The notes under the pieces: generated by a model
Database searches by the model: none
Told to the model about the DNA's origin: nothing
What the model saw: only the letters and a program-made list of their open reading frames with translations
Virus record (IMG/VR): IMGVR_UViG_3300046656_000613
Location: 30,167 to 94,166 of that record
DNA length: 64,000 nucleotides
Strand: one strand, 5' to 3'
DNA from: a virus
Taxonomy: Duplodnaviria; Heunggongvirae; Uroviricota; Caudoviricetes
Made by a program: the position numbers and the translations under genes
Shown: positions 1-64,000 of the stretch, piece by piece
Position numbering within the stretch: position 1 is the first letter of the stretch
How the letters are laid out: each line of letters opens with the position of its first letter

Positions 1-85
1 CGGCTGCTGCGCGGCGCCTGCGCATGAGGTTGCGCATGTATAGCCTGCGGTGCTCAGACGGCATGGGGCTATTCCCTGATCTGGC

Positions 86-463
86 TCATTGGATTGCCGC
101 GCGCAAATTATCGATATCAGCCCAGATTGATGGCGCATTCTTCTCCAGTCGCGCCAGTCCGGTGCCGATGCCGTCCAGCGGCCAGATGATTGTCCGTCCT
201 CGTTGGGCGGCTTCCATCAGGCGCCGCATCGTCGGCTGCTCGGCCGCAAACCAATTGTCGTAATCATGGTCTGCGAGGAAAGCGTCAGGCTCCATCGACG
301 GCTTGCGCTTGGTAGCGATGCCGATGGCGTTGGGCTCGCCGCGCGCCTCAGCCGCCTGCCCGCCCAGGCCGTGCCGCATCATATTGTCGCCGAACACGAA
401 CAGCCAGTCGGGATGCGCCTTAATATAGGCGCGGGTGTATTTCTTGATGTAAAGCAGCGTCAC
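86..463 (-). CDS. hypothetical phage protein (125 aa)
   Basis: ORF track; sits in the compact minus-strand gene string; motif LFVFGDN; function unknown. Confidence 0.45.
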   Translation of the reverse strand: MTLLYIKKYTRAYIKAHPDWLFVFGDNMMRHGLGGQAAEARGEPNAIGIATKRKPSMEPDAFLADHDYDNWFAAEQPTMRRLMEAAQRGRTIIWPLDGIGTGLARLEKNAPSIWADIDNLRAAIQ

Positions 464-660
464 AGCCGCGCCTCCCAGCCCCGCAACCAGCGGCCGAAGG
501 TCTCCATGAAAGTGGCTTCCAGCTCGACATCGACCGGCATCATGATCAGCATCTCGCGCGTCACCATCAAGTCGAGCGCGTCGCCGCGTCCGGCCTCGGC
601 ATCGGCCTCAACATGCTGGGAATAGGGGGTGTACATCCCCTCATAATCAACGGCTGGCAT
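460..660 (-). CDS. hypothetical small protein (start at internal Met)
   Basis: ORF 460..783; N-terminal part is low-complexity, so a later start is assumed. Confidence 0.3.
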   Translation of the reverse strand: MPAVDYEGMYTPYSQHVEADAEAGRGDALDLMVTREMLIMMPVDVELEATFMETFGRWLRGWEARL

Positions 661-922
661 TGGGGTCGGCCTCCACGGCACGGATGGCGTAGGCCAGCAT
701 GCGCATCCAGGTTCTGATGAACTCGGTTTTGTCTTCCTTGGTCTCGATCGCCCCCTCGCGCTTGGCGTGGCCGGCGACGGCAAGGGCCATGATGCTGGCG
801 GCGTGGACGAGATCGTCGGTCATCGCGTCCAGAATCGTGACGATCGCCTTGGACATCACCATGTCTGCCTCGTCCTGGGCGGAGGGCCGGCTCTTCTCGA
901 TCAGTACGGATGCGTCAACCAC
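647..922 (-). CDS. hypothetical protein (91 aa)
   Basis: ORF track; same-strand neighbours. Confidence 0.35.
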   Translation of the reverse strand: MVDASVLIEKSRPSAQDEADMVMSKAIVTILDAMTDDLVHAASIMALAVAGHAKREGAIETKEDKTEFIRTWMRMLAYAIRAVEADPNASR

Positions 923-971
923 TGGACCCTCCCCATTTCACCACGCAACGTAATCGATGCGGTCCGCCCGG

Positions 972-1373
972 TCAATAGGGGATGTTGTCGAGGGTCTCCT
1001 CGGGCATGGCCGGCGCCCGGTCGCCCCCGCCGCCCTCCTTGCGGTCGAGGAAGATCACCTCGCCATGGAAGGCCGAGACAATGATCTCGGTGATGGTGCG
1101 CTTCTCGCCGTCCTTCTCATAGTCGCGGGTTTCCAGATCCCCCATGACCATGACCTTGCTGCCCGTCTTGAGGTATTTGGCGCAGGGATCGGCGATGTTC
1201 TTATTGTAGACAACAACGCGATTCCAGGAGGTCTTCTCCTGCTTCTCGCCGTCCTTGTCTTTCCACTTCCGGGTGGTGGCCACGGACAGCGAGACCACCT
1301 TATTGCCGTTGCTGAGATCGCGCACCTCGGGGTCTTGACCGAGATACCCGATAATCTGAGCCCGTGCGAGCAT
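972..1373 (-). CDS. ssb: single-stranded DNA-binding protein
   Basis: OB-fold SSB signature (IIGYLGQDPEVR...NG..VV.LSVAT...W.DK.GE..E.T.WNRVVV), Gly-rich linker and acidic C-terminal tip DNIPY. Confidence 0.9.
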   Translation of the reverse strand: MLARAQIIGYLGQDPEVRDLSNGNKVVSLSVATTRKWKDKDGEKQEKTSWNRVVVYNKNIADPCAKYLKTGSKVMVMGDLETRDYEKDGEKRTITEIIVSAFHGEVIFLDRKEGGGGDRAPAMPEETLDNIPY

Positions 1374-1374
1374 G

Positions 1375-1572
1375 TTATTTCTTTCGTTGCTTCTGTGCCT
1401 TGCGAATTGCCTTACGCATCTTATCTGCTACATCTGCCAGAAAATGAAACGTCTCTTCCTCGCCCTGCGCCATGATCAGCTCGTTGACCGCATCGCAGAC
1501 CTTCTTCTCAGGCGCCACTGATGAGCGTCGGATACGCGGGTGCTTCTTGGGAAATTGGTGAACGACCCCCAT
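1375..1572 (-). CDS. hypothetical small basic protein
   Basis: ORF track; stop abuts the ssb start. Confidence 0.35.
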   Translation of the reverse strand: MGVVHQFPKKHPRIRRSSVAPEKKVCDAVNELIMAQGEEETFHFLADVADKMRKAIRKAQKQRKK

Positions 1573-1828
1573 GCCATGCCCTCAATGCTGCTTTGGCCGC
1601 AGCGGTGCGCGTGAAGAAATGTCGGTGCCCCGGTGGCCGCGGCGCACGGAATCGCCGCCACAGCCATTCTCGCCCTTCGCCATCGACCCGGCAAACGAAA
1701 AAGAGTCCACGGGAATAATCCCCGTGGACTTCAATGCCGTACTCTGTATTGATGTATAAGTCCTGACTTACGCGGTAAAAACGGACCTTGAGCACCGTGA
1801 ATTCTGCCGGGTCCATGGTCTCTCCCTA

Positions 1829-2065
1829 TTACAACGTGCCGTCTCGTTTTCTTTGCCCCAGCCGGCGCTTGGCAGCCAAGTCGATCTCCCGGCTGCGCTC
1901 GCACCGCTTGCAGTCGGGATGGCAGGGGTATTTCGATCGACGCCCAAGGGCGCGGGTTTCCCGGAACAGAGCGACCCGCTCGTTGATCGGCCGCTCCAGA
2001 TCCTCGATCCGCTCTTTCGCCCGGCGCAGCAGCGCCGCCATATCCGATACGCCATTGCCGGTCAT
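1829..2065 (-). CDS. hypothetical Cys4 zinc-finger protein (start at internal Met)
   Basis: C-terminal CHPDCKRCERS motif; the longer ORF 1829..2248 overlaps the HAD gene, so a later start is assumed. Confidence 0.3.
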   Translation of the reverse strand: MTGNGVSDMAALLRRAKERIEDLERPINERVALFRETRALGRRSKYPCHPDCKRCERSREIDLAAKRRLGQRKRDGTL

Positions 2066-2105
2066 CTCGTAGGCCCGGATGCGCAGCTCGATTTCTTCTG
2101 CAACA

Positions 2106-2555
2106 CTAAGTGGCAACAGCATGTGTGAGTCCCAAGAGATGCTCCACCCTGGCGAGATGCTGGGGCAGCAGGCCGTGTTGGTAGCTGGTCTGCACGAAGC
2201 GGCGCGCGACGGCTCCGCGGAAAAACTGCATGTCGTCGAGGATGGCATAAGCCTGGACTTGCGGGTGCCCGGCCAGCCATGTCTCGATTTCCCGTTGCCG
2301 GCCGTCCATGCTGAGAGTGACGGAATGGAGCGGGATGCCGGCCTTCTCGATCATATCAACCAGCCGCCCGTCCAGGCGCCATGTGGAGGAGAGCGCGACG
2401 ACGACTTCCGGGTGCGCCTTCAGCCAGTTCAGCAGCAGCGCGACCAGCTTGGCGTCGAGCCCGTGCATGGCGGCCCAGATGCTGTCGCCGCCGATGCGCT
2501 CTTTTGTTGTGGCTTTGTTTAGGACACCATCAATATCCAGGAACAGGACTTTCAT
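2106..2555 (-). CDS. HAD-superfamily hydrolase (phage nucleotide phosphatase-like)
   Basis: Motif I MKVLFLDIDGVLN at the internal Met; HAD-like fold features; upstream part of ORF 2106..2675 is Arg/Ser-rich junk. Confidence 0.65.
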   Translation of the reverse strand: MKVLFLDIDGVLNKATTKERIGGDSIWAAMHGLDAKLVALLLNWLKAHPEVVVALSSTWRLDGRLVDMIEKAGIPLHSVTLSMDGRQREIETWLAGHPQVQAYAILDDMQFFRGAVARRFVQTSYQHGLLPQHLARVEHLLGLTHAVAT

Positions 2556-2801
2556 CGCCACCCAATCTGTTGACCAGAACCTCCTGGCTGACCTGCTCGG
2601 CGACCTCCGCAGGATCGCGCCCGCGGAGATCTGTGCATTTGTATTCGACGGCTTCCGCGCCGGCAGCGCCGGCACTCAGCGCCATCACTGCTGCATCGGC
2701 ATGACATTCCTCCACGGTTGGATAGCGCTTAGCCACGGACACGCCCACAGTGCTATCGAGAAAGATAACCATTACCAGCAGCCATATACCGGCACCTGAG
2801 A

Positions 2802-3158
2802 TCATTTGCCCGTTTCCCGCATTAACGCCAACTCTGGGTATTCCGTCATCAGCACGCCGACGGCGGCGTACATCGCGTTGCTTCGTGAGACCGCGAGCTG
2901 CGCGGTCAGGGCGGCATCCTGCTCGGTGTACGGCACATACATCTGATTGCCGCGGTAGCACAGCACCCAATGTCGATTCATCTTGTCGAACTTTACCGTC
3001 CAGCGGTCCAGCTCGGCGTAATAAGCCTCCACCATCTGATTAATGAGGGCGGAGGCTTTGTCCACCGTCATGCGGGCGGGGCTGCGGGCGGCGTCAGACC
3101 GGAGAACACCAGCCAGACGATAATCGCCGCGGCAACGCAGCCGGCGAGCGACCACCAC
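2802..3158 (-). CDS. hypothetical protein (118 aa)
   Basis: ORF track. Confidence 0.35.
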   Translation of the reverse strand: MVVARRLRCRGDYRLAGVLRSDAARSPARMTVDKASALINQMVEAYYAELDRWTVKFDKMNRHWVLCYRGNQMYVPYTEQDAALTAQLAVSRSNAMYAAVGVLMTEYPELALMRETGK

Positions 3159-3174
3159 AATTGCGATCGTGTCA

Positions 3175-3480
3175 TCATTGCACTTTCTCCTTTTGCCGCT
3201 TCACTGCGGCTTCCCAGATCTGCTGGATCACGCGCTTCAACGCATTGTTGTGTTTCACGATAAACTCTGCCGCAGTCTCCGGGGTATCGAGCTGCGCATC
3301 CTCGCCGGCCGCCAGGGCAAGCGCGGTGGTCAGGATCGCCAGCCGGGTGTTGGGCTGGAACTCCTGGAGCATATTGCGGATCTCAGCCGCCGCCTGTGCC
3401 GTCCTCGGATCTGCTGTCATGGCCCTGGCCTCCGTCCTGTGCAGTGCAGCCCGTGCTCCGAGCCGCCCTTCATGGTGCAT
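3175..3480 (-). CDS. hypothetical protein (101 aa)
   Basis: ORF track. Confidence 0.35.
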   Translation of the reverse strand: MHHEGRLGARAALHRTEARAMTADPRTAQAAAEIRNMLQEFQPNTRLAILTTALALAAGEDAQLDTPETAAEFIVKHNNALKRVIQQIWEAAVKRQKEKVQ

Positions 3481-3592
3481 TTCTGTTCAAGCGGCTGCTC
3501 GGGGCGGTCCCGCCAATGCGGCGCCCGGCTGAGGCCACCGAAGGTGAGCACCATGAACAGCCAGAGGAAGAGCATGGCCACGCCGAACGGCA

Positions 3593-4141
3593 TTACACCA
3601 CTCCTCCCACAGAGCGCCACTGATCGATGCGTTCCTGCCGCGCCTTGATCACCTCTTCCGATTCCTTGGAAAAAGTCGATGCCTGCACGGCGTAGCCATC
3701 GGGGATATCGTAGGCGGCACGCACCATCGCAGCGCAGACCGCGCGCGGGAGCTGAGCGCGATCGTAATGCGCGGGGGAGCTATAGCGCACCGGCTTACCA
3801 TTCGGGTAATGCCGGGCAGCATTCGACCACGGCAACCCATCGGCGGGGCCAGTCGGGATGATCTCAGCTTGCAGATGGCCGATATGCCACCACCAGTTCT
3901 CGGGGATCAGCATCAGCGCATGAGAGAGATTCGAACTCGGTGACAGCGCGCCGGATGCGCCGGCCTTCAATGCCCTGATCACCGCGGAATCGATATCGTA
4001 ACCATGCCCACCTCGCGCCAGCCGCGAGATCAGCCGGCGCACTTCTGGGTGCGGCAGATCGAGGAAGTCATATTCGGGAGCTTCGGTCACAGCGTACCCT
4101 CCTCGCGCCGCAGCCGCTGCTCGGCAGCAAGCCTCAGCCAA
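3593..4141 (-). CDS. hypothetical protein (182 aa)
   Basis: ORF track. Confidence 0.4.
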   Translation of the reverse strand: MAEACCRAAAAARGGYAVTEAPEYDFLDLPHPEVRRLISRLARGGHGYDIDSAVIRALKAGASGALSPSSNLSHALMLIPENWWWHIGHLQAEIIPTGPADGLPWSNAARHYPNGKPVRYSSPAHYDRAQLPRAVCAAMVRAAYDIPDGYAVQASTFSKESEEVIKARQERIDQWRSVGGVV

Positions 4142-4335
4142 TCGTTGATGGTCTCGCCGTTCTTATCGGCTGATTCCTTGATCCGCCGATGCAGAGATTG
4201 CGAAACATAAGAGTGCATGCCCATCTTATCCTTGCGGTTGGGCTGCACGCGCGACGCGCCATTTTTCTCACCGATCGGCATCACAGCAAAATCCATAGAG
4301 CCAGCAAAACAACGCCCAGCCCGATCATCAGCCAA
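4087..4335 (-). CDS. putative ribbon-helix-helix / HicB-like DNA-binding protein
   Basis: C-terminal SLHRRIKESADKNGETINDWLRLAAEQRL resembles RHH antitoxin-type folds; start uncertain. Confidence 0.35.
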   Translation of the reverse strand: MADDRAGRCFAGSMDFAVMPIGEKNGASRVQPNRKDKMGMHSYVSQSLHRRIKESADKNGETINDWLRLAAEQRLRREEGTL

Positions 4336-4438
4336 TCGACCGGCAGGGTGTTGGCGTCAACCCACTGGAGCTTTCGCTTCAGCCAGATGCCGACGGGGGT
4401 TAGGTTCTTGTCATCCGTGAACATTGTTTCTCTTTTCC

Positions 4439-4864
4439 TCAGTCGGCACTCTCGGCGCGCAGCCTCAGCAGATGTTCGGCGTAATAGCCGAGGCCGCCGT
4501 ATGTTTCCCCGTCCTGCTCATGAACGGCTCCGTTCGGCCACAGCAGCACGACGAACTTGTTTTCGATGCCGGCTGTGGTGATCGCCATGGGGGGCTCATA
4601 GTCCGCCGATTCCGCCACCTCCCAAGCAATCACCGGCCACTGCACCAGGATACGCAGGATGTCATCAACCGTCTTGGCGGCCTTCATCTTGTCGGTGTCG
4701 AATTCGATCACATAATACCCAGGCAGAGCCGGGATGATTACCTTCGCCACGACGGGCTCCTCTTCGATCTCGTCTTCGTCTTCATCCTGGAATATCCAGA
4801 TCAGCCACGCCGCGAACGCCGCGGTCAGCAGCACGGCGCCCGGCGACATGGTGAGGGTGATCAT
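4439..4864 (-). CDS. hypothetical membrane-anchored acidic protein
   Basis: N-terminal hydrophobic helix followed by a DEDEDEIEEE acidic run. Confidence 0.4.
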   Translation of the reverse strand: MITLTMSPGAVLLTAAFAAWLIWIFQDEDEDEIEEEPVVAKVIIPALPGYYVIEFDTDKMKAAKTVDDILRILVQWPVIAWEVAESADYEPPMAITTAGIENKFVVLLWPNGAVHEQDGETYGGLGYYAEHLLRLRAESAD

Positions 4865-5078
4865 TTTGCAAACAGCTCATAGGCAAACAGCAAGCCGCCG
4901 ATGACGATCAGCGCCCTTAGCCCAATGACAATCCAGCGCGTCCGGGTCGGGCCGGATAACCAGAACTCTGTCTTGCAGCTCGGGCACCAGATTGCCCCGA
5001 ACCTGCCGTCCCATTCCATGTCCGGGATGACGTTCGTCGAGCTGCACTTCGGACATTTTACGACTTCGATGGTCACAG
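4861..5078 (-). CDS. zinc-ribbon membrane protein
   Basis: CPKC...CPSC zinc ribbon followed by a C-terminal TM helix; start moved to an internal GTG to avoid overlap with the next gene. Confidence 0.35.
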
Positions 5079-5273
5079 CCCGCGCTCCACATACAACTGC
5101 ATCAGCATCCTCCGCAGCACGGCCTCGGTCGGCCTGCCCTTCTTGATCCTGGCGCCGCGCGCCCGCGCCGTGTCGATGAAAGCCTCGGCAAAGCGCTCCG
5201 GCGTCTCCAGGGACTTCACCCAGCGATCCAACTCGGCAATCTCCTCCTCGCGATTGAGATCGGGCGCACTCAT
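5073..5273 (-). CDS. hypothetical protein (66 aa)
   Basis: Well-formed small ORF between neighbours. Confidence 0.4.
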   Translation of the reverse strand: MSAPDLNREEEIAELDRWVKSLETPERFAEAFIDTARARGARIKKGRPTEAVLRRMLMQLYVERGL

Positions 5274-5476
5274 GCCCCACCCTCATGAATATCGCGCAGG
5301 GTATCGGAGACGCCCTCGACGGTCTCGGCCAGATTGATCATCGTGGCAACCAGCAGCTCCAGCCCCAATCCCTCGGTGGAACAACCAGACAATCTGCTGG
5401 CCCGCATGACATCCAGCTCTCGGCGTATCTCCGTTCGCTGGGCGCGCCGAAGGTTCCGCTCACGCTCACTCATCAC
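5270..5476 (-). CDS. hypothetical protein (68 aa)
   Basis: ORF track; 4-nt overlap with neighbour. Confidence 0.3.
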   Translation of the reverse strand: MMSERERNLRRAQRTEIRRELDVMRASRLSGCSTEGLGLELLVATMINLAETVEGVSDTLRDIHEGGA

Positions 5477-5859
5477 GCATCCTCATCAACATAGAACCGG
5501 GCGACAGTGCCCATCAGGATCTCGCGCTCGGCGACGCGCGTGGCCTCGCGGCGACGCAGATGGACGATCGCATTATCGAGCTGCGGGAGGAGCTGGCCGC
5601 TCCACCCGCGCTCCTCCACCCAATCCACCCAGCCCTCAGTCTCGCCGCACCAGAAGCCGACTTGGCATGAATGGCGGACATAGCTGCGATGAATGCTGCC
5701 CATGCGCAAGCCGGGCTCATTGTTGATCCGATGCCGCACGGCCTCGACGAACAGGTCCAGCTCGGCCTCGACGTCTCTCACCCCCGCCACCACCGGACCA
5801 TGGCCTCGGCGCGCTCGCAACAGCCGGGGAACAGCGAGCCGCCAGCGCAGAGGCCGCAC
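5473..5859 (-). CDS. hypothetical protein
   Basis: ORF track; start uncertain. Confidence 0.3.
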   Translation of the reverse strand: MRPLRWRLAVPRLLRARRGHGPVVAGVRDVEAELDLFVEAVRHRINNEPGLRMGSIHRSYVRHSCQVGFWCGETEGWVDWVEERGWSGQLLPQLDNAIVHLRRREATRVAEREILMGTVARFYVDEDA

Positions 5860-6016
5860 CCATCATCGGCCGCCGCCCGGCACGGCTTCAGCCCGAAGCC
5901 CATCTGCAACCAGATCAGCGGCCACATCGGCGCCAGGACGATTCCGCGCACGAGCTTGCCCGGCTTCGGCGGCTCCTGATAATCGCCCTGATAACCCGGT
6001 AATGCCTGTTCCATCG

Positions 6017-6247
6017 TCACTTTCCTTCTCTCGCCTTCAATAATCTGCGCACGGCAGGGAAGTGGTCGGCAGGGAAGTGGTCGGCACCGCAGCGCGTGCA
6101 CTCCCACCCCTCGTCCAACGACCCTCCGCACAGGACGCAAGGGCTGCCTCGCGTGTCAAAGCTCGGAGGCAGGATATCGATCTCGAAGCCCGTCCTGTTC
6201 GGCGGGTTCTCGACCCAGATCGGTTTCAGCCCGGCGACGGGTCTCAT
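6017..6247 (-). CDS. hypothetical zinc-ribbon protein
   Basis: CVLCGG...CTRCG motif; contains a 15-bp tandem duplication encoding ADHFPADHFP. Confidence 0.3.
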   Translation of the reverse strand: MRPVAGLKPIWVENPPNRTGFEIDILPPSFDTRGSPCVLCGGSLDEGWECTRCGADHFPADHFPAVRRLLKAREGK

Positions 6248-6422
6248 TTCAGCTTCCCATCCAGCACTCTTTTGCCATGTTCGATCAACTGCTGCCCGTG
6301 CCAGATGGCCTGCTGGGGGGAAAACTCCAGAACCAAAACGGCCCCAGCGCCAAGCTTGAACTCCACAGAGACATGTGGTGGATCAGGGAAATCCCCATGA
6401 ACCTGAACCAACGTATACTCGC

Positions 6423-6677
6423 TCATAGCGCCGGCACCTCGAAGCCCAATTCCTTGCAGATCCTGGCGATGTCCAGGAGGAACTCATGCTTGGCCTCGGC
6501 CGAGAACGACGTCAGGCCACCGCTGGCTTTCACGCCGATCTTCTCCAGCGCGAGCGACAGCTCCGTGATTGTCGCGGCCGGTTGAGATCTGCCAACCGGG
6601 AGAACCCCAGCTTCGCGCATCTCCGCAACGATGCCGTCGAAGAACTTATCTGTCTCGGCTTGAGAATCGCTCATCAC
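6423..6677 (-). CDS. hypothetical protein (84 aa)
   Basis: ORF track. Confidence 0.35.
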   Translation of the reverse strand: MMSDSQAETDKFFDGIVAEMREAGVLPVGRSQPAATITELSLALEKIGVKASGGLTSFSAEAKHEFLLDIARICKELGFEVPAL

Positions 6678-7054
6678 TTCAACTCCACTAAGCTTACATA
6701 CCCCTTGCTCGCCCTGATCCCATCGGCCGCCATGCCCAGCATGAGTGCGGCAACCGCTTCGGGGTCGGCGACGCTGACATCCCCGACATCCGTCGTCATG
6801 TCAAACCCAACGCCCTCCCAGCCGCTCTGGTAGGTGGGCACGACCCTGCCGGAAAAACGGACAGCACTCGTCGGTAGCTTCTGGGCGCGACATCCACCAA
6901 GATCCGTCGAAAGCCTCCAGACCTGATCCCGGTCGTTTTCATAAATGCGGCGCGGCAGGCCACGAAGCTTGGCCTCGATAATTTTCTCAACCGCCTGCGC
7001 AAACTGATGCACATCAGGCCCCAGCACCTTTGCCGCGAACTCCTCGTAGGTCAC
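6674..7054 (-). CDS. hypothetical protein (126 aa)
   Basis: ORF track. Confidence 0.4.
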   Translation of the reverse strand: MTYEEFAAKVLGPDVHQFAQAVEKIIEAKLRGLPRRIYENDRDQVWRLSTDLGGCRAQKLPTSAVRFSGRVVPTYQSGWEGVGFDMTTDVGDVSVADPEAVAALMLGMAADGIRASKGYVSLVELK

Positions 7055-7503
7055 TTCACCCTCGCCTTCTGCGCGCAGATCTCCAGCGCCAACGCATCCG
7101 TCCGCCCCTCGCCGCGCACATACCGCCCGTCAGGGTGGGTCAGCAGCCAGAACGTGTAGAATTCTCCATTCATGGTATAGTCATTGTGGATGGCGACCAT
7201 CCACCCAGCCCGGCGCAAGGCGCTCAAATGCCGGGCATGAAGCCCCTCGGTCTCAGGAAGTAATTCGTATGGCTCAACGCCGAGCGCCCCAGCCACCAAC
7301 TCCATCATCATCTGCGTTAGCCCAACCAAGCCGCGCTCAATTCGACTGATGTGCGCTTGCGTTGTGCCAATCCTGTTGGCCAGTTCAGTCGTTGAAATCC
7401 CCAGCGCCCCGCGCAGCTCCCTGACCCTATTGCCCCGCGTCGATTGGCCAAGCGATCGAGGTCGATCATGGCCATCCTCAATATCCGTGGTCTCAGCCAT
7501 CAC
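7051..7503 (-). CDS. XRE-family HTH transcriptional regulator (Cro/CI-type) with C-terminal domain
   Basis: HTH signature LRGALGISTTELANRIGTTQAHISRIERG. Confidence 0.7.
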   Translation of the reverse strand: MMAETTDIEDGHDRPRSLGQSTRGNRVRELRGALGISTTELANRIGTTQAHISRIERGLVGLTQMMMELVAGALGVEPYELLPETEGLHARHLSALRRAGWMVAIHNDYTMNGEFYTFWLLTHPDGRYVRGEGRTDALALEICAQKARVK

Positions 7504-7883
7504 TTCACCCCCAGCCGCATCTCAATCGCCGTCGCGACCCACTCTTCAAGCGTGGTCTCCGCCTGCGCAGCCTCCACCTTGACCCGAGTGGCCAGATCCT
7601 TCTCGATCCATATATTGAGCTGGCGCTTGCCGACCCGGCCCGCCTCGCGCGCCTTGCCAATCACCTCGGCCGTGCGCTTCTTCCCCTTCGTCGCCACACT
7701 CGGCGCAGGCTTGGCCGGCTTCAGATCCGGGGGAGGCGCATCAGCAACCTCAACCATCTTGCCAATGGCTCGCTGCAAATCCGTCAGCGACGCCTTCTTC
7801 TCCTCGCGCGAGGGACGCCCCTGCTCGGTATGCCGGGCCTCTCGCATCGCCCGCAGCGCTTCTGTCTTTGTCCCCTTGGTCAT
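7500..7883 (-). CDS. putative ribbon-helix-helix DNA-binding protein (candidate repressor)
   Basis: C-terminal RQLNIWIEKDLATRVKVEAAQAETTLEEWVATAIEMRL is RHH-like; start lies directly at a promoter with TCTAGA repeats. Confidence 0.45.
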   Translation of the reverse strand: MTKGTKTEALRAMREARHTEQGRPSREEKKASLTDLQRAIGKMVEVADAPPPDLKPAKPAPSVATKGKKRTAEVIGKAREAGRVGKRQLNIWIEKDLATRVKVEAAQAETTLEEWVATAIEMRLGVK

Positions 7884-7891
7884 GTCTAGAT

Positions 7892-7920
7892 GTATAGATG
7901 TCTAGATAGCTAGCTGTCAA
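7892..7920 (-). promoter_or_regulatory. sigma70-like promoter for the 7883 gene, with TCTAGA operator repeats (7884..7912) and a near-leaderless start
   Basis: Minus strand reads TTGACA, 17 nt, CTATAC; only about 8 nt from the -10 to the ATG; three CTAGATG-type repeats. Confidence 0.45.
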
Positions 7921-8012
7921 TGGCCTTTTTGGGGGAAGGGGGAAGTGAAGTAAAAATTTTTTTGATTGTGTGGGGGAGGATGGCACTATGGGCGCGCCCG
8001 TACTCCGCACGC

Positions 8013-8033
8013 GGGGGTGGGTGGGGGTGGGGG
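8013..8033 (+). other. G-quadruplex-forming motif GGGGGTGGGTGGGGGTGGGGG
   Basis: Four G3-5 tracts with 1-nt loops; further G5 tracts at 7931-7945 and an A5T8 tract at 7952-7966. Confidence 0.5.
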
Positions 8034-8453
8034 CGTGTGCACGTGGCGCGTGTGCTGCGCGCGGTGTTCTTTCGCGCGCGCATGTGCATCAGGCCATTCG
8101 CATAAGGTATCTTATGGCAAATTGGCCCCGGCTGCCAGGGGGTGCAAACCCTTGCTCACCAACGGTTTCCGGGGTGTGGCGACAGCGGACTGCCGCGACC
8201 TGTCGAGGGTGCGCATGCCACCCCGCCTCGCCACGCGCGGAGAATCGCGCACAGGCGCGTAGTAATACCCCGCTTTCGCATGCGAGGCCCGCCGACTTAG
8301 TTGAGCGACGAAGCGCATCCACAACCTGTGGCTGATACGCGCATGCGACAATCGCGTGTGAGTGTGCGCGGGTAGTCTTTCCTGGGGCTATCTGGCAATG
8401 GTCTGAGAGTTGTGCAAGGCGGCGATTTGGGCGTCAATTTTCGCGGGGATAGA

Positions 8454-8717
8454 CTACGCATGCGCGTGAGGCGCGTGAGGATGGCTACACACGGGCGCGG
8501 GCGCGGTGTCTTGGCCTAGCGACGCATCGCGGGCGAGCGCGACCAGCGCGGGATTGACTACGCACATGCGCACAAGCGTCGCGAGCGCGCCCGGAATGGG
8601 TCGCTCACCCGAGCGCCAGCGTCGCGCGCTGCGCACGGTGGTTCCTTCCCAGGCCGCGAGGTCAGCCGTTTTCAACCCAAGCGTGTGGCAGTGTGCTGTC
8701 AGTTCTGCGGCGGTCAT
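8454..8717 (-). CDS. HTH DNA-binding protein (Cro/antitoxin-like)
   Basis: LGLKTADLAAWEGTTVRSARRWRSGERPIPGALATLVRMCV is HTH-like; start placed at the sixth-codon Met. Confidence 0.5.
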   Translation of the reverse strand: MTAAELTAHCHTLGLKTADLAAWEGTTVRSARRWRSGERPIPGALATLVRMCVVNPALVALARDASLGQDTAPAPVCSHPHAPHAHA

Positions 8718-8761
8718 GCGGGAGGGCATCAAAACTCCAAGCTGAGCAACGGTTTTGTGAG

Positions 8762-8770
8762 TTATCCACA
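8762..8770 (+). promoter_or_regulatory. perfect DnaA-box consensus TTATCCACA
   Basis: Exact 9-mer, 30-45 bp upstream of the 8717 start. Confidence 0.4.
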
Positions 8771-8810
8771 GGCTATTTCAGTTTCAACCAGAGATTGGTT
8801 TACAGGACCG

Positions 8811-8838
8811 TCCGGTCCCCCTATAGTGAGGGCATAGC
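8811..8838 (-). promoter_or_regulatory. T3/T7-like single-subunit RNAP promoter core (CCCTCACTATAGGGGGA on minus strand)
   Basis: 12/12 match to CTCACTATAGGG and 16/17 to the T3/T7 core (-11 to +6); adjacent palindrome GGACCGTCCGGTCC. Confidence 0.35.
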
Positions 8839-9081
8839 AGAGACGGACCGGAAACGCTCCACTCTGCTACAAGGGCTCTGACGACGTTACCCGGCCCTAT
8901 GTCGGGACAAGTCACCCTAAAGAGATGCTGGGCACACACGACCGTGCAAGCATCCCGCAAGCGTCCGGTTAGTCCGGCCAGCGCATGCGGGCTGCACGGT
9001 GCCCAGGCTCAATATGAGCTTGGCTGTGCGTAGCATCAAGCACGTAGTGCTTCACTGGTCAGCCAGTGGAGTGTGAACTAA

Positions 9082-9306
9082 ATGGTAACATCTCAACAGC
9101 TTATCGACCTGATCAAGCCCTTGCTCGCCAAGGCGCGTGAATTGGATCGCATCGATATCCCTCATCGTTCCGACTTGCATCGCGAGGCGGCGATTGCCCT
9201 TGGGTATTCCGAAGGCATCACCAATTTCCTCGTCCTGGCGCTGCATTGGGAGAACGATATCGAGGCGTGGATTCGCCACGTCGAAGACGGCTTGATTGAG
9301 CCCTAA
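9082..9306 (+). CDS. hypothetical protein (74 aa)
   Basis: ORF track; first gene of the plus-strand block. Confidence 0.4.
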   Translation: MVTSQQLIDLIKPLLAKARELDRIDIPHRSDLHREAAIALGYSEGITNFLVLALHWENDIEAWIRHVEDGLIEP

Positions 9307-9435
9307 CACACTGCTCAGCCGCGCCATGCGGCTGACTTGTGAAGCGCTACGTGCTGGGAACCTCACGAATTCCATAGGCAGCCTAGACTCCAAATCCGCC
9401 TGATCACTCCCATGGGCAACCATTGGGGGATGACA

Positions 9436-9548
9436 TGAACCATTACACTCAGCAGCGCAAGCGCTCGGAAGCCGTGTTCGTGGCCAGCATGGTGTTCATG
9501 CTCGGCCTGACCGCGTTCATGGCCGCTTGCCTTGTCGTGCTCACATGA
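9436..9548 (+). CDS. small hydrophobic protein (37 aa)
   Basis: ATG preceded by GGGGGATGA; single predicted TM helix; below the ORF-track size cutoff. Confidence 0.25.
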
Positions 9549-9698
9549 GGGCAAATATCGCTTGGGCACTGTTCACCCTAGCTTTCCAGCTTGGCATAAT
9601 CTGGATTTTGCTTAGTCATTACAAGCACTAGCGACCGCGCAAGCGGTTGCCTTTGAGAGTGATCAGGCAGTCAAATCAACCTATGGGAGAATTGTATC

Positions 9699-10193
9699 AT
9701 GACCATTAACACCTATCGCGCTGTTTTCACGGCCTCGAACGGCCTGGAAATCATCGAAAACCGCGACTATGCCAAGCCGCTCGGCTTCGCATGGCGCGTG
9801 GAATACCACAATGCCAAAGACGAGACGCAAAAGGCCGTCAAGTTCGGCTTTTCCGCCACGCGTGAAGCCGCCGACAAGGCGACCAAACTGCCCAAACGCT
9901 GCACTGTCACGCATACGCAAGTCGTGGAAGCGCAGAACGTCGGCACCGTTGCCCTTAAGGGCAAGAAACCCGCCAAGGCCAAGGCTGTGAAGCCGTGCGC
10001 CGTCGGCGATATCGTCAGTTTCGACCTGGGCACGCATCTGCCCGGCATCGCCGCGACTGTCGCGGGTAAGGTGGCCAAGCTCGGCCGCAAATATGCATAC
10101 GTGGAAGTCGCGGGCGCCCTTGATCATATCAAGGTCGCGTTCGCGAACATTCGTCCCCTCGATTCCGCCCCTGCTCAAGCGCTCGCGGCGTGA
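9699..10193 (+). CDS. hypothetical protein (164 aa)
   Basis: Strong SD GGGAGAATTGTATC before the ATG. Confidence 0.5.
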   Translation: MTINTYRAVFTASNGLEIIENRDYAKPLGFAWRVEYHNAKDETQKAVKFGFSATREAADKATKLPKRCTVTHTQVVEAQNVGTVALKGKKPAKAKAVKPCAVGDIVSFDLGTHLPGIAATVAGKVAKLGRKYAYVEVAGALDHIKVAFANIRPLDSAPAQALAA

Positions 10194-10290
10194 TCGACAG
10201 AGCACCAATTGATGGCCACAATTGGCTGTCTCTGGAATTCGTGAGGTAACCTGTATTTGCGCCTTTCATGGGCAACCATGTGAGGCAGCT

Positions 10291-10701
10291 ATGGAAATCG
10301 ATATCACCGCACTGGTGGCGGAAGAAGACATGTCCGAGTTCTCCGCCTCCCAAGCCGAGCGCGGCCCCAATGCAGGGCCTGAAACATGGAATAACGCCAT
10401 GGATGAGGCGCGCGATAGGCCAATGCTATTGCCTGATCAACTGGACGAATTCCGCGATTACTTCCGCGGTTTCGGCGCATGGGAAGATGAGGAAATCAAT
10501 AGCTGGGATATCATCACCTGCAATGCGCTGTTCATTCAGTTCGTGGCTGGCGATATCCGGGAGGCGGAAAGCCTTTGCCCAGGCGATGGCACGGGCGGCA
10601 TCGATTGGGAAGCCTATCACGCGCTGGCGGAAGCTGGAACGTGCTCGGGCCGCATCTATCCCGGCGATGATGGCAAGGTCTATGCCTATATCGGAGACTA
10701 G
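10291..10701 (+). CDS. hypothetical acidic protein (anti-restriction-like?)
   Basis: Internal Met start (MEIDITALVAEED); highly acidic composition. Confidence 0.4.
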   Translation: MEIDITALVAEEDMSEFSASQAERGPNAGPETWNNAMDEARDRPMLLPDQLDEFRDYFRGFGAWEDEEINSWDIITCNALFIQFVAGDIREAESLCPGDGTGGIDWEAYHALAEAGTCSGRIYPGDDGKVYAYIGD

Positions 10702-10822
10702 CCTACTGCAACCCTTCGGGGTTGCCCTTGTAAGGCGCAAATACAGTTCCCTATTCCCATGATTTTCTTAGTGAAGGGCAGGTGTTACCCGTCTGAAATC
10801 CATATATGCAACGGAGTCACAC

Positions 10823-11677
10823 ATGACACTTGCTCAGCGCTTTTCTTATCAGGGTCTGCGGAAGCTCGACGGCTCGCGTGTTCTCAATGAAATCGAGATG
10901 CGCGAAGTCGCGCCGTCTATCTTCGCAGCGGAAGCTCACGAAAGCCGGTCTGATCGCTATGCGTACATTCCGACAATCGACGTGCTCCGCGAGCTTCAAA
11001 AGGCGGATTTTCAGCCCTTCATGGTCTGCCAGTCCACCTCGCGCATCCCCGGTAAGTCGGATTTCACGAAGCACATGATTCGCATGCGTCATCCTGACCA
11101 CATCGGCAAGGGCGGCGCGGCGGAAGTGATCCTGCTCAATTCCCATGACGGCACATCAGCTTACCAGATGCTTGCCGGTTATTGGGAAATGGTCTGCCAG
11201 AATGGCCTCATGGTCGGCAAGACCTATCAGGATGTGCGCGTTCGCCACTCTGGCAAAGCCATCGACGATGTTGTCGAGGGCGCGCATGAAGTCCTGAAAA
11301 CACTGCGCGTGGTCGAGGACTCTCGCGACCACATGCGGCAGATTCCTGTCAATCGTGACATGCAGATGGCGTTCGCTCGCGCGGCGCTTGAGCTGCGTTA
11401 CGATGAGGATGAATTCGGCAACTCGAAAGCCCCTATCCAGGCTGAAAAGCTGCTCACGGTTCATCGCCCCGAAGAAGGTCGCGATTTTGCCACGCTGTGG
11501 CGCACCTTTAACGTGGTCCAGGAAAACACCGTGCGCGGCGGCATTCGCGGCCGGACGGCAGACAATCGCCGCACCCGCACCCGCGAAGTCAAGGGCATCG
11601 ATCAGGCCAACAAGCTCAATCGCGCCCTCTGGACTCTGGCAGATGAGATGACAAAGATCCTCGCCAAAGCCGCATAA
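10823..11677 (+). CDS. DUF932/DUF945-family phage-plasmid protein
   Basis: 284 aa; recalled similarity to the DUF932 family that is common in leading regions of conjugative elements and in phages. Confidence 0.55.
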   Translation: MTLAQRFSYQGLRKLDGSRVLNEIEMREVAPSIFAAEAHESRSDRYAYIPTIDVLRELQKADFQPFMVCQSTSRIPGKSDFTKHMIRMRHPDHIGKGGAAEVILLNSHDGTSAYQMLAGYWEMVCQNGLMVGKTYQDVRVRHSGKAIDDVVEGAHEVLKTLRVVEDSRDHMRQIPVNRDMQMAFARAALELRYDEDEFGNSKAPIQAEKLLTVHRPEEGRDFATLWRTFNVVQENTVRGGIRGRTADNRRTRTREVKGIDQANKLNRALWTLADEMTKILAKAA

Positions 11678-11761
11678 CATAGCCTAACCGCCTGCCTGCC
11701 CTTCTCTTAGGAAATCATGGGAACCCGAATGCCTTCACGGGCAACCGTGTGAGGAAATACC

Positions 11762-12232
11762 ATGAAAGAACATGCTATTATTGCAGGCGCCTTGATCGAT
11801 GCTTGGGCCGATAGGCTCGACTCGGGCATTCCTCAAGCAAGCGGCGCAATGCGCAAACGTGGCGGGCAATGCTGTCTCGGCGTCTATGCCGATATAGCGG
11901 GCATTCCGCATAAATACGATGGCGATGTCAGCGACTGCGCCGTCTATGACTTTGGCGCTGGTCTCGGCCTTGTCAGCTTCCCTTCCGGGAGACTGATGCG
12001 CGAAATTGGCATCAGCGATACCGGCACCCCGCTGGACACCGAAGGCTGGAATGTGCCGGAAGAATTGCGTCACATGACCAGCGGCGAAGCTGTATGGGAA
12101 TATTCCCTGGCCACGCTCAACGATGGCCAGAACGATAACAGATCCTGGACCTTCCCGCAGATTGCGGCACTGCTGCGTCACAATAAGCAACGGCTCATGG
12201 AAATCGTTGACGGCCTTCACTTTGACGACTGA
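11762..12232 (+). CDS. hypothetical protein (156 aa)
   Basis: SD GAGGAAATACC before the ATG. Confidence 0.45.
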   Translation: MKEHAIIAGALIDAWADRLDSGIPQASGAMRKRGGQCCLGVYADIAGIPHKYDGDVSDCAVYDFGAGLGLVSFPSGRLMREIGISDTGTPLDTEGWNVPEELRHMTSGEAVWEYSLATLNDGQNDNRSWTFPQIAALLRHNKQRLMEIVDGLHFDD

Positions 12233-12314
12233 CAAACTCGCAACCGCTTTTGCGGTTGCCTTTGTAGGCATTCGGGAAATGCAATCTGCTCTATAAGGGC
12301 GGCTCACGCCCCCT

Positions 12315-12764
12315 ATGGAGAAGCACATGCTCAATCAATTCAACATGACTGACAGCAAGCTGCCGCAGCAGGTGCGACTCGATTGGTCGCGCCTTGTCAC
12401 GGACGATTGCGAGCAACCGCGCCCCGATGAGGCGATGGATGGCTTCTGGCCATCCGGCACCGCCAGCGAGGACGGCTATATCGGCACAGATGATCCGAAG
12501 GCGCTTGAAATCGCCTGGAATAATGCCGACGCTCGCATGGCCGCTTTCGAAAACGGCGACTGGACATGGGTGGGCGTGCAAGCGCGCGTTCGCATCATGG
12601 TCCCCGTCGGCGGCACCAGCTTTGCCTGCTACGAATTGACCTCGCCCGGCCTCTGGAGCATCGAAAGCGACAGCGGCGAAGAATACCTGTCGGAAGTCTA
12701 TGAGAACGAAAGGGCCACGCTTGAGGCGCATCTGCGCGTCATTGCCGCCGCCCTCGCCATCTAG
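12315..12764 (+). CDS. hypothetical protein (149 aa), bracketed by a 25-bp perfect inverted repeat
   Basis: ORF track; flanking IR at 12278..12302 and 12779..12803. Confidence 0.45.
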   Translation: MEKHMLNQFNMTDSKLPQQVRLDWSRLVTDDCEQPRPDEAMDGFWPSGTASEDGYIGTDDPKALEIAWNNADARMAAFENGDWTWVGVQARVRIMVPVGGTSFACYELTSPGLWSIESDSGEEYLSEVYENERATLEAHLRVIAAALAI

Positions 12765-12865
12765 TCACCCGCGCCGGGCCGCCCTTATAGAGCAGATTGC
12801 ATTCGGGAATCCCTTATTACCATTGCCCCCTTGATGTGGAGCTACCGCAACAGGGGAGAATTATC

Positions 12866-13339
12866 ATGCGCAAGACTTTCTCACTCGGAAAAGTCGATTA
12901 CAACCAAACCGGAAAAGCCAACTGCCCCGCCGAACTTGATGTTTCGTGGGATGGTGTCCGCTTTTCAGCTTCGGCAGGAATCTGGCAGCCATCGCGCCGT
13001 GACTACTACACATGTGGTCAATGCGTCGAGGAGGTCGCCGGATATTTCCCCGAAAATCAACTCGCTCAACGCATTCTCGCAATCTGGCGCGACTGGCATC
13101 TCAACGACATGCGCGCGGGAAGTCCGGCTCAACAGGCGTGGCTAAAAGCCAATCCTGTTACTTTCGTCTACCCTGAAAGCCACTATGAAAAAGCGTGCGC
13201 GGCGCTGGCCGATGTCGGGCTCAACCCTGACCCTGGCCACCTCCGCAATGGCAAGCCGTATTCATATGGCAGCGCATGGTTGACGGAAGAAATCCCGGCC
13301 GAGATTGTGAGCGAGATTGAAAGCTGGTTTGCAGCATGA
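12866..13339 (+). CDS. hypothetical protein (157 aa)
   Basis: SD GGGGAGAATTATC before the ATG, nearly identical to the context at 9699. Confidence 0.5.
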   Translation: MRKTFSLGKVDYNQTGKANCPAELDVSWDGVRFSASAGIWQPSRRDYYTCGQCVEEVAGYFPENQLAQRILAIWRDWHLNDMRAGSPAQQAWLKANPVTFVYPESHYEKACAALADVGLNPDPGHLRNGKPYSYGSAWLTEEIPAEIVSEIESWFAA

Positions 13340-13424
13340 CCTGAGTTGAGCCGCTTCCGGGCGGCTCCGCTTCAAGAGGGCAACGGTATGCATCCGTTTC
13401 GGTAAATGGAGCGGAGGAAAGAGC

Positions 13425-13604
13425 ATGGCCAAATACAGCGTAACGATTGAGGAGACGGTTCGCTACCAATTTGAAGTGGAAGCCGAATCCGAGACTGAAG
13501 CAAAGCTTGCGGCTGAAGACGCCTATGGCAATGCCGACAATCTCAATGATCATTATCTCCACAGCGAGAACCGCAAGGCAATCGACGTGGAGTTGCTGGA
13601 GTAG
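13425..13604 (+). CDS. small acidic protein (59 aa)
   Basis: SD GGAGCGGAGG; upstream box GGCTCCGCTTC is complementary to the SD. Confidence 0.4.
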   Translation: MAKYSVTIEETVRYQFEVEAESETEAKLAAEDAYGNADNLNDHYLHSENRKAIDVELLE

Positions 13605-13686
13605 CGCCTAGCGGGCTTCGGCCCGCTGCATTTCCCGAAGTGGATGCACTTCACGCCTGCCCTGCCGCGAGACAACGGAGGGCACC

Positions 13687-13860
13687 ATGGCACATTTAGA
13701 CATTCCCCTGACTGTTGGGTTCTTCCTGATCGTGACCGGCGCATTGACATGGCTGTTCATCGCCATAGCCGGATTCTGGTTCGTCATCGACGGGCTCGAA
13801 CGGCTTATCGACCGCCTTACCGGGCGCGAGCGGCCTGTCACGATCAGGGTTATTCGATAG
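13687..13860 (+). CDS. small membrane protein (57 aa)
   Basis: SD GGAGGGCACC before the ATG; two hydrophobic helices. Confidence 0.35.
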   Translation: MAHLDIPLTVGFFLIVTGALTWLFIAIAGFWFVIDGLERLIDRLTGRERPVTIRVIR

Positions 13861-13924
13861 CCACGGGCGCGGCGCGCGAGCGCCGTTGTCCCCCGCCAGG
13901 GCAGGCGATACCGGAGAACACCAA

Positions 13925-14134
13925 ATGACCGAAACAAAGTATCGATTGGTACGGGAGGAGCCCGGCCTATTCCGGGTTTTCTACCGTGCACACGGGCGGC
14001 TTTATTGCTTGCGGAATGATGGTGGCTTCGGACGTAAGGCGCTGACTTTCTACCAGTGCCGCAATGGTGAACCACGTTACGCGCTCGCCTTCATCCCCGG
14101 TGAAGACGAGTTCGATAACTACATCGAACCGTGA
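13925..14134 (+). CDS. hypothetical protein (69 aa)
   Basis: Internal ATG of ORF 13886..14134. Confidence 0.4.
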   Translation: MTETKYRLVREEPGLFRVFYRAHGRLYCLRNDGGFGRKALTFYQCRNGEPRYALAFIPGEDEFDNYIEP

Positions 14135-14140
14135 GGTTTT

Positions 14141-14329
14141 ATGAGCAATCTCGATATCGGCGACCGCATCACATACCACCCGCAAGGCGTGGTGCCCTCA
14201 TTGCGGGGGCAGCGCGGCGTCATCACTGCCATTGTCCGTAACGGCTGGTTCCTGGTCGATTTCGACAGGGGCTGGCTCAGCGTGAAGTGCAGTGACGTCA
14301 ACCTCGACAAGGAGAGCGCGGGCACCTAG
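14141..14329 (+). CDS. hypothetical protein (62 aa)
   Basis: ORF track. Confidence 0.4.
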   Translation: MSNLDIGDRITYHPQGVVPSLRGQRGVITAIVRNGWFLVDFDRGWLSVKCSDVNLDKESAGT

Positions 14330-14334
14330 CCCGC

Positions 14335-14386
14335 CTCGCCCTCACGTCGGGCTGCCCGCAAAGCAGCCTCATCTGGAGGCGAGTCC
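14335..14386 (+). promoter_or_regulatory. leader cassette: anti-SD box CTCGCCCTC, hairpin, SD GGAGGCGAG
   Basis: Box and SD are reverse complements and covary with other copies; hairpin GGGCTGC...GCAGCC lies between them. Confidence 0.5.
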
Positions 14387-14758
14387 ATGAACATTGAGAA
14401 TATCAACAAAACCATCGATTTCCTGAAAACCCGCAAATGGCATAGCGACGATTTCCTCATGCATGACGATTGCATGGTCGGAATCATCGGCGATGCCCTG
14501 CATGGAGATCGGGCGCACTCGCGTGCCGACAACAAGCCCTATGGGCTGCACTACATCGCCGATGCCTTTGATATCGGAGTGTCCGCCGCCCGCTGCCTTT
14601 ACATCATGAATCAGAGCGACGCGGCTGTTAACCCCTATGCCTCGCTCGCCACGTTTATGGGAATGCGGACCGAAAAGCAGAACCGCGTCCTGATCCGCAT
14701 GCTGGAGGGCCTTCGCGCCAGCGGCGGCACCCGTGTTTTCTGGGATTTCAATGCCTGA
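14387..14758 (+). CDS. hypothetical protein (123 aa)
   Basis: ORF track; preceded by a leader cassette. Confidence 0.5.
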   Translation: MNIENINKTIDFLKTRKWHSDDFLMHDDCMVGIIGDALHGDRAHSRADNKPYGLHYIADAFDIGVSAARCLYIMNQSDAAVNPYASLATFMGMRTEKQNRVLIRMLEGLRASGGTRVFWDFNA

Positions 14759-14782
14759 GACCGAGCGCGGGCGCAAGCCCGC

Positions 14783-14842
14783 CTCACCTTCCCGGAGGGC
14801 TGCCAACTCACACTCGGCAGCCCTTTTTGGAGGTGAGTTCCG
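14783..14842 (+). promoter_or_regulatory. leader cassette: anti-SD box CTCACCTTC, terminator-like hairpin plus T5, SD GGAGGTGAG, then an 11-codon uORF (14842..14874)
   Basis: Same architecture as the other copies; uORF is GTG-AGG-AGA-ATC-ACG-CCT-CAC-CAT-AAC-GCA-TAA. Confidence 0.45.
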
Positions 14843-14890
14843 TGAGGAGAATCACGCCTCACCATAACGCATAATAGCGAGTTGATTACG

Positions 14891-15340
14891 ATGGATTACG
14901 CAAAAGAGCACACCGCCGACCACACCCGCGCCCCCGATGCCGCCCGGCTCACCGAGCTGATCGAGTTCATCAAGGGCGCTCCGGCGAGCGAGCCGATCAC
15001 CGCCAAGAATTTCCGGCGCTGGTTGGTCGAGCTGGCCGGTGAAATGGTGCCGGACGGCGGCGCGCTCTGCCCTAACGGCAAGGATCACGCCTGCAATCGC
15101 GGCCTCGGCGAATGGCTCGGCATCGAGCCCTACGGCCAGGGCCGTGACGGTAGCGTGGCCTGGAATGAGCAGACCGGCTTCTCGTCGGAGCGATTCAACC
15201 GCTACGCCGACCCGGCGTGGGTTGCCGAACTGGTCAAGGCCCCGTTCGAAGAGCAGAAGGCGATGTATATCGCGCTGATCGAGCGCGTCCGTGATGCGGG
15301 CGAATTCGTCTATGACGCCAAGGTCGCGGTCGCGGCCTGA
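14891..15340 (+). CDS. hypothetical protein (149 aa)
   Basis: ATG 14891 (MDYAKEH); downstream of leader cassette and uORF. Confidence 0.45.
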   Translation: MDYAKEHTADHTRAPDAARLTELIEFIKGAPASEPITAKNFRRWLVELAGEMVPDGGALCPNGKDHACNRGLGEWLGIEPYGQGRDGSVAWNEQTGFSSERFNRYADPAWVAELVKAPFEEQKAMYIALIERVRDAGEFVYDAKVAVAA

Positions 15341-15388
15341 TAGCCTCGGCAATGCCAATGTGAGCGCGCGGTCCCTGTGATCGCGCGT

Positions 15389-15438
15389 CTCACCTTCGCG
15401 ATGGCCAGCTTAATCGGCTGGCTTTTCTGGAGGTGAGC
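15389..15438 (+). promoter_or_regulatory. leader cassette: anti-SD box CTCACCTTC, hairpin GGCCAGC..GCTGGC plus T-run, SD GGAGGTGAG
   Basis: Nine contiguous base pairs possible between box and SD. Confidence 0.5.
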
Positions 15439-15855
15439 ATGCCTGACAACGAACAACGGGCTGGCTGGGCGCTGGCATCCATCCAAGGCTTCAATAAGGC
15501 CAAGGGCGAGGTGCTGACCGATGCCGACCTGCCCGACGAGATCACAGATCTAATCGCCGATCTCGGCCACCTGTGCGACAGGCGCGGCATTGACTTTCTC
15601 ACTCACGCAAAGCGCGCCATCGGCACGTGGAGCGCGGAGAAAGAAAATCCCGAGCCCAGCATGAACCATACCGTGGAAATCGATCTCCACGGCAACCTGA
15701 CCGGCTTCGTCCGCATGATGGCGAACGCTGTCCCGGAAGTCGGCGGACTGGTCAACGACAACACCGGCGCACTGATGACGCCGGAGAGCATCCAGCGCAC
15801 CGCGCGCCATGTGCTCGAAGAAAGCGAAGCCTGCGATATCAGCGAACAGGACTAA
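15439..15855 (+). CDS. hypothetical protein (138 aa)
   Basis: ATG after SD GGAGGTGAGC. Confidence 0.5.
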   Translation: MPDNEQRAGWALASIQGFNKAKGEVLTDADLPDEITDLIADLGHLCDRRGIDFLTHAKRAIGTWSAEKENPEPSMNHTVEIDLHGNLTGFVRMMANAVPEVGGLVNDNTGALMTPESIQRTARHVLEESEACDISEQD

Positions 15856-15875
15856 CGGCTGGGGGCATTGCCCCC

Positions 15876-15926
15876 GCCACCTTCGCGTCGCGTCGCCATC
15901 ATCGGCGGCGTCATCTGGAGGTGAGC
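15876..15926 (+). promoter_or_regulatory. leader cassette: box CCACCTTCGCG, hairpin, SD GGAGGTGAG
   Basis: Same module, fourth copy. Confidence 0.45.
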
Positions 15927-16091
15927 ATGGCAGGAAGACGTGGACCCTACAACAACGAGAACGTGAAGCCGACCCGCGATCAGCCCGCGATCCGCGAGCG
16001 CATCGACAAGGAAGGCCCGGCGACGCCCGGCCGCAAGGAGGGCTCCAAGACAGGCCCGTACACTACGAAGACGGACAAGACGAAAGAGTGA
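15927..16091 (+). CDS. small basic protein (54 aa)
   Basis: ATG after the cassette; MAGRRGPYNNENVKP... Confidence 0.4.
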   Translation: MAGRRGPYNNENVKPTRDQPAIRERIDKEGPATPGRKEGSKTGPYTTKTDKTKE

Positions 16092-16116
16092 CAGGAGGGC
16101 GGGCCGCGTGCCCGCC

Positions 16117-16170
16117 TTCACCTTCGCGCCGAATTGGGCGAGATTCGCCCAATTTCGTTTGGAGGTGAAC
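16117..16170 (+). promoter_or_regulatory. leader cassette: box TTCACCTTC, 10-bp hairpin, SD GGAGGTGAA
   Basis: Box TTCACC covaries with SD GTGAAC, while other copies have CTCACC with GTGAGC. Confidence 0.5.
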
Positions 16171-16446
16171 ATGCCAAAAAAGCTACCCCCCATCCACATC
16201 CACCTTCCGCAAATGCCTCCGTCCATTGGGCTGGCGCACGACGCGGAGGGCCTGTCGATGGCGTTCACTGCCACTCCCGGCACGGATGAAGCCAAGCAAT
16301 TGGGAGGCGATTTCATCAATGCTGGACTCCGCTTGCTGGGCCGAACATCACCACAAGCAGCACTCCTCACGCGCGTGATCCGTAACGAACAACTGACCGT
16401 TGACGAATGGATCGCGACGGCGCGCGCCAAGGATATGATGAAGTGA
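16171..16446 (+). CDS. hypothetical protein (91 aa)
   Basis: ATG after the cassette. Confidence 0.5.
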   Translation: MPKKLPPIHIHLPQMPPSIGLAHDAEGLSMAFTATPGTDEAKQLGGDFINAGLRLLGRTSPQAALLTRVIRNEQLTVDEWIATARAKDMMK

Positions 16447-16709
16447 CCAGTAAAGACTACTGCGGCCGACGCGCCTGGGCGGAAGCCTGGGCGCAAAGGC
16501 TGGCGCCATCCGTCGGCACCGTTACCCCGGATGGACGCCGCATCACCTCTATCGTGGCTCAGCCCTATGGTGAAACATGGCGCTGGCCGCGATGGATCTA
16601 TAAGCGCTGGTGGTGCGTGGTCGAGCGCTGGGAATATGATGGCGAGCCCTCGCTGGGCACATTCGGCGAGGAGAACGCTCTCATGCTGGAGAGGAGAATG
16701 CCGCCGTGA
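16443..16709 (+). CDS. hypothetical Trp-rich protein (88 aa)
   Basis: GTG start overlapping the upstream stop (translational coupling). Confidence 0.35.
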   Translation: MTSKDYCGRRAWAEAWAQRLAPSVGTVTPDGRRITSIVAQPYGETWRWPRWIYKRWWCVVERWEYDGEPSLGTFGEENALMLERRMPP

Positions 16710-16831
16710 TGGAGTTCTTGACCGACCCGGCTGGTAGCCTGCTGATCGAGGACTTGATCACGCTGGCCGCCGTCCTTGTCTTTGCCGGGCGCAAGTGGGC
16801 GCTCGCGCGTTCATAGCATGGTGAAATGACA

Positions 16832-16869
16832 AAGGCCCCGGTTAGCCGTATAAGCTAAGCCGGGGCCTT
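16832..16869 (+). terminator. long GC-rich hairpin terminator
   Basis: AAGGCCCCGG...CCGGGGCCTT 10-bp stem with inner 5-bp stem, followed by TTGTTGT. Confidence 0.5.
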
Positions 16870-16891
16870 GTTGTATGTGGAAAGGAAAACA

Positions 16892-17050
16892 ATGACTCAG
16901 AAAGACAACCCGACGCCGCCGAGCCGTGAGGATGTGGTCCGCGAGGACTACGAAAAAGATCCGGGCGGCTTTGAGGACAAGTGGGGCGTAGACCCCAGCG
17001 CGCCGCCACCCGAGACGCAAGATCCGGGCGCGCCGGGCAAACGACACTAA
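16892..17050 (+). CDS. hypothetical Pro-rich small protein (52 aa)
   Basis: ATG after AAAGGAAAACA. Confidence 0.35.
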   Translation: MTQKDNPTPPSREDVVREDYEKDPGGFEDKWGVDPSAPPPETQDPGAPGKRH

Positions 17051-17076
17051 CCTACCGGGGCGGCCTTTCGGGGCCG

Positions 17077-17132
17077 CTCCTCCCGTGATGCGCTGCCTGT
17101 CCGTATCAGGCGGCGTTTTTTGGGAGGAGTTT
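17077..17132 (+). promoter_or_regulatory. leader cassette: anti-SD box CTCCTCCC, intrinsic terminator hairpin plus T6, SD GGGAGGAG
   Basis: Perfect 8-nt complementarity between box and SD; different sequence but same logic as the 14.3-16.2 kb copies. Confidence 0.5.
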
Positions 17133-17312
17133 ATGCCTGCCGATTATCACCTTCGGCCTGATCTGATCGGGCCGCTGATCGACGCCATCGCCTTCTCCGG
17201 CGACCCGCGCCTGGATGAGCTGATGGAGGAGCTGGACAGCATCCGCAAGGAAACGGAAGCCGGTCGCAACGTCATCGTCTCCATAGGCCACACCAATGAG
17301 GCGAGCACATGA
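17133..17312 (+). CDS. hypothetical protein (59 aa)
   Basis: ATG after SD GGGAGGAG. Confidence 0.4.
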   Translation: MPADYHLRPDLIGPLIDAIAFSGDPRLDELMEELDSIRKETEAGRNVIVSIGHTNEAST

Positions 17313-17524
17313 CAACCTGGATGCTGTTGATTCTCTTCGCCTACTCCAACAGCGGGCCGAACGACCCTGGCAGCGTGGCATTGCAAAGCGAGAAGATCGA
17401 TTTCTTCTCGAAGGAGGAATGCAACGCCGCCAAGCAATCGATCAGCGCCGCCGCCGAGAAGGCGGGATACCGGCGCACCATTGCCGTGTGCTTCCAGCGC
17501 GGCAGCAGCCTGATGGATAAATAG
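17309..17524 (+). CDS. hypothetical secreted or lipoprotein-like protein (71 aa)
   Basis: N-terminal hydrophobic signal-like segment. Confidence 0.4.
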   Translation: MTTWMLLILFAYSNSGPNDPGSVALQSEKIDFFSKEECNAAKQSISAAAEKAGYRRTIAVCFQRGSSLMDK

Positions 17525-17526
17525 CC

Positions 17527-17715
17527 ATGCAAGGCTATCTGTTCGGATACGCCTACGATGGCAGCCAAATGGGCCGAGTCTTCTATGGGCTGGACGGCCC
17601 GCTGACGGAAGCCAAGATCCTGGAGATCGAAGCGGATCTCGAAGGGGAAGGCATGAAGAACGTCTGCGTTATGTTCGTCACCAAAATCGACGGGGACATC
17701 ATCCCCGCACGATAG
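17527..17715 (+). CDS. hypothetical protein (62 aa)
   Basis: ORF track. Confidence 0.35.
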   Translation: MQGYLFGYAYDGSQMGRVFYGLDGPLTEAKILEIEADLEGEGMKNVCVMFVTKIDGDIIPAR

Positions 17716-17817
17716 CACCTAGGCCGGGGGAAACCCCGGCCGCCTTCCCAGATCATTTCAACACCGGCGTTAAAATGATCTGGGTGGGCGGCTGAAACGC
17801 CCAGGTAGGAGAGTCCT

Positions 17818-17991
17818 ATGAACGTAGTGCGAGTCACCGCTACGCTCGACGTCACAGTCCCCGGAGACGGGGGCTGCACTGACGCCGCGCGCACTGCGGT
17901 AACGAATGCCCTGACCCGGATCGTTGATCCGATGAAGGCAGGGATCACGATCTCCGGCGCGTCCGTGGATCGTGTGGAGCGCCTGACGTAA
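17818..17991 (+). CDS. hypothetical protein (57 aa)
   Basis: SD AGGAGAG before the ATG; preceded by a 12-bp palindrome at 17738..17778. Confidence 0.3.
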   Translation: MNVVRVTATLDVTVPGDGGCTDAARTAVTNALTRIVDPMKAGITISGASVDRVERLT

Positions 17992-18190
17992 TCGCAGCCG
18001 GACAGGCCACCTGGACCCCCGCGGGGTGAACGATGGTAGCCGGCAAGATGAAGACTACAAGGGGCGCTCGCGGCATCCGTCCGCTTGCGTCCCCAACGCA
18101 TACCACTGCGTAAACTGACCCCGGCCGAACAGCGCGGGGCGAGTACCGCTCCGCCCGGCCGGGGATCGTCCCCTGTGACCGGAGACAATC

Positions 18191-19066
18191 ATGAAAATCC
18201 TGATCGTCGCATTCCCGCGTGTCGTCTGCGGGCTATGCGCCCTCGCGCTTGGCTATTTCTGCGTAGCCAGCGCCTGGGAGGCCGGGATTGATTTTGCTGG
18301 CCTGCCCGCTGCCCTGGGCTTCTCGGCCCTGGCGGCGGGCTGCTGGTTCATCCCGTCCATCATCAGCACGACCACCTTTGCCAACCAAGTGCTGGGCTGG
18401 GTGGTGTTTGCCGTCGGCACCCTCATGGTGCTGACCACCTCCATGGGCAACGCGGCCAAACACCGCTCGGCCAATGTGGGGAGCGCGCAGACCACCATCA
18501 CCGCCTACACTCAGGCCGAGGCCGATCTGGCTCGCCTCACCCGCGAGCTGGACACCATGCGCGTCAATCCCAAGCGGCCCGGAGAAGCCCATCGGCTCTG
18601 GACCGCTACGGCGGGCTGCTCGAACGACACCCTGCCGGAAAGCAAGGACTACTGCCAAGCGGTGCGGCGCACTCAGCGTGAGCTGGGCGTGGCACGCGAC
18701 ACCATCGGCCGGGGGCGCCCTGTCTCTGCCGATCCTCAAGCTGCATCCCTGCGCAAGTTCATCGACGCGACGCCGGATCAGATCAACGAATGGATGCCGA
18801 TTCTCCTCGCCATCGCGCTGGAGATCGGCGCCACCGGCCTCATGTCCCTGGCCTTCGCGCCCATCAAGCTCCCAGGACGCCCTGGGAAGCCCCAGGAAGC
18901 CCCCATGCTGCCGCCGCCCGGCGATCCGGCATGGCTGTCATCCACGCCGCTCAGCGGCGACGTGATGCCTCGCTACACGCGGGCGCACCCGATCGGCCGT
19001 ATCGATGGCCGCAAGCTGCGCTGGCTTCCAACAAATCCCCGTCTCAACGACAACGAGGCGGCGTAG
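18191..19066 (+). CDS. multi-pass membrane protein (291 aa)
   Basis: Four or more hydrophobic helices in the N-terminal half; Pro-rich C-terminus. Confidence 0.5.
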   Translation: MKILIVAFPRVVCGLCALALGYFCVASAWEAGIDFAGLPAALGFSALAAGCWFIPSIISTTTFANQVLGWVVFAVGTLMVLTTSMGNAAKHRSANVGSAQTTITAYTQAEADLARLTRELDTMRVNPKRPGEAHRLWTATAGCSNDTLPESKDYCQAVRRTQRELGVARDTIGRGRPVSADPQAASLRKFIDATPDQINEWMPILLAIALEIGATGLMSLAFAPIKLPGRPGKPQEAPMLPPPGDPAWLSSTPLSGDVMPRYTRAHPIGRIDGRKLRWLPTNPRLNDNEAA

Positions 19067-19070
19067 GCAT

Positions 19071-19104
19071 GAAAAAACCCTGGCTGGAGAGACCCGGCCA
19101 GGGT
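19071..19104 (-). terminator. bidirectional intrinsic terminator (hairpin CCCTGGC...GCCAGGG with A6/T6 flank)
   Basis: 9-bp stem; T-run on the minus strand ends the leftward tRNA operon; also follows the plus-strand gene. Confidence 0.5.
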
Positions 19105-19149
19105 TAGTTTCGTGCAACCGTCGTCACCACATACGCACTGAAAACTCAT

Positions 19150-19241
19150 TGGCGGATAGGGCAGGATTCGAACCTGCGGGCCACGCTTTCGCGGACCAAC
19201 GATTTAGCAAACCGCCGCAATCGGCCTCTCTGCCACCTATC
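19150..19241 (-). tRNA. tRNA-Ser (GCT), type II
   Basis: Acceptor GGATAGG/CCTATCC, anticodon loop TTGCTAA, long variable arm, T-loop TTCGAAT, CCA encoded. Confidence 0.7.
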
Positions 19242-19311
19242 CAGGCTTCCCGATGGAATCCTGTCCTTAGACTCGCATCCCAACCTTATCGCACATATTC
19301 CACCCTGGCAA

Positions 19312-19406
19312 TGGCGGAGGAGGTAGGATTTGAACCCACGGGGCGCACTCTCGTGTCCCGACGGTTTTCAAGACCGCTGCCTTAAGCCAGACTCAGCCAC
19401 TCCTCC
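19312..19406 (-). tRNA. tRNA-Ser (TGA), type II
   Basis: Acceptor GGAGGAG with complementary CTCCTCC; a one-base anchor conflict forces a G-U at the 7:66 pair, possibly hiding an off-by-one in the gene or in the ORF track; anticodon loop CTTGAAA; long variable arm. Confidence 0.7.
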
Positions 19407-19630
19407 AACTCAAACAGGGCGCTGGCGACGGGGCGTTACCCCGTTGGCTCGATTGACTTGTGCACGTCGTGCAAGCGCGCCAGCATTAACTCGATACGGG
19501 TCTAGAGGACATGGGGATTGTACCTCCAGTTGCGATTCTTCGCGTTTGCGCCTCTTCGCCGGTTCCCTAAACCGAACCCGCTCTGGCCGATCACTTCCAT
19601 CGACCGGGGCCGGTCTTTCAGGCCCGTGTT

Positions 19631-19706
19631 TGGTAGCGGGAGTCGGATTTGAACCGACGACCTCCAGTTTATGAGACTGGCGAGCACTCCGCTGCTCTAT
19701 CCCGCA
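19631..19706 (-). tRNA. tRNA-Met (CAT), U1:U72 mismatch (initiator-like or elongator unresolved)
   Basis: Anticodon loop CTCATAA; perfect anticodon stem CCAGT/ACTGG; T-loop TTCAAAT. Confidence 0.7.
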
Positions 19707-19712
19707 ATAATT

Positions 19713-19789
19713 TGGTGCCACCGGCACGGTTTTGAACCTGCGACCTGCCGCTTACAAGGCGGCTGCTCTACCATCTGAGCTACGGCGGC
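19713..19789 (-). tRNA. tRNA-Thr (TGT)
   Basis: Acceptor GCCGCCG; anticodon stem GCCGC/GCGGC with loop CTTGTAA; T-stem has a 1-nt bulge. Confidence 0.7.
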
Positions 19790-19795
19790 GAAACT

Positions 19796-19869
19796 GGTTC
19801 TCCCTCAAGGATTCGAACCTCAACCTTTGCGTCCAGAGCGCAACGTCACTACCGTTAGACGAAGGGAGA
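19796..19869 (-). tRNA. tRNA-Gln (CTG)
   Basis: Anticodon loop CTCTGGA; D-arm similar to enterobacterial tRNA-Gln; T-loop TTCGAAT. Confidence 0.65.
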
Positions 19870-19872
19870 CCT

Positions 19873-19947
19873 TGGTCCTGAAGGCCAGAATTGAACTGGC
19901 GTTTCGCGGTCCACAGCCGCGCGTCCTAGCCACTGAACGACATCAGG
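19873..19947 (-). tRNA. tRNA-His (GTG) with no encoded G-1 and A73 discriminator
   Basis: Anticodon stem CGCGG/CCGCG with loop CTGTGGA; base before position 1 is C, not G. Confidence 0.65.
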
Positions 19948-19949
19948 GT

Positions 19950-20024
19950 TGGTCTGCGCGGCCTGGGTCGAACAGGCGGTCTCCTGATCCCAAATCAGGC
20001 GGATTACCTCTTTCCTACGCGCAG
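19950..20024 (-). tRNA. tRNA-Pro (TGG)
   Basis: C1:G72 acceptor CTGCGCG/CGCGCAG; anticodon stem CCTGA/TCAGG with loop TTTGGGA. Confidence 0.75.
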
Positions 20025-20358
20025 CAATAGCAGCGCCCCTCTCGGAGCGTTTACCGTTGATGCTGTCGCGGTCGGAAAGTCCACATAGGTCGAATTCCTT
20101 AAAAGAGTATGAGCCGCTCGCCATTCATCATGTCAGCGAGGAATGAGTCTCTTCCAACAACCGGGGTTGCTAAATTTGCCTCAGCGAGCGGCCCTGAGAC
20201 ATTTCATAGCGCATTATGCAGAAGTGTGCAAGCACCCATCGGCGCCCAAGCCAATAGGGTGTTGATAATTTCAAATTATCGGGGGTGAATTGGACTGGCG
20301 GTTGCGTGCCCGCGCAGTTCTGCATCTTGGGGAAAGATAGCAGGCCCCGACCGTTGGG

Positions 20359-20955
20359 TCAAGCCTGCTCGTGCTCCAGCAGCAATTGCGCCAAAGTGCT
20401 GATCCGCCCCCTGGTGTCGATCAGGTGGTGACTGATGCCGTAATGCTGGCAAAGCTCCGCGCCCATCAGCTCCAGCACCATGCCGGCCTTGGCCGATTGC
20501 GTCTGCGCACCCAGATTGGGCGCGTAGTGCTGGCCAAGCGTGGAGAGCGGCGCGCTCTCGCCGAGCGTGGACACCACCCATTCCAGCGCCAGCTTGAAGA
20601 TCGGCGGCACGGCGAGGATGGCGCGCTCGGTCTCGCGAGCGTAGTGGATGCGCTGTGTCAGATAATCGGCGGAACCATTGGCGCCCGGCGACGTTTTTTC
20701 CCTATAGCCGAACGCTTTGGGAGAGGCATACAGGCCCAGGTAATACTCGCGCAAAAAACGACAAAATGCTGCGTGCGAGTCCGAGCTGATCGTTTTGCGT
20801 CTTTTCAGCTCCTGGAGAACGGGGGAGATGCGCCAATGGCGTTCCTCCCCCGAACCCCATTCCTCGATCCCCAAGCCGGCCTCAGCAGCCCGCAAAATGC
20901 GCTGAGGGGTTGGGCCGATGGATTCCCCCGTCTGCACCTTAGCCCGCACCCCCAT
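20359..20955 (-). CDS. hypothetical protein (198 aa)
   Basis: Internal ATG with SD GGGGAG; the upstream part of ORF 20359..21141 is Arg-rich junk. Confidence 0.4.
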   Translation of the reverse strand: MGVRAKVQTGESIGPTPQRILRAAEAGLGIEEWGSGEERHWRISPVLQELKRRKTISSDSHAAFCRFLREYYLGLYASPKAFGYREKTSPGANGSADYLTQRIHYARETERAILAVPPIFKLALEWVVSTLGESAPLSTLGQHYAPNLGAQTQSAKAGMVLELMGAELCQHYGISHHLIDTRGRISTLAQLLLEHEQA

Positions 20956-21433
20956 CGTTACTCCCCGCCCCCGCATTCCCCTTAACGATCTCGGATTCCA
21001 AAAGACCGTGCAAGTCCATCGACGCCGCAATCGCCGGGAAATCCTCAGCAAACTGTTCGAGCGACCGCCGCGCGAGCTTATGCTGATCTCTCGGGAACAG
21101 CCGCAGCGGCCGATTTGCCGCCCCGGCGATGGAGGTGACAACCTGATGCAGGAACAGCATCGCCCGTCGATACTCCGCCGCCTTCTTCTCGGCCTCGGCG
21201 CGCGCGTTGCGCGCTACGACAATCTCCGGCGCTTCCTTGGGCTGGAGCCAGCCACCGTCCGCAGCCTCGTTGTCCTGGATCGGCGTCGGCTCGCGCGTGA
21301 TGCAATCCGGGCAGATCTGGCTGCCGTTGAAGCTGTCAAAGCCCTGCGCGCACAGCGGACAGATGAACCGACCGACGCGCCCTGACGCGAGGCGCCGGTC
21401 CAGGGGATCAAGCTCGAACACGCCTTGCCTCAT
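20939..21433 (-). CDS. hypothetical zinc-ribbon protein
   Basis: CPLC...CPDC motifs; internal Met start. Confidence 0.35.
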   Translation of the reverse strand: MRQGVFELDPLDRRLASGRVGRFICPLCAQGFDSFNGSQICPDCITREPTPIQDNEAADGGWLQPKEAPEIVVARNARAEAEKKAAEYRRAMLFLHQVVTSIAGAANRPLRLFPRDQHKLARRSLEQFAEDFPAIAASMDLHGLLESEIVKGNAGAGSNDGGAG

Positions 21434-21615
21434 GAACGGTCCACAGCCGCTCCATGCGCTCCTGCTGCGTCTCCTGCCGCGGCACCAGCCCGTAGCGCTC
21501 GCTATCAGCCGCCGCATTGCGCAGCCTGACCAGCACCTCCTGGGTGTAGCCAAGCGTCTCGCAGCTCATGGCCAGCGCCTTGCAGCGCTCCCGGCGATCC
21601 TCTCGCGTCTCCATC

Positions 21616-22191
21616 TCACCCCGCTAGGCTGATAATTTGCGCGTGTAAGGTTGCGTTGGCCCTGGCGTTGCGGACCTGCTCGCGGAAATGCTCCTCGCGC
21701 ATCGGCTGCTGGAGCTTGAGGATCTTCTCCATCAGCTCCGGCACGCTCTCGGGCGGCAGGATGATCTGCTTGCGCACCACGGGCGCGAAGTGAACAAAGT
21801 CATCGATTCGCTTCGGCCGATCAATGGGCCGCATTTGCGGATAGGGATCAACGGGGCGCCAGCGCATGTCGTCAACGCCGAATGCTTGCCGCGTAAAGAT
21901 CTGCCGGCCCATGCGATCGACCTTCAGGCCAGTAGTGCGGGTAGGGGCGCCGTCCCATCCACCATGATATGGGTCAAGCAGGCGGCGATAATTCCACTTC
22001 TCAGCATAGGTGATGCCGCGAATGTCGCTTTCCTCATGCTGGAAGGCCACCGTCAGCTCATCGCGCTCGAAATGCTCGCTGGCGCTGATTTGCCAGCCAT
22101 GGTGCGCCAGCCGCAGCGTGTCGGTCTCCCACCCCATCCAGTGGATCGGGATGGGCTCGGACAAGGTGTATTGTCCAAGCCCCGACGGCAT
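21616..22191 (-). CDS. hypothetical protein (191 aa)
   Basis: ORF track. Confidence 0.4.
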   Translation of the reverse strand: MPSGLGQYTLSEPIPIHWMGWETDTLRLAHHGWQISASEHFERDELTVAFQHEESDIRGITYAEKWNYRRLLDPYHGGWDGAPTRTTGLKVDRMGRQIFTRQAFGVDDMRWRPVDPYPQMRPIDRPKRIDDFVHFAPVVRKQIILPPESVPELMEKILKLQQPMREEHFREQVRNARANATLHAQIISLAG

Positions 22192-22394
22192 TAGCGAGCC
22201 TGCGCGCGCAGATCGCGCTGAAGCGCTGCGTATTCCAGCTCCAGATTGGCGACAATGCGCTTGGCATCAGCGATCTGGCGCAGCTTGCCCAGGAGCTGCC
22301 GGGTGGCTCCCTTGCTGAGTTCCTCGGCCATTTCCTTCTCGGCCTGGGCAATTGCCGCCGTGATCGGATCGATGGAAGTGATATTGTCGGTCAT
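22191..22394 (-). CDS. small coiled-coil protein (67 aa)
   Basis: Internal ATG; heptad-like sequence. Confidence 0.3.
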   Translation of the reverse strand: MTDNITSIDPITAAIAQAEKEMAEELSKGATRQLLGKLRQIADAKRIVANLELEYAALQRDLRAQAR

Positions 22395-22502
22395 GTCTCG
22401 CCTTGCTTCATAAAAACGCCGTCCGAGGTCTCCCCCGAACGGCGCCGCGTGCCCGCGTCTTGGAAACCAGAGCACAAATCTATGATCACGGCACCATGCC
22501 GA

Positions 22503-22841
22503 TCACCGTGAAACCCTAGCCGCCCGCGCCCGCCGCTTCAAGCGCTTTTTGCGTAGTGCACGGATCAGGAGCTTGTCGCCAGCGGGAATATAATAATTGC
22601 AAATTTCGCAATCTCCCTCGCGCAGCTCCCAGCTTCCGTTCTGCCGGCGCAGCGGCGGCGGCAATTCCTCGTGCTCAAAAAACTGGCATGTGTAGACTTC
22701 GGGGCACACCTCAATTTTTGGCTTGAGATGCGGCTGATTATCCTCAAATGGGATAAATTCAATTTCTTGAACTTGGCGTGCAAAAGCACATGTGCCGAGC
22801 CTGCTCATGTCATCCCTACCTAGCCCGCCATACCAAGCCAC
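22503..22841 (-). CDS. hypothetical Cys-containing protein
   Basis: ORF track; start borders the repeat tract. Confidence 0.3.
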   Translation of the reverse strand: MAWYGGLGRDDMSRLGTCAFARQVQEIEFIPFEDNQPHLKPKIEVCPEVYTCQFFEHEELPPPLRRQNGSWELREGDCEICNYYIPAGDKLLIRALRKKRLKRRARAARVSR

Positions 22842-23462
22842 GACTTGCCCAACCGAACCATACCACGCCCGCCACGCCTAGCCTAACCGGAACCAGCCCT
22901 GCCTCAACCAGACTCGCCCCGCCTCGCCTGCCATGCCTTGCCGTGCCGAAGCTTGCCCTACCCTGCCCGCCCTACCCGGCCTTGCCAGAACAGGCCAAGA
23001 CCTACCGCGCCAGAACTCACCATACCAAGCCTGCCTTACCAGGACATGCCTCGCCGCACAATACCATGCCGCGCCATGCCTGCCGTGCCCTGCCTTAACG
23101 CACCATGCCTCGCCGGGCCTTGCCTAGCCCGCCTTGCCTTAACTTGCCAAGCCCTGCCCTGCCTCACCCGCCCTGCCATGCCTGCCCGGCCGAGCCAGAA
23201 CCCGCCGCGCCTTACCATATCATGCCTGCCCAGCCCCAACCTGCCGAGCAGCACCGAACCCTGCCACGCCAGCCTTAACACGCCTTGCCCCGCCGCGCCT
23301 TGCCCTGCCATGCCTGCCCCGCCGAGCCGCGCCCTGTCCTGCCGCGCCGTGCCATGCCTGCCGCGCCACGCCGTAACGGAACGAGCCTTGCCGCACCCCG
23401 CCTGCCCTGCCGGGCCAGAACAAAACCAACCGGACCCCACCGTGCCTAGCCTGCCCTGCCAA
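22842..23462. repeat. 620-bp degenerate hexamer-repeat tract: (C/A)(C/A/T)TGCC on plus, GGCA(A/T/G)G on minus
   Basis: About 50 copies of CCTGCC, CATGCC, CTTGCC and CCAGCC-type units; longer recurring words CCAGAAC (4 copies) and CCTTAAC (3 copies); unit period not a multiple of 3. Confidence 0.8.
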
Positions 23463-23921
23463 TCAGTCCGCGCCCTTCAGTGCAAAATATCGGGCTAATT
23501 TTGCATGAAGCTGCTCGGCCTGCTTGAGGATATCTTGCTGATACGCTTCATCAAGATGCCGCTCGGAAACAATGCGATTCATCGGAATCCAGGTTTCCCT
23601 GACGAATTCGACTGCGCGCACCTCGATCACCCTATTGCGAACAACATGGGGCACGATCAAGCTGGACACAACCTTGCGCGCGAATTCCATTCGGCCACGC
23701 GTCGCCCAAGCCTCATCTCCATCGGACCAAAAAGCCTCGTGCAAAACATGCGACGGATCTTTTGATGCGTGAAAAAGCTTTTCAGGAGAATGGGCGCCAG
23801 CCTCCTGCATGGACCGCCACACCGCGACGGCGGAAACCCCCTTGGGGGCATGAAAGCCGTCCGCCCAGCGAACGGCCTCATCGCCCTCCACGGGCTTTAG
23901 ATATGATGTTCCTGCCGCCAT
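23463..23921 (-). CDS. hypothetical protein (152 aa)
   Basis: ORF track. Confidence 0.4.
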   Translation of the reverse strand: MAAGTSYLKPVEGDEAVRWADGFHAPKGVSAVAVWRSMQEAGAHSPEKLFHASKDPSHVLHEAFWSDGDEAWATRGRMEFARKVVSSLIVPHVVRNRVIEVRAVEFVRETWIPMNRIVSERHLDEAYQQDILKQAEQLHAKLARYFALKGAD

Positions 23922-24586
23922 ACCAGAAAATCTCCTTCATTGACCACGCGAAACGTACCGCAGTCCCCGTCTTTCTCGGGGCGGTAATCACCAATGCCAA
24001 CACCGTGGCCGGCTGCATCAAACATCGTCATCATCTGCTCGATGCTGATCACTTGCGGATTCAGGCTGACGTTCAATTCCACGCCCCAGGTAGAATACTC
24101 CGGCCGATAGCGCATCTCAGGCGGCCGGCCGGGGCCAGACAGCCGCGCGACGTCCTCACGCATAACAGGCGCCTTGGCAATCAGGGGCACCAACGCAGTA
24201 CGCACGAATGAGCCCTCAAGAACACCGGGCCTATCCATGGAAATGCCGCTGACGCGAAACGCCTGCCGCGCTGCGACCTTGGTGATATCGGAGAGCGATG
24301 TGCAAGCTGTCACTGCGGCGGCCTTGAAGCCGATTGCCGGGAACCCATCACCAGCATGGGGCTCCGGGAGCGGATAGCGCGACGCCTCCATTTCGGCGTA
24401 AGGATCGCGCGCGTCCCGGCCACCCTTGGCGATCTTGCGCTGCTTATCGAGCATCTCTTTCCGGGCTTTCTCGGGAAAGGCGTGGACGATGAGCGGGGCG
24501 GTGCCGATCAGAAACACCTTAACTTCTTGCACTTTAAAATCGGGCAGGGTAATGGTTCCGCCGACGGCGGGTTTTGCCTTCACCAT
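23897..24586 (-). CDS. hypothetical protein (229 aa, starts MVKAKP)
   Basis: Internal Met; the N-terminal LLLLLL segment of the longer ORF is rejected. Confidence 0.4.
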   Translation of the reverse strand: MVKAKPAVGGTITLPDFKVQEVKVFLIGTAPLIVHAFPEKARKEMLDKQRKIAKGGRDARDPYAEMEASRYPLPEPHAGDGFPAIGFKAAAVTACTSLSDITKVAARQAFRVSGISMDRPGVLEGSFVRTALVPLIAKAPVMREDVARLSGPGRPPEMRYRPEYSTWGVELNVSLNPQVISIEQMMTMFDAAGHGVGIGDYRPEKDGDCGTFRVVNEGDFLVWRQEHHI

Positions 24587-24682
24587 ATCTGTTCTCCACA
24601 GCAGATTTCTATCGTCAGGGGGCGTTGGCGCGCCCTCTGATAATTTCGTTGTAGAGTGACATAGCAATAATAGCAAGAGCAA

Positions 24683-25474
24683 TTACGCGAAGCGGCGCCG
24701 GGCCTTAAAAGCGCTCCCGATGGTCTTGAGCGATTCCTTGCGCGACAGGCCGATCGATGCCGCGGCCTGGGCGAGCATCTCGGCGGTGGCCTCATCGGCG
24801 TAGCCGCCTTCCGCAGCCCGACAGGCCGCCCAATACAGACAGGAATTGCGCTGGCTCTCGGCGGCGTTGGTGACAAACTTCGCCAGCCCTGACAAGGCAG
24901 CGTTGGCGTCGCGAATGCCTTCCTTGCGGACGAAGACGGCATTCTCCTTGGGCTTGAGCGCCATGCTCGCCCAGATCGGCATGCGCGCGATATCCGCTCC
25001 CAAGGGCGCGAGATGCCAGCGATAGAAGCGCCCGCCATCGAGCACGCTCGGCGGCGCCACGACATAGCCCCCGGTGGTGCGGATGTCGATCCCCTTCCCC
25101 AGCAGCGACTTGGAATTCAGCACCTGCGGCACGTAGCCGTAATAAAGGTGCCAGCCCCCCGACGGCGTGCGCGCGCTGACCGTCGGCTTGAAGATTCGGC
25201 CGAGCGCCTTCATCTGCCGCACCGTGTCATTCGATCCGGCCTTGGGATCTAAATCAACGACAGTCAGCCCCGACACCGCGCCGCAGGCGATGCCAACATT
25301 GGCGTGCGGGAAGCGGCGCGCCCATTCCCGAATCTGATCCAGGCTCTTGGAGGCATCGAGCACGCCCTGGCCGCCCGCCTTCTTCGAGATCGCCGGCAAC
25401 TTCGAGCCCGGCGACAGCGGGAACACGGCCCAATCCAACTCCAGCAACCGCTGCGCTGCATCCAGAAATTTCAT
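24683..25474 (-). CDS. bifunctional DNA primase/polymerase (PrimPol-like)
   Basis: Resemblance to the archaeo-eukaryotic primase PrimPol N-domain (AVFPLSPGSKLP, ANVGIACGAVSGLTVVDLDPK, GGWHLYY) of phage/plasmid replication proteins. Confidence 0.55.
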   Translation of the reverse strand: MKFLDAAQRLLELDWAVFPLSPGSKLPAISKKAGGQGVLDASKSLDQIREWARRFPHANVGIACGAVSGLTVVDLDPKAGSNDTVRQMKALGRIFKPTVSARTPSGGWHLYYGYVPQVLNSKSLLGKGIDIRTTGGYVVAPPSVLDGGRFYRWHLAPLGADIARMPIWASMALKPKENAVFVRKEGIRDANAALSGLAKFVTNAAESQRNSCLYWAACRAAEGGYADEATAEMLAQAAASIGLSRKESLKTIGSAFKARRRFA

Positions 25475-25477
25475 GGC

Positions 25478-26578
25478 TCAATCCTTCCAGATGTCCTTGA
25501 CCTGCTCGGTCGCGTAAGCGTCATATTCCATATGGAAATTTGCGGTGTCGAACCGCGAAGCCACCGTGCCGCGGATGCCCATTTTCTCCTCCACCTTGGA
25601 CTTATCCAGGCGCCAGATCGTATGGCCGCGGGTGGCCTCCCATTTCTTGCTGCGCACAATGCACAGGCCGCGATCGGCCTTGTTGCCGAAATTGCCCGAG
25701 CCGAAACTGTGCGCGATCTTGAACGGCTGAATGCTGCCGTCGCCGTTGATCATTTTTGCCGGGACGTGGGTGCCAATCGCGCTGATGATCCGGTTCGTAT
25801 CCACGGACCGTCGGAACATTCGCATGGCATCGCGAATGTATTCGGTCTCGATCTGCCTGACGTCCTTTTTGTGATCCATCTCGTTCCATGGATCAAGGAC
25901 GTGAAAAAGCGCGTTATACTTGCGCGTATAGAAATCGACCAGCTCGATATACCAGTCAACTTGGCGATCCTTATCTGGAGCACGACAGACGTAATGGATT
26001 CTGTCAAGCATATGATCGAGATTCGCCTTGTAGAGGTGCTCGTAATACTTGATGAAACGCTCCAGATTGCGCCGCATGTCGGCCGCCTCGTCTTCCCAGG
26101 CGCAGATCAGCGCCGAGCAATCGCCCAGCTCAGCACCGTTGACCCTGACGAACTGAAACGCCAATTGCTGCAAAACGGTGGACTTGCCCGAGGCGTAGGG
26201 GCCAGCCACAACCATCAGCTCGCGCAGACGCCACCGCCATCCCAAGTTCTTATCCAGGAACCCGATTCCCGAGGGGTAGGTCTGGAAAGTGTCGGCACTC
26301 GGCGCCCGGCGCAGCGACTGTGCGTCCCTGAAAAACAGGTGCCTGACCCGATTGCCATCATCGGATGAGCAGATCGACACCCGGCTGGCTGGCAGCCCCT
26401 GCCCGACCAGCTTCCAGGCTTCGGCCTCGACGCCTTCGAGGACAGTGCCGACAAGAACCAGATCACGGTCTCCGAGGATGTCCGGCCCCAGCTCATTGAG
26501 CGAGACATGCTGTTGCTCGGCCCTGTCGAGGGCTTCGTGAGCGGCGAGGTTGATTGTGACAAAGAGACGATCGGTCAC
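25478..26578 (-). CDS. P-loop NTPase, replicative helicase-like
   Basis: Walker A AGPYASGKST, Walker B-like VLDPWNE; lies between the PrimPol-like gene and the replication-initiator gene. Confidence 0.6.
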   Translation of the reverse strand: MTDRLFVTINLAAHEALDRAEQQHVSLNELGPDILGDRDLVLVGTVLEGVEAEAWKLVGQGLPASRVSICSSDDGNRVRHLFFRDAQSLRRAPSADTFQTYPSGIGFLDKNLGWRWRLRELMVVAGPYASGKSTVLQQLAFQFVRVNGAELGDCSALICAWEDEAADMRRNLERFIKYYEHLYKANLDHMLDRIHYVCRAPDKDRQVDWYIELVDFYTRKYNALFHVLDPWNEMDHKKDVRQIETEYIRDAMRMFRRSVDTNRIISAIGTHVPAKMINGDGSIQPFKIAHSFGSGNFGNKADRGLCIVRSKKWEATRGHTIWRLDKSKVEEKMGIRGTVASRFDTANFHMEYDAYATEQVKDIWKD

Positions 26579-27579
26579 AGCAGCGCTCCGACATACGAAC
26601 CATTGGCAGAATAGTTGGACTGACGCTTGCCTCCGCGCTCATAGCCGCCCTCCATCAGCCGAACGAAGCTTTTCGACTGAAGCAGGAAATCGAAATCAGC
26701 TTTCCAGCCCCGTTCGTTGTCGCCAAGCAGGAAGCCGGACTTCTCGACCTTGGCCATCACCTCCAAGAATTTCTGAAGTGAACCGGCATCCCTGATCCGG
26801 GCGACAATGGCCGCGCCACGGGTGGTCGTGAGCTTCTCCATCTTCGCCAATCCGCAGCGTCCGGCCAGTTCGTTCCAGGCCCTAGCGACGATGCGCGCCG
26901 CCTCGATCGCATCGATCATTTTTGGCGCCTCGACGGGAGGGGCGTCAGACGGCCCGGATGACGAGTCCTCGTTAGAGGACTTCTTCTCTAAGGGAATGGG
27001 AATGGGAATGGGAAGCATTGCCGTCGCATCCTCTGCGACCTTGATTTTATTGACTTTTTTCGCTGTCTTTCGCGGAAGTTTGCTCGAAGTTTGGGGCAAA
27101 CTTGGCTCAAACTTGGCGGAAACTTCCTCGGAACTGCGGTTTGCCTGCCAGCGCGCATGGGCATTTGCGGCAGCCTGTTTGATACGCTCGGCCCGCTTAA
27201 TTCGCTCCCGCTCGAAGCGGGCATTTGTCAGACAGCCGGCGCGAATAATCACCTTCCCGGCCGACACCAGGACTTCCTTAATCCGCTTCCAGACGCGCAG
27301 CGACAGGCCCATGGAAACCGACATAAAGCGGTCATCATCCGGCAGGGGCTTTCCACGCTGATAGAGGCGATTGAGGAACCGGCAATAGGCGCCCTCCAGC
27401 TCCAGGCTGAGACCCATGGTCCCGCCGAGCCAGTCGCCGATGTGCCAGTCAATATGATGGAATTGGACGATCTCGTCGGGACTCGAAACAGACGAGTCAA
27501 CAGGTTCCCCAGACTCTGTGGGAAACACGTGTGAAACAGGGCTTGCATCCATTAGGGAGCGCATGTATATATACCCCAT
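26575..27579 (-). CDS. phage replication initiation/organizer protein
   Basis: N-terminal YCRFLNRLYQRG motif as in DUF1376-type replication proteins; contains a PIPIPIP run from a (GGAATG)3 tandem repeat. Confidence 0.45.
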   Translation of the reverse strand: MGYIYMRSLMDASPVSHVFPTESGEPVDSSVSSPDEIVQFHHIDWHIGDWLGGTMGLSLELEGAYCRFLNRLYQRGKPLPDDDRFMSVSMGLSLRVWKRIKEVLVSAGKVIIRAGCLTNARFERERIKRAERIKQAAANAHARWQANRSSEEVSAKFEPSLPQTSSKLPRKTAKKVNKIKVAEDATAMLPIPIPIPLEKKSSNEDSSSGPSDAPPVEAPKMIDAIEAARIVARAWNELAGRCGLAKMEKLTTTRGAAIVARIRDAGSLQKFLEVMAKVEKSGFLLGDNERGWKADFDFLLQSKSFVRLMEGGYERGGKRQSNYSANGSYVGALL

Positions 27580-27894
27580 GTCGTCGCGCCCCCCGCTTCG
27601 ACATGCGAAAGGCGGCCCCGGAAAACGCTTAGCGTCCCAGGTGGTTGTCAGTAAACCGGATGGAAGCCACAGGCGTGGCAGCAGGAGCTTCTTCCCGGAT
27701 CGCCCCCTTCCGATATTGCGACGGCCCCTTCGGGGGTCGTTTGCATTTCGGGGAGGTTTCCCCTTGTCTCACAGACTCGGGATGGGAGCAAGCCGGGAAT
27801 CTCTTGAAATTGGCCGCGGATCGGCATACATTCTCCAGCACGATATGCGGTTGAACTTGCCGTCATCGCTTAAAATGAGGTGGCGGTTTTTCTT

Positions 27895-27935
27895 GTTGAC
27901 AGGGGTTGCATGATGCAATAGAAACTGTCTCACAG
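27895..27935 (+). promoter_or_regulatory. sigma70-like promoter TTGACA, 17 nt, TAGAAA, overlapped by palindrome TTGCATGATGCAA
   Basis: Located 20-55 bp upstream of the 27953 ATG; the perfect 6-bp-arm inverted repeat is a likely operator. Confidence 0.45.
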
Positions 27936-27952
27936 AAGGCGAGACACACATC

Positions 27953-28684
27953 ATGAAACTGAATCAGATTATCGCGATCGAGAAGGGCGTGAAGGCGCGC
28001 GCCCAGGAAACCCTCGATGTTCTCTACAAAGTCGTGCAGAAGCCGGCCCTGTTCGAGGGCATGACGCGCGTCTACCGCCCCAAAAACGATGAGGGCGATA
28101 AGCTGCCGGGCGAGCGGAAGGTGGTGCAGTATCGCGTTGACGATGCGCTCAGCACGATCCGGCTGGCGGAGACCGAGGCGATCAATGTGACGGCCCAGAA
28201 AGAGCAGGCCAACACTGTGGCAGCCGCGCCGGTACTTGTCGATGGGAAACTGGTCATCGGCAAGGTTCCCGCGACGACGCTGCTGTTCCTGGAGCGCCGG
28301 CTGACGAATCTGCGCACGTTTCTGGAAGCGCTGCCCGAGCTGGACATCGGCGAGGAATGGGAGCCCGACTATGATTCCGGGCTGAGCCGCACGGCGCCGG
28401 TGGAGACCCAGCGCACCGTGAAGCTCCAGCGCCCGCTCGTGCTGTTCCCGGCGACCGACAAGCATCCGGCGCAGACCCAGGTTGTTACCGAGGACGTCCT
28501 GGCCGGCTTCTGGAACACCACGCGGCAGTCCGGCGCCATCGCCAAGACCCGCAAGCTGGAGCTGATCGATCGGGTGGACAAGCTGCTGATCGGCGTCAAG
28601 GAGGCCCGCGAGGAGGCCAACAGCGTGGATGCTGGCGAGCGCGCCAATATCGGCGGCGCCATTTTTGAGTTTCTCCTGAAATAG
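27953..28684 (+). CDS. hypothetical protein (243 aa)
   Basis: ORF track; immediately followed by the tRNA-like cluster. Confidence 0.45.
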   Translation: MKLNQIIAIEKGVKARAQETLDVLYKVVQKPALFEGMTRVYRPKNDEGDKLPGERKVVQYRVDDALSTIRLAETEAINVTAQKEQANTVAAAPVLVDGKLVIGKVPATTLLFLERRLTNLRTFLEALPELDIGEEWEPDYDSGLSRTAPVETQRTVKLQRPLVLFPATDKHPAQTQVVTEDVLAGFWNTTRQSGAIAKTRKLELIDRVDKLLIGVKEAREEANSVDAGERANIGGAIFEFLLK

Positions 28685-28689
28685 GAGTC

Positions 28690-29080
28690 CGAAAGTCTTA
28701 GACTGGTCTTTAGGCTAAAGCAGTGACGTGCTGGTTCGAGTCCAGCCCCCGGCACCAACCTATGCCGGGGTGGCGAAATGGTAGACGCAGCGGTTCCCAG
28801 GATCGTGTCACTTCAGATTTAGACTATTCCAACCAGACTGAGCAGATGCCGTGCCGGACCTATCGACCGGCTCCACAATGAAACGATAGACAGGAGTTCG
28901 AATCTCCTCCGGCTCGCCAAATCCTTATGAGCCGGTAGTCTAGTTGGTATGACGATCGTTATAAGCTTAAGTGGAGTCTAAACTGCCGAGGTCTGGAGTG
29001 AGCGGTTTAGGTAGCTCAATGGGTAGAGCAACACCCTTGTAAGGTGTCGGTAGCAGGTTCAAATCCTGCCCTATATCAAA
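28690..29080 (+). other. cluster of chimeric or permuted tRNA-like segments (three units) ending in a tRNA-Thr(TGT)-like gene with no CCA (29007..29078)
   Basis: Perfect T-arms GCTGGTTCGAGTCCAGC and AGGAGTTCGAATCTCCT; D-arms TGGCGAAATGGTAGACGC and TAGTCTAGTTGGTATGAC; each 3' acceptor strand pairs with the 5' acceptor of the next unit rather than its own. Confidence 0.5.
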
Positions 29081-29136
29081 CGGGCCGTCGGGGCAGGCTA
29101 GTCCCCGGCGGCCTTCATTGCGACCGGATACAGCAG

Positions 29137-29334
29137 ATGAAGCAGGAAGACTTTCGACGAGCCGGCGAGACCCTATACGGCGAAAAATGGCGAGAACCCC
29201 TCTCCAAGGCCCTCGACATCAGCCCCTCGACAGCATGGCGCTATTGGCGCGGCAAGCTACCCATTCCCACCAAAGTTGAACTGGCCGTCCAGAAGCTTCT
29301 CGACAATGCAGAACGCGAAAAAGCCCGGCACTGA
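29137..29334 (+). CDS. small putative DNA-binding protein (65 aa)
   Basis: Internal ATG of ORF 29044..29334; basic, Trp-containing helix-rich sequence. Confidence 0.3.
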   Translation: MKQEDFRRAGETLYGEKWREPLSKALDISPSTAWRYWRGKLPIPTKVELAVQKLLDNAEREKARH

Positions 29335-29351
29335 CGCCGGGCTTTCGTGTT

Positions 29352-30209
29352 TTAAAGATCCAGGCTGCCCTGCTTTGGCGATTGCTGCTCCTGGCTAAAA
29401 TGTTGCTTTAATTCTTCTTCGCGATGCTGTTGGCCGAATTTATACAGCAGCACCATGGCGCCCTTCCACGTCAGCCGAATTCCCATGCACATCCTGCCAT
29501 TGATCACTTCGCGCCACCGAACGACATAGGGCTTTTTCAGGCGGGCCTTGTTTTCGGTCGGCACCCATGTCCCATCGAGCCTGTAGGCCCAGCCCTCCGC
29601 CTTGATGGCGGGGAACAGCTCTGTGCGCGGATGAATTCCAAGCCATTTTGCCATCCATGTAACGGTGACGGTTCCCTCCTGATCCTTGATGGCGTGGAGC
29701 GTGGCGTGCGACGGCTCGGTGATTTCCAGCCGCTTGTCTTTATGCTCGGACGCGGCCTCGGCGATCTCAGCGCGCTCGATGGCAATCCTGCGCTCCTTCT
29801 CGATCTGCCCAGCCAGGATCAGCGCGTCGCCGAGATTGTCGGGGATCTGGAATTTTGGCTTAACGCTATAGGAGCCGGTTTTGCGGATCGACGGCAGCAC
29901 CTCGCCGGCCAGCCATTTCTGGATTGGCAGTGCCTTCGGCATGTCGGAGCGGATCAGGTAGAAATTGACGCCCTCTTCGGTGAGAACCAGCATTTGCTGT
30001 GATCCGCCAGGGGTCCATACAGAGTGGACCCCTTGCCACTCCTGCGGAACATGCCGAATGCTCTCTCCAGCTTTCCACACCGCCCCGACGCTCTCCACCA
30101 CATCCTTGGCGACGAACAACGGAATGCCGCCATCCCCCGCGGCCACCCGAACCTCGATTTCTTCCAACCGATAAACGGTCGGGACATTCCCAGCAGTCCC
30201 CATTGACAC
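29352..30209 (-). CDS. phage antirepressor (Bro-N / KilA-C domains)
   Basis: N-terminal FVAKDVVESVG Bro-N-like region and a C-terminal KilA-C-like region. Confidence 0.65.
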   Translation of the reverse strand: MSMGTAGNVPTVYRLEEIEVRVAAGDGGIPLFVAKDVVESVGAVWKAGESIRHVPQEWQGVHSVWTPGGSQQMLVLTEEGVNFYLIRSDMPKALPIQKWLAGEVLPSIRKTGSYSVKPKFQIPDNLGDALILAGQIEKERRIAIERAEIAEAASEHKDKRLEITEPSHATLHAIKDQEGTVTVTWMAKWLGIHPRTELFPAIKAEGWAYRLDGTWVPTENKARLKKPYVVRWREVINGRMCMGIRLTWKGAMVLLYKFGQQHREEELKQHFSQEQQSPKQGSLDL

Positions 30210-30356
30210 CCTCCTGATATCAGATATCGTGTGTCCATATGGTTTTGAGACACTCCGAATGATTGCAAAGATTGCCGATTTGGGCTCGGCAATCTCTTGC
30301 TTTTACCACACCTGTGACAATAAAAAAGCCCGGCTCATCACCGGGCCTTCGTGTTT

Positions 30357-30851
30357 TCAGGGCCTGCGCTGGATGCCCTCTTCCGGGCTGAGGCTGTCCC
30401 AGAAATCAATCGGCAGCGCGCAGGAGCTGTCGTGCTTGCAGGCGATCCGCACAGCCGTCATGGCGTTGGCTCCGCCCTCCATGGCGCCGATGGCATACTC
30501 CGAACCCGAGCCGATCCCAGCCGGCGCGCCCAGCTTCCAGGGATAGGGCGCGCAATAGGCAATGCACCAGCACTGCCAATGCGCGGCGTCCGCGGAAATC
30601 ACCAAAAAATTGCCGAAGTTTTCGGTGTTGCCCTGGCCGATCCCCGGCATCTCCCCGATCCCCGCGCCGTCCCGCCACCACTCGGCCAGCTTGCTCAGAT
30701 GCGTATCGACGATCCGGCCGCTCGCGCCATAGGCCCGGCCGTCGGCATAGAGCAGCTTCGAGTCCGGGGTGCCCTGGACGATGCCCGTCCCGCCGACGCT
30801 GAAGCGCGTATCGGCCGCCAGGAAGCGGCCATCCCAAGCAATAACCGTCAT
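30357..30851 (-). CDS. Ntn-hydrolase family protease (HslV/proteasome-beta-like)
   Basis: MTVIAWDGRFLAADTR with Thr directly after the initiator Met, then G-rich strands typical of HslV-like folds; internal Met start. Confidence 0.5.
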   Translation of the reverse strand: MTVIAWDGRFLAADTRFSVGGTGIVQGTPDSKLLYADGRAYGASGRIVDTHLSKLAEWWRDGAGIGEMPGIGQGNTENFGNFLVISADAAHWQCWCIAYCAPYPWKLGAPAGIGSGSEYAIGAMEGGANAMTAVRIACKHDSSCALPIDFWDSLSPEEGIQRRP

Positions 30852-31276
30852 GCCACGGCCCGCAGGGTTTCCGTCGGCACCGCCAGTACGAGGCCGGTGA
30901 AGGCTTTCCCATGCGTGCCGACCCTGGCCGCTACCCCGCGGATGAACTTGCCCTTGCTGAGCGGCATCAGCTCCTCGGCCCGGCACCATGCCAGATAATT
31001 CTTCCAGGCATTGTCATACGGGCAGGGAAGGCTTACATCAGAAATACTGGTGCATTCGTCCAGCCAATGAGCAGCGCGGCCGACGGTGCGGTGCTTGTGT
31101 CTCTCCCGGCGCGGGGCCTGGGCGCGCTTGGCGGCTGGCGGCGCGAATTCGGGGTGGAACGCGGAAGCGTAAGTGGGCATCTTCGCCGCAGGCGCGGTGG
31201 CCGATTTGGCCGCGGGAACAACAAGTTTCGGTGTTTTCTTAGCTGGCAGCATCCATGAGAAAAGGAAACGGAACAT
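30848..31276 (-). CDS. hypothetical protein
   Basis: ORF track; start uncertain. Confidence 0.3.
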   Translation of the reverse strand: MFRFLFSWMLPAKKTPKLVVPAAKSATAPAAKMPTYASAFHPEFAPPAAKRAQAPRRERHKHRTVGRAAHWLDECTSISDVSLPCPYDNAWKNYLAWCRAEELMPLSKGKFIRGVAARVGTHGKAFTGLVLAVPTETLRAVA

Positions 31277-31378
31277 AGTCCACCTTCGGATTGTAGTTTC
31301 GGATAACTCCTCACGCAACGCACTGATTTCACACGATTTTTTATAATAGTTTGGCGATACCGGGGCAGGATCGAATTC

Positions 31379-31834
31379 CTACCCGAGGTAATCCGTGTTG
31401 TGTTTCTCCTCAAATTCTCGGCGCTCGCTCTCCTCCTCAAATCTATTGAGGTAGAGTTCGATCAAGCGCTCCTCATTGCGTCGCCATTGCAGCCGCATGA
31501 TCGCGCTAGGCGACAGAGACCGGAGAGCAGCAAGATCTGGATCAAGCAGCCGGCTCTCCCGCGCAGTGCGATGAAATTGCCGCGCTTTCCAGGCTGGCAG
31601 GCCGCGTTTCCTAAAGAAGGCCGAAAGCATGCGGCCGGCGAGCCGCCCAATCCCGCCCTCGCTATGCCCATTTACATAGGGCTCCGCGACGGGATAGGCA
31701 GCCGGACCGAGGCTGCCCTGGACGCCGGCCCCGATGCGCGCCAAGCCATGGGCCTGGATCTCCGCAGCGGCCGAGCGCGCCACGAGCGTGGCGGCCGGCA
31801 CTGCCCGGAAGAATGCCCTCCGAGTAAAATTCAT
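31379..31834 (-). CDS. hypothetical exported protein with Tat-like signal
   Basis: N-terminal RRAFFRAVPAATLVARSAAA. Confidence 0.4.
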   Translation of the reverse strand: MNFTRRAFFRAVPAATLVARSAAAEIQAHGLARIGAGVQGSLGPAAYPVAEPYVNGHSEGGIGRLAGRMLSAFFRKRGLPAWKARQFHRTARESRLLDPDLAALRSLSPSAIMRLQWRRNEERLIELYLNRFEEESERREFEEKHNTDYLG

Positions 31835-32367
31835 GGCTGGCAGGGCCTTCCCTCGGCCGTGCAGCGCTTATTGATTCCGCGGTCGCCGATGATCCGGCAC
31901 TTGCCGACGGTGAAGCCCTGGGCGTAGCGCTCATCGACATAGTTTTCGTTGAGGCTGAGGCGAACCTGCTTGCGCCATTCCTTCAGCGCCGAGCCGCGCG
32001 CAAGCCCTTCTGTCCAGCGCGCATCGCCCTTCACCGCGATGTACGGGCCGCAGCGGCTGGCAGAGCGGACCCGCACCGGCCGGCTATCATCGACATAGCG
32101 GGCGGCAGCCTGACGGCGCGGCGTGTAGGAGGCGACACGGCGGCGGGCCTCACGCTCGGCCTGGATGCGCCGGCACTCGCGCCGGGTGAACTCGGGAGGG
32201 CAGGCCCAGCCGCGCAGGGGAGCCGCCTGATAGCTGTAGGCGCGCCGCGCGGGCGCCGGGCCGTCCTTGTAGCCTCCGCAGTCCTGGTGGCGCGGATTGC
32301 AGCCGTCAGCCTGCGCGGGGGCCGCCAGGAGCAGCAGCGCGAGCGCGGCGAATGTCGTCTTGAACAT
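31831..32367 (-). CDS. secreted Cys-rich protein
   Basis: Signal peptide MFKTTFAALALLLLAAPAQA; several Cys residues. Confidence 0.45.
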   Translation of the reverse strand: MFKTTFAALALLLLAAPAQADGCNPRHQDCGGYKDGPAPARRAYSYQAAPLRGWACPPEFTRRECRRIQAEREARRRVASYTPRRQAAARYVDDSRPVRVRSASRCGPYIAVKGDARWTEGLARGSALKEWRKQVRLSLNENYVDERYAQGFTVGKCRIIGDRGINKRCTAEGRPCQP

Positions 32368-32524
32368 GGAATGATCTCCGGTTCTTCATATTACAGTCAG
32401 ATTCGGGGCGTTAAACAAGAAGGGGCCGGTGACAACACCCCGCTGTCACCGGCCCCCATTCGAAGATGCCCTCTTCGAGAAAATCACCCGGCGCTTGGTA
32501 TCGCGTGCGCCGGGTTTTTTGTGA

Positions 32525-33352
32525 CTATTCGAGGCCGGGGATGGTCCCGCCGATGCGATAGTTGAGGCCGGCGCGGATCACATCGAAATTCAAATCCGAT
32601 TCGAAGCTATCCGTGTTGAAGGGCTGGCCAGTGGCGGTCTTGCCCTTGAAGGCGTAGTCTTCGGTGCCGAGATCGACGTGAAGATACTCGATCTTGAATG
32701 TCCAGCCGCTGCCGATGACAGTCTCGATGCCTGCGCCGGCAACCCAACCGACATGGGTTTCTTCTGCACTGGCGTTTGAGGTCTTGCCCTTGGGACCGTA
32801 GCAGGGCGGGCACGGATAGCTGATTTCCAGATCTGCTTCTGTCTGCGCCCAGGCCAGACCGCCTGTGACATACGGCATGAACCGGCCGGCGTCGTAGCCG
32901 AGCCGAGCGCGCACGGTGCCGAAATATTCCATGGACAGATCGTGCTTTTTGACGAAGCCGCCCTTGTAATCGTCGGTTGTGAAGGTGTCGCCACCCTCAA
33001 AATCGGTAGCCGAGACATCGGCCTCAAGGCCGAGAACGATCTTGCCGATCTGTCTGTTCGCGCCGATTGTCAGCCCGGCATTCCAGCCATCCCCGTCGAT
33101 TGAACGATTGGGGTTGTCAAATCCCGCGTCGTCGGTCTTGCCTGTTTTGGGATCGGTATAAGCAAGGGTGCCGTCCCACTCGCCGGTTGCCCAGCCGCCC
33201 GTGACGCCAACATAGAAGCCAGTCCAGGTGATGGCGGGCATATAAGACGCCGGGGCGTCCTTCGTGGAATTCCCATAGATATCGGCACCATAGGCGGCGC
33301 CGCTGCTTGCCAGCGCGACTGCCAGCGCCGCGATTCCGATTGTACGTTTCAT
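32525..33352 (-). CDS. outer-membrane beta-barrel protein (Omp25/Omp31/RopB-type)
   Basis: Signal peptide MKRTIGIAALAVALASSGAAYGA; alternating beta-strands; C-terminal aromatic barrel motif LNYRIG. Confidence 0.7.
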   Translation of the reverse strand: MKRTIGIAALAVALASSGAAYGADIYGNSTKDAPASYMPAITWTGFYVGVTGGWATGEWDGTLAYTDPKTGKTDDAGFDNPNRSIDGDGWNAGLTIGANRQIGKIVLGLEADVSATDFEGGDTFTTDDYKGGFVKKHDLSMEYFGTVRARLGYDAGRFMPYVTGGLAWAQTEADLEISYPCPPCYGPKGKTSNASAEETHVGWVAGAGIETVIGSGWTFKIEYLHVDLGTEDYAFKGKTATGQPFNTDSFESDLNFDVIRAGLNYRIGGTIPGLE

Positions 33353-33484
33353 AATAACCCCTTCCGATTTGCGCCGATCTTGCGAGTCGGCAGACATTGC
33401 GTAGCACAATGAAAAAGGCCGCGGGAAGCGGCCTCTGTCGTTTTCCGCTAAGTAATGGATGGTATTGTGGTGTTTACGCCACAG

Positions 33485-33670
33485 CTATCGCCACTGCCCA
33501 TGTGCGTTTTTCCGCAGCGGACTGCGCTGATAGAGGCCGCAACTGTCACAAAAGTCTTCGGTGATACCGTTCGTCCAGGTGCGCGGTGCGATCTGGGGAT
33601 TCTTGCAGCAGGGCTTGTCGAGCAGGCGGAGAACCCGTTCCGCTATCAGATCATAGAGGGCGCGTATCAT
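33485..33670 (-). CDS. hypothetical protein (61 aa)
   Basis: ORF track. Confidence 0.25.
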   Translation of the reverse strand: MIRALYDLIAERVLRLLDKPCCKNPQIAPRTWTNGITEDFCDSCGLYQRSPLRKNAHGQWR

Positions 33671-33891
33671 TTAACCTCCACAGGCGGATGATAGCCAAAG
33701 TCCCATTCCTGGATGAGAAAGTCCAGCGCGCGCCATTCTTCCTCGGTCGGCTCATGTCCGGTCGGATGGTTATAATACCATGTCTCCGACAGGTGCCAGC
33801 CCTTCTCTTTGAGGAAGGCCATCGCCTTGTCTTCGCCGATGCCATCCTGCCCGCCCCACTCGGCGCGCAGTTCATCGCTGGCGCTGGGCAT
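33667..33891 (-). CDS. hypothetical protein (74 aa)
   Basis: ORF track. Confidence 0.35.
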   Translation of the reverse strand: MPSASDELRAEWGGQDGIGEDKAMAFLKEKGWHLSETWYYNHPTGHEPTEEEWRALDFLIQEWDFGYHPPVEVK

Positions 33892-34421
33892 CAGTCGGGC
33901 CGATCCGCTTCCATAACGGTGACGTCGCCGATAGTGACATCGGGGGCGTTACCGGCCGCCTCGTATTCCGCGGCTTCCTGGGCGGTCATCTCCTGATTGA
34001 ACGTGTCCTCGGGAAGATTGATGCGCTCGGGCTTGAAGATGGCGCGATTGATCGCCATGAACGCCTGTTCGATGTGGGTGCGGCCAATGGCCAGCCAGCG
34101 CTGATCAACAAGCTCATCGCCCTTGAAATCATCAAGGCGCCGGAGGACTCGCTCCTCAAGCTGCTTGTTGATGTTGACGACGGCGATTCGACTGTCGGGC
34201 TGCGCCGTGTAGCCGGCGACGGGAAGGGGGCTGTGGGTGGCCGGAGGATCGAGCGCATCGGCCGCCGCGCCGATCTGCTTTGCCAGGGTCAGCGAGATGA
34301 GTTCGCTGCCCAGGCTAGGGAACACCAGCTCGACCACAGGCCCCTGTGCGTTTTCGTATTCCTCCGAGCCTCTGTTGTGAGTGACGATCGTGAAATCGTC
34401 GGCCGTGTAAACTCTCTTCAT
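33891..34421 (-). CDS. hypothetical protein (176 aa)
   Basis: ORF track. Confidence 0.45.
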   Translation of the reverse strand: MKRVYTADDFTIVTHNRGSEEYENAQGPVVELVFPSLGSELISLTLAKQIGAAADALDPPATHSPLPVAGYTAQPDSRIAVVNINKQLEERVLRRLDDFKGDELVDQRWLAIGRTHIEQAFMAINRAIFKPERINLPEDTFNQEMTAQEAAEYEAAGNAPDVTIGDVTVMEADRPD

Positions 34422-34425
34422 GATC

Positions 34426-34773
34426 CTACCAGTAATAGCAGTGTTTATCGTGACTCTTCGGCCATACCGCGCCGTCGGGATCGATCTTGCCGATCATGAC
34501 GTTGCGGGTGATCTGCTTCGCCCTGCGCCGCGCCGGGCGCGTGTGGAACAGAATATCCCACCAGCGAGGCCAGTTGCGTCCGAACCAGTGGCCGTCAGGC
34601 CAGTAATGCCGGCGCTCCTCGCGGTAGCGCAGATACTCCAGGGTGTTGTGCGGCGGCGCGTCCTTCCAATCAGGAAGGATAAAGGGCTTGAGCCCGTGGC
34701 GTTTCCGCATTGAAGTCGTGCTCGTGTGCGCCCCGCCTGTCGTGCGGGGCCGCTTGCGCTTGTAATGCGCCAT
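34426..34773 (-). CDS. hypothetical basic Trp-rich protein
   Basis: ORF track. Confidence 0.35.
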   Translation of the reverse strand: MAHYKRKRPRTTGGAHTSTTSMRKRHGLKPFILPDWKDAPPHNTLEYLRYREERRHYWPDGHWFGRNWPRWWDILFHTRPARRRAKQITRNVMIGKIDPDGAVWPKSHDKHCYYW

Positions 34774-34795
34774 AATAGGTCTCCATGATGGTTAC

Positions 34796-34987
34796 TTAAT
34801 TCATGGCGGCCTCCTTAATCTTGAATCCATTGGCGTTGCACTTGCCGCAGATCAGCCGGTCGCCCAGCAGGGTGATGAACTGATCGCCCCGGCGCAGGAC
34901 TTGCCCGCATCCGATGGCCTCACAGGCGCCGATCACTTGATCGCCGGCCACGGTGCCGAGCTTGGGATAGGGCGACTTGCGTTTCAT
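34796..34987 (-). CDS. small zinc-ribbon protein
   Basis: CEAIGCG...CGKC motif. Confidence 0.35.
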   Translation of the reverse strand: MKRKSPYPKLGTVAGDQVIGACEAIGCGQVLRRGDQFITLLGDRLICGKCNANGFKIKEAAMN

Positions 34988-35400
34988 GGCGCAATGCTGC
35001 TCAATTTATAGGTTTGATGCGGCACATTGTCAATCAGCCGGTCGCCCGCGCCGAGCAGCAGCCCCTCCTCGATCATCCGCTGGATGCGGCTGTCGGGCAG
35101 GCGCTTGGGCGTGTTGAGCGGACGGCCCAGCGAGTCCATCGAGACGAAGCCGCCCAGCCGGCGAATGGTCTCGGCCGCCTCCTTCATCCGCTCCGGCTCC
35201 ATCGCGCGCATCTCGGTGATGTGCAGCTCGACCGCCAGCACGGTGAGCTTGCACGGGCGCCTCTTCCCGTCCAGCAGCCCATGGACGAAGCCGTTATAGG
35301 TCACGGCGTCGATGGAGTTCCGGCTGGCGCCGAATTCCCTCAAGAACGTCTCGACCACTTCGGCGAGCGGATGCCGCTCGATAGGTTGCTCACTCATCAC
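34984..35400 (-). CDS. hypothetical protein (138 aa)
   Basis: ORF track. Confidence 0.4.
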   Translation of the reverse strand: MMSEQPIERHPLAEVVETFLREFGASRNSIDAVTYNGFVHGLLDGKRRPCKLTVLAVELHITEMRAMEPERMKEAAETIRRLGGFVSMDSLGRPLNTPKRLPDSRIQRMIEEGLLLGAGDRLIDNVPHQTYKLSSIAP

Positions 35401-35433
35401 GCCTTGCCCTTATACCTGATTTTGGTGTTGGCC

Positions 35434-36138
35434 TTATGCTCCGCCTTCAGCCGGGTCGAGACGTCCAGCTTGGCCATCTGCGCCTTCTTGTCCGGCACGA
35501 TCCGGGTCTTGCCGTCCGGCCCCTTCACTTCCTTGAACCCCGACCCGATCGATTTTGTCGGCACTGCTGCTCTCCACGTAATAGGCGATCGTCGCCGGAC
35601 CGCGATGGGTCCAGTCCCAGATCCACCAACTGTGATTCACCGACGGCGAAGCCTTGGGCTTGCCGGTGAGGGGATCGACAAACCAGACGATGCGCCGGGT
35701 CAGCACGAGCCGCTTGGCGAACCAGTCGTCATCAAACAGGAAGCGCCGGCTCTTGGCGTGATCGAAGTCGGCACGCAGCAGCATGGCGACGAAGCCGTGC
35801 TCGCGGCGCGTCAGCTCCAGGGCGCGCTCAATGAACTCCTGCGCCAGATGGAAGGGCGGATTGGTGACAATCCCCGGCGCGTGAAAGACGCTGCTTTCGT
35901 TGAGGAAGTCCACCGAGCCCTTGGCGGTGGGCATGCCGTTGCCCGGTCGCAGATCGGTGGCAATGGTGACGAAGCCGACATCGCGCAGCACATTGGCCAT
36001 CGCGCCCTCGCCGGCTGCCGGCTCCCAGATCGTCTTGATCCGCGGCGGGATATGCGGGATCAGCGCCCGCGTCACCCAGGCCGGGGTCGCGTAGTTGTCG
36101 GCCTCTTGTCGGGCGTAGCCGGATGGGCGCTGAGACAA
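35434..36138 (-). CDS. DNA N6-adenine (or N4-cytosine) methyltransferase, orphan
   Basis: Motif I IWEPAAGEGAMANVL and motif IV TNPPF; no nuclease neighbour. Confidence 0.7.
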   Translation of the reverse strand: MSQRPSGYARQEADNYATPAWVTRALIPHIPPRIKTIWEPAAGEGAMANVLRDVGFVTIATDLRPGNGMPTAKGSVDFLNESSVFHAPGIVTNPPFHLAQEFIERALELTRREHGFVAMLLRADFDHAKSRRFLFDDDWFAKRLVLTRRIVWFVDPLTGKPKASPSVNHSWWIWDWTHRGPATIAYYVESSSADKIDRVGVQGSEGAGRQDPDRAGQEGADGQAGRLDPAEGGA

Positions 36139-36147
36139 AGGCGATCC

Positions 36148-36528
36148 TCACTTGTGAAAATATTCCCGGATGGGCTTGGTATACTTATCCGATTTGCACT
36201 CAACCTCGATCAGTGTGAGCCAAATCTCAATGTCGCCGAGCGCAATGCGCCGTCCCTGCTCAAACGCCAATTGTGCCTGGATGCCAAGAATCTCTGCGAG
36301 CGCGTCTCGCCCTTGATCCTCAAGAGAATAGGCGAGATTTTCCGCACTCAGCGCCTGCTCGACCGGCAAAGAGCAGGCTCGCTCACGCCCGCCGATCTGC
36401 AACCCATCCCAAGGAATATCCTTGTCCGCCCTGCGCCGCTTCATTTCATAGGCAAAGCGGATCGCCCTGGCAATTGGCCGAGTCAGATCTTCAAACGAAA
36501 CCGGCTTCCCGCCCTTCGGCCATTCCAT
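36148..36528 (-). CDS. hypothetical protein (126 aa)
   Basis: ORF track. Confidence 0.4.
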   Translation of the reverse strand: MEWPKGGKPVSFEDLTRPIARAIRFAYEMKRRRADKDIPWDGLQIGGRERACSLPVEQALSAENLAYSLEDQGRDALAEILGIQAQLAFEQGRRIALGDIEIWLTLIEVECKSDKYTKPIREYFHK

Positions 36529-36737
36529 CAGGCTGCCTTCCGCATCAGCGCGCCATAAGCCGGCACGGTCCGCACGACGCGGCGCCGGTGCTCATCACAC
36601 CACATCCAGCGCTGATAGGTGCCGTCGGCCTTGCGGGCGCGCGGGGCGCGGCAATAGCACCACTCCCCGGTCTCGATCTCACCGAGCACCCAGCGACAGT
36701 GGTCCTCGGTCAGCCCGTCCAACTGATCATTCGGCAT
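36528..36737 (-). CDS. hypothetical Cys/Trp-rich protein (69 aa)
   Basis: ORF track. Confidence 0.3.
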   Translation of the reverse strand: MPNDQLDGLTEDHCRWVLGEIETGEWCYCRAPRARKADGTYQRWMWCDEHRRRVVRTVPAYGALMRKAA

Positions 36738-36748
36738 ATCGATCCCCG

Positions 36749-36958
36749 CTAGGAGTCCACATCCACCCTCGACCAGTCCTTCAAGCCTACGCGGCCACCT
36801 GTTTGCCTATGAATTTCCTGGATCAGTTCGAGCGAGGGGACGCGCTTCCCTCGTGACAATTTTGATACCATAGAGGAACTGATGCCCAGCTTCCTGGCCA
36901 GTTCCGTCTGCTTCATGTTACGGCTCTTAAGCCACTCGGACAGTTTCATGATTCCCAT
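36749..36958 (-). CDS. Cro-like XRE-family HTH regulator
   Basis: MKQTELARKLGISSSMVSKLSRGKR is an HTH; sits at a divergent promoter region. Confidence 0.65.
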   Translation of the reverse strand: MGIMKLSEWLKSRNMKQTELARKLGISSSMVSKLSRGKRVPSLELIQEIHRQTGGRVGLKDWSRVDVDS

Positions 36959-37317
36959 CCTACCACCAGAGAAATGGGACGGAAAGTCCCTCTCTATGCG
37001 GTGCTATTGCAAGACGGCAACATGCCACAGGATAATGCGAATGTGACTGTGAGTACCAGATTAGCATTGACTCACGCAATGGAATCCCCTACAGTTCCCT
37101 GGTGACGCATGAGAACTTTCATGCTTCCTCTCCCAGAACCTGGGCCGCTTGCTTTCCCGTCGGCGGCCCCTCTTTTGGGTCAGAATTCAACCGTTACCCT
37201 CAGCGCGTATGGATCGCGTAGCGCGGAGGTGCCTGGGGCCGGTAAGGATCGTCCCCCCGTCCTGCGCAGGGCCGCCCCATTGCCCCTCGCGCCGGCCCCA
37301 GGCAATTAGGAGGCGGC

Positions 37318-37689
37318 ATGGCCATCATTCTTCCCTTCCCGCAAAGACGGCCCATGCCCGTGTCGCCGAGAACGATCGCGCAGGATTCAGATTATTTCCG
37401 CCACGCCCGCCAGCAAGTCCGCACGGCTATTCTGGGGGCTCTGGTCTGCGCGATCGTTTCGGTATTGTGTGGCGCAATGGCTTATGCTTTCATAAGCGTC
37501 GCATACCTCGCAAATTCTGTGGTTTTTCTCATACTTGGCATCGCCGCTGCCGTTATAGGCGGCTGCTTTGCTCATTGGGGAAAACGCGAATGGGATGAAT
37601 ACCGCACGCAACGGAGTTGTTATCGTGACCGCCGAAGCTGCGCTCAAAGAGCGCCTGCATCGCCTTACCGAAGATTCAACCGACCATAA
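37318..37689 (+). CDS. small membrane protein (end uncertain)
   Basis: Two hydrophobic helices; SD AGGAGG before the ATG. Confidence 0.3.
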   Translation: MAIILPFPQRRPMPVSPRTIAQDSDYFRHARQQVRTAILGALVCAIVSVLCGAMAYAFISVAYLANSVVFLILGIAAAVIGGCFAHWGKREWDEYRTQRSCYRDRRSCAQRAPASPYRRFNRP

Positions 37690-37921
37690 CGAAGTCGCTG
37701 CCGTCAACCTCCTGGCCGCTGGAGTCTCACTCCTGATTGCTGCCAAGGGGCATCACGCAACGATTGAAATGTTGGAGCGTACAATCGCTTTTGCTGAAGA
37801 GGATCGAGCGGCGCGCTTAACGGAGCGTGTTCCACTTGCCACCAAGCCAACCATTCCGACCCAAACTGGCGGAAACCTTTCGCTATTGGGAATGCGCCGT
37901 CGCGGCGCGCTACGCAACTGA
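37595..37921 (+). CDS. hypothetical protein
   Basis: Internal ATG of ORF 37568..37921. Confidence 0.3.
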   Translation: MNTARNGVVIVTAEAALKERLHRLTEDSTDHNEVAAVNLLAAGVSLLIAAKGHHATIEMLERTIAFAEEDRAARLTERVPLATKPTIPTQTGGNLSLLGMRRRGALRN

Positions 37922-37973
37922 CGACGACGAACGCAAGCGGATCTGGACCTTTTCCACCATTCCAGATCCGCTG

Positions 37974-38765
37974 ATGCAATTGCCAGCGCCGCAATGCGGC
38001 TACTGGAAGGTGCGGTGGACGTCGGCCGGCGTCAAGGTGTGGAAACCCGTCGCCATCTGGATGGAAGACGGCCAGATGCTCGGCAGTGTCGGCACCTCGC
38101 GCCAGCACGATCTCGACCGCCTCTGGCAGCGCTGCGGCACCGAGCCGATCACCTATGAGACCTATAAATATGCCTATGAAAATGGGCATTTCCCAGGCGA
38201 GATCGATGTCCTCGCGCTGAAGCTGGACAACTACGCCGACGATCCTGGCGCCAAGCTGCGCGACGATCTGATCGAGCTGGTCGGCCGGGTCGAGATCTAT
38301 ATCAAGAAATGCGGTGAGCCCCTCACCGATGAAGCCGCCAACTCCCTCGCCAATTACCTCGACATGATCCGCATGGCCGAGAAGATGGCCGGCGAGACCC
38401 TCACCACCGAGATCGAGCAGCAGAAGGCCGAGATCGCCCGCAGGCGGGAGATCTGGTCGGCCCCCATCGATGCCGCCCAGGAGATGGCCAAGCGGCTGCG
38501 CGGCCTCCTGACGCCCTTCCTCAAGGCCAAGAAGGACGCCGGCCAGGAGACCAAGCTCGGCGGGCAGGCGAGCAAGCGCGTCGGCCTACGCACGGTCTGG
38601 AGGGCGCGCGTCACCAATTGGGATCTGGTGATGGCCGAATACCACAATGACGCCGCGGTGCGCGCGCTGATCCAGAAGCTGCTTGACGCTCGCGCACGCT
38701 CGGCTGACCGTGACGGGCTCGCGATCGCGGGCGCTGAATTTTACGAAGATGGAGTGGCAGGATGA
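37974..38765 (+). CDS. hypothetical protein (possible nuclease partner of RecT)
   Basis: Position upstream of the RecT-like gene; DDLIELVGRVEIYIKK could be a PD-(D/E)xK-like element but this is unverified. Confidence 0.35.
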   Translation: MQLPAPQCGYWKVRWTSAGVKVWKPVAIWMEDGQMLGSVGTSRQHDLDRLWQRCGTEPITYETYKYAYENGHFPGEIDVLALKLDNYADDPGAKLRDDLIELVGRVEIYIKKCGEPLTDEAANSLANYLDMIRMAEKMAGETLTTEIEQQKAEIARRREIWSAPIDAAQEMAKRLRGLLTPFLKAKKDAGQETKLGGQASKRVGLRTVWRARVTNWDLVMAEYHNDAAVRALIQKLLDARARSADRDGLAIAGAEFYEDGVAG

Positions 38766-39073
38766 GCGCCAAACACTGGAACGACATGGCCCGGCTTGCC
38801 GCCCACGGCATGTTTGCGCATTGCAACGGCAGCCGCGAGCATGACGGCGGCCACGTCAGCCAATGCGATGAGATGACCCTGGTCATCGCTGCGAAACTGC
38901 AATCCATGACATATCGCGATGATGTGCATCGCGAGCTGATGGATGTGCGCGGACTGCTCTCCGACCTCATGACCATGATCTATGACCAGGGCGCTATGAC
39001 GATGTTCAACAAAGCGCCCTACACCCGCGCTTTCACCTACCTGGAAACTCTGAAAGTCCCCGAGGACAAATGA
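38762..39073 (+). CDS. hypothetical protein (103 aa)
   Basis: ORF track. Confidence 0.35.
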   Translation: MSAKHWNDMARLAAHGMFAHCNGSREHDGGHVSQCDEMTLVIAAKLQSMTYRDDVHRELMDVRGLLSDLMTMIYDQGAMTMFNKAPYTRAFTYLETLKVPEDK

Positions 39074-39426
39074 CATACCAAGAAGGCGTCGATAAATGGC
39101 TGCTCGCATGCTTTGGCGAGGAGATCGCCCGCGACAAGGCCGAGCGCAGTCACCGCTTCATCGAAGAAGCGCTGGAGCTGGTCCAGGCGGCCGGCTGTTC
39201 GAAGGAGGAGACGCTGGCGCTGGTTGATTATGTCTATGGCCGCGATGTTGGCGAAATCAAGCAGGAGGTTGGCGGCGTAATGAACACGCTGGCCGCGCTC
39301 TGCCTTGCTTATGGCATTGACATGACCATCGCCGCCGAAGCCGAGATGGCGCGTTGCTGGCTATTGGTGGATAAAATTCGCGCCAAACAGGCCGCCAAGC
39401 CGAAATTTTCACCGCTCCCACAATGA
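39070..39426 (+). CDS. MazG-like nucleotide pyrophosphohydrolase (putative)
   Basis: All-alpha protein with EEALELVQA...GRDVGEIKQE arrangement reminiscent of MazG/HisE. Confidence 0.4.
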   Translation: MTYQEGVDKWLLACFGEEIARDKAERSHRFIEEALELVQAAGCSKEETLALVDYVYGRDVGEIKQEVGGVMNTLAALCLAYGIDMTIAAEAEMARCWLLVDKIRAKQAAKPKFSPLPQ

Positions 39427-39433
39427 GGGTCGC

Positions 39434-40465
39434 ATGAACGAACTGACCACGGCGGCCCCTGGCCGCGCCCTCCAGGACATCCCCATCGGCGGCCCGGCAC
39501 CCATGCCGCGCATCCTGATTCCCGATGAGGTGATCGATAACGCGCTGCGCATCGCGCGGATTGCCGTCGGCTCGGGGCTGATGAAGGCCACCGACGGCGA
39601 TGCCGTCGCGATAGCCACGATGATCATCTTGAAGGGCCGCGATCTGGACATGAGTCCGACGACGGCGCTGGATTCCATCGCGCTGATCAATGGCCGCACA
39701 TGCGTCTGGGGCAAGGCGGTGCCGGCCCTGGTGCGCTCGCGCGGCCACCGCATCCGCGAATGGGAGACCGGCACGCGGATGGCCGACGACTGGACCTTCT
39801 ATTGCGAGATCACCCGCGGCGACACCGGCGAGATCGTCACCCGGTCCTTCAGCGTCACCGACGCCAAGCAGGCCCAGCTCTGGAATCAGGAGCCGATCCT
39901 CAAGAAGCGCGGGCGCGACGGCCCCTATGAAAAGCCGAACGACAGCCCGTGGTTTAGATATCCGCAGCGCATGCTGCCCGCTCGCGCCCGCGGCTACGCT
40001 GCCGCCGACGGCGCGTCGGAGGCGCTTCTGGGAATGTACACCGTCGAGGAGATGCAAGATGTGGCGCGGGTCGAAGGGGAAATGGAGGAAATCCGTGGAA
40101 CGCTTGTCACTGCGCCGCCACCGCCACCTCTCCTTGACCAAGAGCAAGCACAAGATCAGAATGATGAAAATCCGGCCGTGGATGCAGCCGGGCCGCAGCC
40201 CGCTGAGGTCGATCGGCCGGGCGACAGCGTATCCGACACCGCGCCCGAGACGCCGGCCGATCAAGCCGAAGAGACTCTCGGAGCCGTCGAGGTGGCTGCG
40301 GTGGCATGCGCTGGCGCGATGAGCCAAGCCAAGACGGTCGATCGGCTGGACAAGCTGATGGACGCCTTCAACGCCAAGTATGATGGCGAGATCACCATCA
40401 AGATTTCCACCCAACTCGAAATGATCTATAACCAGAACAAGGATCGGATCGAGAACCCGAAATGA
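39434..40465 (+). CDS. RecT-like single-strand annealing protein
   Basis: Sits next to a NinB/Orf homologue; the N-terminal half resembles RecT-family proteins; acidic low-complexity C-terminus. Confidence 0.45.
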   Translation: MNELTTAAPGRALQDIPIGGPAPMPRILIPDEVIDNALRIARIAVGSGLMKATDGDAVAIATMIILKGRDLDMSPTTALDSIALINGRTCVWGKAVPALVRSRGHRIREWETGTRMADDWTFYCEITRGDTGEIVTRSFSVTDAKQAQLWNQEPILKKRGRDGPYEKPNDSPWFRYPQRMLPARARGYAAADGASEALLGMYTVEEMQDVARVEGEMEEIRGTLVTAPPPPPLLDQEQAQDQNDENPAVDAAGPQPAEVDRPGDSVSDTAPETPADQAEETLGAVEVAAVACAGAMSQAKTVDRLDKLMDAFNAKYDGEITIKISTQLEMIYNQNKDRIENPK

Positions 40466-40869
40466 GCCGCTACGTCTTCATCCTCAACACGCCGGCCGAT
40501 CGGGAGCGCGCGAGCAAGTACATCGCCGCCGCGCCGCCCGGCACGCGCGTCGAGGTGAAGGCGGCCCGGCGCACCGCGCCACAGAATGATCGCATGTGGG
40601 CCATGCTCACCGACATCGCTGAGCAGCTTCCCTGGCACGGAGTCCGCTTGCGTGCCGACGATTGGAAGCTGCTGTTTATGAATGCGCTCCAGCGCGAGAT
40701 CGAGCCGGTGCCCAATCTCGATGGCACCGGCTTTGTCAATTTGGGCACGGCATCATCGGATCTCAGCAAGATGGAAATGTCGGGAATGATCGACCTGATG
40801 TTCGAATTCGGCGGCCGGCATGGTGTGATCTGGAGCGATCCGACAGCACCGCAGGAGCGGGATGGTTGA
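40462..40869 (+). CDS. ninB: NinB/Orf recombination mediator
   Basis: Recalled similarity to lambda Orf (NinB), e.g. TAPQNDRMWAMLTDIAEQLPWHG...VPNLDGTGFVNLG...GVIWSDP. Confidence 0.8.
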   Translation: MSRYVFILNTPADRERASKYIAAAPPGTRVEVKAARRTAPQNDRMWAMLTDIAEQLPWHGVRLRADDWKLLFMNALQREIEPVPNLDGTGFVNLGTASSDLSKMEMSGMIDLMFEFGGRHGVIWSDPTAPQERDG

Positions 40870-41266
40870 CCGGCTAGAATTTACCAAAAAGGTCAAGATC
40901 GAGATCTTCAAACGGGCCGGTGGCCCCGAGAACCCGCAGTGCGAGAACCCGCAGTGCGGGATTTCTGTTAAGAACAAGCCGTTTGACATCGATCACATCA
41001 TCGAGGAATGGGAAAAAGAGGATATCCAGCACGGCCTGCGCCCGCCGCTCTGCGCCAATGATGGGCAGTTGCTGTGCAAGGCATGCCATGCGATCAAGAG
41101 CGGCAAGAAGTCCGGCGAGCGCGCTCATGGCGTGCGGATCATCGCCAAGCAGGCCAAGGCCGACAAGAAGAAGGGCGGCGGCTTCTCCCAGCGCTATAAG
41201 CGCAAGATGGACGGCACGGTCGTGGACCGCGAGACCGGCGAGATAGTTAAACGAGGCGCGAGATGA
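40862..41266 (+). CDS. HNH endonuclease
   Basis: CENPQCG...DIDHII...CKACHAIKS is an HNH/zinc-finger motif. Confidence 0.7.
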   Translation: MVDRLEFTKKVKIEIFKRAGGPENPQCENPQCGISVKNKPFDIDHIIEEWEKEDIQHGLRPPLCANDGQLLCKACHAIKSGKKSGERAHGVRIIAKQAKADKKKGGGFSQRYKRKMDGTVVDRETGEIVKRGAR

Positions 41267-41535
41267 CGCAAGACTGCCTTCATTGCAAACTAATGGATGC
41301 AATCGACGCCTGGGTAGAGGAGAACGAGGAGGGCGACGCTCGCGATATCCTTGAAGTATTGGCACACTGCTGCGGTGAGATTATGTCTCGGGCAGACTTT
41401 GGCCGCCATGGACCGATCTCAGGGCCTCTGTCATACATTACTTTCTGCATTTCAGATTCTTTCGCTCGTGCCGAGGCCACCAAGGGAGGGGAGGGCGAGG
41501 ATGGGGCGTCGGCGCCCAGGGGCGCTGTGCATTGA
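41263..41535 (+). CDS. hypothetical Cys-rich protein (90 aa)
   Basis: ORF track. Confidence 0.35.
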   Translation: MTQDCLHCKLMDAIDAWVEENEEGDARDILEVLAHCCGEIMSRADFGRHGPISGPLSYITFCISDSFARAEATKGGEGEDGASAPRGAVH

Positions 41536-41825
41536 GGGCGGAGTGGCAGCGCCGGCTGCTGGCCATCACCTATGCCGCGACCTTTGCCGGCATTTCCCGG
41601 CGCTGGGAAAAAGCCTATGAGGCGATAGGCTTAGATCCGGTGTGGATAACCCGGATTATTGCTATTGCGCTGCTGATCATCTGTTTCAAACTGGCAGACA
41701 AGATCCCCGATGATTCGTGGCCGAGATGGGAGCTACGTATGCCATTGGCTTACGGTCTCTATATCATACTGCTAGCGATCTGGCTCTCGGTGCTTCTCGG
41801 CCTTTTTATGGGAGGAGCCCATTGA
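41532..41825 (+). CDS. membrane protein (97 aa)
   Basis: Two or three hydrophobic helices. Confidence 0.4.
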   Translation: MRAEWQRRLLAITYAATFAGISRRWEKAYEAIGLDPVWITRIIAIALLIICFKLADKIPDDSWPRWELRMPLAYGLYIILLAIWLSVLLGLFMGGAH

Positions 41826-42103
41826 CAGCGGACGTAACATTTCATATAAATATCGGACCACCTGTATTATGGTGCGCCGCCCTCTGGATCTTCGGATGGG
41901 CGCTGTGCTTTGTCTGGAACGTCGCGACGATAAAACAACAAATGAGTAACGCGCGACACGTTGAAAGCCTTGTGTATCAGCAGGCCGAATCGCCCTGGCA
42001 GGCACCGCAGCCGGCAGTCCTGGTGCAGCGGGTCGATCCGAAGACGGCGAACATCATTCGCCATTGGGGCGCGGAAGAGGAGGATATCGATGACGCCGCT
42101 TGA
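41822..42103 (+). CDS. membrane protein (TTG start)
   Basis: Hydrophobic helices; start uncertain. Confidence 0.3.
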   Translation: MTADVTFHINIGPPVLWCAALWIFGWALCFVWNVATIKQQMSNARHVESLVYQQAESPWQAPQPAVLVQRVDPKTANIIRHWGAEEEDIDDAA

Positions 42104-42338
42104 ACGCATCGAGCTGGAGCACAAATATTTCGATTCCTGTGCGAGGCGATCTGGGTTTGATGTCAGGCTTCACGTCTTCTCTTCCGGCTTGAGCTTCTCG
42201 ATCGCCGATCCCAGCAGTGGCGCCGAATGGTATCGCACCGCCCCCGCCCTGCCGAATTCGCCCTTCCATTTCTGCAAGATGCTCGACGACGCGCTTGCCA
42301 CCGCCCGGCTGTGCGCCGAGCTTGGCATTCGCGCGTAA
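42090..42338 (+). CDS. hypothetical protein (82 aa)
   Basis: SD GAGGAGG before the ATG. Confidence 0.4.
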   Translation: MTPLERIELEHKYFDSCARRSGFDVRLHVFSSGLSFSIADPSSGAEWYRTAPALPNSPFHFCKMLDDALATARLCAELGIRA

Positions 42339-42373
42339 GTTCACCATAATTCAGATTATGCGAATCCAGATCC

Positions 42374-42679
42374 ATGCGAAAACGCGGTCAATCGAAGGAC
42401 GTGAAAAAGACCCTGCCAAAGGGGTATCTCACTGAGGCGATGAAGGCGGCGGACTACCCACTCATGCTGCGCTCCTTCGTCCCCGACACAGAGCGCCGCG
42501 TCGTTACGGCCTATATGTGCGGGGTGGATTGGGAATGCGAAATTGGCCAGCACTGCCACGGGGTCGAGATTTATCGCTCGATCGAAGACTTAAGAGCCAA
42601 TAAAACCTGCACTCATGAATGCGGGATCGTTGAAGTCGAAGTTACCATCAAGAAGACCGTTCAACCACAGGACATATAG
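42374..42679 (+). CDS. hypothetical protein (101 aa)
   Basis: ORF track. Confidence 0.4.
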   Translation: MRKRGQSKDVKKTLPKGYLTEAMKAADYPLMLRSFVPDTERRVVTAYMCGVDWECEIGQHCHGVEIYRSIEDLRANKTCTHECGIVEVEVTIKKTVQPQDI

Positions 42680-42682
42680 CAC

Positions 42683-43687
42683 ATGACCAAATCTGTCAGC
42701 TTCGCCGTACCGAAATCGCATCTTGCCCGCGTGCCCCCCAAGGCCGCTGCGCCCCAGCCGCCCATGGCCGTCGCCCCGGCCTCGCCGCAGGACATCGAGA
42801 CCTTCACCGGCCCGACGCCGAATTTCGTCACCACCACGACCCAGGGCGCCAGCGACTGGTTCGAATACCATCTGCGCAAGGCGCGCGTCATCGGTATCTT
42901 CACCGTCCAGGAGATCTTCACCGCCGCAATGGCGCGCTGGCTGCTGGAGAACAACCCGGAAAACCGCCACGTCTCGGCAATGAAGGTGGCCGAGATGGTC
43001 GCCGACATGAAGCGCGGCACCTTTGACAGCCTCAACGGCCAGACCATCCAGGTCGCCCAGGATGGCCTGATGAACGACGGCCAGCACCGCTCGCATGCCA
43101 AACTGGAAAGCGGCATCGATCTGCCGTTCCTGTTTATGTTCGGCGTGCGCCGCGAGGCCCGGCTGACCATCGACCAGGGCCGCCCGCGCACCGCCGCCGA
43201 CTATTTGACGATGAGCAAGTTTAGCCACGGCACCAAGGCTTCGGCTATTGCAACGCTGCTGTATCTGCACCGGCGCCGCGGCAATATCAAGGATCTGGGC
43301 GGCAAGAACATCGACCGTCCCAGCACCTCACAGCGCGCCGACTATACCCGCGCCAATTTCGAGCAGATCAAGGCCACGATCGATGCGGTCGGGCAGAAGC
43401 CCGGCATGGTCATGCTCGGCGGCTATGCGCTCATCGCCTTTTGCCATCTTCTGTTCGCGGAAAAGCACGCGGCCGGCGCCACCGAGTTCATCAACAAGCT
43501 GATCACCGGCAATGATCTGTCGGATACCTCGCCGATCAACACGCTGCGGCGGCGGTTGCTGTCGGAGCGGCGCCTCAAGCGCGAGGAGCGGCTGGAGCTG
43601 ATCATCCGCGGCTGGAACGCCTATCGCAGCGGCGCGACACCCAAGACGCTGCTGATCAACAAGCACATCCCGGAGATCGCCGACTAA
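42683..43687 (+). CDS. DGQHR-domain protein (DndB-like / ParB-like fold)
   Basis: Motif MNDGQHRSHA in the central region; Ala/Pro-rich N-terminus. Confidence 0.55.
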   Translation: MTKSVSFAVPKSHLARVPPKAAAPQPPMAVAPASPQDIETFTGPTPNFVTTTTQGASDWFEYHLRKARVIGIFTVQEIFTAAMARWLLENNPENRHVSAMKVAEMVADMKRGTFDSLNGQTIQVAQDGLMNDGQHRSHAKLESGIDLPFLFMFGVRREARLTIDQGRPRTAADYLTMSKFSHGTKASAIATLLYLHRRRGNIKDLGGKNIDRPSTSQRADYTRANFEQIKATIDAVGQKPGMVMLGGYALIAFCHLLFAEKHAAGATEFINKLITGNDLSDTSPINTLRRRLLSERRLKREERLELIIRGWNAYRSGATPKTLLINKHIPEIAD

Positions 43688-43690
43688 GGG

Positions 43691-43975
43691 ATGCTGACCA
43701 GCAAGCAGGCCAGGGTTCTTGAGCTGATTGAAGCGGGCATCGCCGAGACAGGCGGTGCCCCGACCTATCGCGAGATCGCCGCGATGCTGGGATCAAACTC
43801 AATCAGCAATATTTATAACATCGTCAAGGCGCTAGAGGCGCGCGGGTTCGTCGAAAGAATCGGTGTCGAGCACGGACACCGGCAGATCAAAGTAATACGG
43901 CCCCAGACCCACCTTAATCCCGAATATCTGCGCGGGTATCAAGATGGGTATGAGGCCGGAAAGGCGAAGACATGA
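43691..43975 (+). CDS. LexA-like winged-helix DNA-binding protein (N-domain only)
   Basis: MLTSKQARVLELIEAGIAETGGAPTYREIAAMLG...KALEARGFVER resembles the LexA DNA-binding domain; no peptidase domain. Confidence 0.6.
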   Translation: MLTSKQARVLELIEAGIAETGGAPTYREIAAMLGSNSISNIYNIVKALEARGFVERIGVEHGHRQIKVIRPQTHLNPEYLRGYQDGYEAGKAKT

Positions 43976-44142
43976 CGGACATCCCCATCACCATTGAGCG
44001 GGGGAAGCACGGGCTGTATTACGGCACCAGCCCTGCCTTAAGGGGATTGCTGGTCGCCGGGAAAAGCATTAAAGATGTGATGGCAAGGATACCGCAAGCT
44101 ATCACCGAACTTCGGACGGCTCAGCAGACCCCTTCTGAATGA
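43972..44142 (+). CDS. HicB-like (UPF0150) small protein
   Basis: 56 aa; TIERGKHGLYYGTSPAL.GL..G.S..DVMA resembles the HicB N-domain; below the ORF-track size cutoff. Confidence 0.35.
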   Translation: MTDIPITIERGKHGLYYGTSPALRGLLVAGKSIKDVMARIPQAITELRTAQQTPSE

Positions 44143-44304
44143 CGGTCACGGTCGGCACCACGCGGATTGCCGGCCGTTTCTGTTCCTGGGCCACGATGGG
44201 CGCGGCAGCGCGCTTGATCGCCCACTCCGCCACGTAAAACGTCCCCTTGCCCACGGTGAGCAGGGTGAGCGCGATCAGCGCCGCCCGCGTGCTCTGATCC
44301 AGGA

Positions 44305-44616
44305 TCAGCGCAGCACGAGCGAAATAGCCTCCTTGAGATCGATATTGGCCAATCCCAGGATGGCGATAGCTGCGATCCGAAGCCACCACGTGTCCATGAT
44401 CTGCCGAAAGGCGATCGGCTGGGTCTCCAGCCTCTTCTCTAAACCCTTCAGATCGCGGCGCAGTTCCCGGATAAGCGTTGTCGTCTCGCGGCGATCCGCC
44501 AACGAGGCGAGTTTGATGCGCTGCTCGATAACGCTCACGCTCGCGCTCAATCGCGCGAGCCGCTCGCTCAGCAAACGTGTCTCCCGGAGGAGAGCCGTAA
44601 GCATGTCCGTTGCCAT
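44305..44616 (-). CDS. coiled-coil protein with C-terminal TM (spanin or holin accessory?)
   Basis: Downstream of the lysozyme gene; C-terminal helix WWLRIAAIAILGLANI. Confidence 0.35.
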   Translation of the reverse strand: MATDMLTALLRETRLLSERLARLSASVSVIEQRIKLASLADRRETTTLIRELRRDLKGLEKRLETQPIAFRQIMDTWWLRIAAIAILGLANIDLKEAISLVLR

Positions 44617-44777
44617 GAAGAATCATTCCCGCCATCAGGCCGCCATCCTTTAGACATGAGTTTGAGCTTAGCCATGGGCGGGGCCGTCTACTAGCAGGCA
44701 GCATTTGCTGGTAGGCGTAAAACGGAGCGGTGCGGGCTGCCGGCCCGGCCGCTCCTGCCCTGGCGGGGGAGGAAACG

Positions 44778-45389
44778 TTAGGCTGGGCTGGGACGCGCCA
44801 GCCCGTCGAGCAGACCACGAACAACTTGTTGCCACCATGAGCCGCCCGCTACGGCGCTGACCGCGGCGACAGGCTTGGATGGCGCGGGAGCCGGCGCCGT
44901 GAGAAGCTGGGCGACACCGCGCATGAATAGCGCAGCCTCATCCTTGCGCCGGGACAGCAGCCCGGTGAGCACCCGGCCGCCGCCGATTTTGTAGCGGCAG
45001 AACGCCTCGGTGCAGCCGCTCCACTCGCGCGCATTGATGCGGCGCGCCAGGGTGGATTTGGCGAAGGCGCCGGTGCCGATATTATAGGCCAGCGAGATGC
45101 AGGCGGCGCGCATCCAGGGATGCATGGGCACCTTGATCGCGCGATCGACGCAATCGGCATAGGTCTGAAGTTGGCGCAGCAGGAGCTGCCGGCCCACCTC
45201 CTTGGTGATCGCGTCGTCGGAGAGCTTCACCTTGCGCCCGTCGGTCCAGTATGTCGTGCCGAATCCGATGGTCGGCACCTTCGCCGGGCACAGATACGGC
45301 TTCGCCCGGCCGTCGGGAAGGGCCTTGTGCCAGCCCTCCCATTTTTCGCACAGGGCGACACCTTCGGTCGGGGTTGCCGCGCCAGCCAT
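44778..45389 (-). CDS. phage lysozyme (GH24 endolysin)
   Basis: CEKWEGWHKALPDGRAKPYLCPAKVPTIGFGTT is a lambda R / T4 E-type catalytic motif. Confidence 0.8.
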   Translation of the reverse strand: MAGAATPTEGVALCEKWEGWHKALPDGRAKPYLCPAKVPTIGFGTTYWTDGRKVKLSDDAITKEVGRQLLLRQLQTYADCVDRAIKVPMHPWMRAACISLAYNIGTGAFAKSTLARRINAREWSGCTEAFCRYKIGGGRVLTGLLSRRKDEAALFMRGVAQLLTAPAPAPSKPVAAVSAVAGGSWWQQVVRGLLDGLARPSPA

Positions 45390-45877
45390 TACGCTACCGC
45401 CATCTTCTTCGAGCTGGCCACCGCGCGGGCGCCGAACATGAAGCCGATCACCGCCTGGACGGCCTCGGAGAACAGCGCGATCAGCGAGGTGCCGAAGGCG
45501 TCGTTATGCACGAGGCCGAAGCTGTAGCCGCACAGGCCGACGGCGAACATGAACACGAAGATCAGCGCCGTCATCGGGCGGATCAGCGCGTTGAAGCCGT
45601 CGATCCAGGCGATGCCGGTGTGATAAGAACCCTGGACGGTGATTGCCGTGATAAGCTGCTCCTTGGCCGCGGAAACCTCGGCGCGGAAGGAGTCCTCGCG
45701 GCTCTCCTCCAGCTTGGCCGACACTTCCATTTTGGCGCGCTCCAGGGCGAGCTGATGGTTGAGGGTGGTGAATTCGATTTCGCGCTTATGCGCGCGGCTT
45801 TCCTTGAACTCCTTGAGGAGATCCGGGGCAAGGCCCGACAGGATGCCCGTCACTGCGCTAACCAGTGCCGTAATCAT
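45389..45877 (-). CDS. holin-like membrane protein
   Basis: Two C-terminal TM helices; stop-start ATGA overlap with the lysozyme gene. Confidence 0.45.
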   Translation of the reverse strand: MITALVSAVTGILSGLAPDLLKEFKESRAHKREIEFTTLNHQLALERAKMEVSAKLEESREDSFRAEVSAAKEQLITAITVQGSYHTGIAWIDGFNALIRPMTALIFVFMFAVGLCGYSFGLVHNDAFGTSLIALFSEAVQAVIGFMFGARAVASSKKMAVA

Positions 45878-45954
45878 GCTTGCATTCTCCGTTGCGTGGT
45901 GCTATGAAGTGGTCTCGGCGCAGTGCCGATAGCTCTTTGACATTTGAAAATTTT

Positions 45955-46029
45955 GCTGGGGTAGCTCAGTGGTAGAGCGTCGCGTTGAAGGCGCGAGCGT
46001 CGGTGGTTCAACCCCATCCCCCAGCACCA
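45955..46029 (+). tRNA. tRNA-Phe (GAA)
   Basis: Perfect acceptor GCTGGGG/CCCCAGC; anticodon stem TCGCG/CGCGA with loop TTGAAGG; CCA encoded. Confidence 0.85.
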
Positions 46030-46031
46030 AT

Positions 46032-46106
46032 TGGCATGAAGCACAGCGGTTGTGCATCTGGCTGTTAACCAGGGGGCCGCAGGTTCGAATCCTGCCTTGC
46101 CAGCCA
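46032..46106 (+). tRNA. tRNA-Asn (GTT)
   Basis: Anticodon stem TCTGG/CCAGG with loop CTGTTAA; T-loop TTCGAAT; one U:U in the acceptor. Confidence 0.7.
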
Positions 46107-46111
46107 TATTC

Positions 46112-46185
46112 GGGGATATAGCTCAGTGGCAGAGCATTGCTCTTGCAAAGCAACGACCGGGGTTCGATTCCCCGTTTCTCCACCA
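46112..46185 (+). tRNA. tRNA-Ala (TGC)
   Basis: G3:U70 wobble present; anticodon loop CTTGCAA. Confidence 0.75.
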
Positions 46186-46190
46186 AATTC

Positions 46191-46264
46191 GGGAGTGTAG
46201 CTTAGTGGTAAAGCGGCGGTCTCCAAAACCGCTGGCCGCGGTTCGATTCCGCGCTCTCCCGCCA
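46191..46264 (+). tRNA. tRNA-Trp (CCA)
   Basis: Anticodon stem GCGGT/ACCGC with loop CTCCAAA. Confidence 0.7.
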
Positions 46265-46265
46265 T

Positions 46266-46340
46266 GGTCCCTTCGTCTAAAGGTCAGGATTGCGCACTTT
46301 CACTGCGCCGGTGTCGGGTTCGAGTCCCACAGGGATCACC
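46266..46340 (+). tRNA. tRNA-Glu (TTC)-like, weak T-stem
   Basis: Resembles enterobacterial tRNA-Glu (GTCCCTTCGTCTA...); anticodon loop CTTTCAC; T-stem only 3 bp. Confidence 0.5.
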
Positions 46341-46448
46341 AAAGTTAGCTGTGTCGTGGTCCGCGAAAGCCTGGACGGGCACTGGCGGAGAACGGCAAGC
46401 GGTTAGCAGCCACGAGGCTGCGCAAGCAAGCTGTTCCCGCCCCGGATT

Positions 46449-46522
46449 GCGAATGTAGCTTAATGGTAGAGCAGGGCGTTGCCAACGCTCAGACGCGAGT
46501 TCGATTCTCGCCCTTCGCTCCA
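46449..46522 (+). tRNA. tRNA-Gly (GCC)
   Basis: Anticodon loop TTGCCAA; T-arm GCGAGTTCGATTCTCGC. Confidence 0.7.
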
Positions 46523-46528
46523 GTTTCC

Positions 46529-46603
46529 GCGAACATAGCTCAGCGGCAGAGCGCCACGCTTCCAACGTGGGCGTCGGGAGTTCGATCCTCCCTGTTCGCT
46601 CCA
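46529..46603 (+). tRNA. tRNA-Gly (TCC)
   Basis: Perfect acceptor GCGAACA/TGTTCGC; anticodon stem CACGC/GCGTG with loop TTCCAAC. Confidence 0.8.
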
Positions 46604-46610
46604 AACTTAT

Positions 46611-46713
46611 GCGGGAATAGTGTAAAGCGCACGCCGGTTAACCGGAAGTACGGTATAGATGGTCAATCCGCGGTAGCGGCCATCGTCGGGGCGGTTCCCC
46701 GTTTCCCGCTCCA
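46611..46713 (+). tRNA. atypical 103-nt tRNA-like element (perfect acceptor GCGGGAA/TTCCCGC plus CCA)
   Basis: Acceptor pairing and CCA present but the body is too long and the T-arm non-canonical; possible intron-containing gene or pseudo-tRNA. Confidence 0.35.
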
Positions 46714-46718
46714 GTCAT

Positions 46719-46796
46719 GCCCCCGTAGCTCAGTGGAACAAGAGCGCTGGCCTACGAAGCCGGATGTCGCAGGTTCGAATCCTGCCGGGGGCTCCA
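46719..46796 (+). tRNA. tRNA-Arg (ACG)
   Basis: Perfect acceptor GCCCCCG/CGGGGGC; anticodon loop CTACGAA. Confidence 0.8.
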
Positions 46797-46854
46797 ATAT
46801 CGCACCAGGATCTACTTGTCGTCAACAAGTATTGGTGCTATATATTACTACAGT

Positions 46855-46931
46855 GCCCCTCTGGGCAAATGGTAAAGTCGCTGGACCCAGACTCCAGAGT
46901 TATCCCGGTTCGAGTCCGGGGAGGGGCACCA
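46855..46931 (+). tRNA. tRNA with anticodon CAG (Leu-type) but a short variable arm
   Basis: Perfect acceptor GCCCCTC/GAGGGGC; anticodon stem CTGGA/TCCAG with loop CCCAGAC (C33 unusual); class-I length. Confidence 0.45.
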
Positions 46932-46936
46932 CTCTC

Positions 46937-47013
46937 GCGCGGGTGGGCAAACGGTAAAGTCGCTGCCTTGAGGTGGCAGAGCACTGCGGGTTCGAATCCC
47001 GCTCCGCGCACCA
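46937..47013 (+). tRNA. tRNA with anticodon GAG (Leu-type) but a short variable arm
   Basis: Anticodon stem CTGCC/GGCAG with loop TTGAGGT (U33, G37); T-arm GCGGGTTCGAATCCCGC; 77 nt. Confidence 0.5.
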
Positions 47014-47017
47014 ATAC

Positions 47018-47094
47018 GGACCCGTCGCCAAGTGGTTTACGGCACCTGACTCTTAATCAGGCATGCGCTGGTTCGAATCCAGCCGGGTCTACCA
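47018..47094 (+). tRNA. tRNA-Lys (CTT)
   Basis: Anticodon stem CCTGA/TCAGG with loop CTCTTAA. Confidence 0.8.
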
Positions 47095-47101
47095 TTCTTA
47101 C

Positions 47102-47190
47102 GGGCTCTTTTCCCTTCGGCGGGCTGTAAACCCGTTGGCTATGAAATAGAGGGGTCGGTGCCGAGCAGTTCAAATCTGCGGGAGCCCACC
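47102..47190 (+). tRNA. tRNA-Tyr (GTA)-like, type II length, aberrant D-arm
   Basis: Anticodon loop CTGTAAA identical to bacterial tRNA-Tyr; acceptor GGGCTCT/GGAGCCC pairs; 89 nt; D-arm cannot be folded confidently. Confidence 0.4.
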
Positions 47191-47219
47191 ATTCACGGAA
47201 ACCAAAGGCGAGAACTAAC

Positions 47220-48161
47220 ATGAGACAAATCTCTGACGGCGGCCCGAGCGGACAAGGCAGCAGCCTGATGCTCGGCGGCTGGCTGACCATCGGCGCGGTG
47301 GTGGTCAGCATCCTGATCGCATTCTGGAGCTATTACACCGTGGACGCCGGCCATGTGGCGGTGATCAAGCGCTTCGGCGCGGTGCAAGAGGGCTATTACG
47401 GCCCCGGCCTGCATTTCAAGAACCCGCTGCTCGACAGCGTGGTCCACGTCAACACTCAGCTCAGCAGCGTCGAGGCCAAGGCCGGCGCCGCCTCCAAGGA
47501 CATGCAGGTTGTCACCACCGAGGTGAGCGTGCCTTATTACCTGCAAGACCCGCAGGTGCCGACGATGATCAATGCGCTCGGCTCGCGCGAGGTGCTGGCC
47601 AAGAGCGTCCTGGCGACCGCCATTCAGGAGTCCGTCAAGAGCGCCACGGCCGGCTATACGGCCGAGGAGCTGCTCACCCGGCGCAATGAGGTGAAAGCCA
47701 AGATCGTCTCCGGCATCGTCGCCTACGTCAACGACACCCTGCGCGCCAAGAAAATCGAAGGGCTGGTCGGCATCGCCAATGTCGGCATCACCGACTTCGA
47801 CTTCTCCCCCGACTTCAACAAGGCCATCGAACAGAAGGTCCGCATGCAGCAGGACGCTCTGCGCGCCGAGATCGAGAAGACCAAGCGCATCACCGAGGCC
47901 GAGGCGAAATTTGCCGAAGCGAAGCTGAGTGCCGACGGCGAAGCCTACAAGACCAAGACCGAGGCGGAAGCCCGGATCTTCGCGATCGAGGGCGAGGGCA
48001 AGGCGATCCGCGAGAACCCCGGCATCGTGCCGCTGCGTATCGCCGAACGCTGGGATGGCACTCTGCCGAAATATAACAGCTCGACACTGCCCATGTTCAT
48101 GATGCAGGCTGAGCCCGAGACCGCCACACCGACGTCGCCGACGCGCGCGGCCACCCGGTAG
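47220..48161 (+). CDS. SPFH/band-7 (prohibitin/HflK-like) membrane protein
   Basis: N-terminal TM then GHVAVIKRFGAV...GLHFKNPLLDSVVHVNTQ... SPFH core and a coiled-coil C-terminus; embedded in the tRNA array. Confidence 0.8.
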   Translation: MRQISDGGPSGQGSSLMLGGWLTIGAVVVSILIAFWSYYTVDAGHVAVIKRFGAVQEGYYGPGLHFKNPLLDSVVHVNTQLSSVEAKAGAASKDMQVVTTEVSVPYYLQDPQVPTMINALGSREVLAKSVLATAIQESVKSATAGYTAEELLTRRNEVKAKIVSGIVAYVNDTLRAKKIEGLVGIANVGITDFDFSPDFNKAIEQKVRMQQDALRAEIEKTKRITEAEAKFAEAKLSADGEAYKTKTEAEARIFAIEGEGKAIRENPGIVPLRIAERWDGTLPKYNSSTLPMFMMQAEPETATPTSPTRAATR

Positions 48162-48168
48162 CAAGACT

Positions 48169-48243
48169 GGTTCTGTAGCTCAGCGGTAGAGCGTGCGCCA
48201 TATAAGCGCTTGGTCCCAGGTTCGATCCCTGGCAGAACTACCA
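48169..48243 (+). tRNA. tRNA with anticodon loop CATATAA (Ile- or Met-like, unresolved)
   Basis: Acceptor GGTTCTG/CAGAACT; T-arm CCAGGTTCGATCCCTGG; coordinates adjusted +1 to match the ORF track. Confidence 0.5.
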
Positions 48244-48246
48244 GAC

Positions 48247-48322
48247 GGTCCCGTAGCTCAATGGACAGAGCGCCGGCTTCCGAAGCCGAAGGTTGCAGGT
48301 TCGAGTCCTGCCGGGATCGCCA
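48247..48322 (+). tRNA. tRNA-Arg (CCG)
   Basis: Anticodon loop TTCCGAA; T-arm GCAGGTTCGAGTCCTGC. Confidence 0.7.
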
Positions 48323-48339
48323 TCAATCAGGAGAGACGC

Positions 48340-48549
48340 ATGACCACGCAGCGCGTGCGGGGCAAGACGGAACGCAGTTGGACATGGCGCGTCTTCAAGC
48401 GCTATGCGCTTCTGGACAATTCCAGGATCTTCTTTGCGATTGTTGCCCGGTTTCCGCCCCGGCGCGATCTGTGGTGCTGGCTCCATCGTTGGCCGGAGGG
48501 CATCGACATCAGGGTGTGGCCGGTCGATTTATTTATTAAGCGCGCCTAG
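48340..48549 (+). CDS. small hypothetical protein (69 aa) inside the tRNA array
   Basis: ATG after SD CAGGAGAG; Trp/Arg-rich. Confidence 0.3.
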   Translation: MTTQRVRGKTERSWTWRVFKRYALLDNSRIFFAIVARFPPRRDLWCWLHRWPEGIDIRVWPVDLFIKRA

Positions 48550-48615
48550 CCCAACGGGAGAGGCAACACCGTTAAGCCGTGTAAAGTGTCAGTTCGAATC
48601 TGACGGCGCGTACCA
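48540..48615 (+). tRNA. tRNA with anticodon TAA (Leu-type) but class-I length
   Basis: Acceptor GCGCGCC/GGCGCGT; anticodon loop GTTAAGC; T-arm GTCAGTTCGAATCTGAC; 76 nt. Confidence 0.45.
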
Positions 48616-48619
48616 AATA

Positions 48620-48696
48620 AGGTGTGGGAGCCAGACGGCAGCGGCGCTTGGTTGCAACCCAAGAGATAGCCGGTTCAATTCCGGCCCACACTTCCA
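48620..48696 (+). tRNA. tRNA-Cys (GCA)
   Basis: Perfect anticodon stem CTTGG/CCAAG with loop TTGCAAC. Confidence 0.75.
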
Positions 48697-48788
48697 AAAT
48701 CGCAGTTAGAGGGTCGCGCCCTGTCGGGTTTCTGGGCGGTTCTGGCAAGCAATCCTCTATGCAAAGCTGGCTCGGGGCGCTGCGATAC

Positions 48789-48825
48789 GCTCTTGACACG
48801 TTTCGCTATGCAATATATGGTTCTG
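48789..48825 (+). promoter_or_regulatory. sigma70-like promoter (CTTGACA, 16-17 nt, TATATG) inside the tRNA array
   Basis: Good -35/-10 with canonical spacing, upstream of tRNA-Asp. Confidence 0.4.
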
Positions 48826-48948
48826 TTGTCCCCGGCTCGCATGGGCGCGGTGCACCGGATTTGCGTAGCCCTAGCCTTGTGCCTACAATATGGCCGTAAA
48901 CATGATAAGCCGGCTGAGGAAGCATAGTAAACCGGGGGCACCCCTTAT

Positions 48949-49023
48949 GGTCTGTTAGCTCAGTGGTAGAGCGCCGGCTTGTCACGTCGTAGGTCGCGGG
49001 TTCAATTCCCGCACAGATCGCCA
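48949..49023 (+). tRNA. tRNA-Asp (GTC)
   Basis: Anticodon loop TTGTCAC; T-arm GCGGGTTCAATTCCCGC. Confidence 0.8.
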
Positions 49024-49025
49024 AT

Positions 49026-49102
49026 GGTCCCGTAGCTCAGTTGGTAGAGCGCCCGTTTTACATGCGGAAGGTCGCAGGTTCAAATCCGTGCCGGGACTAC
49101 CA
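49026..49102 (+). tRNA. tRNA-Val (TAC), bulged T-stem
   Basis: Anticodon loop TTTACAT; acceptor GGTCCCG/CGGGACT. Confidence 0.6.
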
Positions 49103-49107
49103 TTTTC

Positions 49108-49182
49108 GCCCTTGTAGCTCATCGGCAGAGCACGTCATTGGTGATGACGGGGCAGCAGGTTCAATTCCTGCCTGGGGCACCA
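49108..49182 (+). tRNA. tRNA-Thr (GGT)
   Basis: Perfect anticodon stem CGTCA/TGACG with loop TTGGTGA. Confidence 0.7.
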
Positions 49183-49198
49183 TTATAGGAGTGGAGTT

Positions 49199-49471
49199 AT
49201 GGCAGCGGCAGCGGTCACATGTAGAGCATTTCTTGAAGCCAGACCGGGCATCAGCGTCATTGATCTCGCAACCGAGGCTGTTGCCGATCACATCGAGAAG
49301 AACGGCTGCGCCTTTGAGGACAACGCCCCGGCTCGCGCCGTTGAGCTGCTCGGAATCGACCCACACAGCGTGGCGACGGCGCTTCCGCCCGAGATTTTGA
49401 AGCGCCTTGAAGATGCGCTGGAAGACATGGAGACATATTGTCCCCACCGGACGCTTGGCCAAGTGGCTTAA
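49199..49471 (+). CDS. small hypothetical protein (90 aa) whose 3' end overlaps tRNA-Lys
   Basis: SD AGGAGTGGAG before the ATG; overlaps the next tRNA by about 23 nt. Confidence 0.3.
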   Translation: MAAAAVTCRAFLEARPGISVIDLATEAVADHIEKNGCAFEDNAPARAVELLGIDPHSVATALPPEILKRLEDALEDMETYCPHRTLGQVA

Positions 49472-49525
49472 GGCACCCGACTTTTAATCGGAAGATCCTG
49501 GGTTCGAATCCCAGAGCGTCCACCA
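49449..49525 (+). tRNA. tRNA-Lys (TTT)
   Basis: Perfect acceptor GGACGCT/AGCGTCC; anticodon loop CTTTTAA. Confidence 0.75.
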
Positions 49526-49526
49526 T

Positions 49527-49600
49527 GGTCTCGTAGCTCAACGGTAGAGCATCCGACCGATAATCGGCCGACCGTGGTTCAACTCCACGCGAGACTACCA
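49527..49600 (+). tRNA. tRNA-Ile (GAT)
   Basis: Anticodon loop CCGATAA; T-arm CGTGGTTCAACTCCACG. Confidence 0.65.
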
Positions 49601-49602
49601 TC

Positions 49603-49679
49603 GGCCCCGTAGTTCAATGGAATAGAACGCCCGTCTTCTAAGCGGGATGTTGCGGGTTCGACTCCTGCCGGGGCCACCA
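49603..49679 (+). tRNA. tRNA-Arg (TCT)
   Basis: Perfect acceptor GGCCCCG/CGGGGCC; anticodon loop CTTCTAA. Confidence 0.8.
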
Positions 49680-49689
49680 ATAAGCGGTT

Positions 49690-49742
49690 AGTGGGGGATG
49701 AGCAGCGCAACTTGATGCTCCACTGTAACAAGATCCCCCACT
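49690..49742. terminator. large hairpin (AGTGGGGGAT...ATCCCCCACT) between convergent transcription units
   Basis: 10-bp GC-rich stem with an inner stem; lies between the end of the tRNA array and the stop of the giant minus-strand gene. Confidence 0.4.
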
Positions 49743-49768
49743 AGGTAAGGCGAGGGCGCGCGCCGCTC

Positions 49769-52700
49769 CTATTCCCCGATCACCGGACCATACAGATCGC
49801 TGACGTCGGCATCCTTGCGCTGGCTATTGATGCGCTCGCGCACCTTGCCCCAGACCTTGGCGAGGTGCTTGCCGTCCTGGACCTTCTCCTTCTTCATCCG
49901 GCGCAGCATCTCATCATAGACTTCCGGGGCGCCGGCTTTGAGCACCTTCAGCCGGGCGTCCACATCCATCAGCTTCTGCTGGCCCCAGCCGTCGATCCCC
50001 ATGATCTGGAGGGCGTTCTGGGCCATGCCCTTGCGAATGTGCGCAATCTCATTGCGGGCAAAGCGCATCTGCTCGCGGTCCATCTTCTTGCGCGCCTCGC
50101 CCTTCTCGTCCTTGTCCTGGATCAGCTCGCCGGTGACGATCTCCTTCATGATCGCGTTGGTGATCTTGACGGATTCGCTGGCGTTGATCATCGGATGCAG
50201 ATTGCGATATTTGCCCTTGGTGCGGCCCTTGAAGTCATTCTCCAGCACCGCGAAGGCGCGCTGATCCGGGTTAATCTGGCCGAGGAATTCCGAGGCCCGA
50301 ATGCTGTTCTCACCGCCCGAGTCGATCATCTTTTTGTAGGTGTTCGAGGCCGAGTGGAATGAGCGCGCGTCCTCGCTGACCGTATCCCAGAACCACTTGT
50401 TCAGCCCCTCGCCGTCGGTCATCATATTGTAGAACTTCGACAGCGAGTTCGAGGTTTTGCCTGCATTGTAAGTGAACCGGCGCGCCACCGGGTATTCTGC
50501 GATCGACGGCATCGGCCCCTCGCCAAGCGCCGCATCCAGGCCAGACGCTGCGTCCTGGCCCACCGAGGTGGTCAGATTGCGGATCAGGAAGTCCGCATAA
50601 TACGGCGACATGTTGAGCGCTTCGCCGATCTGCTTGGCCGCCCATGAGGTGTACGGGCCGAACTGCTGCTGACGCTCAACCTCCTCGGGGCCTTTCTCCC
50701 AGATCGGCACGATGTCGTTGCCGGAATACATATCCTTTCCTGACGCGAAACCATAAACCAGATCCAGCGCCGAGATCGAATGCGGCGGCAGCAGCGTGGT
50801 GAAGAAGTCGCTGACCATGCCGGCCGCCGCGCGCGGATCGTGATCGACCAGATAGTCCCAGCTCCGCTCGACCGCATTGGCGAACCATGCGATTTCGAAG
50901 GGCTTGGGAATGCGCATCATCCAATCGGTCTTCTCATCCTCGCCGGCCAGGAAGACGCGCATGTCTTTGGGCAGCAGGTACAGCACGCCATTGAGCGACA
51001 GCCGCCAATGGGTGGCGCGCACGCTGTCCGGCACCTCCTTCATGTCGTCATCGTCGGCACCCAGCATGCAGAACAGCAGCGACAGGCCGCCGAGCACGAC
51101 GGTGGAGATCATCCACGCCTTGCCGGCCTGCCCGAGCGCGCGCTGCTCATTGACCGACAGCGGCAGGCCACGGCTGTGCCGATCCCAGATCTGGATCAGG
51201 TTGCCGTAGTCATTGGCGCCGGTCATGGTCTTGGCATATTTGTAGACACCCTGGAGCGCGGCATTGAAGAACGGGATGACGCGCCGGAAGGCTTCGGTTT
51301 TTGAGCCGTGCTGGCTGAAGTCCATCACGTCATGAGCGTAGTGCCCGGCCTCGATCGCCGCCTCGAACTCGGTCATGCCGTCGGCCTGGGCAGATAGCAT
51401 GGCGTTGCGGAAGATGCCAACGCGGGTGGCGGTCTCAGAGAATTCGCCAACCTGGAACACCAGCTTGACCAGATCCTTGATGCTACGCGGCACCCGCACA
51501 TTGAAGCCGCGCAAGCGCAGCCCCTCGATGTCGCGCTGGATCGACTGATCCGTGAGCGAGGCGTGGCCGGCGCCACCCATCATGCCGGCGTAGCGGTTAT
51601 ACAGATGCAGATAGGGTCCGCCGCGGACGATCTCGCGCATGCCGCGCGCCTGGGTGAGAAATGGCCGAGCATAGGGCGAGTTCACCCAGGACGCGATCGA
51701 GTCGGTGATGATGTTGCGGATCATGAAGCCGAACGAGAAGGTCACGCCGGTGCGCACCACGCTGGTGGTGATGGCCATGGCGTCCATAAGCTGACCCATA
51801 TTGCGCTGGCCGACGGCAGTCAGACCCTCGAACATCATCTGCCCGAGCGTGCCATCGGGGAGCTGCGCCGGGATCGGCTTGCCGTTCTCGAAGAACCAGA
51901 CGATCTTCTCGCCCTTCTCATTGGCCTGCGCCTGGGTGAACATGGTCGTGACCACGTTCTGGCCGATCTGGGTCTCGACATTGGCGAGCATGATCGCAGT
52001 GTCCTGCGCCGTCATGCCGGCCGCGCGCGCCGCCTGCCGGAGCTGCTCGCGAATCCGCACTTCGACCGCCCGTGCCTCGGTGGGCGGCAGCCGCTCGAAG
52101 ATCTCGTTGCCCGCCTGCCCGGCCTGCCGGGCGATGCGATCCATAGCGCGCAGCGTGTCATTGATCGCGGCGCGCAGCCGGATCTCGAACATGGTCTGCA
52201 CTGTGGACTGGATCGGGTTGATGATATCGCGCATCGAGCCTTCGAGCTGGCGATAGACATCATACTTATTGATCTTGTCGCGCCCACGTCCCGGCCGCTT
52301 CGAGGTGGCATCCGTGCCATCCACCGTCTCGCGATCGGACATGTTGCGCTGGAACGGACAGTAATCCCGGTCCTGCTGGTACTCATTGCGCTCATCGAGG
52401 GTGATCAGACCCTTCTCGTACATCAGCTCGATGATGTCTTTGTTGAAGCGATAATACAGCTCGGCCGCCTGCCGGAACTGCGGGTTCTGTTGCTCATGGC
52501 GCAGCAGCCGATTGAGGTGCTCATACAGCGCCTCGGCGGTCGGTGGATTGGCCAGATCCGAGACGGTGTTGGTCGGCAGCCGCTGGAGCAGGAATGCCAT
52601 CTGCGGGTTGGCGGCCACGAACTGCTGGATCTGCACACGGAACTGCGGCCGATAGCGGACATAGAGCAGGATCGCGCGCCGGCTGATCAGATAGTCGCCG

Positions 52701-55700
52701 AACGCGCGCGCCCGCGCCTCATTCCAACTGCGCCGATTGGTGTTGCCGAAGGCTGTCGCCAGCACCTGATGCATCGATACGCCGCCGACGCCATTGGGCC
52801 GCGAGCGCAGCGCAACCCCCTCCTTGAGATCCTGCATCGCCCATGCCTGGGTGTGCGAGGTCATCTTCAGCAGCTTGTTGGGATTGTCGGCCGCCGCCAG
52901 GGTGACGCGCTGGCCGGTGACGCGATTGATTTCTTCGAGCAGCGCCCGCGTCGCCATCCACCAGCCATGGCGCTTGTCGAAGACGTTCATGACGAAGCCA
53001 TGATGCAGATCATACAGCCGATCGGCCATGGTCGAGACGAAGCCGTCGCGCTCGGCGTCTTGCAGGAAGCGCCGGGCGGCATTCGGGGTGCGGGTGAGCA
53101 TGGTCTGCTGCGCGGCGCCGCGATCGAGCGGGTCGCCAAGCAGGAAATTGTCGTACTCATCCTGGATGTCCTGCATCGCCCAGAACAGCCGCGGGTCTTC
53201 CGCCTCGACCAGATTCTCAAAGGTGCGATAGAAATTCGGCGCCTGCTGGCGCGCCGCGGTCTCGTTGGTCAGATAGCGGCGGAAGAATTCGGCAAAGCCC
53301 TCCGACAGATTGGTGTTGCCCTGGCCGGCGACCACGCCGGCCAGCGGCGACAGCTCGTGCGAGAACGCCACCATGGCCGCGCGCAGTCGGGCGCCCAGCG
53401 TGCGCTCCAGATGATGGCCCGCCTCATGGGCGAAGGTGTCGAAGTCGATCTGCACGCGCAGGCGAGCGCGACCATTATACTGGCCGTTGACTTGCCCGCC
53501 GCCCGCCGCGGTCGCCTGCCGCTGGAGCGCCGGGTCGATGCGCCCGGTCGCCACCGACAACCCGGCCGCGCGGCGGAAGTCCGCCATCAGCTCAGAGAGC
53601 GCCTTGAGAGGCCGCTGGCGGGGCAGGAAGCGCTGCACGACGTTCTGGGCCATGCTGCGCGGCGCTGCCGTCTGCCGTGCCCTGGTGGCGCCTGGGGCCG
53701 TGGCGATGCCGCGCGCGTCGGCGAGCACGCCCGCGCGGATCATCGCCTGGGTGTTCACCTTCTCAGTGCGGCCATAGATCTCCTCATAACGACGCTTCAG
53801 CTCGCCCTGATCGACCTTCTGGAAAATATCCTCCCATGTCTGGGAGCCATTGCCCTTGATGCCGTTGACCAAGCGGGCCATGAAGTCGCTCAGTCGCTTG
53901 AAGGCAATCCGCACGATCCCCTTGGGGGCATACTGGTCGGCACGATAGCGGCCGAACATCTCCATGATCGATTCCTTGAGGATCAGATCCTGGAGTTGTC
54001 GCGGCCCCATGGTTTTGCCATAGCGCTTGGTGTAGGCGCGGGCGACGCCGGTCTTGCGAACCCAGCCCTCTTTCTGCGCGGCGGCCTGGAGTGCCGACCA
54101 TTCGGCTGCGGTGATCATGTCGTGCGCCAGGAAGAACTCCAGCGCCTCATGCCGCACCGTGGTCTTGGTGATCTCGGCCATGGACTGGCCGGTGGCGCGG
54201 GCCTTCTCCTCGATGGCCTTGGCGCCGATCGAGATCATCTCCGCGCGTGGGTCGGTCTGGCCGAGTGCGCGAACAATGGCGTTGTCGATATTTTCATTGC
54301 TGTCGTCGAGGGAGAACAGCTCGTCGAGCACTTCCTGCTGCTCGCCGGCCTCCATCGGCTCACCGTTTTTATGGGTGATCCTGACGGAGCTGTCGTCGAA
54401 CACCACAATGTTGCGCGTGCCGTCGGCCTGCTTCACATCGGCGGCCTGGACTTCCAGGATCTGGTCGAGCGTAGCCTGGGCGTCGCGGAGCCGTTCGGCG
54501 GTCAGCCGCTGATGGTTCGGCGGGACGAATGGCGAGAAGTCTTCCGACTCCTTGTCGCCGCGGCGCATCTCGAAATTGAGCTTTTCGACATGCTCGCGGT
54601 ATTTCTGCTCGGTCTCGTCGAGCGAGCCGTCAAGCTTCTGCTGCGCCCAGCCCCAGAGCTGGTCGGGGACAGGCTTGCCGTTCAGGCTGATGGTGCGCGA
54701 CGACGCATCGAGATAACGCAGGCCGGGGACGCCGGCCGCGTGAAGCGCTGCCGAAGCCTCTTGATCTGTGTAGAAACGGCGCCTCAGCTCATCGATAACA
54801 TGGCGTCCGTCGCGATAATCGACGGCATCAAACCCAAGCGCTTTCAGTTTTTCTTGGACGCCCGCAGGCTGCTTGCTCAGCGGCTTATCCCAATCCAGGA
54901 GCTGCTCAGGCTCAAGATCGATCTCGACCTGATAGAGCATGCCCTTGTCGATCTCGGGCTGTGGGAAGCGAATCTGCTTGCCGTACAGCCCCTTGAGCCA
55001 CTCGATGGCTTCCTTTGCCGCCTTGCGCTCATCCAGGCTCAGAGTTTCGCCGAAGGAATCCATCCCGGCGTCCAAATCAACCTGGATAATTGCGGTATAT
55101 TCCTGGATCATCCCCAACGGGATGACGCCGCCCGCCTTGGGAAGATCATCCTTAAGCTGACTGCCCAGCCAATGGATCATATCATTGCCGGTGATGTCCG
55201 TTTCCTGATCATCGATAAACATGATGTCAGGCACAACGGTCTGCTGCCGAGCGGCGCCTGATAGCGCCTCGCGATAATAGTCGGCGATGCCCTTATTCTC
55301 AGCAAAATACAGGCCATACCCATAAGCCTGCGCGCCCTCGCCGGTGCCGATCGCATCCATGCTGAAGCGGTCAAAGCGGTGCGGCGTGCCGTGGAACGCC
55401 GTCAGCGAGAACATATTCGGGGTCTCGGCGCGGGCCTCAACGGGCATCTTCGACCACAGCTTGATCAGCTCACCGCGTTCCTTGCGCGCGTTGGTCAGAT
55501 CGAATGCCTTGTTCTCATCGTCCGGTCGCGCCGCGATTGCTCGCAGCTCTTTGCCAATAAAATCAAGGTTGTCCTTGATCCGTCGCGGCGAAATATAATA
55601 CCCCTCAAACTCGGACCACTGATGCCATTTCACGCTCTCGGGTGAGCGCTTTTTCCACATGGCATAGCCTTCTTCCGACAGAATGCCGGAAGGCGACATC

Positions 55701-58700
55701 TTGATGCCCAGGTCTTTCTCGATCGCGGCGTACAACTTGCCGGACATGCCGCGCGGAGCTGTGCCGCTTCGTGCGGTGCGCTCCACCATGGAGACTTCCC
55801 AGGTGCCGTCCAGGTGCTGAGAGACGCGCGCCCAGATCAACGGCCGGTGGACCGTTGTCCCCGACTGGAACATGGGCGCGAAGTTCTTGATATTTTTGAG
55901 AGTGGCTGCGTCAATCTCGGCGGACTCGTCATACATCCGATAGGTGAGCGTCGTCAGCCGGTACTCGGATGGGCGGGCATTGCGCTCCCGCAGTCGGTCA
56001 TGATCGGCGGCGCGGCCGGCGCTGACTACGCCCTTAAATCCATCGATATCGAACAGCTCAAAGCTATCGACCTTCTGGATCTCTCCTGCATTCGATGCGC
56101 GAGCATCAGCAGATCGGCTCGCTGAGGAGATTCGGCCGGCAATGATTGAGCCGTCGTCTCGTAATGTTGCGCTCTCCTGGCGTAGTATGCGGCCTTCACC
56201 TGTTGCGCCGCCAACAGCCGCGCCGCCTCCGCGAGTTGCCGCAGTGCCTGCCGGCGTTCCACGCTCGGATGCACCATCGCCTTCTTGTCCAGCGCCTCGG
56301 CTATCGCCCGATAATTCATCGCTCGCCTCCGTTTCTGACATAATATCAGAGCGCGATGAACGCAATGCAAACAGCTCATCCTCGCGGGCGAGCCGGCCGA
56401 TCTCGATATTGGCCTTGACGTCCACGCGCACGCTGGCCGGCAGGATGCCGTCGGCCGCCTCATCGGCGACGCGCTGGAGCGCTTCGGCTTTGCTCTCGGC
56501 CTGAGGGGTGAGCATCACCTCTTCATTGGCGACGCGGCCCGGCGCGATGAACGCGGCTGTGCCGCGAGCGCCGGCCGTCAGCACGGCGGCTTTGCGACGA
56601 CTGTCGGCGATATTGGTGATCCGCGCATTGATTAAGGCGATGATCTTGGGGCGCGATGAGCCCTCGCTTTTCTTGACGGTACGACCGACCAGCTTGCTGG
56701 CGACCTTTTGCACATCAGCTAGCGGCAATCTGCCAAGTCCAGCCACGATCATCGTCGCGCGCGCATGCCAATTGTCCACGGCCTTGATGACGGGCGCGCC
56801 ATTCTTATCCAGCGGCATGGCTTCGTCGAGCAGTGCATCGAACTCAGCCGAAATACCCTTGACGTCCTTGACCTGATCCACTGGCGCCCGGCGCACCACG
56901 CCGCGCTTGTCGTAAGCGAGAATGCCGGCCTGGACCGCCTCGGTGACGGCGATATGCATCTGATGTGGCTGAAGCCCAAGCGATGCCGCCCACTGATCGC
57001 GCGGCATCTTGGAGTTGGCGAGCCTGATGATCTCCTGCATGAGATCACGCTCGGGCGCGGGCTCGGCTTCGGCCGTCGGCACCTCCGCTTTCGCGGGCGC
57101 CGGTGCTTTCCCGGCCTTCTCGGTAGCCTTCTGCGCCGCGCGCTCGATCGCGGCCTTCTCGCCGCCGATGGTGAAGCGCTTCTTGAAGCTGTCGTAATCT
57201 TCGGTCTGCCGGGTGTCGCCATGCTTCTCGGCGACCGCATTCTCCGCGACCAGCGGGTAGTTGTCATCCAGACGGTAGGCGCGAGCGTATTCCTCGACGC
57301 TGACGCCCTCTTTTTTCAGGTGCCTGCGCAGATCGGTATGCTTGCTGCCGTCGATCAGCGAGGCGATGTATTCGGGCTGGACGGACTGCTGCACCGGCAC
57401 GGCGGGGTCGCCGCCCAGCTTGGTGTCTGCGCGCTCGCCGCCTGCCAGCGCTGGAGTAGCGCCCGCAGGATTGGTCTGGGCGTCGCGGATCGCCTTGAAA
57501 TAGCTGGCCTTGGTGCCCTTCTTCGGCGCCTTGCCGATGAAGTCGGTGGCGATCAGATAAGCGTCGTCTTTCAGGATCTTACGATCCCGCTCCAGCTCGC
57601 CCATGGCCAGCTCAAACGCGGCGGGATCGCCGGCCATTCCCTTCAGCCGGACGCCCATATTGCGCACCAGCTCGGGCGGCTCATCACCGGCACGGCGCGC
57701 GGGCTCGCGCGGCACACGCGGGCGCCGGGTCGGGAGCCCTTCCAGCATTTTATCGAAGGCGACCAGCAGATCGGGCTGCTGCTGTGCGATCAGCTCGCGG
57801 ATGCGGCCGACCAGCTCGGGATTAGGACCGTAGGCCGCGACCATCGCCTGGACGGCCTCGACGTTTATATTGCGCGCAACGATCTCTTCGATGACGTTGA
57901 GGGGATCTTCGCCCTTGCGCACCGCCTCGATCACCTCGATGCGCTCATCGGGGGCGAGCTTGCGGTAAACTTGGCTCAGCGTCGGATCGCCGGTCTCTTC
58001 CTCGAACACCTCGATTGCCGGCAGCACAAACTGCTTCTCGGCCCAATCGAGCTGCTTCTGCGGATCGCTGCTGTCCAGCGACGCCTCGAAATCGCGATCC
58101 TCCTGCTGTTCGGCCAGCGGCACGATGCGCTCGCCGGCTACGGCGCGCTGGATGAGGTCGAGCACGTCATCGCTATTGCTCAGCGACGCCTGATCCGGGC
58201 CGCTCTCTTCGAGATAGCCGGCCTCCACCAGGGCCTCGCGCACCTCCTCCAGGCTCTTGCCGTTCTCGTTGACCAGACCGGGGAAGCGCTGGCCGTCGAT
58301 GGTGTCCAGCTCACCGATCGGCTGCACACCGCCGATCGACTGGATGAACTTAAGCGCGCCCTGCCCCTTGGTCGCCTCGGCCGGATTGGGCGTGGGATCG
58401 ACGGACGGATCTTCCATTGGCGGCTGGATGCCGGGCTCCTCGGAGGCATCCACCGGCGCGAGCGGTGCCTCGGGCTCGCTGCCCTCTGCGGCCGGGCCGG
58501 CACCAGGGATCTCAGCGGCCTTCTTGGCGTCACGCACATCGCGATAGGCTTCAACGCTGGAGCCGGGCAACGCCATGCCGCCCGCGCCGATAATGGTGCG
58601 CAACGCAATCTCAGGCGCGGTCTCGGTGGCAAATTTCTGCACGTCGCTGCCGGTGATGCCCTTGCCGGCCATCGCCTTCGAGCCCAGCTCAGTCAGCCCT

Positions 58701-59668
58701 TCCTGGGCCAGCTCAGTCGGCAGCTCCACCAGGATGGTGTCCTTGACCAGCGACTTGCCGAACTGCTTGGTGAACTCGGCCGCGGTGCGCATCTTGCCGC
58801 CCTGCGCAAGGTTCTGCGCCAGCTTCTGCGCCACCCGGTCGGCGAGCTGCTTGCGCGCGAAGCCGCCGATCTTGGCCGCTTGCAGCGCAGGGAATGCGGC
58901 ATCCAGGCTGACCAGAATGGCCGCGCCCATATTGGTGTAGTTGACCAGATTTTGGTCGGATACGCCCTCTTTTTTCAGGGCGTTGCGCATGTCGCTGGTG
59001 TGAAGGTGGATCGAGCCCAGCGCCGAGCCGGTCAGTGCGCCGACGGTGCCGCCGACCATGGCGCCGGTCTTGCCGCCCGCGATCTGTCCCTGGGTGGCGC
59101 CGATGCCGCCGAGCGCTGCCGCGCCGACGATCGAGGGCGCCATCACGCCGACCTGCTGGCCGACGGTCTCCTTCACATATCCCCAGAAATCGCGGATGCC
59201 GCCGATCTGCTGGTAGCTCTGATAGACCGGCCGGTAGCTGGAGCCGTCCTGCTTGAGGCTGGCGCGGACGGATTCCGCCTTGCGCGACCACCATTTATCC
59301 CCGGTCCAATCGGACAGATGATCCATGGTGTCAGCGAAGGCTTCGATATTCTGGTTGCCCAGCGCATGCTCCATCGAACCCCAGAAGGACGCCTCCTCCG
59401 GGGTCTCCATGCGCGGGTTCATCTTCTCGGCCTGGGTGCGGGCGCGCGCGGATTCGCGGGCGTTGTCGATCGACACCCCGTCCATCAGATCGTCGCGCCA
59501 CGACCGGCCCGGCGTGGTCTTGGGCACGATGGTCTCGTTGGCGCCCGGCCGGGCCGGCGCCTGCCCGACTTCCTCATCGAAGAAGTTTTCCGGGGCCTTG
59601 ACATGCGTCGAGGCCGCTGATGGAGCAACGGCCTCGTCTTCGTACTGGTCAAAGAAATTTTCGGCCAT
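49769..59668 (-). CDS. giant virion-associated polyvalent protein (3299 aa) with ART-like and HExxH metallopeptidase-like motifs
   Basis: Single uninterrupted ORF; Gly-rich N-terminal region; H-Y-E ADP-ribosyltransferase-like triad context (FHGTPHRFDRF, GYGLYFAE); zincin motif FAHEAGHHLE; C-terminal hydrophobic helices; start couples to the upstream gene by ATGA overlap. Confidence 0.8.
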   Translation of the reverse strand: MAENFFDQYEDEAVAPSAASTHVKAPENFFDEEVGQAPARPGANETIVPKTTPGRSWRDDLMDGVSIDNARESARARTQAEKMNPRMETPEEASFWGSMEHALGNQNIEAFADTMDHLSDWTGDKWWSRKAESVRASLKQDGSSYRPVYQSYQQIGGIRDFWGYVKETVGQQVGVMAPSIVGAAALGGIGATQGQIAGGKTGAMVGGTVGALTGSALGSIHLHTSDMRNALKKEGVSDQNLVNYTNMGAAILVSLDAAFPALQAAKIGGFARKQLADRVAQKLAQNLAQGGKMRTAAEFTKQFGKSLVKDTILVELPTELAQEGLTELGSKAMAGKGITGSDVQKFATETAPEIALRTIIGAGGMALPGSSVEAYRDVRDAKKAAEIPGAGPAAEGSEPEAPLAPVDASEEPGIQPPMEDPSVDPTPNPAEATKGQGALKFIQSIGGVQPIGELDTIDGQRFPGLVNENGKSLEEVREALVEAGYLEESGPDQASLSNSDDVLDLIQRAVAGERIVPLAEQQEDRDFEASLDSSDPQKQLDWAEKQFVLPAIEVFEEETGDPTLSQVYRKLAPDERIEVIEAVRKGEDPLNVIEEIVARNINVEAVQAMVAAYGPNPELVGRIRELIAQQQPDLLVAFDKMLEGLPTRRPRVPREPARRAGDEPPELVRNMGVRLKGMAGDPAAFELAMGELERDRKILKDDAYLIATDFIGKAPKKGTKASYFKAIRDAQTNPAGATPALAGGERADTKLGGDPAVPVQQSVQPEYIASLIDGSKHTDLRRHLKKEGVSVEEYARAYRLDDNYPLVAENAVAEKHGDTRQTEDYDSFKKRFTIGGEKAAIERAAQKATEKAGKAPAPAKAEVPTAEAEPAPERDLMQEIIRLANSKMPRDQWAASLGLQPHQMHIAVTEAVQAGILAYDKRGVVRRAPVDQVKDVKGISAEFDALLDEAMPLDKNGAPVIKAVDNWHARATMIVAGLGRLPLADVQKVASKLVGRTVKKSEGSSRPKIIALINARITNIADSRRKAAVLTAGARGTAAFIAPGRVANEEVMLTPQAESKAEALQRVADEAADGILPASVRVDVKANIEIGRLAREDELFALRSSRSDIMSETEASDELSGDSRGAGQEGDGASERGTPAGTAATRGGGAAVGGATGEGRILRQESATLRDDGSIIAGRISSASRSADARASNAGEIQKVDSFELFDIDGFKGVVSAGRAADHDRLRERNARPSEYRLTTLTYRMYDESAEIDAATLKNIKNFAPMFQSGTTVHRPLIWARVSQHLDGTWEVSMVERTARSGTAPRGMSGKLYAAIEKDLGIKMSPSGILSEEGYAMWKKRSPESVKWHQWSEFEGYYISPRRIKDNLDFIGKELRAIAARPDDENKAFDLTNARKERGELIKLWSKMPVEARAETPNMFSLTAFHGTPHRFDRFSMDAIGTGEGAQAYGYGLYFAENKGIADYYREALSGAARQQTVVPDIMFIDDQETDITGNDMIHWLGSQLKDDLPKAGGVIPLGMIQEYTAIIQVDLDAGMDSFGETLSLDERKAAKEAIEWLKGLYGKQIRFPQPEIDKGMLYQVEIDLEPEQLLDWDKPLSKQPAGVQEKLKALGFDAVDYRDGRHVIDELRRRFYTDQEASAALHAAGVPGLRYLDASSRTISLNGKPVPDQLWGWAQQKLDGSLDETEQKYREHVEKLNFEMRRGDKESEDFSPFVPPNHQRLTAERLRDAQATLDQILEVQAADVKQADGTRNIVVFDDSSVRITHKNGEPMEAGEQQEVLDELFSLDDSNENIDNAIVRALGQTDPRAEMISIGAKAIEEKARATGQSMAEITKTTVRHEALEFFLAHDMITAAEWSALQAAAQKEGWVRKTGVARAYTKRYGKTMGPRQLQDLILKESIMEMFGRYRADQYAPKGIVRIAFKRLSDFMARLVNGIKGNGSQTWEDIFQKVDQGELKRRYEEIYGRTEKVNTQAMIRAGVLADARGIATAPGATRARQTAAPRSMAQNVVQRFLPRQRPLKALSELMADFRRAAGLSVATGRIDPALQRQATAAGGGQVNGQYNGRARLRVQIDFDTFAHEAGHHLERTLGARLRAAMVAFSHELSPLAGVVAGQGNTNLSEGFAEFFRRYLTNETAARQQAPNFYRTFENLVEAEDPRLFWAMQDIQDEYDNFLLGDPLDRGAAQQTMLTRTPNAARRFLQDAERDGFVSTMADRLYDLHHGFVMNVFDKRHGWWMATRALLEEINRVTGQRVTLAAADNPNKLLKMTSHTQAWAMQDLKEGVALRSRPNGVGGVSMHQVLATAFGNTNRRSWNEARARAFGDYLISRRAILLYVRYRPQFRVQIQQFVAANPQMAFLLQRLPTNTVSDLANPPTAEALYEHLNRLLRHEQQNPQFRQAAELYYRFNKDIIELMYEKGLITLDERNEYQQDRDYCPFQRNMSDRETVDGTDATSKRPGRGRDKINKYDVYRQLEGSMRDIINPIQSTVQTMFEIRLRAAINDTLRAMDRIARQAGQAGNEIFERLPPTEARAVEVRIREQLRQAARAAGMTAQDTAIMLANVETQIGQNVVTTMFTQAQANEKGEKIVWFFENGKPIPAQLPDGTLGQMMFEGLTAVGQRNMGQLMDAMAITTSVVRTGVTFSFGFMIRNIITDSIASWVNSPYARPFLTQARGMREIVRGGPYLHLYNRYAGMMGGAGHASLTDQSIQRDIEGLRLRGFNVRVPRSIKDLVKLVFQVGEFSETATRVGIFRNAMLSAQADGMTEFEAAIEAGHYAHDVMDFSQHGSKTEAFRRVIPFFNAALQGVYKYAKTMTGANDYGNLIQIWDRHSRGLPLSVNEQRALGQAGKAWMISTVVLGGLSLLFCMLGADDDDMKEVPDSVRATHWRLSLNGVLYLLPKDMRVFLAGEDEKTDWMMRIPKPFEIAWFANAVERSWDYLVDHDPRAAAGMVSDFFTTLLPPHSISALDLVYGFASGKDMYSGNDIVPIWEKGPEEVERQQQFGPYTSWAAKQIGEALNMSPYYADFLIRNLTTSVGQDAASGLDAALGEGPMPSIAEYPVARRFTYNAGKTSNSLSKFYNMMTDGEGLNKWFWDTVSEDARSFHSASNTYKKMIDSGGENSIRASEFLGQINPDQRAFAVLENDFKGRTKGKYRNLHPMINASESVKITNAIMKEIVTGELIQDKDEKGEARKKMDREQMRFARNEIAHIRKGMAQNALQIMGIDGWGQQKLMDVDARLKVLKAGAPEVYDEMLRRMKKEKVQDGKHLAKVWGKVRERINSQRKDADVSDLYGPVIGE

Positions 59669-59670
59669 GA

Positions 59671-62331
59671 TTACCTTGGCTCGGCAAGAATCTCCTCAGC
59701 GGAACCTTGCCCATATTTCTGATTGAATTCTGACGCCAACGCAGGGTTGCCCTTGAGGGCACTGATCGCAGTCTGGGAAGGTTTGGGCATACCGTAATAG
59801 GCATTCGGGTCGCCCTGCATGGGGATCGCAGGGGCATCGTCACCGAGACGATTGCCGAATGACTGGAAAGCGCGCTCTGCGGCGCCGCTTTCATTCAGGT
59901 AGCGGATACGATTTGCTATCACGCCTGAGACGGGAAGTCCATCAAGACTTCTTTTGATCTGTGAATGAACTGCTTCGGCGAGTTCTCTATTCTGCACCAT
60001 GTGTTCGACTGCCGCAACCCCCGCCGCGCGCGCATAGGGGCCGTATTGCTGCTCCATGCCGGCGAGCACGCCGCTCATGGCGTCGGTCAGCGACTTGCCT
60101 TCGAGCCCGCGGATCGGCGCCATGATCACCCGCGCCTCGCTCTTGGTGATCGGCGAGCGCCGGTCCTCGGGCACGCCGACCTTGCCCTGCGCCTCGATGC
60201 GCACGCGCGACAGCTCCTGGATCGCGGCCGGATCACCGGGATTGGCATTGGCCAGCTCGGCGGCGGCCTTGACGTCCGGCAGCATGTCCACTGAGCGGGC
60301 CGGGTCGGTATCGCGCCATTCGATCAGATCGTCAGCCATCTTCTTGGCCTTGTCATAGACCTTGGCCTTCATCTCGAAATTGGCTTCGCCCGGCTTGGGC
60401 GCGATGCTGGCCAGCCGGCCATAGACCTGATCGGTCGGCATGGTCGGCAGATCGCTGAGCGCGTCGTGTTCGAGCTGCGCCTCCTGGCGCTGAAGGAAAT
60501 AGCGGTTGATCTGGTTCGGCTCCAGCACACGCCGGGCCATCTCCAGATCCGGGGCGGAGGCTTGGCCGGTGCGACGGATCGACTCCACATCGTCGTCGAG
60601 CGACTGCTTGAGCTGCTCGCGATGCGCCTCGAACTTGGTGCGGTGGGCGCGCTCGGCCTCATTGAGAAATTTGGCGCGCTCCAGCGGCGAGAGCATCGCA
60701 TATTTGCCCTCGGCCTGCTGGGTGCCCTCTTCACCCATCGCCATGGCCATGGAATAGCGGCCATACAGGCGGGTGTTGTGACCCTTGGCGGAGTAGACGC
60801 CGCTCGCGAGTGCCGACGGGAAATCGTCTTTCAGCTTGCCGCGATCGGCCTCGGTCATCCGCGCCAGGAAGTCGCGCACATCCTTGGCGCCGCTGGCCGC
60901 GCCCGCGACGCGCTCGGCGTGGTTGGCGATCGAGGCTGGACCCTGCTGAATCTTCCGGTCCGCAAAATAGGCGATGACACGGGGATCGCTGGCCAGTTCG
61001 GTCGGCACCCCCGCGGTTTCGAGGTCGCTCTGCGTTGGCGCCAGAATGTTCTTTTGGTGCCAGTCCTTCTCGGCGGCGATGAGCCCCTGCGGATCGGCGC
61101 GGGACACTGCCTCCCAGGACGAGTCGAACTCAGCGGTCCCCGGCTTGCCCTTCAGCCCGAGCGCCGAGCCATATTCGCGCATGAACTGCTGTGCCGAGCC
61201 GCCCTCCTGGCTGTTGAGGCCGAGATTGCCGTAGGACTTGGTGCCCTTGCTGTCCTTGGAGATGTTCTTGACGCCCTCGACCGGATTGGTCTTGCCGGTT
61301 TCCAGGCGCCCGGTGATGTCTTGGGGGCTCGCGCCCTTGTAGGTTTTGAACGCCTTGCCCTGGCGCTCGGACAGATTCTTCGCCCAGGTGGTGGCGTTCT
61401 CGCGGCTGTCGAATTTGCCCAGATGCTGGCCGGTGCCGAGATAGCGCTCGATCGACTCTTCCTCGGTCATCTCCTTGCCGTTCTCGTCGATCGTCGGAAT
61501 CAGGACTTCGCGCCCGTCTTCCTCGATTGAGATCGACTTGATGGTGGAGATGCTGCCGTCCTCGTTGCGCACCACGGGCCGCTTGTCGAGTTCGATGTTG
61601 CCCGGCTCCAGCTCGCCCACCGGCGCAGTCGCGCCGAGCAGCTCGCGGCGCAGCCCCTCGGGGTCATCGAGCTTGCGACGCTCGGCCTCCTGGAGCACGG
61701 CGCCCTTGACGTATTGCTCATCGAGCTTGGCCTGCTGCGCGGGCGACAGCATGCCGGCCCGCTGGCCAAGCTGGATCGAGGTGCGCATCTGATCGATGAT
61801 GCGGCCCCGCTCGGTGTCCGGCGTGCGCGGGTCGCTATAGTCGTCGCGGTACTTCTCCAGCGTCGATTCGAGCTGGACGAAGCGCTCCTGCCGGCCGTAT
61901 TCGTCGGCGCGCTTCATCAGCCGCTCGCGCCCGGCGAGCACGTCATTGCCGGCCTTGAGCTGCCATTTCTGGCGCATATCCGGGTTGCGGATCAGTCCGG
62001 CCGCCTGTGTATTGATCTCCTGGGCGACGGGAGTGTAGCGCTGATCGTGGGTCGAATAGTCGCCATCATTGTCCAGCGCGCGCTCGGCATCGAACAGCCC
62101 CTGGCGCTGCGCGGCGTCGGCCTTGATCAGATCGAGCGCGTCCTGTTCGCGCTTGGCCTTCTCCTGGCCGCGGTTGAGGGCGTCGATGCCCTGCTCGGCG
62201 CCGCGACCAAGCGACGCCAGCCCCCGGCCGACCGCAGAGGCATCGACATCCGAAGCTGAGACGATGCCGCGGCCCGAGCGCAGCGATTCCGCGCCGCCCT
62301 GGAGCTGGCTTTTATCAGGCATTTTTGGCAT
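59671..62331 (-). CDS. large virion internal/ejection-like protein (886 aa)
   Basis: Size and position in a small, medium, giant gene series analogous to podovirus internal virion proteins; Ala/Gln-rich coiled segments. Confidence 0.45.
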   Translation of the reverse strand: MPKMPDKSQLQGGAESLRSGRGIVSASDVDASAVGRGLASLGRGAEQGIDALNRGQEKAKREQDALDLIKADAAQRQGLFDAERALDNDGDYSTHDQRYTPVAQEINTQAAGLIRNPDMRQKWQLKAGNDVLAGRERLMKRADEYGRQERFVQLESTLEKYRDDYSDPRTPDTERGRIIDQMRTSIQLGQRAGMLSPAQQAKLDEQYVKGAVLQEAERRKLDDPEGLRRELLGATAPVGELEPGNIELDKRPVVRNEDGSISTIKSISIEEDGREVLIPTIDENGKEMTEEESIERYLGTGQHLGKFDSRENATTWAKNLSERQGKAFKTYKGASPQDITGRLETGKTNPVEGVKNISKDSKGTKSYGNLGLNSQEGGSAQQFMREYGSALGLKGKPGTAEFDSSWEAVSRADPQGLIAAEKDWHQKNILAPTQSDLETAGVPTELASDPRVIAYFADRKIQQGPASIANHAERVAGAASGAKDVRDFLARMTEADRGKLKDDFPSALASGVYSAKGHNTRLYGRYSMAMAMGEEGTQQAEGKYAMLSPLERAKFLNEAERAHRTKFEAHREQLKQSLDDDVESIRRTGQASAPDLEMARRVLEPNQINRYFLQRQEAQLEHDALSDLPTMPTDQVYGRLASIAPKPGEANFEMKAKVYDKAKKMADDLIEWRDTDPARSVDMLPDVKAAAELANANPGDPAAIQELSRVRIEAQGKVGVPEDRRSPITKSEARVIMAPIRGLEGKSLTDAMSGVLAGMEQQYGPYARAAGVAAVEHMVQNRELAEAVHSQIKRSLDGLPVSGVIANRIRYLNESGAAERAFQSFGNRLGDDAPAIPMQGDPNAYYGMPKPSQTAISALKGNPALASEFNQKYGQGSAEEILAEPR

Positions 62332-62337
62332 GAATGA

Positions 62338-62766
62338 TTATCCGTAAGCGCCGCCGCCAGGGGCGGGAGCTGGAGCACCAAAGGCTTTGCCGACGCCGCT
62401 GAGGAACTGGCCGCCCGCTTCGAGCAGCGAGCCCTTATAAGCGGCCTTGCCCTTGAAGCGCGCTGCGTTGGCCTGGGAGAGCTGACCGCGCGCGCGACTC
62501 TCGCCGCCATAGAGCGCGGTCTGAGCGTTGTATTCGCCGGTCTGTGCGGTCTCGCCATAGATGTCGAGGATCGAGGGGTTGACCACACCGGCGCCGCCCG
62601 ACGCCGCCAGGGCGACCTGCCGGGACATCAGCCGCTCGGCATCGCCGCGCTTGGTGATGGCGTCGCGCTGCGAGGCGGCACGCTCCTCTGCGGCCACGCG
62701 CTCGCGTTCATTGGCCTCATAATTGAGGGCGGCTTGCTGGGCGCGCCCCTGCTGGAGCGTGCCCAT
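62338..62766 (-). CDS. small virion internal protein-like (start uncertain)
   Basis: Ala/Gly-rich protein with an N-terminal hydrophobic segment; start chosen at the Met that gives a TGATG coupling with the GNAT gene. Confidence 0.4.
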   Translation of the reverse strand: MGTLQQGRAQQAALNYEANERERVAAEERAASQRDAITKRGDAERLMSRQVALAASGGAGVVNPSILDIYGETAQTGEYNAQTALYGGESRARGQLSQANAARFKGKAAYKGSLLEAGGQFLSGVGKAFGAPAPAPGGGAYG

Positions 62767-63215
62767 CACCTGGAGGCCGGTCGCGCCGAGCGAGGCAACC
62801 ATGGCGATGGCGGGGAGGGCTGCCATTCCCAAATCCTTAGTTTGCGGTTGGGATCTCGAAAGTCTGACATCACCTTCTCGGTCCGCTTGAATCCGATGGC
62901 GGCGAGAAGTCGGTGGGAGGTGGGGTGAGCATCATCCTGCTGGACGATGATCGGATCGGTCTGCTCTTTGAGGAAATGTCGCATGGCCACGACGACTTGC
63001 CAGCCAAGCGGGGGAGCCGTTTCGGAAACGGAGAGGAAGGCGATCCAGCGGCCATCATCTTCAAAGATCGAACCAAAATAGCTGGGATCTTTGTACAGGC
63101 CGGACATGGCGACCACGGTGCCGTCGATGATGGCGCAGCGCAGCGACCGAATAGCCGGATCACTCTTTCCGAAAAACGCCCTCTCCTCATCGGGGGTAGC
63201 GTCACGGATCTGCAT
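62766..63215 (-). CDS. GNAT-family acetyltransferase-like protein
   Basis: About 150 aa with an acetyl-CoA-site-like beta-alpha pattern; start overlaps the upstream stop (TAATG). Confidence 0.4.
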   Translation of the reverse strand: MQIRDATPDEERAFFGKSDPAIRSLRCAIIDGTVVAMSGLYKDPSYFGSIFEDDGRWIAFLSVSETAPPLGWQVVVAMRHFLKEQTDPIIVQQDDAHPTSHRLLAAIGFKRTEKVMSDFRDPNRKLRIWEWQPSPPSPWLPRSARPASR

Positions 63216-64000
63216 TACTTTTCCTTGGTCTCGATGCCGACCAACATGGCGCTGAGGCCGGCAGAATGCCCTGCTTTGATTTTGATGTGCACGCGGGCGT
63301 CGGTGTCCCAATTGCCGGGGAAGGACTGGATCTCCTCCTCGACCGAACGATCGAAATACGTGACCACGCCGCGGGCCAGCCCATCACCCTGGATCTCGGG
63401 AAGCTCCGACATCTCAGCTTCGACGAAGCTCTGGCCGAACAGCAGTCCGCGAGGATGGGTATCGAGCAGGGCCAGACCGACATGCTCGATGTTCTTCTTT
63501 TGCAGCAGCGCCGTGCCAGCCTGCCCGGCAAAAGCCAACTTGGCGGATTTGTAGAAGCCCTCATAGGGCAGCCCAACGCAGACCGTCCCCTCAACGCCCT
63601 CTTCGGTGGCGATCGCGCCATCCTCGACCGTATAGGCTGTCCCGGTCGGGCCAAAGCTGCCGTCGGCCTGGGCGCCGATGATGATCACCTCGCGTCCCTC
63701 AAGATGATCGAGTCCGCTGATGACCTGCCCGATGCCACCCAATCCCTCTACCTCGATGAAGCTGTCCACCAGCCGCGTGCCATTTTTGACGATGGCCTTC
63801 TGCTGGACTGGATCAAAGACGCGGGTGAAGGTTTCCTTGTGGCGGGCCAGTCGTTCAATGTAATAATCTGTTGTCGTTCCGCCAGCGCCGTCGGAGATCA
63901 TGCGCTCAACGGCGGCGAATACAGCATCTTCACCCAACTGCGGGAGAATCACAACAGAAACAATGCGATCTGCTGTACGATTTACATCGAGGCTGCCGAT
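63215..64000 (-). CDS. virion structural protein (tail/tubular-like), 5'-partial because the ORF runs off the window end
   Basis: ORF stays open to position 64000; beta-rich Gly/Thr composition. Confidence 0.45.
   Translation of the reverse strand: MGSLDVNRTADRIVSVVILPQLGEDAVFAAVERMISDGAGGTTTDYYIERLARHKETFTRVFDPVQQKAIVKNGTRLVDSFIEVEGLGGIGQVISGLDHLEGREVIIIGAQADGSFGPTGTAYTVEDGAIATEEGVEGTVCVGLPYEGFYKSAKLAFAGQAGTALLQKKNIEHVGLALLDTHPRGLLFGQSFVEAEMSELPEIQGDGLARGVVTYFDRSVEEEIQSFPGNWDTDARVHIKIKAGHSAGLSAMLVGIETKEK

What the first reader, a model, noticed from the sequence alone, without database searches (positions are those of the whole stretch)
7884..9060. Composite regulatory and origin-like region with a T3/T7-type promoter core and a DnaA box
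About 570 bp of non-coding DNA separate two DNA-binding-protein genes. It contains a near-leaderless sigma70 promoter with TCTAGA/CTAGATG repeats at the start of the RHH gene. It also has a textbook G4 motif GGGGGTGGGTGGGGGTGGGGG plus further G5 tracts, an A5T8 tract, and at least four CGCATGCG palindromes. There are two about 25-bp direct repeats, GGGAT(A/T)GACTACGCA..ATGCGC, at 8447 and 8551, and a 7-bp IR CCATAAG..CTTATGG. Just beyond, a perfect DnaA box TTATCCACA sits at 8762. At 8811-8838 on the minus strand, CCCTCACTATAGGGGGA matches the T3/T7 promoter core at 16/17 positions and points leftward into this region. Together this looks like the genetic switch and possibly a replication origin, perhaps with a phage-type RNAP promoter relic.
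Basis: seen in the sequence. Interest (0 to 1): 0.6.

Follow-up and report, generated by a model that had tools for sequence, protein, structure and literature searches.

The report
Phage early-gene control region
This stretch is the control region for the early genes of an uncultured soil phage: ordinary host-type promoters with repressor-binding sites, a conserved DnaA-binding site and a previously undescribed folded leader RNA, with no T7-type promoter and no demonstrated replication origin.

Summary
Comparison with about 9 diverged relatives from metagenomes changes what they mean.

- **T3/T7 core (8816-8832, minus strand):** it is the -10 box of a conserved sigma70 promoter on the plus strand, P_R (TTTACA-17-TATAGT, 8799-8827). 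Relatives keep both hexamers and the 17-bp spacing but degrade the T7 match. No second copy and no single-subunit RNAP gene occur in the 64 kb.
- **P_R spacer:** every lineage has its own perfect inverted repeat here. The repeat tracks the variant of the adjacent Aca2/HigA-like HTH gene, so it is probably that protein's operator.
- **DnaA box (8762):** invariant in all relatives, 28-30 bp upstream of the P_R -35. It is a single box with no cluster, iterons or unwinding element nearby.
- **P_R leader:** about 250 nt and structured (8834-9081). 15 of 45 base pairs show compensatory changes, and no Rfam family matches.
- **Leftward promoter:** conserved and leaderless, carrying lineage-specific 8-bp-period boxes that look like a ribbon-helix-helix (RHH) operator.
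- **G-run block (7950-8130):** invariant, but shows no RNA covariation. Its function is unresolved.
- **CGCATGCG cluster:** non-random but lineage-specific.
- **The 25-bp direct repeats:** they lie on coding sequence.

The parts
7500..7883 (-). First gene of the leftward operon: a 127-aa protein with a C-terminal ribbon-helix-helix (RHH) domain.
   Evidence: ORF. Pfam RHH_10 match is weak. A profile of 8 homologues hits CopG-family RHH (9kkd, E=3.5e-4), SIRV1 56B and ParG in the PDB. Relatives carry precomputed PF20605 Antitox_RHH hits.
7891..7920 (-). P_left: a sigma70-type promoter, TTGACA (7920-7915), 18-bp spacer, TATACA (7896-7891). The ATG at 7883 lies 7 nt after the -10, so the mRNA is leaderless.
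   Evidence: Sequence. GTCAA and the distance to the start codon are conserved in 13 relatives (alignment A6). The scanner did not flag it, and no 5' end has been mapped.
7886..7913 (.). Four (C/A)TAG boxes at an exact 8-bp period (7886, 7894, 7902, 7910), overlapping the P_left spacer and -10. Probable operator of the RHH protein.
   Evidence: Repeat family D1. Every lineage has its own 8-bp-period repeats or palindromes at the same place. The ParG RHH operator has the same geometry (PMC3130281). Binding is inferred.
7950..8130 (.). Conserved non-coding block 2. It holds an A5T7 tract (7952-7963), a -35-like hexamer (about 7960-7965), CACTAT (7984-7989), CCGTACTCC (7998-8006), the G-run GGGGGTGGGTGGGGG(TGGGGG) (8013-8033), a variable GC hairpin, and the palindrome CATAAG-GTAT-CTTATG (8101-8116). 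Function unresolved.
   Evidence: Invariant columns across 13 sequences. No compensatory pairs on either strand. No conserved reading frame, and the ATG is lost in L017 and L023. Strongest G/C asymmetry in the window.
8135..8453 (.). Lineage-specific spacer carrying two CGCATGCG palindromes (8277, 8340) and one GCATGC site (8213).
   Evidence: Poorly conserved even in the nearest distinct relative, L008, where these two palindromes are absent. Cluster statistics.
8454..8729 (-). Small HTH gene (91 aa), Aca2/HigA-like. Proposed repressor of P_R.
   Evidence: Homologues are present in all lineages. The profile hits Aca2 (7ezy, E=1.6e-4; 8w35; 7vjo) and HigA-2. Pfam Aca2_YdiL is below threshold.
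8762..8770 (+). Perfect DnaA box, TTATCCACA, within the invariant 12-mer GTTATCCACAGG (8761-8772); the wider GAGTTATCCACAGG is AAGTTATCCACAGG in L021.
   Evidence: It is present in all 20 loci that carry P_R (9 distinct promoter variants), 28-30 bp upstream of the -35, while the flanking bases vary.
8759..8787 (-). Candidate promoter of the HTH gene: -35 TTGAAA (8787-8782), 17 bp, weak -10 TAACTC (8764-8759) overlapped by the DnaA box.
   Evidence: Sequence. The invariant CAACC in alignment A3 is the reverse complement of the GGTTG of this -35. The assignment is inferred and the -10 is poor.
8799..8827 (+). P_R: a sigma70 promoter, TTTACA (8799-8804), 17-bp spacer, TATAGT (8822-8827). The predicted start is near A8834. 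Its -10 and discriminator, read on the minus strand, are the 'T3/T7 core'.
   Evidence: Best sigma70 match (10/12) in the first 20 kb. The hexamers and the 17-bp spacing are conserved in all relatives while the spacer sequence varies.
8805..8818 (.). Perfect palindrome GGACCG-TC-CGGTCC inside the P_R spacer. Proposed operator of the HTH protein.
   Evidence: Every lineage has a different perfect inverted repeat here, with arms of 4-7 bp. The chance of arms of 5 bp or more in a random 17-mer is 0.023. Half-sites track the HTH variant.
8834..9049 (+). Structured leader RNA core: P1 (8835-8869), P2 (8872-8918, almost invariant), and P3, a multi-branched domain closed by GAGAUGC/GCAUC (8924-9036).
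   Evidence: MFE z-score of -6.07. Covariance model R1 finds one copy per genome; the window copy scores 157 bits. 95.3% of cells are paired against 24-38% in slid controls, and 15 pairs have changes on both sides against 0-3. No Rfam match. The frame is not conserved, and L008 reads ATG TGA.
9050..9071 (+). Hairpin CUUCACUGG-UCAG-CCAGUGGAG, which pairs the Shine-Dalgarno GGAG (9068-9071) of the first rightward ORF.
   Evidence: 100% pairable in 10 sequences, but only one pair has a double change, and 176/500 shuffles do as well. Conservation is shown; covariation is weak.
9082..9306 (+). First ORF of the rightward operon (74 aa, no family match).
   Evidence: The ORF is deleted in L008, which still keeps the leader.

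Best explanation
The interval is the central early-transcription control region of an uncultured high-GC phage. It is read by the host sigma70 RNA polymerase, not by a phage-type polymerase.

**Leftward.** P_left makes a leaderless mRNA that starts at the ATG of a ribbon-helix-helix (RHH) protein. That protein probably represses its own promoter by coating four (C/A)TAG boxes spaced 8 bp apart over the spacer and -10.

**Rightward.** P_R (TTTACA-17-TATAGT) is the strongest consensus promoter in the region. Three inputs are proposed to control it:
1. Host DnaA, bound to an invariant box centred near -68. The box also overlaps the weak promoter of the divergent HTH gene.
2. The small Aca2/HigA-like HTH protein, binding as a dimer to a palindrome in the P_R spacer.
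3. The roughly 250-nt structured leader that P_R transcribes, ending in a hairpin that can hide the ribosome-binding site of the first ORF.

**Shown:** the promoter anatomy and how it is conserved; the lineage-specific palindromes and how they track the HTH variant; the invariant DnaA box; the covariation-supported RNA fold.

**Inferred:** who binds what, the sign of the DnaA effect, and what the leader senses or recruits.

**Unassigned:** the invariant G-run block 2, which lies between the two promoter sets.
For: **P_R is a sigma70 promoter.**
- It scores 10/12 and is the top hit in 20 kb.
- In 20 loci and 9 variants the -35 (TTTACA, TTTACT or TTGACA), the -10 (TAT..T) and the 17-bp spacing are kept while the spacer sequence changes.

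**The P_R spacer holds an operator.**
- A perfect inverted repeat is present in every lineage, with arms of 6, 6, 4, 5, 6, 4, 5, 7 and 6 bp. Random 17-mers reach arms of 5 bp or more with P = 0.023.
- The window and L008 share the half-site GGACC, and their HTH proteins are 71% identical. L004 and L017 share GGGAAC at 62% identity. All other pairs are at most 56% identical and have different half-sites.
- The HTH profile matches Aca2 and HigA-2 structures. Aca2 is known to bind an inverted repeat overlapping its promoter and hairpins in the 5' UTR (PMC13551039).

**DnaA box.** The 12-mer GTTATCCACAGG is invariant in all lineages (the two bases before it are GA, or AA in L021), 28-30 bp from the -35, even in L021 where the intervening sequence differs.

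**Leader RNA.**
- MFE z-score of -6.07.
- 45 pairs, 95.3% of cells paired, 15 pairs with double changes, and 0 of 500 shuffles reaching the observed value. Slid controls give 0-3 pairs with double changes.
- Many G-U pairs favour the plus-strand RNA.
- It is non-coding.

**P_left.**
- The -35 and the distance to the ATG are conserved in 13 sequences, with lineage-specific 8-bp-period repeats between them.
- The RHH fold is supported by a profile search.
- The ParG operator is built from 4-bp boxes with 4-bp spacers (PMC3130281).
Against: - No experimental 5' ends or binding data exist.
- All relatives belong to one phage family from soil and rhizosphere metagenomes, representing about 6 independent lineages. 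Invariance therefore partly reflects shared ancestry, and the covariation counts rest on few events.
- The alignment used for pair counting was fitted to the model.
- The HTH match to Aca2 is weak: Pfam is below threshold, and the profile E-value against PDB chains is 1.6e-4.
- Unlike canonical aca genes, this HTH gene is transcribed divergently rather than sitting downstream in the operon.
- The Shine-Dalgarno hairpin has almost no covariation.
- The HTH gene's own promoter has a poor -10.
- L014-L016 keep P_R, the DnaA box and the Shine-Dalgarno hairpin but carry a different leader. The P1-P3 core is therefore dispensable in some lineages.
- Block 2, the most strongly conserved DNA in the interval, is not explained by this model.
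Confidence: 0.7

Rival explanations
1. The minus-strand CCCTCACTATAGGGGGA at 8816-8832 is a functional or relic T3/T7-type promoter. A phage single-subunit RNA polymerase uses it and it fires leftward.
For: The 17-mer is present and is unique in the window. Shuffles expect 0.07 matches with up to 3 mismatches. It matches T3 at 15/17 and T7 at 14/17.
Against: - The six bases upstream of the core (-17 to -12), which take in the AT-rich recognition segment, match at 0-1 of 6.
- Relatives mutate the specificity and initiation bases but keep TAT..T and a -35 at 17 bp on the other strand.
- There are no further copies.
- Only two ORFs reach 800 aa. One is a polyvalent protein and the other has a weak VgrG3-like hit. 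Neither has an RNAP domain in Pfam or PHROGs.
- A leftward start here would run straight into the oppositely placed -35.
Confidence: 0.03
2. The region is, or contains, the phage replication origin. The DnaA box, A/T tract, G-rich tract and repeats would act as initiator sites. Initiation might be primed by an R-loop, because the G-rich non-template strand lies downstream of a rightward promoter in block 2.
For: - The DnaA box is invariant.
- Block 2 is invariant at the DNA level with no RNA covariation.
- It has the most extreme G/C asymmetry in the window, and an A/T tract next to it.
- Gene orientation diverges here.
- No iterons were found in the replication-gene module either, so the origin remains unplaced.
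Against: - There is a single DnaA box and no cluster.
- The A/T tract is only 12 bp.
- The proposed iterons are coding sequence.
- The CGCATGCG sites are not conserved.
- The Prim-Pol, KaiC-like ATPase and DUF1376 replication genes lie at 24.6-27.6 kb.
- Cumulative GC skew shows no minimum here beyond what the strand switch of genes produces.
- The DnaA box keeps a fixed distance to P_R, which fits promoter control.
Confidence: 0.12
3. Block 2 is a third promoter firing rightward: an A-tract UP element, a -35-like TTKASA, an 18-bp variable spacer and an invariant CACTAT. Its G-rich transcript runs antisense into the HTH gene and tunes HTH expression by convergent transcription.
For: The conservation pattern looks like a promoter. 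-35-like hexamers (TTTTGA, TTTACA, TTTTCA, TTGACG, TTTAGA) sit at a fixed 18 bp from the invariant CACTAT. The spacer varies in L010, L012 and L023, and an A-tract lies directly upstream. The 8353-8371 hairpin, with G-U pairs on the plus strand, is an island of conservation in L008.
Against: - CACTAT is a weak -10, and L017 and L023 have CACTAG, which loses the key T.
- The scanner did not flag it.
- No terminator is conserved.
- The invariance downstream of the putative start (CCGTACTCC, the G-run, the palindrome) shows no RNA covariation.
- Two alternative readings remain open: a C-rich Rho-loading site in the leftward HTH transcript, or a binding platform for a conserved factor.
Confidence: 0.3
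4. The P_R leader is a ligand-sensing riboswitch or an RNAP-modifying (put-like) antitermination RNA. In this reading it is not a target of the HTH protein.
For: - It is a large multi-helix fold. Its P2 element and junctions are almost invariant in sequence, as expected for a ligand, protein or RNAP contact surface.
- It lies immediately after an early promoter, as HK022 put does (PMC9378689, listed).
- It is retained in L008 although the first ORF is deleted.
- It is followed by a hairpin that sequesters the Shine-Dalgarno sequence.
Against: - No Rfam family matches at E up to 10.
- No alternative-pairing expression platform is conserved.
- The only strong terminator in the operon is at 17.09 kb, so the need for antitermination is not evident.
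- L014-L016 replace the core with another sequence.
Confidence: 0.25

Closest known systems
Aca2-controlled anti-CRISPR operons (phage ZF40 acrIF8-aca2; PMC13551039, PMC6765145)
   Same: - A small HTH protein with best structural-sequence matches to Aca2.
- An inverted repeat that overlaps a strong early promoter.
- A structured 5' UTR with hairpins near the ribosome-binding site.
- The controlled operon consists of many small early genes.
- RHH-type regulators have also been described in aca positions.
   Different: - The HTH gene is divergent from the operon it would control, not its last gene.
- The leader is about 250 nt with three large helices, not two short hairpins.
- No acr gene has been identified.
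- The similarity to Aca2 is below Pfam's threshold.
- A DnaA box is part of the promoter region.
ParG OF operator of plasmid TP228 (PMC3130281)
   Same: The regulator is a ribbon-helix-helix protein. The operator is an array of 4-bp boxes separated by 4-bp spacers (8-bp period) over its own promoter. Here four (C/A)TAG boxes lie at 7886-7913.
   Different: - The box sequence differs (CTAG, not ACTC).
- There are four boxes, not eight.
- There is no ParA-type partner gene and no centromere role.
- The mRNA is leaderless.
- Binding has not been tested.
Lambdoid immunity regions (divergent early promoters with repressor operators), and DnaA stimulation of lambda pR (Szalewska-Palasz et al. 1998, cited in PMC3985674)
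   Same: - Back-to-back early promoters.
- Operators that overlap the promoters and differ between heteroimmune relatives.
- A leaderless transcript for a regulator gene, as with lambda cI from PRM (my own knowledge).
- Host DnaA acting at an early rightward promoter.
   Different: - No CI/Cro pair sharing tripartite operators.
- No integrase was seen and no prophage copies were found.
- The DnaA box lies upstream of the promoter at about -68.
- A long structured leader takes the place of nut sites.
T7-group (T3/T7/SP6) single-subunit RNAP promoters
   Same: A 17-nt stretch matches the -11 to +6 core at 14-15 of 17 positions.
   Different: - The six bases upstream of the core (-17 to -12) do not match.
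- It is not repeated in the genome.
- It is not conserved in relatives.
- No cognate polymerase gene lies in 64 kb.
- The same bases form a conserved sigma70 -10 on the other strand.
HK022 put RNA (PMC9378689)
   Same: A cis-acting structured RNA transcribed immediately downstream of a phage early promoter.
   Different: put is two stem-loops of about 70 nt (my own knowledge). No sequence or structure similarity was detected here, and the effect on termination is untested.

Membership tests
T7-group phage RNAP promoter | A 23-bp consensus that includes the AT-rich -17 to -13 recognition segment. | tested here: not met
   The core matches T3 at 15/17 and T7 at 14/17. The six bases upstream of the core (-17 to -12) read GCTATG, against TAATAC (T7) or AATTAA (T3), which is 0-1 of 6 (sequence; the consensus sequences are from my own knowledge).
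T7-group phage RNAP promoter | Several near-identical copies across the genome. | tested here: not met
   One match with up to 3 mismatches in 64 kb. CACTATRGGG with up to 1 mismatch gives 3 matches against 3.05 expected. The rest of the genome was not available.
T7-group phage RNAP promoter | A cognate single-subunit RNAP gene. | tested here: not met
   Only two ORFs in the window reach 800 aa. Neither has an RNAP domain in Pfam or PHROGs. This covers the window only.
T7-group phage RNAP promoter | Conservation of the specificity (-11 to -8) and initiation (+1 GGG) bases in relatives. | tested here: not met
   Relatives read CAATATAGGGG, CAATATATCGG, AAACATAGCGG and AAAGATAGCCT.
Sigma70 promoter (P_R) | -35 and -10 hexamers at 16-18 bp. 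In relatives the hexamers are conserved and the spacer is free to vary. | tested here: met
   TTTACA-17-TATAGT scores 10/12. The spacing is 17 bp in all 20 loci, the hexamers are kept and there are 9 different spacers.
Sigma70 promoter (P_R) | A mapped transcription start. | not testable with these tools
   Needs 5'-RACE or dRNA-seq.
Replication origin (DnaA/iteron type) | A cluster of DnaA boxes, or conserved iterons for a phage initiator. | tested here: not met
   There is one box here and the only other perfect box is at 41641. The claimed repeats are coding sequence. The CGCATGCG sites are not conserved in L008.
Replication origin (DnaA/iteron type) | An AT-rich DNA-unwinding element. | tested here: not met
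   The only A/T run is A5T7, 12 bp. Regional GC content is 61%.
Replication origin (DnaA/iteron type) | A strand-compositional switch, or proximity to an initiator gene. | tested here: inconclusive
   The skew changes sign at about 8 kb, but so does gene orientation. The replication genes lie at 24.6-27.6 kb.
DnaA box | The 9-mer TTATCCACA, kept under selection. | tested here: met
   A perfect 9-mer, within a 12-mer (GTTATCCACAGG) that is invariant in all lineages at a fixed distance from P_R. DnaA binding itself cannot be tested here.
RHH repressor with tandem-box operator (ParG/CopG type) | An RHH fold in the adjacent gene product. | tested here: met
   The profile hits CopG-family RHH at 3.5e-4, SIRV1 56B at 5e-4, and ParG. 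Pfam on the single sequence is below threshold.
RHH repressor with tandem-box operator (ParG/CopG type) | Short boxes in regular tandem or inverted arrays over the protein's own promoter. | tested here: met
   Four (C/A)TAG boxes at an 8-bp period. Equivalent lineage-specific arrays occur in 13 relatives.
Aca2-type HTH regulator | Sequence membership in Aca2/YdiL. | tested here: inconclusive
   Pfam Aca2_YdiL gives E=0.03 and 14.8 bits against a cut-off of 23.8. The profile against PDB gives Aca2 7ezy at 1.6e-4 but HigA-2 at 3e-3.
Aca2-type HTH regulator | An inverted-repeat operator overlapping the regulated promoter. | tested here: met
   A perfect palindrome lies in the P_R spacer in every lineage and co-varies with the HTH variant. 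Binding is inferred.
Aca2-type HTH regulator | The regulator gene lies in the same operon, downstream of an anti-defence gene. | tested here: not met
   The HTH gene is divergent from P_R. No acr gene was identified.
Known structured RNA family (Rfam) | A match to a curated covariance model. | tested here: not met
   No hit at E up to 10 in 7700-9400. None at gathering score. In relatives the only hit is a chance miRNA match at E=0.35.
Structured cis-regulatory RNA (generic) | A secondary structure supported by compensatory changes. | tested here: met
   15 of 45 pairs have double changes. 95.3% of cells are paired against 24-38% in slid controls, and 0 of 500 shuffles reach the observed value. 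MFE z-score of -6.07.
G-quadruplex element | Four G3+ tracts with short loops, conserved in relatives. | tested here: inconclusive
   The motif is present. The core GGGGGTGGGTGGGGG is invariant, but L012 and L013 replace the fourth run with C-runs. Whether a quadruplex forms cannot be tested here.

The most novel reading that the evidence does not exclude
The roughly 215-nt P1-P3 RNA transcribed from P_R may be a new class of phage cis-regulatory RNA. It could be a riboswitch, an element that modifies RNAP, or the RNA target of an Aca2-like HTH. It would gate a whole early operon, possibly a counter-defence operon, together with host DnaA. In this reading the invariant G-run and palindrome block upstream is a separate new DNA element, for example a G-quadruplex or R-loop device or a Rho insulator, coupled to the same switch.
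Probability: 0.25. Interest if true: 0.7.

Novelty: new variant of a known kind. Interest (0 to 1): 0.45.

Why it matters
- **A misreading corrected.** A short, striking match to a famous consensus (T7) can simply be a host-type -10 box read backwards. Comparison with relatives settles the question.
- **An entry point to an unstudied phage family.** These high-GC soil phages carry about 29 tRNA genes. The analysis gives concrete regulatory parts with predicted protein-DNA pairs: the HTH protein with its palindrome, and the RHH protein with its CTAG boxes. The specificities differ between lineages, which is useful for studying heteroimmunity or for building orthogonal repressor-operator sets.
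- **A host-state input.** The invariant DnaA box at a fixed distance from an early promoter suggests that the phage reads the host's replication or growth state.
- **A new RNA.** The leader has covariation support and matches no Rfam family. Together with an Aca2-like regulator, it may extend the recently described dual DNA/RNA control of phage counter-defence operons.

Tried and rejected
- **Close relatives in reference collections.** Megablast of 7000-10000 against 50,697 phage records found nothing. A search of 1-25000 against plasmids found only tRNA-sized matches.
- **IMG/VR and GTDB scans.** Searches of IMG/VR with the RHH and HTH proteins, and with three DNA patterns, found nothing. Two exact patterns against GTDB genomes also found nothing, so no host and no prophage were identified.
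- **L001-L003.** These contigs are identical to the window apart from 1 SNP, so they carry no comparative information.
- **Block 2 as an RNA.** No covariation on either strand.
- **Block 2 as a small protein gene starting at the ATG in CACTATGGG.** Rejected. The frame across the palindrome differs between lineages (AIRIMCVM, HSRNVCYG, PFA*), and L017 and L023 lack the ATG.
- **Block 2 as a sigma54 promoter (TGGCAC).** Rejected by inspection. L012 and L013 have CGCAC, and the -12 GC is not in register.
- **A leader ORF starting at AUG 8899.** Rejected. Indels shift the frame, and L008 reads ATG TGA.
- **The 25-bp direct repeats as iterons.** Rejected because they are coding sequence.
- **A pseudoknot between the P2 loop and the 5' end.** Not supported by covariation (inspection).
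- **A shared motif between block 1 and block 2 (CACTAT(A)GGG) as two copies of a phage-polymerase promoter.** Rejected, because the two do not co-vary across lineages.
- **Iterons in the replication-gene module.** None found.
- **Further P_R-like promoters (TAT..T-KAGGGCA) in the window.** None above chance.


Full report
**Setting.** The window has about 61% GC and looks like phage DNA.
- It carries 29 tRNA genes in three clusters.
- It encodes SSB, a Prim-Pol/KaiC-like ATPase/DUF1376 replication module, a lysozyme, an antirepressor, an Acb2/Tad1-domain protein and a 3299-aa polyvalent protein.
- A DUF932 gene has its best phage matches in GAP32/CBB/XbC2-type jumbo phages, at 36-41% amino-acid identity.
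- Nothing in the phage or plasmid collections is close at the DNA level.
- Genes to the left of about 8.7 kb run leftward, and genes from 9082 run rightward. The finding therefore sits at a point of divergent transcription.

**Observation check.** The listed strings are present, with small corrections.
- The tract is A5T7, not A5T8.
- The inverted repeat is 6 bp, not 7 bp.
- The two 'direct repeats' are a 15-nt, 14/15 match.
- 7884-8453 is non-coding. It has no third-position GC periodicity and no conserved frame.
- CGCATGCG is not enriched in the window as a whole: 5 copies against 6.8 expected. Four of the five lie in 8277-8989. A local dinucleotide shuffle expects 0.11, and 0 of 5000 shuffles reach 4. 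Correcting for the choice of any palindromic 8-mer gives P = 0.002.
- The core GCATGC is under-represented genome-wide, at 26 against 55 expected, yet 5 of the 26 copies lie here.
- G5 runs are strongly clustered. The 100-nt windows starting at 7881-7941 have the most extreme G/C strand asymmetry of the whole window.

**Relatives.** Exact look-up of the RHH protein returned three contigs identical to the window, which carry no comparative information. Homologues of the RHH protein and of the conserved 164-aa protein (9699-10193) led to more contigs. These came from JGI, Logan and NCBI metagenomes. One DNA-pattern scan added three more. Together they give about 9 distinct versions of the region in about 6 lineages. 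Flanking proteins are 30-71% identical. Two non-coding blocks stand out as more conserved than the proteins: block 1 (8753-9081) and block 2 (about 7940-8130).

**The T7-like motif is a sigma70 -10 read backwards.**
- The scanner finds TTTACA-17-TATAGT on the plus strand at 8799-8827. It scores 10/12 and is the best hit in the first 20 kb.
- In all 20 loci the -35 (TTTACA, TTTACT or TTGACA) and the -10 (TATAGT, TATATT, TATGTT or TATCTT) are kept at exactly 17 bp. The spacer takes 9 different sequences.
- The changes that relatives tolerate destroy the T7 specificity and +1 GGG positions.
- The six bases upstream of the core (-17 to -12), which take in the AT-rich segment, do not match.
- No second copy exists in 64 kb.
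- The only two ORFs of 800 aa or more have no RNAP domain.
- I regard the T7 reading as refuted for the window. The unseen rest of the genome is the only loophole.

**An operator inside the P_R spacer.** Every lineage carries a perfect inverted repeat in the 17-bp spacer:

| Lineage | Inverted repeat |
|---|---|
| window | GGACCG-TC-CGGTCC |
| L008 | GGACC-AGCC-GGTCC |
| L004 | GGGAAC-TGCT-GTTCCC |
| L017 | GGGAACG-TC-CGTTCCC |
| L006 group | GGAC-N6-GTCC |
| L012 | CGGACC-GTGT-GGTCCG |
| L014-16 | GGCCC-GCTT-GGGCC |
| L021 | TGAAGC-AC-GCTTCA |

- A random 17-mer of this composition has arms of 5 bp or more with P = 0.023, and arms of 4 bp or more with P = 0.13.
- This DNA is not transcribed from P_R. 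A palindrome that is preserved while its sequence changes therefore points to a dimeric DNA-binding protein whose specificity changes with it.
- The half-site tracks the neighbouring small HTH protein. The window and L008 share a half-site and are 71% identical. L004 and L017 share a half-site and are 62% identical. All other pairs are at most 56% identical and have different half-sites.
- A profile of this protein matches Aca2 and HigA-2 structures, although Pfam membership is below threshold.
- Aca2 represses its promoter through an inverted repeat that overlaps it, and represses translation through 5'-UTR hairpins (PMC13551039). The locus therefore works like an Aca-type circuit. It fails one membership feature, because the regulator gene is divergent rather than downstream in the operon.

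**The DnaA box.**
- The 12-mer GTTATCCACAGG is invariant in every lineage, and the two bases before it are GA, or AA in L021. This holds even in L021, where the sequence between the box and the promoter is unrelated. The box always lies 28-30 bp upstream of the -35, with its centre at about -68 to -70.
- It also overlaps the weak -10 (TAACTC) of the candidate HTH-gene promoter. The -35 of that promoter (TTGAAA) explains the invariant CAACC.
- The box is single. The simplest reading is promoter control by host DnaA. It would activate P_R, repress the HTH gene, or do both.
- Precedent exists in DnaA-stimulated transcription at lambda pR (references in PMC3985674).
- The origin reading lacks a box cluster, conserved iterons, an unwinding element and a nearby initiator gene. 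I keep it at about 0.12 because the true origin is unplaced and block 2 is unexplained.

**The leader RNA.**
- From about 8834 to the ATG at 9082 the sequence is 76-85% identical between lineages but cannot be coding. Indels shift the frame, and L008 reads ATG TGA.
- It folds with an MFE of -121.8 kcal/mol and a z-score of -6.07.
- RNAalifold and a covariance model give three elements: P1, a long and almost invariant P2, and a multi-branched P3 closed by GAGAUGC/GCAUC.
- The model finds exactly one copy per genome.
- Pair counting gives 95.3% of cells paired, against 24-38% when partners are slid. It gives 15 pairs with changes on both sides, against 0-3. None of 500 shuffles reaches the observed values.
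- G-U pairs favour the plus strand.
- Caveats: there are few independent lineages, and the alignment was fitted to the model.
- No Rfam family matches, even at E = 10.
- A terminal hairpin, CUUCACUGG-UCAG-CCAGUGGAG, pairs the Shine-Dalgarno GGAG. It can form in all 10 sequences, but its covariation is not significant.
- The core is kept in L008, where the first ORF is deleted. It is replaced by other sequence in L014-L016.
- What the leader does is inferred. My ranking is a translational or stability control element, possibly bound by the HTH protein; then a riboswitch; then a put-like antiterminator. The only strong terminator in the operon is at 17.09 kb.

**The leftward promoter.**
- On the minus strand it reads TTGACA-18-TATACA-7-ATG.
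- In 13 relatives the -35 and its distance to the start codon are conserved. L004 is an exception, with its start codon about 8 nt further downstream. The interval between holds lineage-specific 8-bp-period repeats or palindromes: CTAGATGT x3, GCTAGCAG x3, TTAGCTTG x2.5, CATGATTT x2.5 and AGACGACTAG/CTAGTCGTCT.
- In the window, four (C/A)TAG boxes lie at 7886, 7894, 7902 and 7910.
- The first gene product has an RHH domain. The ParG RHH operator is built from 4-bp boxes with 4-bp spacers, with one dimer per box (PMC3130281).
- Autorepression by the RHH protein is the natural inference.

**Block 2.** The invariant strings are the A-tract, GCACTA.GGG, CCGTACTCC, GGGGGTGGGTGGGGG and TTCGC.TAA.GT...TTATGG.
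- They show no compensatory changes on either strand and no conserved frame. The constraint therefore acts on the primary sequence, most likely at the DNA level.
- A canonical four-tract G4 is present in most lineages but not in L012 and L013.
- The candidate readings are:
  - a rightward promoter with an UP element and a G-rich initial transcript running antisense to the HTH gene;
  - a binding platform for a conserved factor, for example at the CATAA-N6-TTATG palindrome;
  - a C-rich Rho-loading site that insulates the RHH operon from the HTH transcript.
- None of these can be decided from sequence.

**The CGCATGCG cluster and the direct repeats.**
- The palindromes at 8277 and 8340 lie in a spacer that is poorly conserved even in L008, and L008 lacks them.
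- The copy at 8457 covers the HTH stop codon. The copy at 8982 lies in a variable part of the leader.
- The cluster is statistically real but specific to this lineage. This lineage is also the only one carrying the XRE-type gene at 7051-7503, which makes that protein a candidate binder. This is inference only.
- The two direct repeats encode the C-terminus and an internal segment of the HTH protein, so they are not iterons.

**Verdict.** The region is a real, conserved phage early-control region. The T7 reading is wrong. The origin reading is unsupported. The 'regulatory' reading is right and can now be stated in detail. The new items are the covariation-supported leader RNA with no Rfam match, the invariant DnaA box at fixed register to an early promoter, the operator and regulator that co-vary, and the unexplained invariant G-run block.

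Noticed in passing
window 9409-9429 and ORF 9435-9548: A hairpin, CCCATGG-GCAA-CCATTGGGGG, lies just upstream of a 37-aa hydrophobic ORF (MNHYTQQRKRSEAVFVASMVFMLGLTAFMAACLVVLT). It partly covers the ORF's ribosome-binding site. The same element is recognisable in L008, L016 and L021, and it is unique in the window.
   Followed up: partly
window 19150-20024 (-), 29004-29078 (+), 45955-49679 (+): There are 29 tRNA genes in three clusters, covering most amino acids. This is unusual for a contig of this size and suggests a large phage genome.
   Followed up: no
window 49769-59668 (-): A 3299-aa polyvalent protein carries LPD38, ROS/MucR and a weak ART-PolyVal domain. It is followed by an 886-aa ORF with a weak VgrG3-like match.
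   Followed up: partly
window 33891-34421 (-): A protein with an Acb2/Tad1 hairpin domain. This is a family of sponges for cyclic-nucleotide immune signals, which indicates counter-defence content in this phage.
   Followed up: no
whole window: GCATGC (the SphI site) is under-represented, at 26 against 55 expected or about -4 sd. Five of the 26 copies are concentrated in the control region.
   Followed up: partly
L014 and L015, 8025-9200 (-): Two relatives carry an IS605 OrfB/TnpB (Cas12f-like) gene inserted in the rightward early operon.
   Followed up: no
L008 4743-4880; L016 3735-4007: The first rightward ORF is modular. L008 has lost the 74-aa ORF but keeps the leader, the Shine-Dalgarno hairpin and the start codon. 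L016 has an extra 90-aa gene between the promoter-proximal leader and the Shine-Dalgarno hairpin.
   Followed up: partly
window 41641-41649 (-): This is the only other perfect DnaA box (TTATCCACA) in the window. I did not examine its context.
   Followed up: no
window 24683-27579 (-): The replication module comprises Prim-Pol, a KaiC/AAA_25-like ATPase and a DUF1376 protein. No iteron-like direct repeats were found in 24000-29200.
   Followed up: partly
window 8353-8371: The hairpin CGCGTGTGAGTGTGCGCG is followed by GTCTTTC. It is an island of conservation between the window and L008 within an otherwise diverged spacer. It could be a plus-strand terminator, which would matter if block 2 holds a rightward promoter.
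   Followed up: no

Follow-up and report, generated by a model that had tools for sequence, protein, structure and literature searches.

Gene-bracketing stems and their operon

Analysis of the window (the whole 64,000-nt stretch of viral DNA) revealed nine strong gene-bracketing stems and a tenth, weaker one in positions 9039-13907, where they enclose consecutive cistrons (Table 1). The nine strong stems at 9.0-13.9 kb compare with 0.025 expected from 200 dinucleotide shuffles; two more were found in the remaining 55 kb. The helices comprise 22-31 bp, the arms being 20-32 nt long and 80-100% paired, and each arm pair has a sequence of its own. Cognate arm duplexes were calculated by RNAduplex at -40 to -59 kcal/mol, compared with a mean of -25 for non-cognate ones; the arm pairs are mutually orthogonal, with one private stem per cistron. 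The 5' arm ends 8-25 nt upstream of the start codon and the 3' arm begins 7-29 nt past the stop codon, a placement that would lie just beyond the footprint of a ribosome at either codon. In cassette A, the 26-nt arms form 23 Watson-Crick and two G.U pairs, and the Shine-Dalgarno sequence (SD) is paired in the 5'-only fold. The 27-nt arms of cassette C contain two T.T mismatches spaced 3 nt, and its SD is predicted to be paired by a local hairpin (CCUUU-CAUGG-GCAA-CCAUG-U-GAGG). The cargo across cassettes is drawn from about 30 gene families that are unrelated to each other, DUF932 and DpnD/PcfM among them.

Promoter-like sites within the operon number five (4.3 expected), terminator-like sites 14 (9.1 expected), and no excess of promoters was found on the minus strand. 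One strong promoter and no excess of internal ones fit a long polycistronic transcript. Two further promoter candidates were rejected. First, the T7-promoter-like sequence CTCACTATAGGG on the minus strand near 8819 is the -10 hexamer TATAGT of the plus-strand promoter. Second, CTTG/TTG in the 3' arms was considered as part of sigma-70 promoters, but its distance from any -10-like hexamer is not constant and such sites are not in excess. No Rfam family matched the window, the two hits being chance matches to miRNA precursors far below the gathering scores. The element carries phage-like genes (endolysin, RecT, prim-pol, and Bro/ANT) as well as an exonuclease gene; an SSB gene lies upstream of the array, and a polyvalent protein is also encoded.

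The original prediction concerned the focal cassette, described as a single gene within a perfect 25-bp inverted repeat. The repeat is indeed perfect and one base longer (26 nt, 100% complementary, 474 nt between the arms), and the only occurrences of the 25-mer in the window, even with three mismatches allowed, are the two arms themselves (0 expected from shuffles). The arms do flank ORF 12315-12764; the start proposed for a 149-aa product is less likely than ATG 12327 (145 aa), which is preceded by the SD GGAG at 12317-12320. Only nine homologues of the protein were found among 5.8 billion proteins; no Pfam family and no solved relative were identified, and the comparison with PHROG gave a weak match only. 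The view of the repeat as a curiosity of one gene has to be abandoned, as it is one member of an operon-wide system.

The motif GCATTCGGG, reported from the adjacent intergenic regions, is present at 11724-11732 (minus strand), 12268-12276, and 12799-12807, which is 2-5 nt away from the positions first given. It occurs six times in the window (1.6 expected), and the first two of the listed copies are the two arms of the neighbouring cassette E stem. The small hairpins GCAACCGCTTTTGCGGTTGC (12240-12259) and GCAACCCTTCGGGGTTGC (10708-10725) were likewise found (2 against 0.05 expected), while a third had to be placed at 9631-9650. Because of its overlap with the 3' arm, the hairpin at 12240-12259 is an alternative pairing partner for the inner end of that arm. 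Equivalent small hairpins follow stop codons in the relatives, often with GCAA or UUCG loops.

Further downstream, six later cistrons (14334-17136) each have a local hairpin built like the bracketing stems. Their predicted folding energies are -25 to -35 kcal/mol, with GGAGG buried inside. All 30 matches of the covariance model R1 lie on the plus strand, and compensatory changes were found in 11 of 16 pairs of the local elements.

Table 1. Coordinates of the promoter, bracketed cassettes, and hairpin elements in the window.
Feature	Position	Strand	Remarks
Sigma-70-like promoter TTTACA-17-TATAGT	8799-8827	+	10/12 matches, best in 8300-18400; drives the rightward early operon
Cassette A	arms 9039-9064 / 9330-9355	+	ORF 9082-9306 (74 aa)
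Cassette B, outer and nested	arms 9360-9383 / 10224-10247	+	encloses the inner cassette and ORF 9699-10193
Inner cassette within B	arms 9398-9421 / 9645-9668	+	two small hydrophobic peptides, about 9436-9633
Cassette C	arms 10251-10277 / 10720-10746	+	ORF 10291-10701 (136 aa)
Cassette D	arms 10754-10782 / 11695-11723	+	DUF932 gene 10823-11677
Cassette E	arms 11724-11747 / 12253-12276	+	ORF 11762-12232
Focal cassette, 5' arm	12278-12303	+	CUCUAUAAGGG segment has an alternative pairing partner in the leader and SD (12310-12320)
Focal cassette, cargo gene	12327-12764	+	145 aa; database protein P0001 matches the ATG-12327 product at 100% identity
Focal cassette, 3' arm	12778-12803	+	exact complement of the 5' arm; starts 13 nt past the stop codon
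Cassette G, weaker interrupted stem (RNAduplex)	arms about 12818-12842 / 13367-13391	+	ORF 12866-13339
Cassette H	arms 13389-13414 / 13623-13648	+	DpnD/PcfM-like ORF 13425-13604
Cassette I	arms 13654-13678 / 13883-13907	+	57-aa membrane-protein ORF 13687-13860; found in 7 clade members
Small GC-rich hairpin	12240-12259	+	directly past a stop codon; 3' half overlaps the inner end of the 3' arm
Other small post-stop hairpins	10708-10725, 9631-9650, 13350-13369, 13607-13624		
Local-mode element 1	14334-14390	+	SD of the downstream gene in the 3' arm; model R1 45.9 bits, outside the training set
Local-mode element 2	14782-14845	+	model R1 35.3 bits, outside the training set
Local-mode element 3	15388-15442	+	CUCACCUUC ... 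GGAGGUGAG, AUG shortly after
Local-mode element 4	15875-15930	+	model R1 65.3 bits
Local-mode element 5	16116-16174	+	fold and model R1
Local-mode element 6	17075-17136	+	inner stem and U-run also score as terminator-like

Distribution, covariation, and turnover of the stems

The bracketing layout was found in the window and in seven related metagenomic contigs (L001, L002, L003/L004, L005/L006, L045, L046, and L126), which represent a new phage lineage. These loci contain 4-11 stems each (one on the 956-nt L046), compared with 0-1 in mirror-repeat controls. The layout is absent from about 130 other loci, including elements that carry homologues of array genes. At the loci of distant homologues of the focal gene (24 genome, 14 IMG/VR, and 72 metagenome loci), inverted repeats were at the level of the mirror-repeat control, the apparent excesses being IS copies or operator palindromes, and no stems were found around homologues of gene G in other phages. 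Searches of INPHARED phages by DNA and protein returned zero relatives, and a search of plasmid DNA returned the DUF932 gene only. A pattern scan of IMG/VR for the local element gave 14 matches, none with the bracketing-stem layout of the clade; the sole match to the model was a marginal one, for L135 (22.1 bits, E 0.0046).

Complementarity of the arms is conserved through sequence change. In the cassette B family, compensatory changes were found in 14 of 24 pairs, with 95% of cells paired, a level reached in 0 of 500 shuffles; controls with slid arms were about 40% paired. In the focal family, 6 of 21 pairs have changed on both sides, and 95.9% are paired. The remaining mismatches and wobbles are strongly biased between the strands: pyrimidine-pyrimidine mismatches outnumber purine-purine ones 77 to 5, and G.T outnumbers A.C 64 to 15; as stems are orthologous between genomes these counts are not independent, and after collapsing to 22 arm clusters the bias is still significant (Y.Y 27, R.R 3; G.T 27, A.C 5). 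Such a bias indicates that it is the sense strand that folds, most simply as mRNA. Consecutive mismatches are spaced 3 nt in 27 of 45 cases, which yields a conserved central Y.Y-2bp-Y.Y motif located 8-14 bp from the inner end of the stem. The focal stem lacks this motif; the perfect focal repeat is a derived, atypically perfect member of the group that has lost the central mismatches, and may be a case of DNA-level templated repair keeping the arms complementary.

Gain, loss, and cargo swapping at the level of whole cassettes are real among the relatives. Near-identical arms of cassette C surround an unrelated ORF in L045 (L045_827), and the arms of cassette E surround an unrelated 116-aa ORF in L002 (L002_900). 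Cassette H represents a whole-cassette insertion relative to L001 and L002, while the orthologues of cassette G in L001 and L126 have outer arms of unrelated sequence that still pair. In L003 and L045, the ORF of cassette D has been deleted, with the stem and leader retained and 77 nt left between the arms; the reading of these "empty" stems as insertion sites in a hairpin loop was rejected, as what is seen is an internal deletion of the DUF932 ORF with the leader kept.

Predicted control of the SD and competing explanations

In 5'-only folds, the SD of the cistron is predicted to pair with its own 5' arm in 45 of the 46 cassettes. The predicted probability of an unpaired SD is 0.22 in the native sequence and rises to 0.57 on removal of the 5' arm and to 0.54 in the presence of the cognate 3' arm; a shuffled 3' arm gives 0.21. 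The increase from 0.22 to 0.54 is a moderate one obtained on simplified constructs. The cognate 3' arm exceeds the shuffled one in 43 of 45 cassettes (predicted SD release), and the focal cassette behaves alike. In the latter, the complementarity of the upstream arm to the start region of its own gene (CUCUAUAAGGG with CCCUAUGGAG), already pointed out in the original prediction, is genuine and gives a local hairpin in which the SD is paired; in a model of the whole cassette, the two arms form their helix, and the centroid structure leaves the leader without a pairing partner. For the local anti-SD/SD hairpin, the covariation is weak, given that the SD is not free to change.

Long-range 5'/3' pairing of the mRNA, one of the options initially proposed for the focal repeat, is supported by the compensatory changes, the sense-strand bias of mismatches and G.U pairs, the placement at start and stop codons, and the predicted SD-release switch. 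The best reading of the sequence and folding models, and one that we consider on balance slightly favoured, is that each cistron has a 5'/3' mRNA switch combined with an RNase III-type processing helix. During transcription, the pyrimidine-rich, anti-SD-like part of the 5' arm is predicted to pair with the SD of its own cistron. The 3' arm, situated just past the stop codon, is a longer mimic of the leader and would capture the 5' arm, so that the SD would be exposed only after the whole cistron has been transcribed. The finished helix, of about two turns and with a two-fold-symmetric central motif, could then serve as a site for a double-strand-specific RNase, host RNase III being the obvious candidate; no RNase III signature motif was found to be encoded in the window, and therefore the host enzyme must be assumed for processing. 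Cleavage within the helix would permanently remove the anti-SD segment and excise the cistron, the ends of which would be clamped by the GC-rich inner stem or by the adjoining post-stop hairpin. At the distal genes, the same helix would be folded locally, with the real SD within the 3' arm, and these hairpins are probably so stable that an opening step would be needed.

Several considerations run counter to the combined switch and processing helix. First, with co-transcriptional translation blocked, the RNA could become a target of Rho termination, making a strict switch costly. Second, the central mismatches could equally be anti-determinants against RNase III cleavage. Third, templated repair at the DNA level is another way in which inverted repeats can remain complementary.

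It is rather unlikely that the helices are purely RNase III-type elements of processing and stability, which turn the polycistronic RNA into stable monocistronic units, with the anti-SD pairing incidental and no switch dependent on the 3' end; this explanation overlaps the combined reading and is not exclusive of it. The helix length of 22-31 bp and the symmetric central motif speak for it, GC-rich inner stems and stable post-stop hairpins would protect the ends, the SD-burying local hairpins require opening, and the stem outlives the deletion of its ORF in L003 and L045. It leaves unexplained, however, why in 45 of 46 cassettes the 5' arm pairs with the SD of the same cistron, and why the 3' arm mimics the leader.

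Cassette turnover could also be accounted for at the DNA level, with the repeats acting as boundaries or homology arms for cassette exchange between phages, in the manner of integrons or of PeSL cassettes, and the RNA pairing being a by-product. Gene content is highly mosaic between conserved cassettes, a whole cassette has been inserted or deleted with its borders exactly at the ends of the arms, identical arms hold unrelated cargo (cassettes E and C, as above), the phage has a RecT-like annealing protein and an exonuclease, and an 11-nt direct repeat surrounds the focal cassette. Nevertheless, this explanation is improbable: a duplex-DNA site cannot explain the strong strand asymmetry of mismatches and wobbles; arms of orthologous cassettes diverge completely and remain complementary; there is no common core sequence, flanking direct repeats average 4.22 against a null of 4.21, and no integrase was found among the ORFs scanned beside the array. 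Moreover, inverted repeats would favour inversion over excision, and no inversion was seen. The attC site of integrons is an imperfect inverted repeat located wholly 3' of the gene, with the cores RYYYAAC and GTTRRRY. An attC-like reading was discarded, since the arms flank the gene on both sides and the core sites are missing, the inner ends (GGGCAACC / GGTTGCCC or others) being unlike the cores.

Genes typical of conjugative leading regions are DUF932, DpnD/PcfM, and SSB. The repeats could accordingly fold in entering or replicating single-stranded DNA, like the hairpin promoters or origins of such regions; DUF932 and DpnD/PcfM genes occur in the array, an SSB gene is upstream, there is a polyvalent protein, and complementarity per se is strand-neutral. 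This is highly improbable, as the G.T wobbles (64 to 15) favour the sense strand, which is the non-template one and useless for single-strand promoters, the arm positions are set by start and stop codons, the SD itself is paired in the local-mode elements, and the element is phage-like (endolysin, RecT, prim-pol, and Bro/ANT).

Finally, the focal cassette could be an invertible segment, or a miniature transposable element whose ends are the inverted repeats; a perfect 26-bp repeat around a single gene and an 11-nt direct repeat at its borders would fit. This is hardly credible: the gene has the orientation of its neighbours in 7 of 7 relatives, the window contains no further copy of the arm sequence and arms differ from cassette to cassette, in contrast to the shared terminal repeats and target duplications of IS elements and MITEs, target-site duplications are generally absent, and no invertase, transposase, or other recombinase was found among the ORFs scanned near the array.

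Comparison with known systems and significance

Helices cleaved by RNase III bracket 16S and 23S rRNA, and the early region of phage T7 has intercistronic RNase III sites. As in these systems, inverted repeats of the array would form a helix of about two turns around a functional RNA, with central non-Watson-Crick features, and would split a polycistronic transcript into units with structured, protected ends; the fold predicted for the sense strand provides a transcript helix of at least about 20 bp. The T7 sites, however, are local intergenic hairpins, whereas the helices described here span genes, and the rRNA stems surround stable RNAs, whereas the RNAs here are mRNAs and their cleavage is putative. 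To our knowledge, the Y.Y-2bp-Y.Y motif is not among the described determinants of RNase III.

Parallels are also found among hok/sok-type toxin mRNAs, which have a tac/fbi 5'-3' fold-back, an anti-SD element 'ucb', and metastable 5' hairpins (PMC9841398). The cassettes share with them a long-distance helix between the 5' and 3' UTRs around a small ORF, covariation of this ORF-enclosing pairing, an upstream anti-SD box pairing with the SD, a predicted transient 5' hairpin during transcription, and arms engaged in mutually exclusive alternative pairings. Three differences can be noted. First, the 5'-3' helix of hok silences and 3' trimming activates, whereas the cassette helix is predicted to release the SD. 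Second, the cargo of hok is one membrane toxin with an antisense RNA, whereas the cassettes have no evident antisense partner. Third, the cassette device recurs on every cistron of the operon, with about 30 unrelated cargo families. In the icaR mRNA of Staphylococcus aureus, the pairing engages the SD region and yields a substrate for RNase III (PMC3868564), features that resemble those proposed here. In icaR, however, the anti-SD lies in the 3' UTR and represses translation, and icaR is a single chromosomal gene, while the present arrangement is operon-wide, with one helix per cistron.

The local-mode elements resemble the SAS/ESAS repeats of Cluster K mycobacteriophages, which are tied to the translation starts of a subset of phage genes, half of them following 17-bp imperfect inverted repeats whose spacer measures 4-13 bp (PMC3203893). 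The SAS/ESAS differ in sequence and host, no gene-spanning version of them has been described, and one consensus applies to their inverted repeats; the inner stems here, in contrast, each have a different sequence and show covariation. The PeSL cassettes of T4-type phages are direct repeats, each composed of a strong sigma-70 promoter and a terminator hairpin, and act via DNA recombination (PMC2839356). Both are small repeated regulatory modules beside non-essential ORFans in hyperplastic early regions with modular gene shuffling; in contrast to PeSLs, the inverted repeats of the array are gene-specific, and neither promoters nor terminators are in excess. In operon mRNAs, the ORF-centric structure, in which each polycistronic ORF is a structural unit that sets its own translation, is a statistical property of Escherichia coli mRNAs (PMC5318159), whereas here a dedicated, conserved helix closes each ORF. 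Full-text literature searches returned no account of a phage operon whose genes are bracketed one by one by helices.

More generally, and only tentatively, the array may be a possible portable format of "mRNA cassettes", in which accessory early genes are each placed in a private 5'/3' helix that would delay translation, excise and clamp the message, and insulate it. The anti-SD in the 5' arm and an anti-anti-SD past the stop codon would hold translation until completion of the transcript; the helix would then become the cut-out site of the cistron, with both ends clamped together, and insulation from the neighbours would allow unrelated genes to be swapped in one slot. If this format is real, it would represent the equivalent of integron cassettes at the RNA level, and an operon-wide dependence of translation on the 3' end of each cistron would be seen for the first time.

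If the proposed mechanism holds, it would provide a compact, repeatable design rule for polycistronic mRNAs, in which a cistron with one 25-nt arm on either side is self-contained, is not translated before its transcript is finished, and has a defined processing site. The few bacterial examples of 5'-3' UTR communication, which concern single genes (hok and icaR), would be joined by a natural one that extends over an operon, and roughly 50 natural, mutually orthogonal arm pairs could be put to direct use in synthetic operons, as insulators or switches. The Y.Y-2bp-Y.Y motif, should the prediction hold, hints at the recognition rule of a double-strand RNase or an RNA-binding protein of Alphaproteobacteria. 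For the phages themselves, the arrangement would offer a concrete mechanism by which their rapidly evolving early regions tolerate the constant gain, loss, and swapping of genes.

Inverted repeats around the genes of an early operon

The inverted repeat noted around a single gene (ORF 12315-12764) is present and perfect, with fully complementary 26-nt arms (12278-12303 and 12778-12803) spaced by 474 nt. The probable start codon is the ATG at 12327, preceded by GGAG at 12317-12320; this start yields a 145-aa protein matched at 100% identity in the protein collection. No further copy of the 25-mer was found in the rest of the 64-kb window with up to three mismatches allowed. The neighbouring motif GCATTCGGG and the GC-rich hairpins described with it do occur, the former at 11724 (minus strand), 12268 and 12799, the latter at 10708-10725, 12240-12259 and 9631-9650, a few bases from the positions originally assigned. 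An 11-nt direct repeat, GCATTCGGGAA (12268-12278 and 12799-12809), forms the outer borders of this cassette only; it may be left over from a recent recombination event, to which the unusually perfect arms would also be due.

The repeat is not, however, the single-gene feature it was taken for: nearly all neighbouring genes carry a bracketing inverted repeat of their own, each of different sequence (see table). Nine stems exceeded the score threshold between 9.0 and 14.0 kb, versus a mean of 0.025 in 200 dinucleotide shuffles, and two in the other 55 kb of the window. Pairing energies of a gene's own 5' and 3' flanks were -40 to -59 kcal/mol, versus a mean of -25 and a best value of -39.7 for non-cognate flanks. 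Adjacent stems are 0-8 nt apart, so that the intergenic RNA is almost entirely taken up by helices. The inner nested cassette (9436-9633) contains two tiny ORFs (about 37 and 28 aa) that overlap at an ATGA junction; the products of both are hydrophobic and membrane-peptide-like.

Bracketing stems of the window and SD-less hairpins of the same build in five clade members
Feature	Sequence	Coordinates	Strand	Basis
Bracketing stem	window	9039/9355	+	repeat scan
Bracketing stem, inner pair 9398/9668 nested within	window	9360/10247	+	repeat scan
Bracketing stem	window	10251/10746	+	repeat scan
Bracketing stem	window	10754/11723	+	repeat scan
Bracketing stem	window	11724/12276	+	repeat scan
Bracketing stem (focal)	window	12278/12803	+	repeat scan
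Bracketing stem, weaker	window	about 12818/13391	+	repeat scan / flank pairing
Bracketing stem	window	13389/13648	+	repeat scan
Bracketing stem	window	13654/13907	+	repeat scan
SD-less hairpin	window	17739-17792
SD-less hairpin	L001	11650-11699
SD-less hairpin	L002	5657-5711
SD-less hairpin	L003	10440-10490
SD-less hairpin	L005	11969-12010

Read inward, each stem begins with 11-16 bp of outer stem, followed by a pyrimidine-pyrimidine mismatch (Y.Y), 2 bp, a second Y.Y or G.U, 7-10 bp of GC-rich inner stem, and a loop, 83-97% of which is occupied by the ORF; in 27 of 45 cases, successive mismatches are spaced by 3 nt. Atypically, the central mismatches are "healed" in the focal stem and in its orthologue in contig L046; the remaining orthologues (CUCUUGUGGGCGG / CCGCCUUCAUGAG) have the usual two U.U. 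Between the end of the 5' arm and the start codon are 8-25 nt, which include the Shine-Dalgarno sequence (SD), and the 3' arm starts 7-29 nt after the stop; both arms would lie just outside the footprints of initiating and terminating ribosomes.

All array genes are on the plus strand, downstream of the best sigma-70-like site of the region (TTTACA-17-TATAGT, 8799-8827), and no excess of internal promoter-like or terminator-like sites was seen within the array. The cargo comprises ORFans, DUF932 and a DpnD/PcfM-like protein. Leftward genes encode an HTH_3 repressor-like protein, SSB (972-1373) and, adjoining it, a HAD_SAK_2 protein (2106-2675, minus strand), whose match is to the HAD domain found in RNA-repair proteins of the "Swiss Army Knife" type, notable as the early operon appears to be RNA-processing-based. 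Prim-pol, helicase, DnaD/O-like protein, RecT, Bro-N/ANT and endolysin are also encoded; the element is a phage or phage-like, and no INPHARED relative was found by DNA or protein search. A 3299-aa polyvalent protein (49769-59668, minus strand) has an LPD38 "large polyvalent protein" domain and a Ros/MucR domain, the latter hinting at an alphaproteobacterial host. Giant proteins of this kind are thought to accompany phage or conjugative-element DNA into the cell.

Conservation of the pairing within one phage clade

The focal protein has only nine homologues in 5.8 billion clusters. Every contig with a close homologue (L001, L002, L003/L004, L005/L006, L045, L046), as well as L126, found via a neighbouring gene, has the same architecture, with 4-11 bracketing stems per locus (one in the 956-nt L046) versus 0-1 in the mirror-repeat control. 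The layout was not found in about 115 loci from other phages, prophages and metagenomes that carry a distant homologue of either the focal gene or the neighbouring cargo gene G, nor in 14 loci retrieved from IMG/VR by pattern match; the stems therefore belong to one phage clade and not to the genes. One unrelated IMG/VR contig, a chance pattern match (L134), has two good inverted repeats (5013-5207 and 6583-6888, spanning 159 and 256 nt) and none in the mirror control.

The stems enclose members of about 31 unrelated gene families, and nested stems occur in four genomes. Near-identical arms surround unrelated ORFs of differing length in window 11724-12276 and L002 900-1330, and likewise in window 10251-10746 and L045 827-1186, while no similarity exists between the arms around two homologous ORFs, L045 397-818 and L126 9-422; arms and cargo thus evolve partly independently. 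A stem is able to persist without cargo, as indicated by an "empty" DUF932 cassette (L003 5099-5231, L045 1192-1326), where the ORF is deleted and stem and leader are retained with 77 nt between the arms. In one relative, an IS605-family OrfB/TnpB (Cas12f-like) gene is inserted between cassettes of the early array (L003 and L004, 7067-8242, minus strand).

Comparison of orthologous cassettes, with 5-7 sequences per family, indicates that selection acts on the pairing. In family B both sides changed in 14 of 24 pairs and 95% of cells are paired, a level reached by none of 500 shuffles; sliding the partner by 1-3 columns leaves about 40% paired. Compensatory changes affect 6 of 21 pairs in the focal family (95.9% paired) and 4 of 17 in family I, and in certain orthologous cassettes arm similarity is gone and pairing retained. 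The mismatches are strand-biased: among 55 curated stems, pyrimidine-pyrimidine outnumbers purine-purine 77 to 5 and G.T outnumbers A.C 64 to 15 (27/3 and 27/5 after reduction to a single stem per arm cluster, 22 in all). Since symmetry is expected of a duplex-DNA site, it is the plus (sense) strand that folds, and the folded molecule is most simply mRNA.

Predicted masking and release of the Shine-Dalgarno sequence

The complementarity noted earlier between the upstream arm and the start region of its own gene (CUCUAUAAGGG with CCCUAUGGAG) corresponds to a predicted local anti-SD/SD hairpin. When the 5' arm was folded through the start codon plus 12 nt, 45 of 46 cassettes had the SD paired with a pyrimidine-rich 5'-arm segment located outward of the Y.Y motif. 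The 3' arms mimic the leader, being rich in purines and SD-like (e.g., UUGUAAGG, CUGGAAU, UUAUAGAG), with added complementarity. Partition-function estimates for 45 cassettes gave a probability of unpaired SD of 0.22 for the native 5' segment, 0.37 with the 5' arm shuffled and 0.57 with it removed; adding the cognate 3' arm gave 0.54 and a shuffled one 0.21, the cognate value being higher in 43 cassettes. Computational folding of the complete focal cassette (543 nt) produced the 26-bp helix, with an unpaired leader in the centroid structure. The local hairpin is kept within families, little covariation being possible in it because the SD is fixed; a clean compensatory change, CACGG/CCGUG in the window versus CAUGG/CCAUG in L002, was found in otherwise near-identical arms.

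Between 14.3 and 17.2 kb, each intergenic region has a small post-stop GC hairpin and an approximately 50-nt hairpin of the same build, folded locally, with the outer stem CUCACCUUC paired with GGAGGUGAG, the SD of the next gene, and AUG 3-6 nt downstream. This arrangement is likewise present in relatives; all six genomes that have both forms place the gene-spanning one near the promoter and the local one distally. An alignment of 23 local elements has compensatory changes in 11 of 16 pairs, and the derived covariance model found 30 copies in 780 kb, invariably on the plus strand and, save one marginal match, within the clade (five outside the training set); Rfam has no corresponding family. 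After the second local element (at 14838-14891), the SD in its 3' arm is followed by GTG, only about 10 codons and a stop, and the next real gene begins at about 14882-14892 without a clear SD, as if a gene had been deleted here and left a remnant. The SD-less hairpin of the table (GCCGCCUUCCC ... GGGYGGGCGGC, loop 4-17 nt) lies past the last local element in each of the five members and may mark the array end.

In our model, the SD of a nascent cistron would be masked and then released once the 3' arm is synthesised. Once complete, the helix (about two turns long, its central motif two-fold symmetric) would be a substrate for a double-strand-specific RNase, with host RNase III the most plausible candidate; cleavage would permanently remove the anti-SD segment. 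The cistron ends would remain clamped, either by the GC-rich inner stem or by a small post-stop hairpin, an alternative structure overlapping the 3' arm with its 3' half. Local hairpins (-25 to -35 kcal/mol by folding) supply the main indirect argument for this processing step: their SD is fully paired and they have no competitor arm, so that something would have to open them. Alternatively, the mismatches could act as anti-determinants that protect from RNase III.

Alternative explanations and known systems

DNA-level cassette exchange would agree with the mosaic gene content, whole-cassette insertion precisely at arm ends, near-identical arms with unrelated cargo, and the phage RecT-like protein and weak exonuclease-like match (E 6e-5). 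However, it does not account for the strand asymmetry, codon-relative geometry or SD pairing; shared core sites are absent, no integrase was found nearby, and there are, in general, no target duplications (flanking direct repeats averaged 4.22 versus 4.21 in the null, 49 cassettes). Exchange is probably a consequence of the cassette format and not its function. Folding in single-stranded DNA is argued against by the wobble bias, which indicates the non-template strand. Inversion or transposition, originally suggested as an invertible segment or transposon-like mobile cassette, is not supported, as orientation is constant in seven relatives and every arm pair is unique. The other suggestion, 5'/3' mRNA pairing, gains support from the compensatory changes, sense-strand mismatch bias, codon-relative arm placement and predicted SD switch: comparison and folding show conserved, orthogonal sense-strand helices around each cistron, with predicted competing anti-SD/SD pairing.

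No description of gene-by-gene bracketing helices was found in a full-text literature search. RNase processing occurs at rRNA-operon stems and T7 early RNase III sites, which have this idea in common with the proposed cleavage. Nearest in logic is hok mRNA, with tac/fbi 5'-3' pairing, an anti-SD box and metastable 5' hairpins, but with opposite polarity, a single toxin gene and an antisense partner (PMC9841398). In icaR, the 3' UTR pairs with its own SD, making an RNase III site (PMC3868564); unlike the cassettes, this is repressive and concerns one gene. SAS/ESAS repeats of Cluster K mycobacteriophages resemble the local form (PMC3203893), while PeSLs share the cassette-shuffling context but, unlike the arms, are promoter-terminator direct repeats (PMC2839356). 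ORF-centric mRNA structure is a general principle (PMC5318159), of which the phage cassettes would be an explicit, hard-wired case. Judged from sequence, the array is a variation on known 5'-3' mRNA communication and processing stems, applied to every cistron of one operon in an undescribed phage clade.
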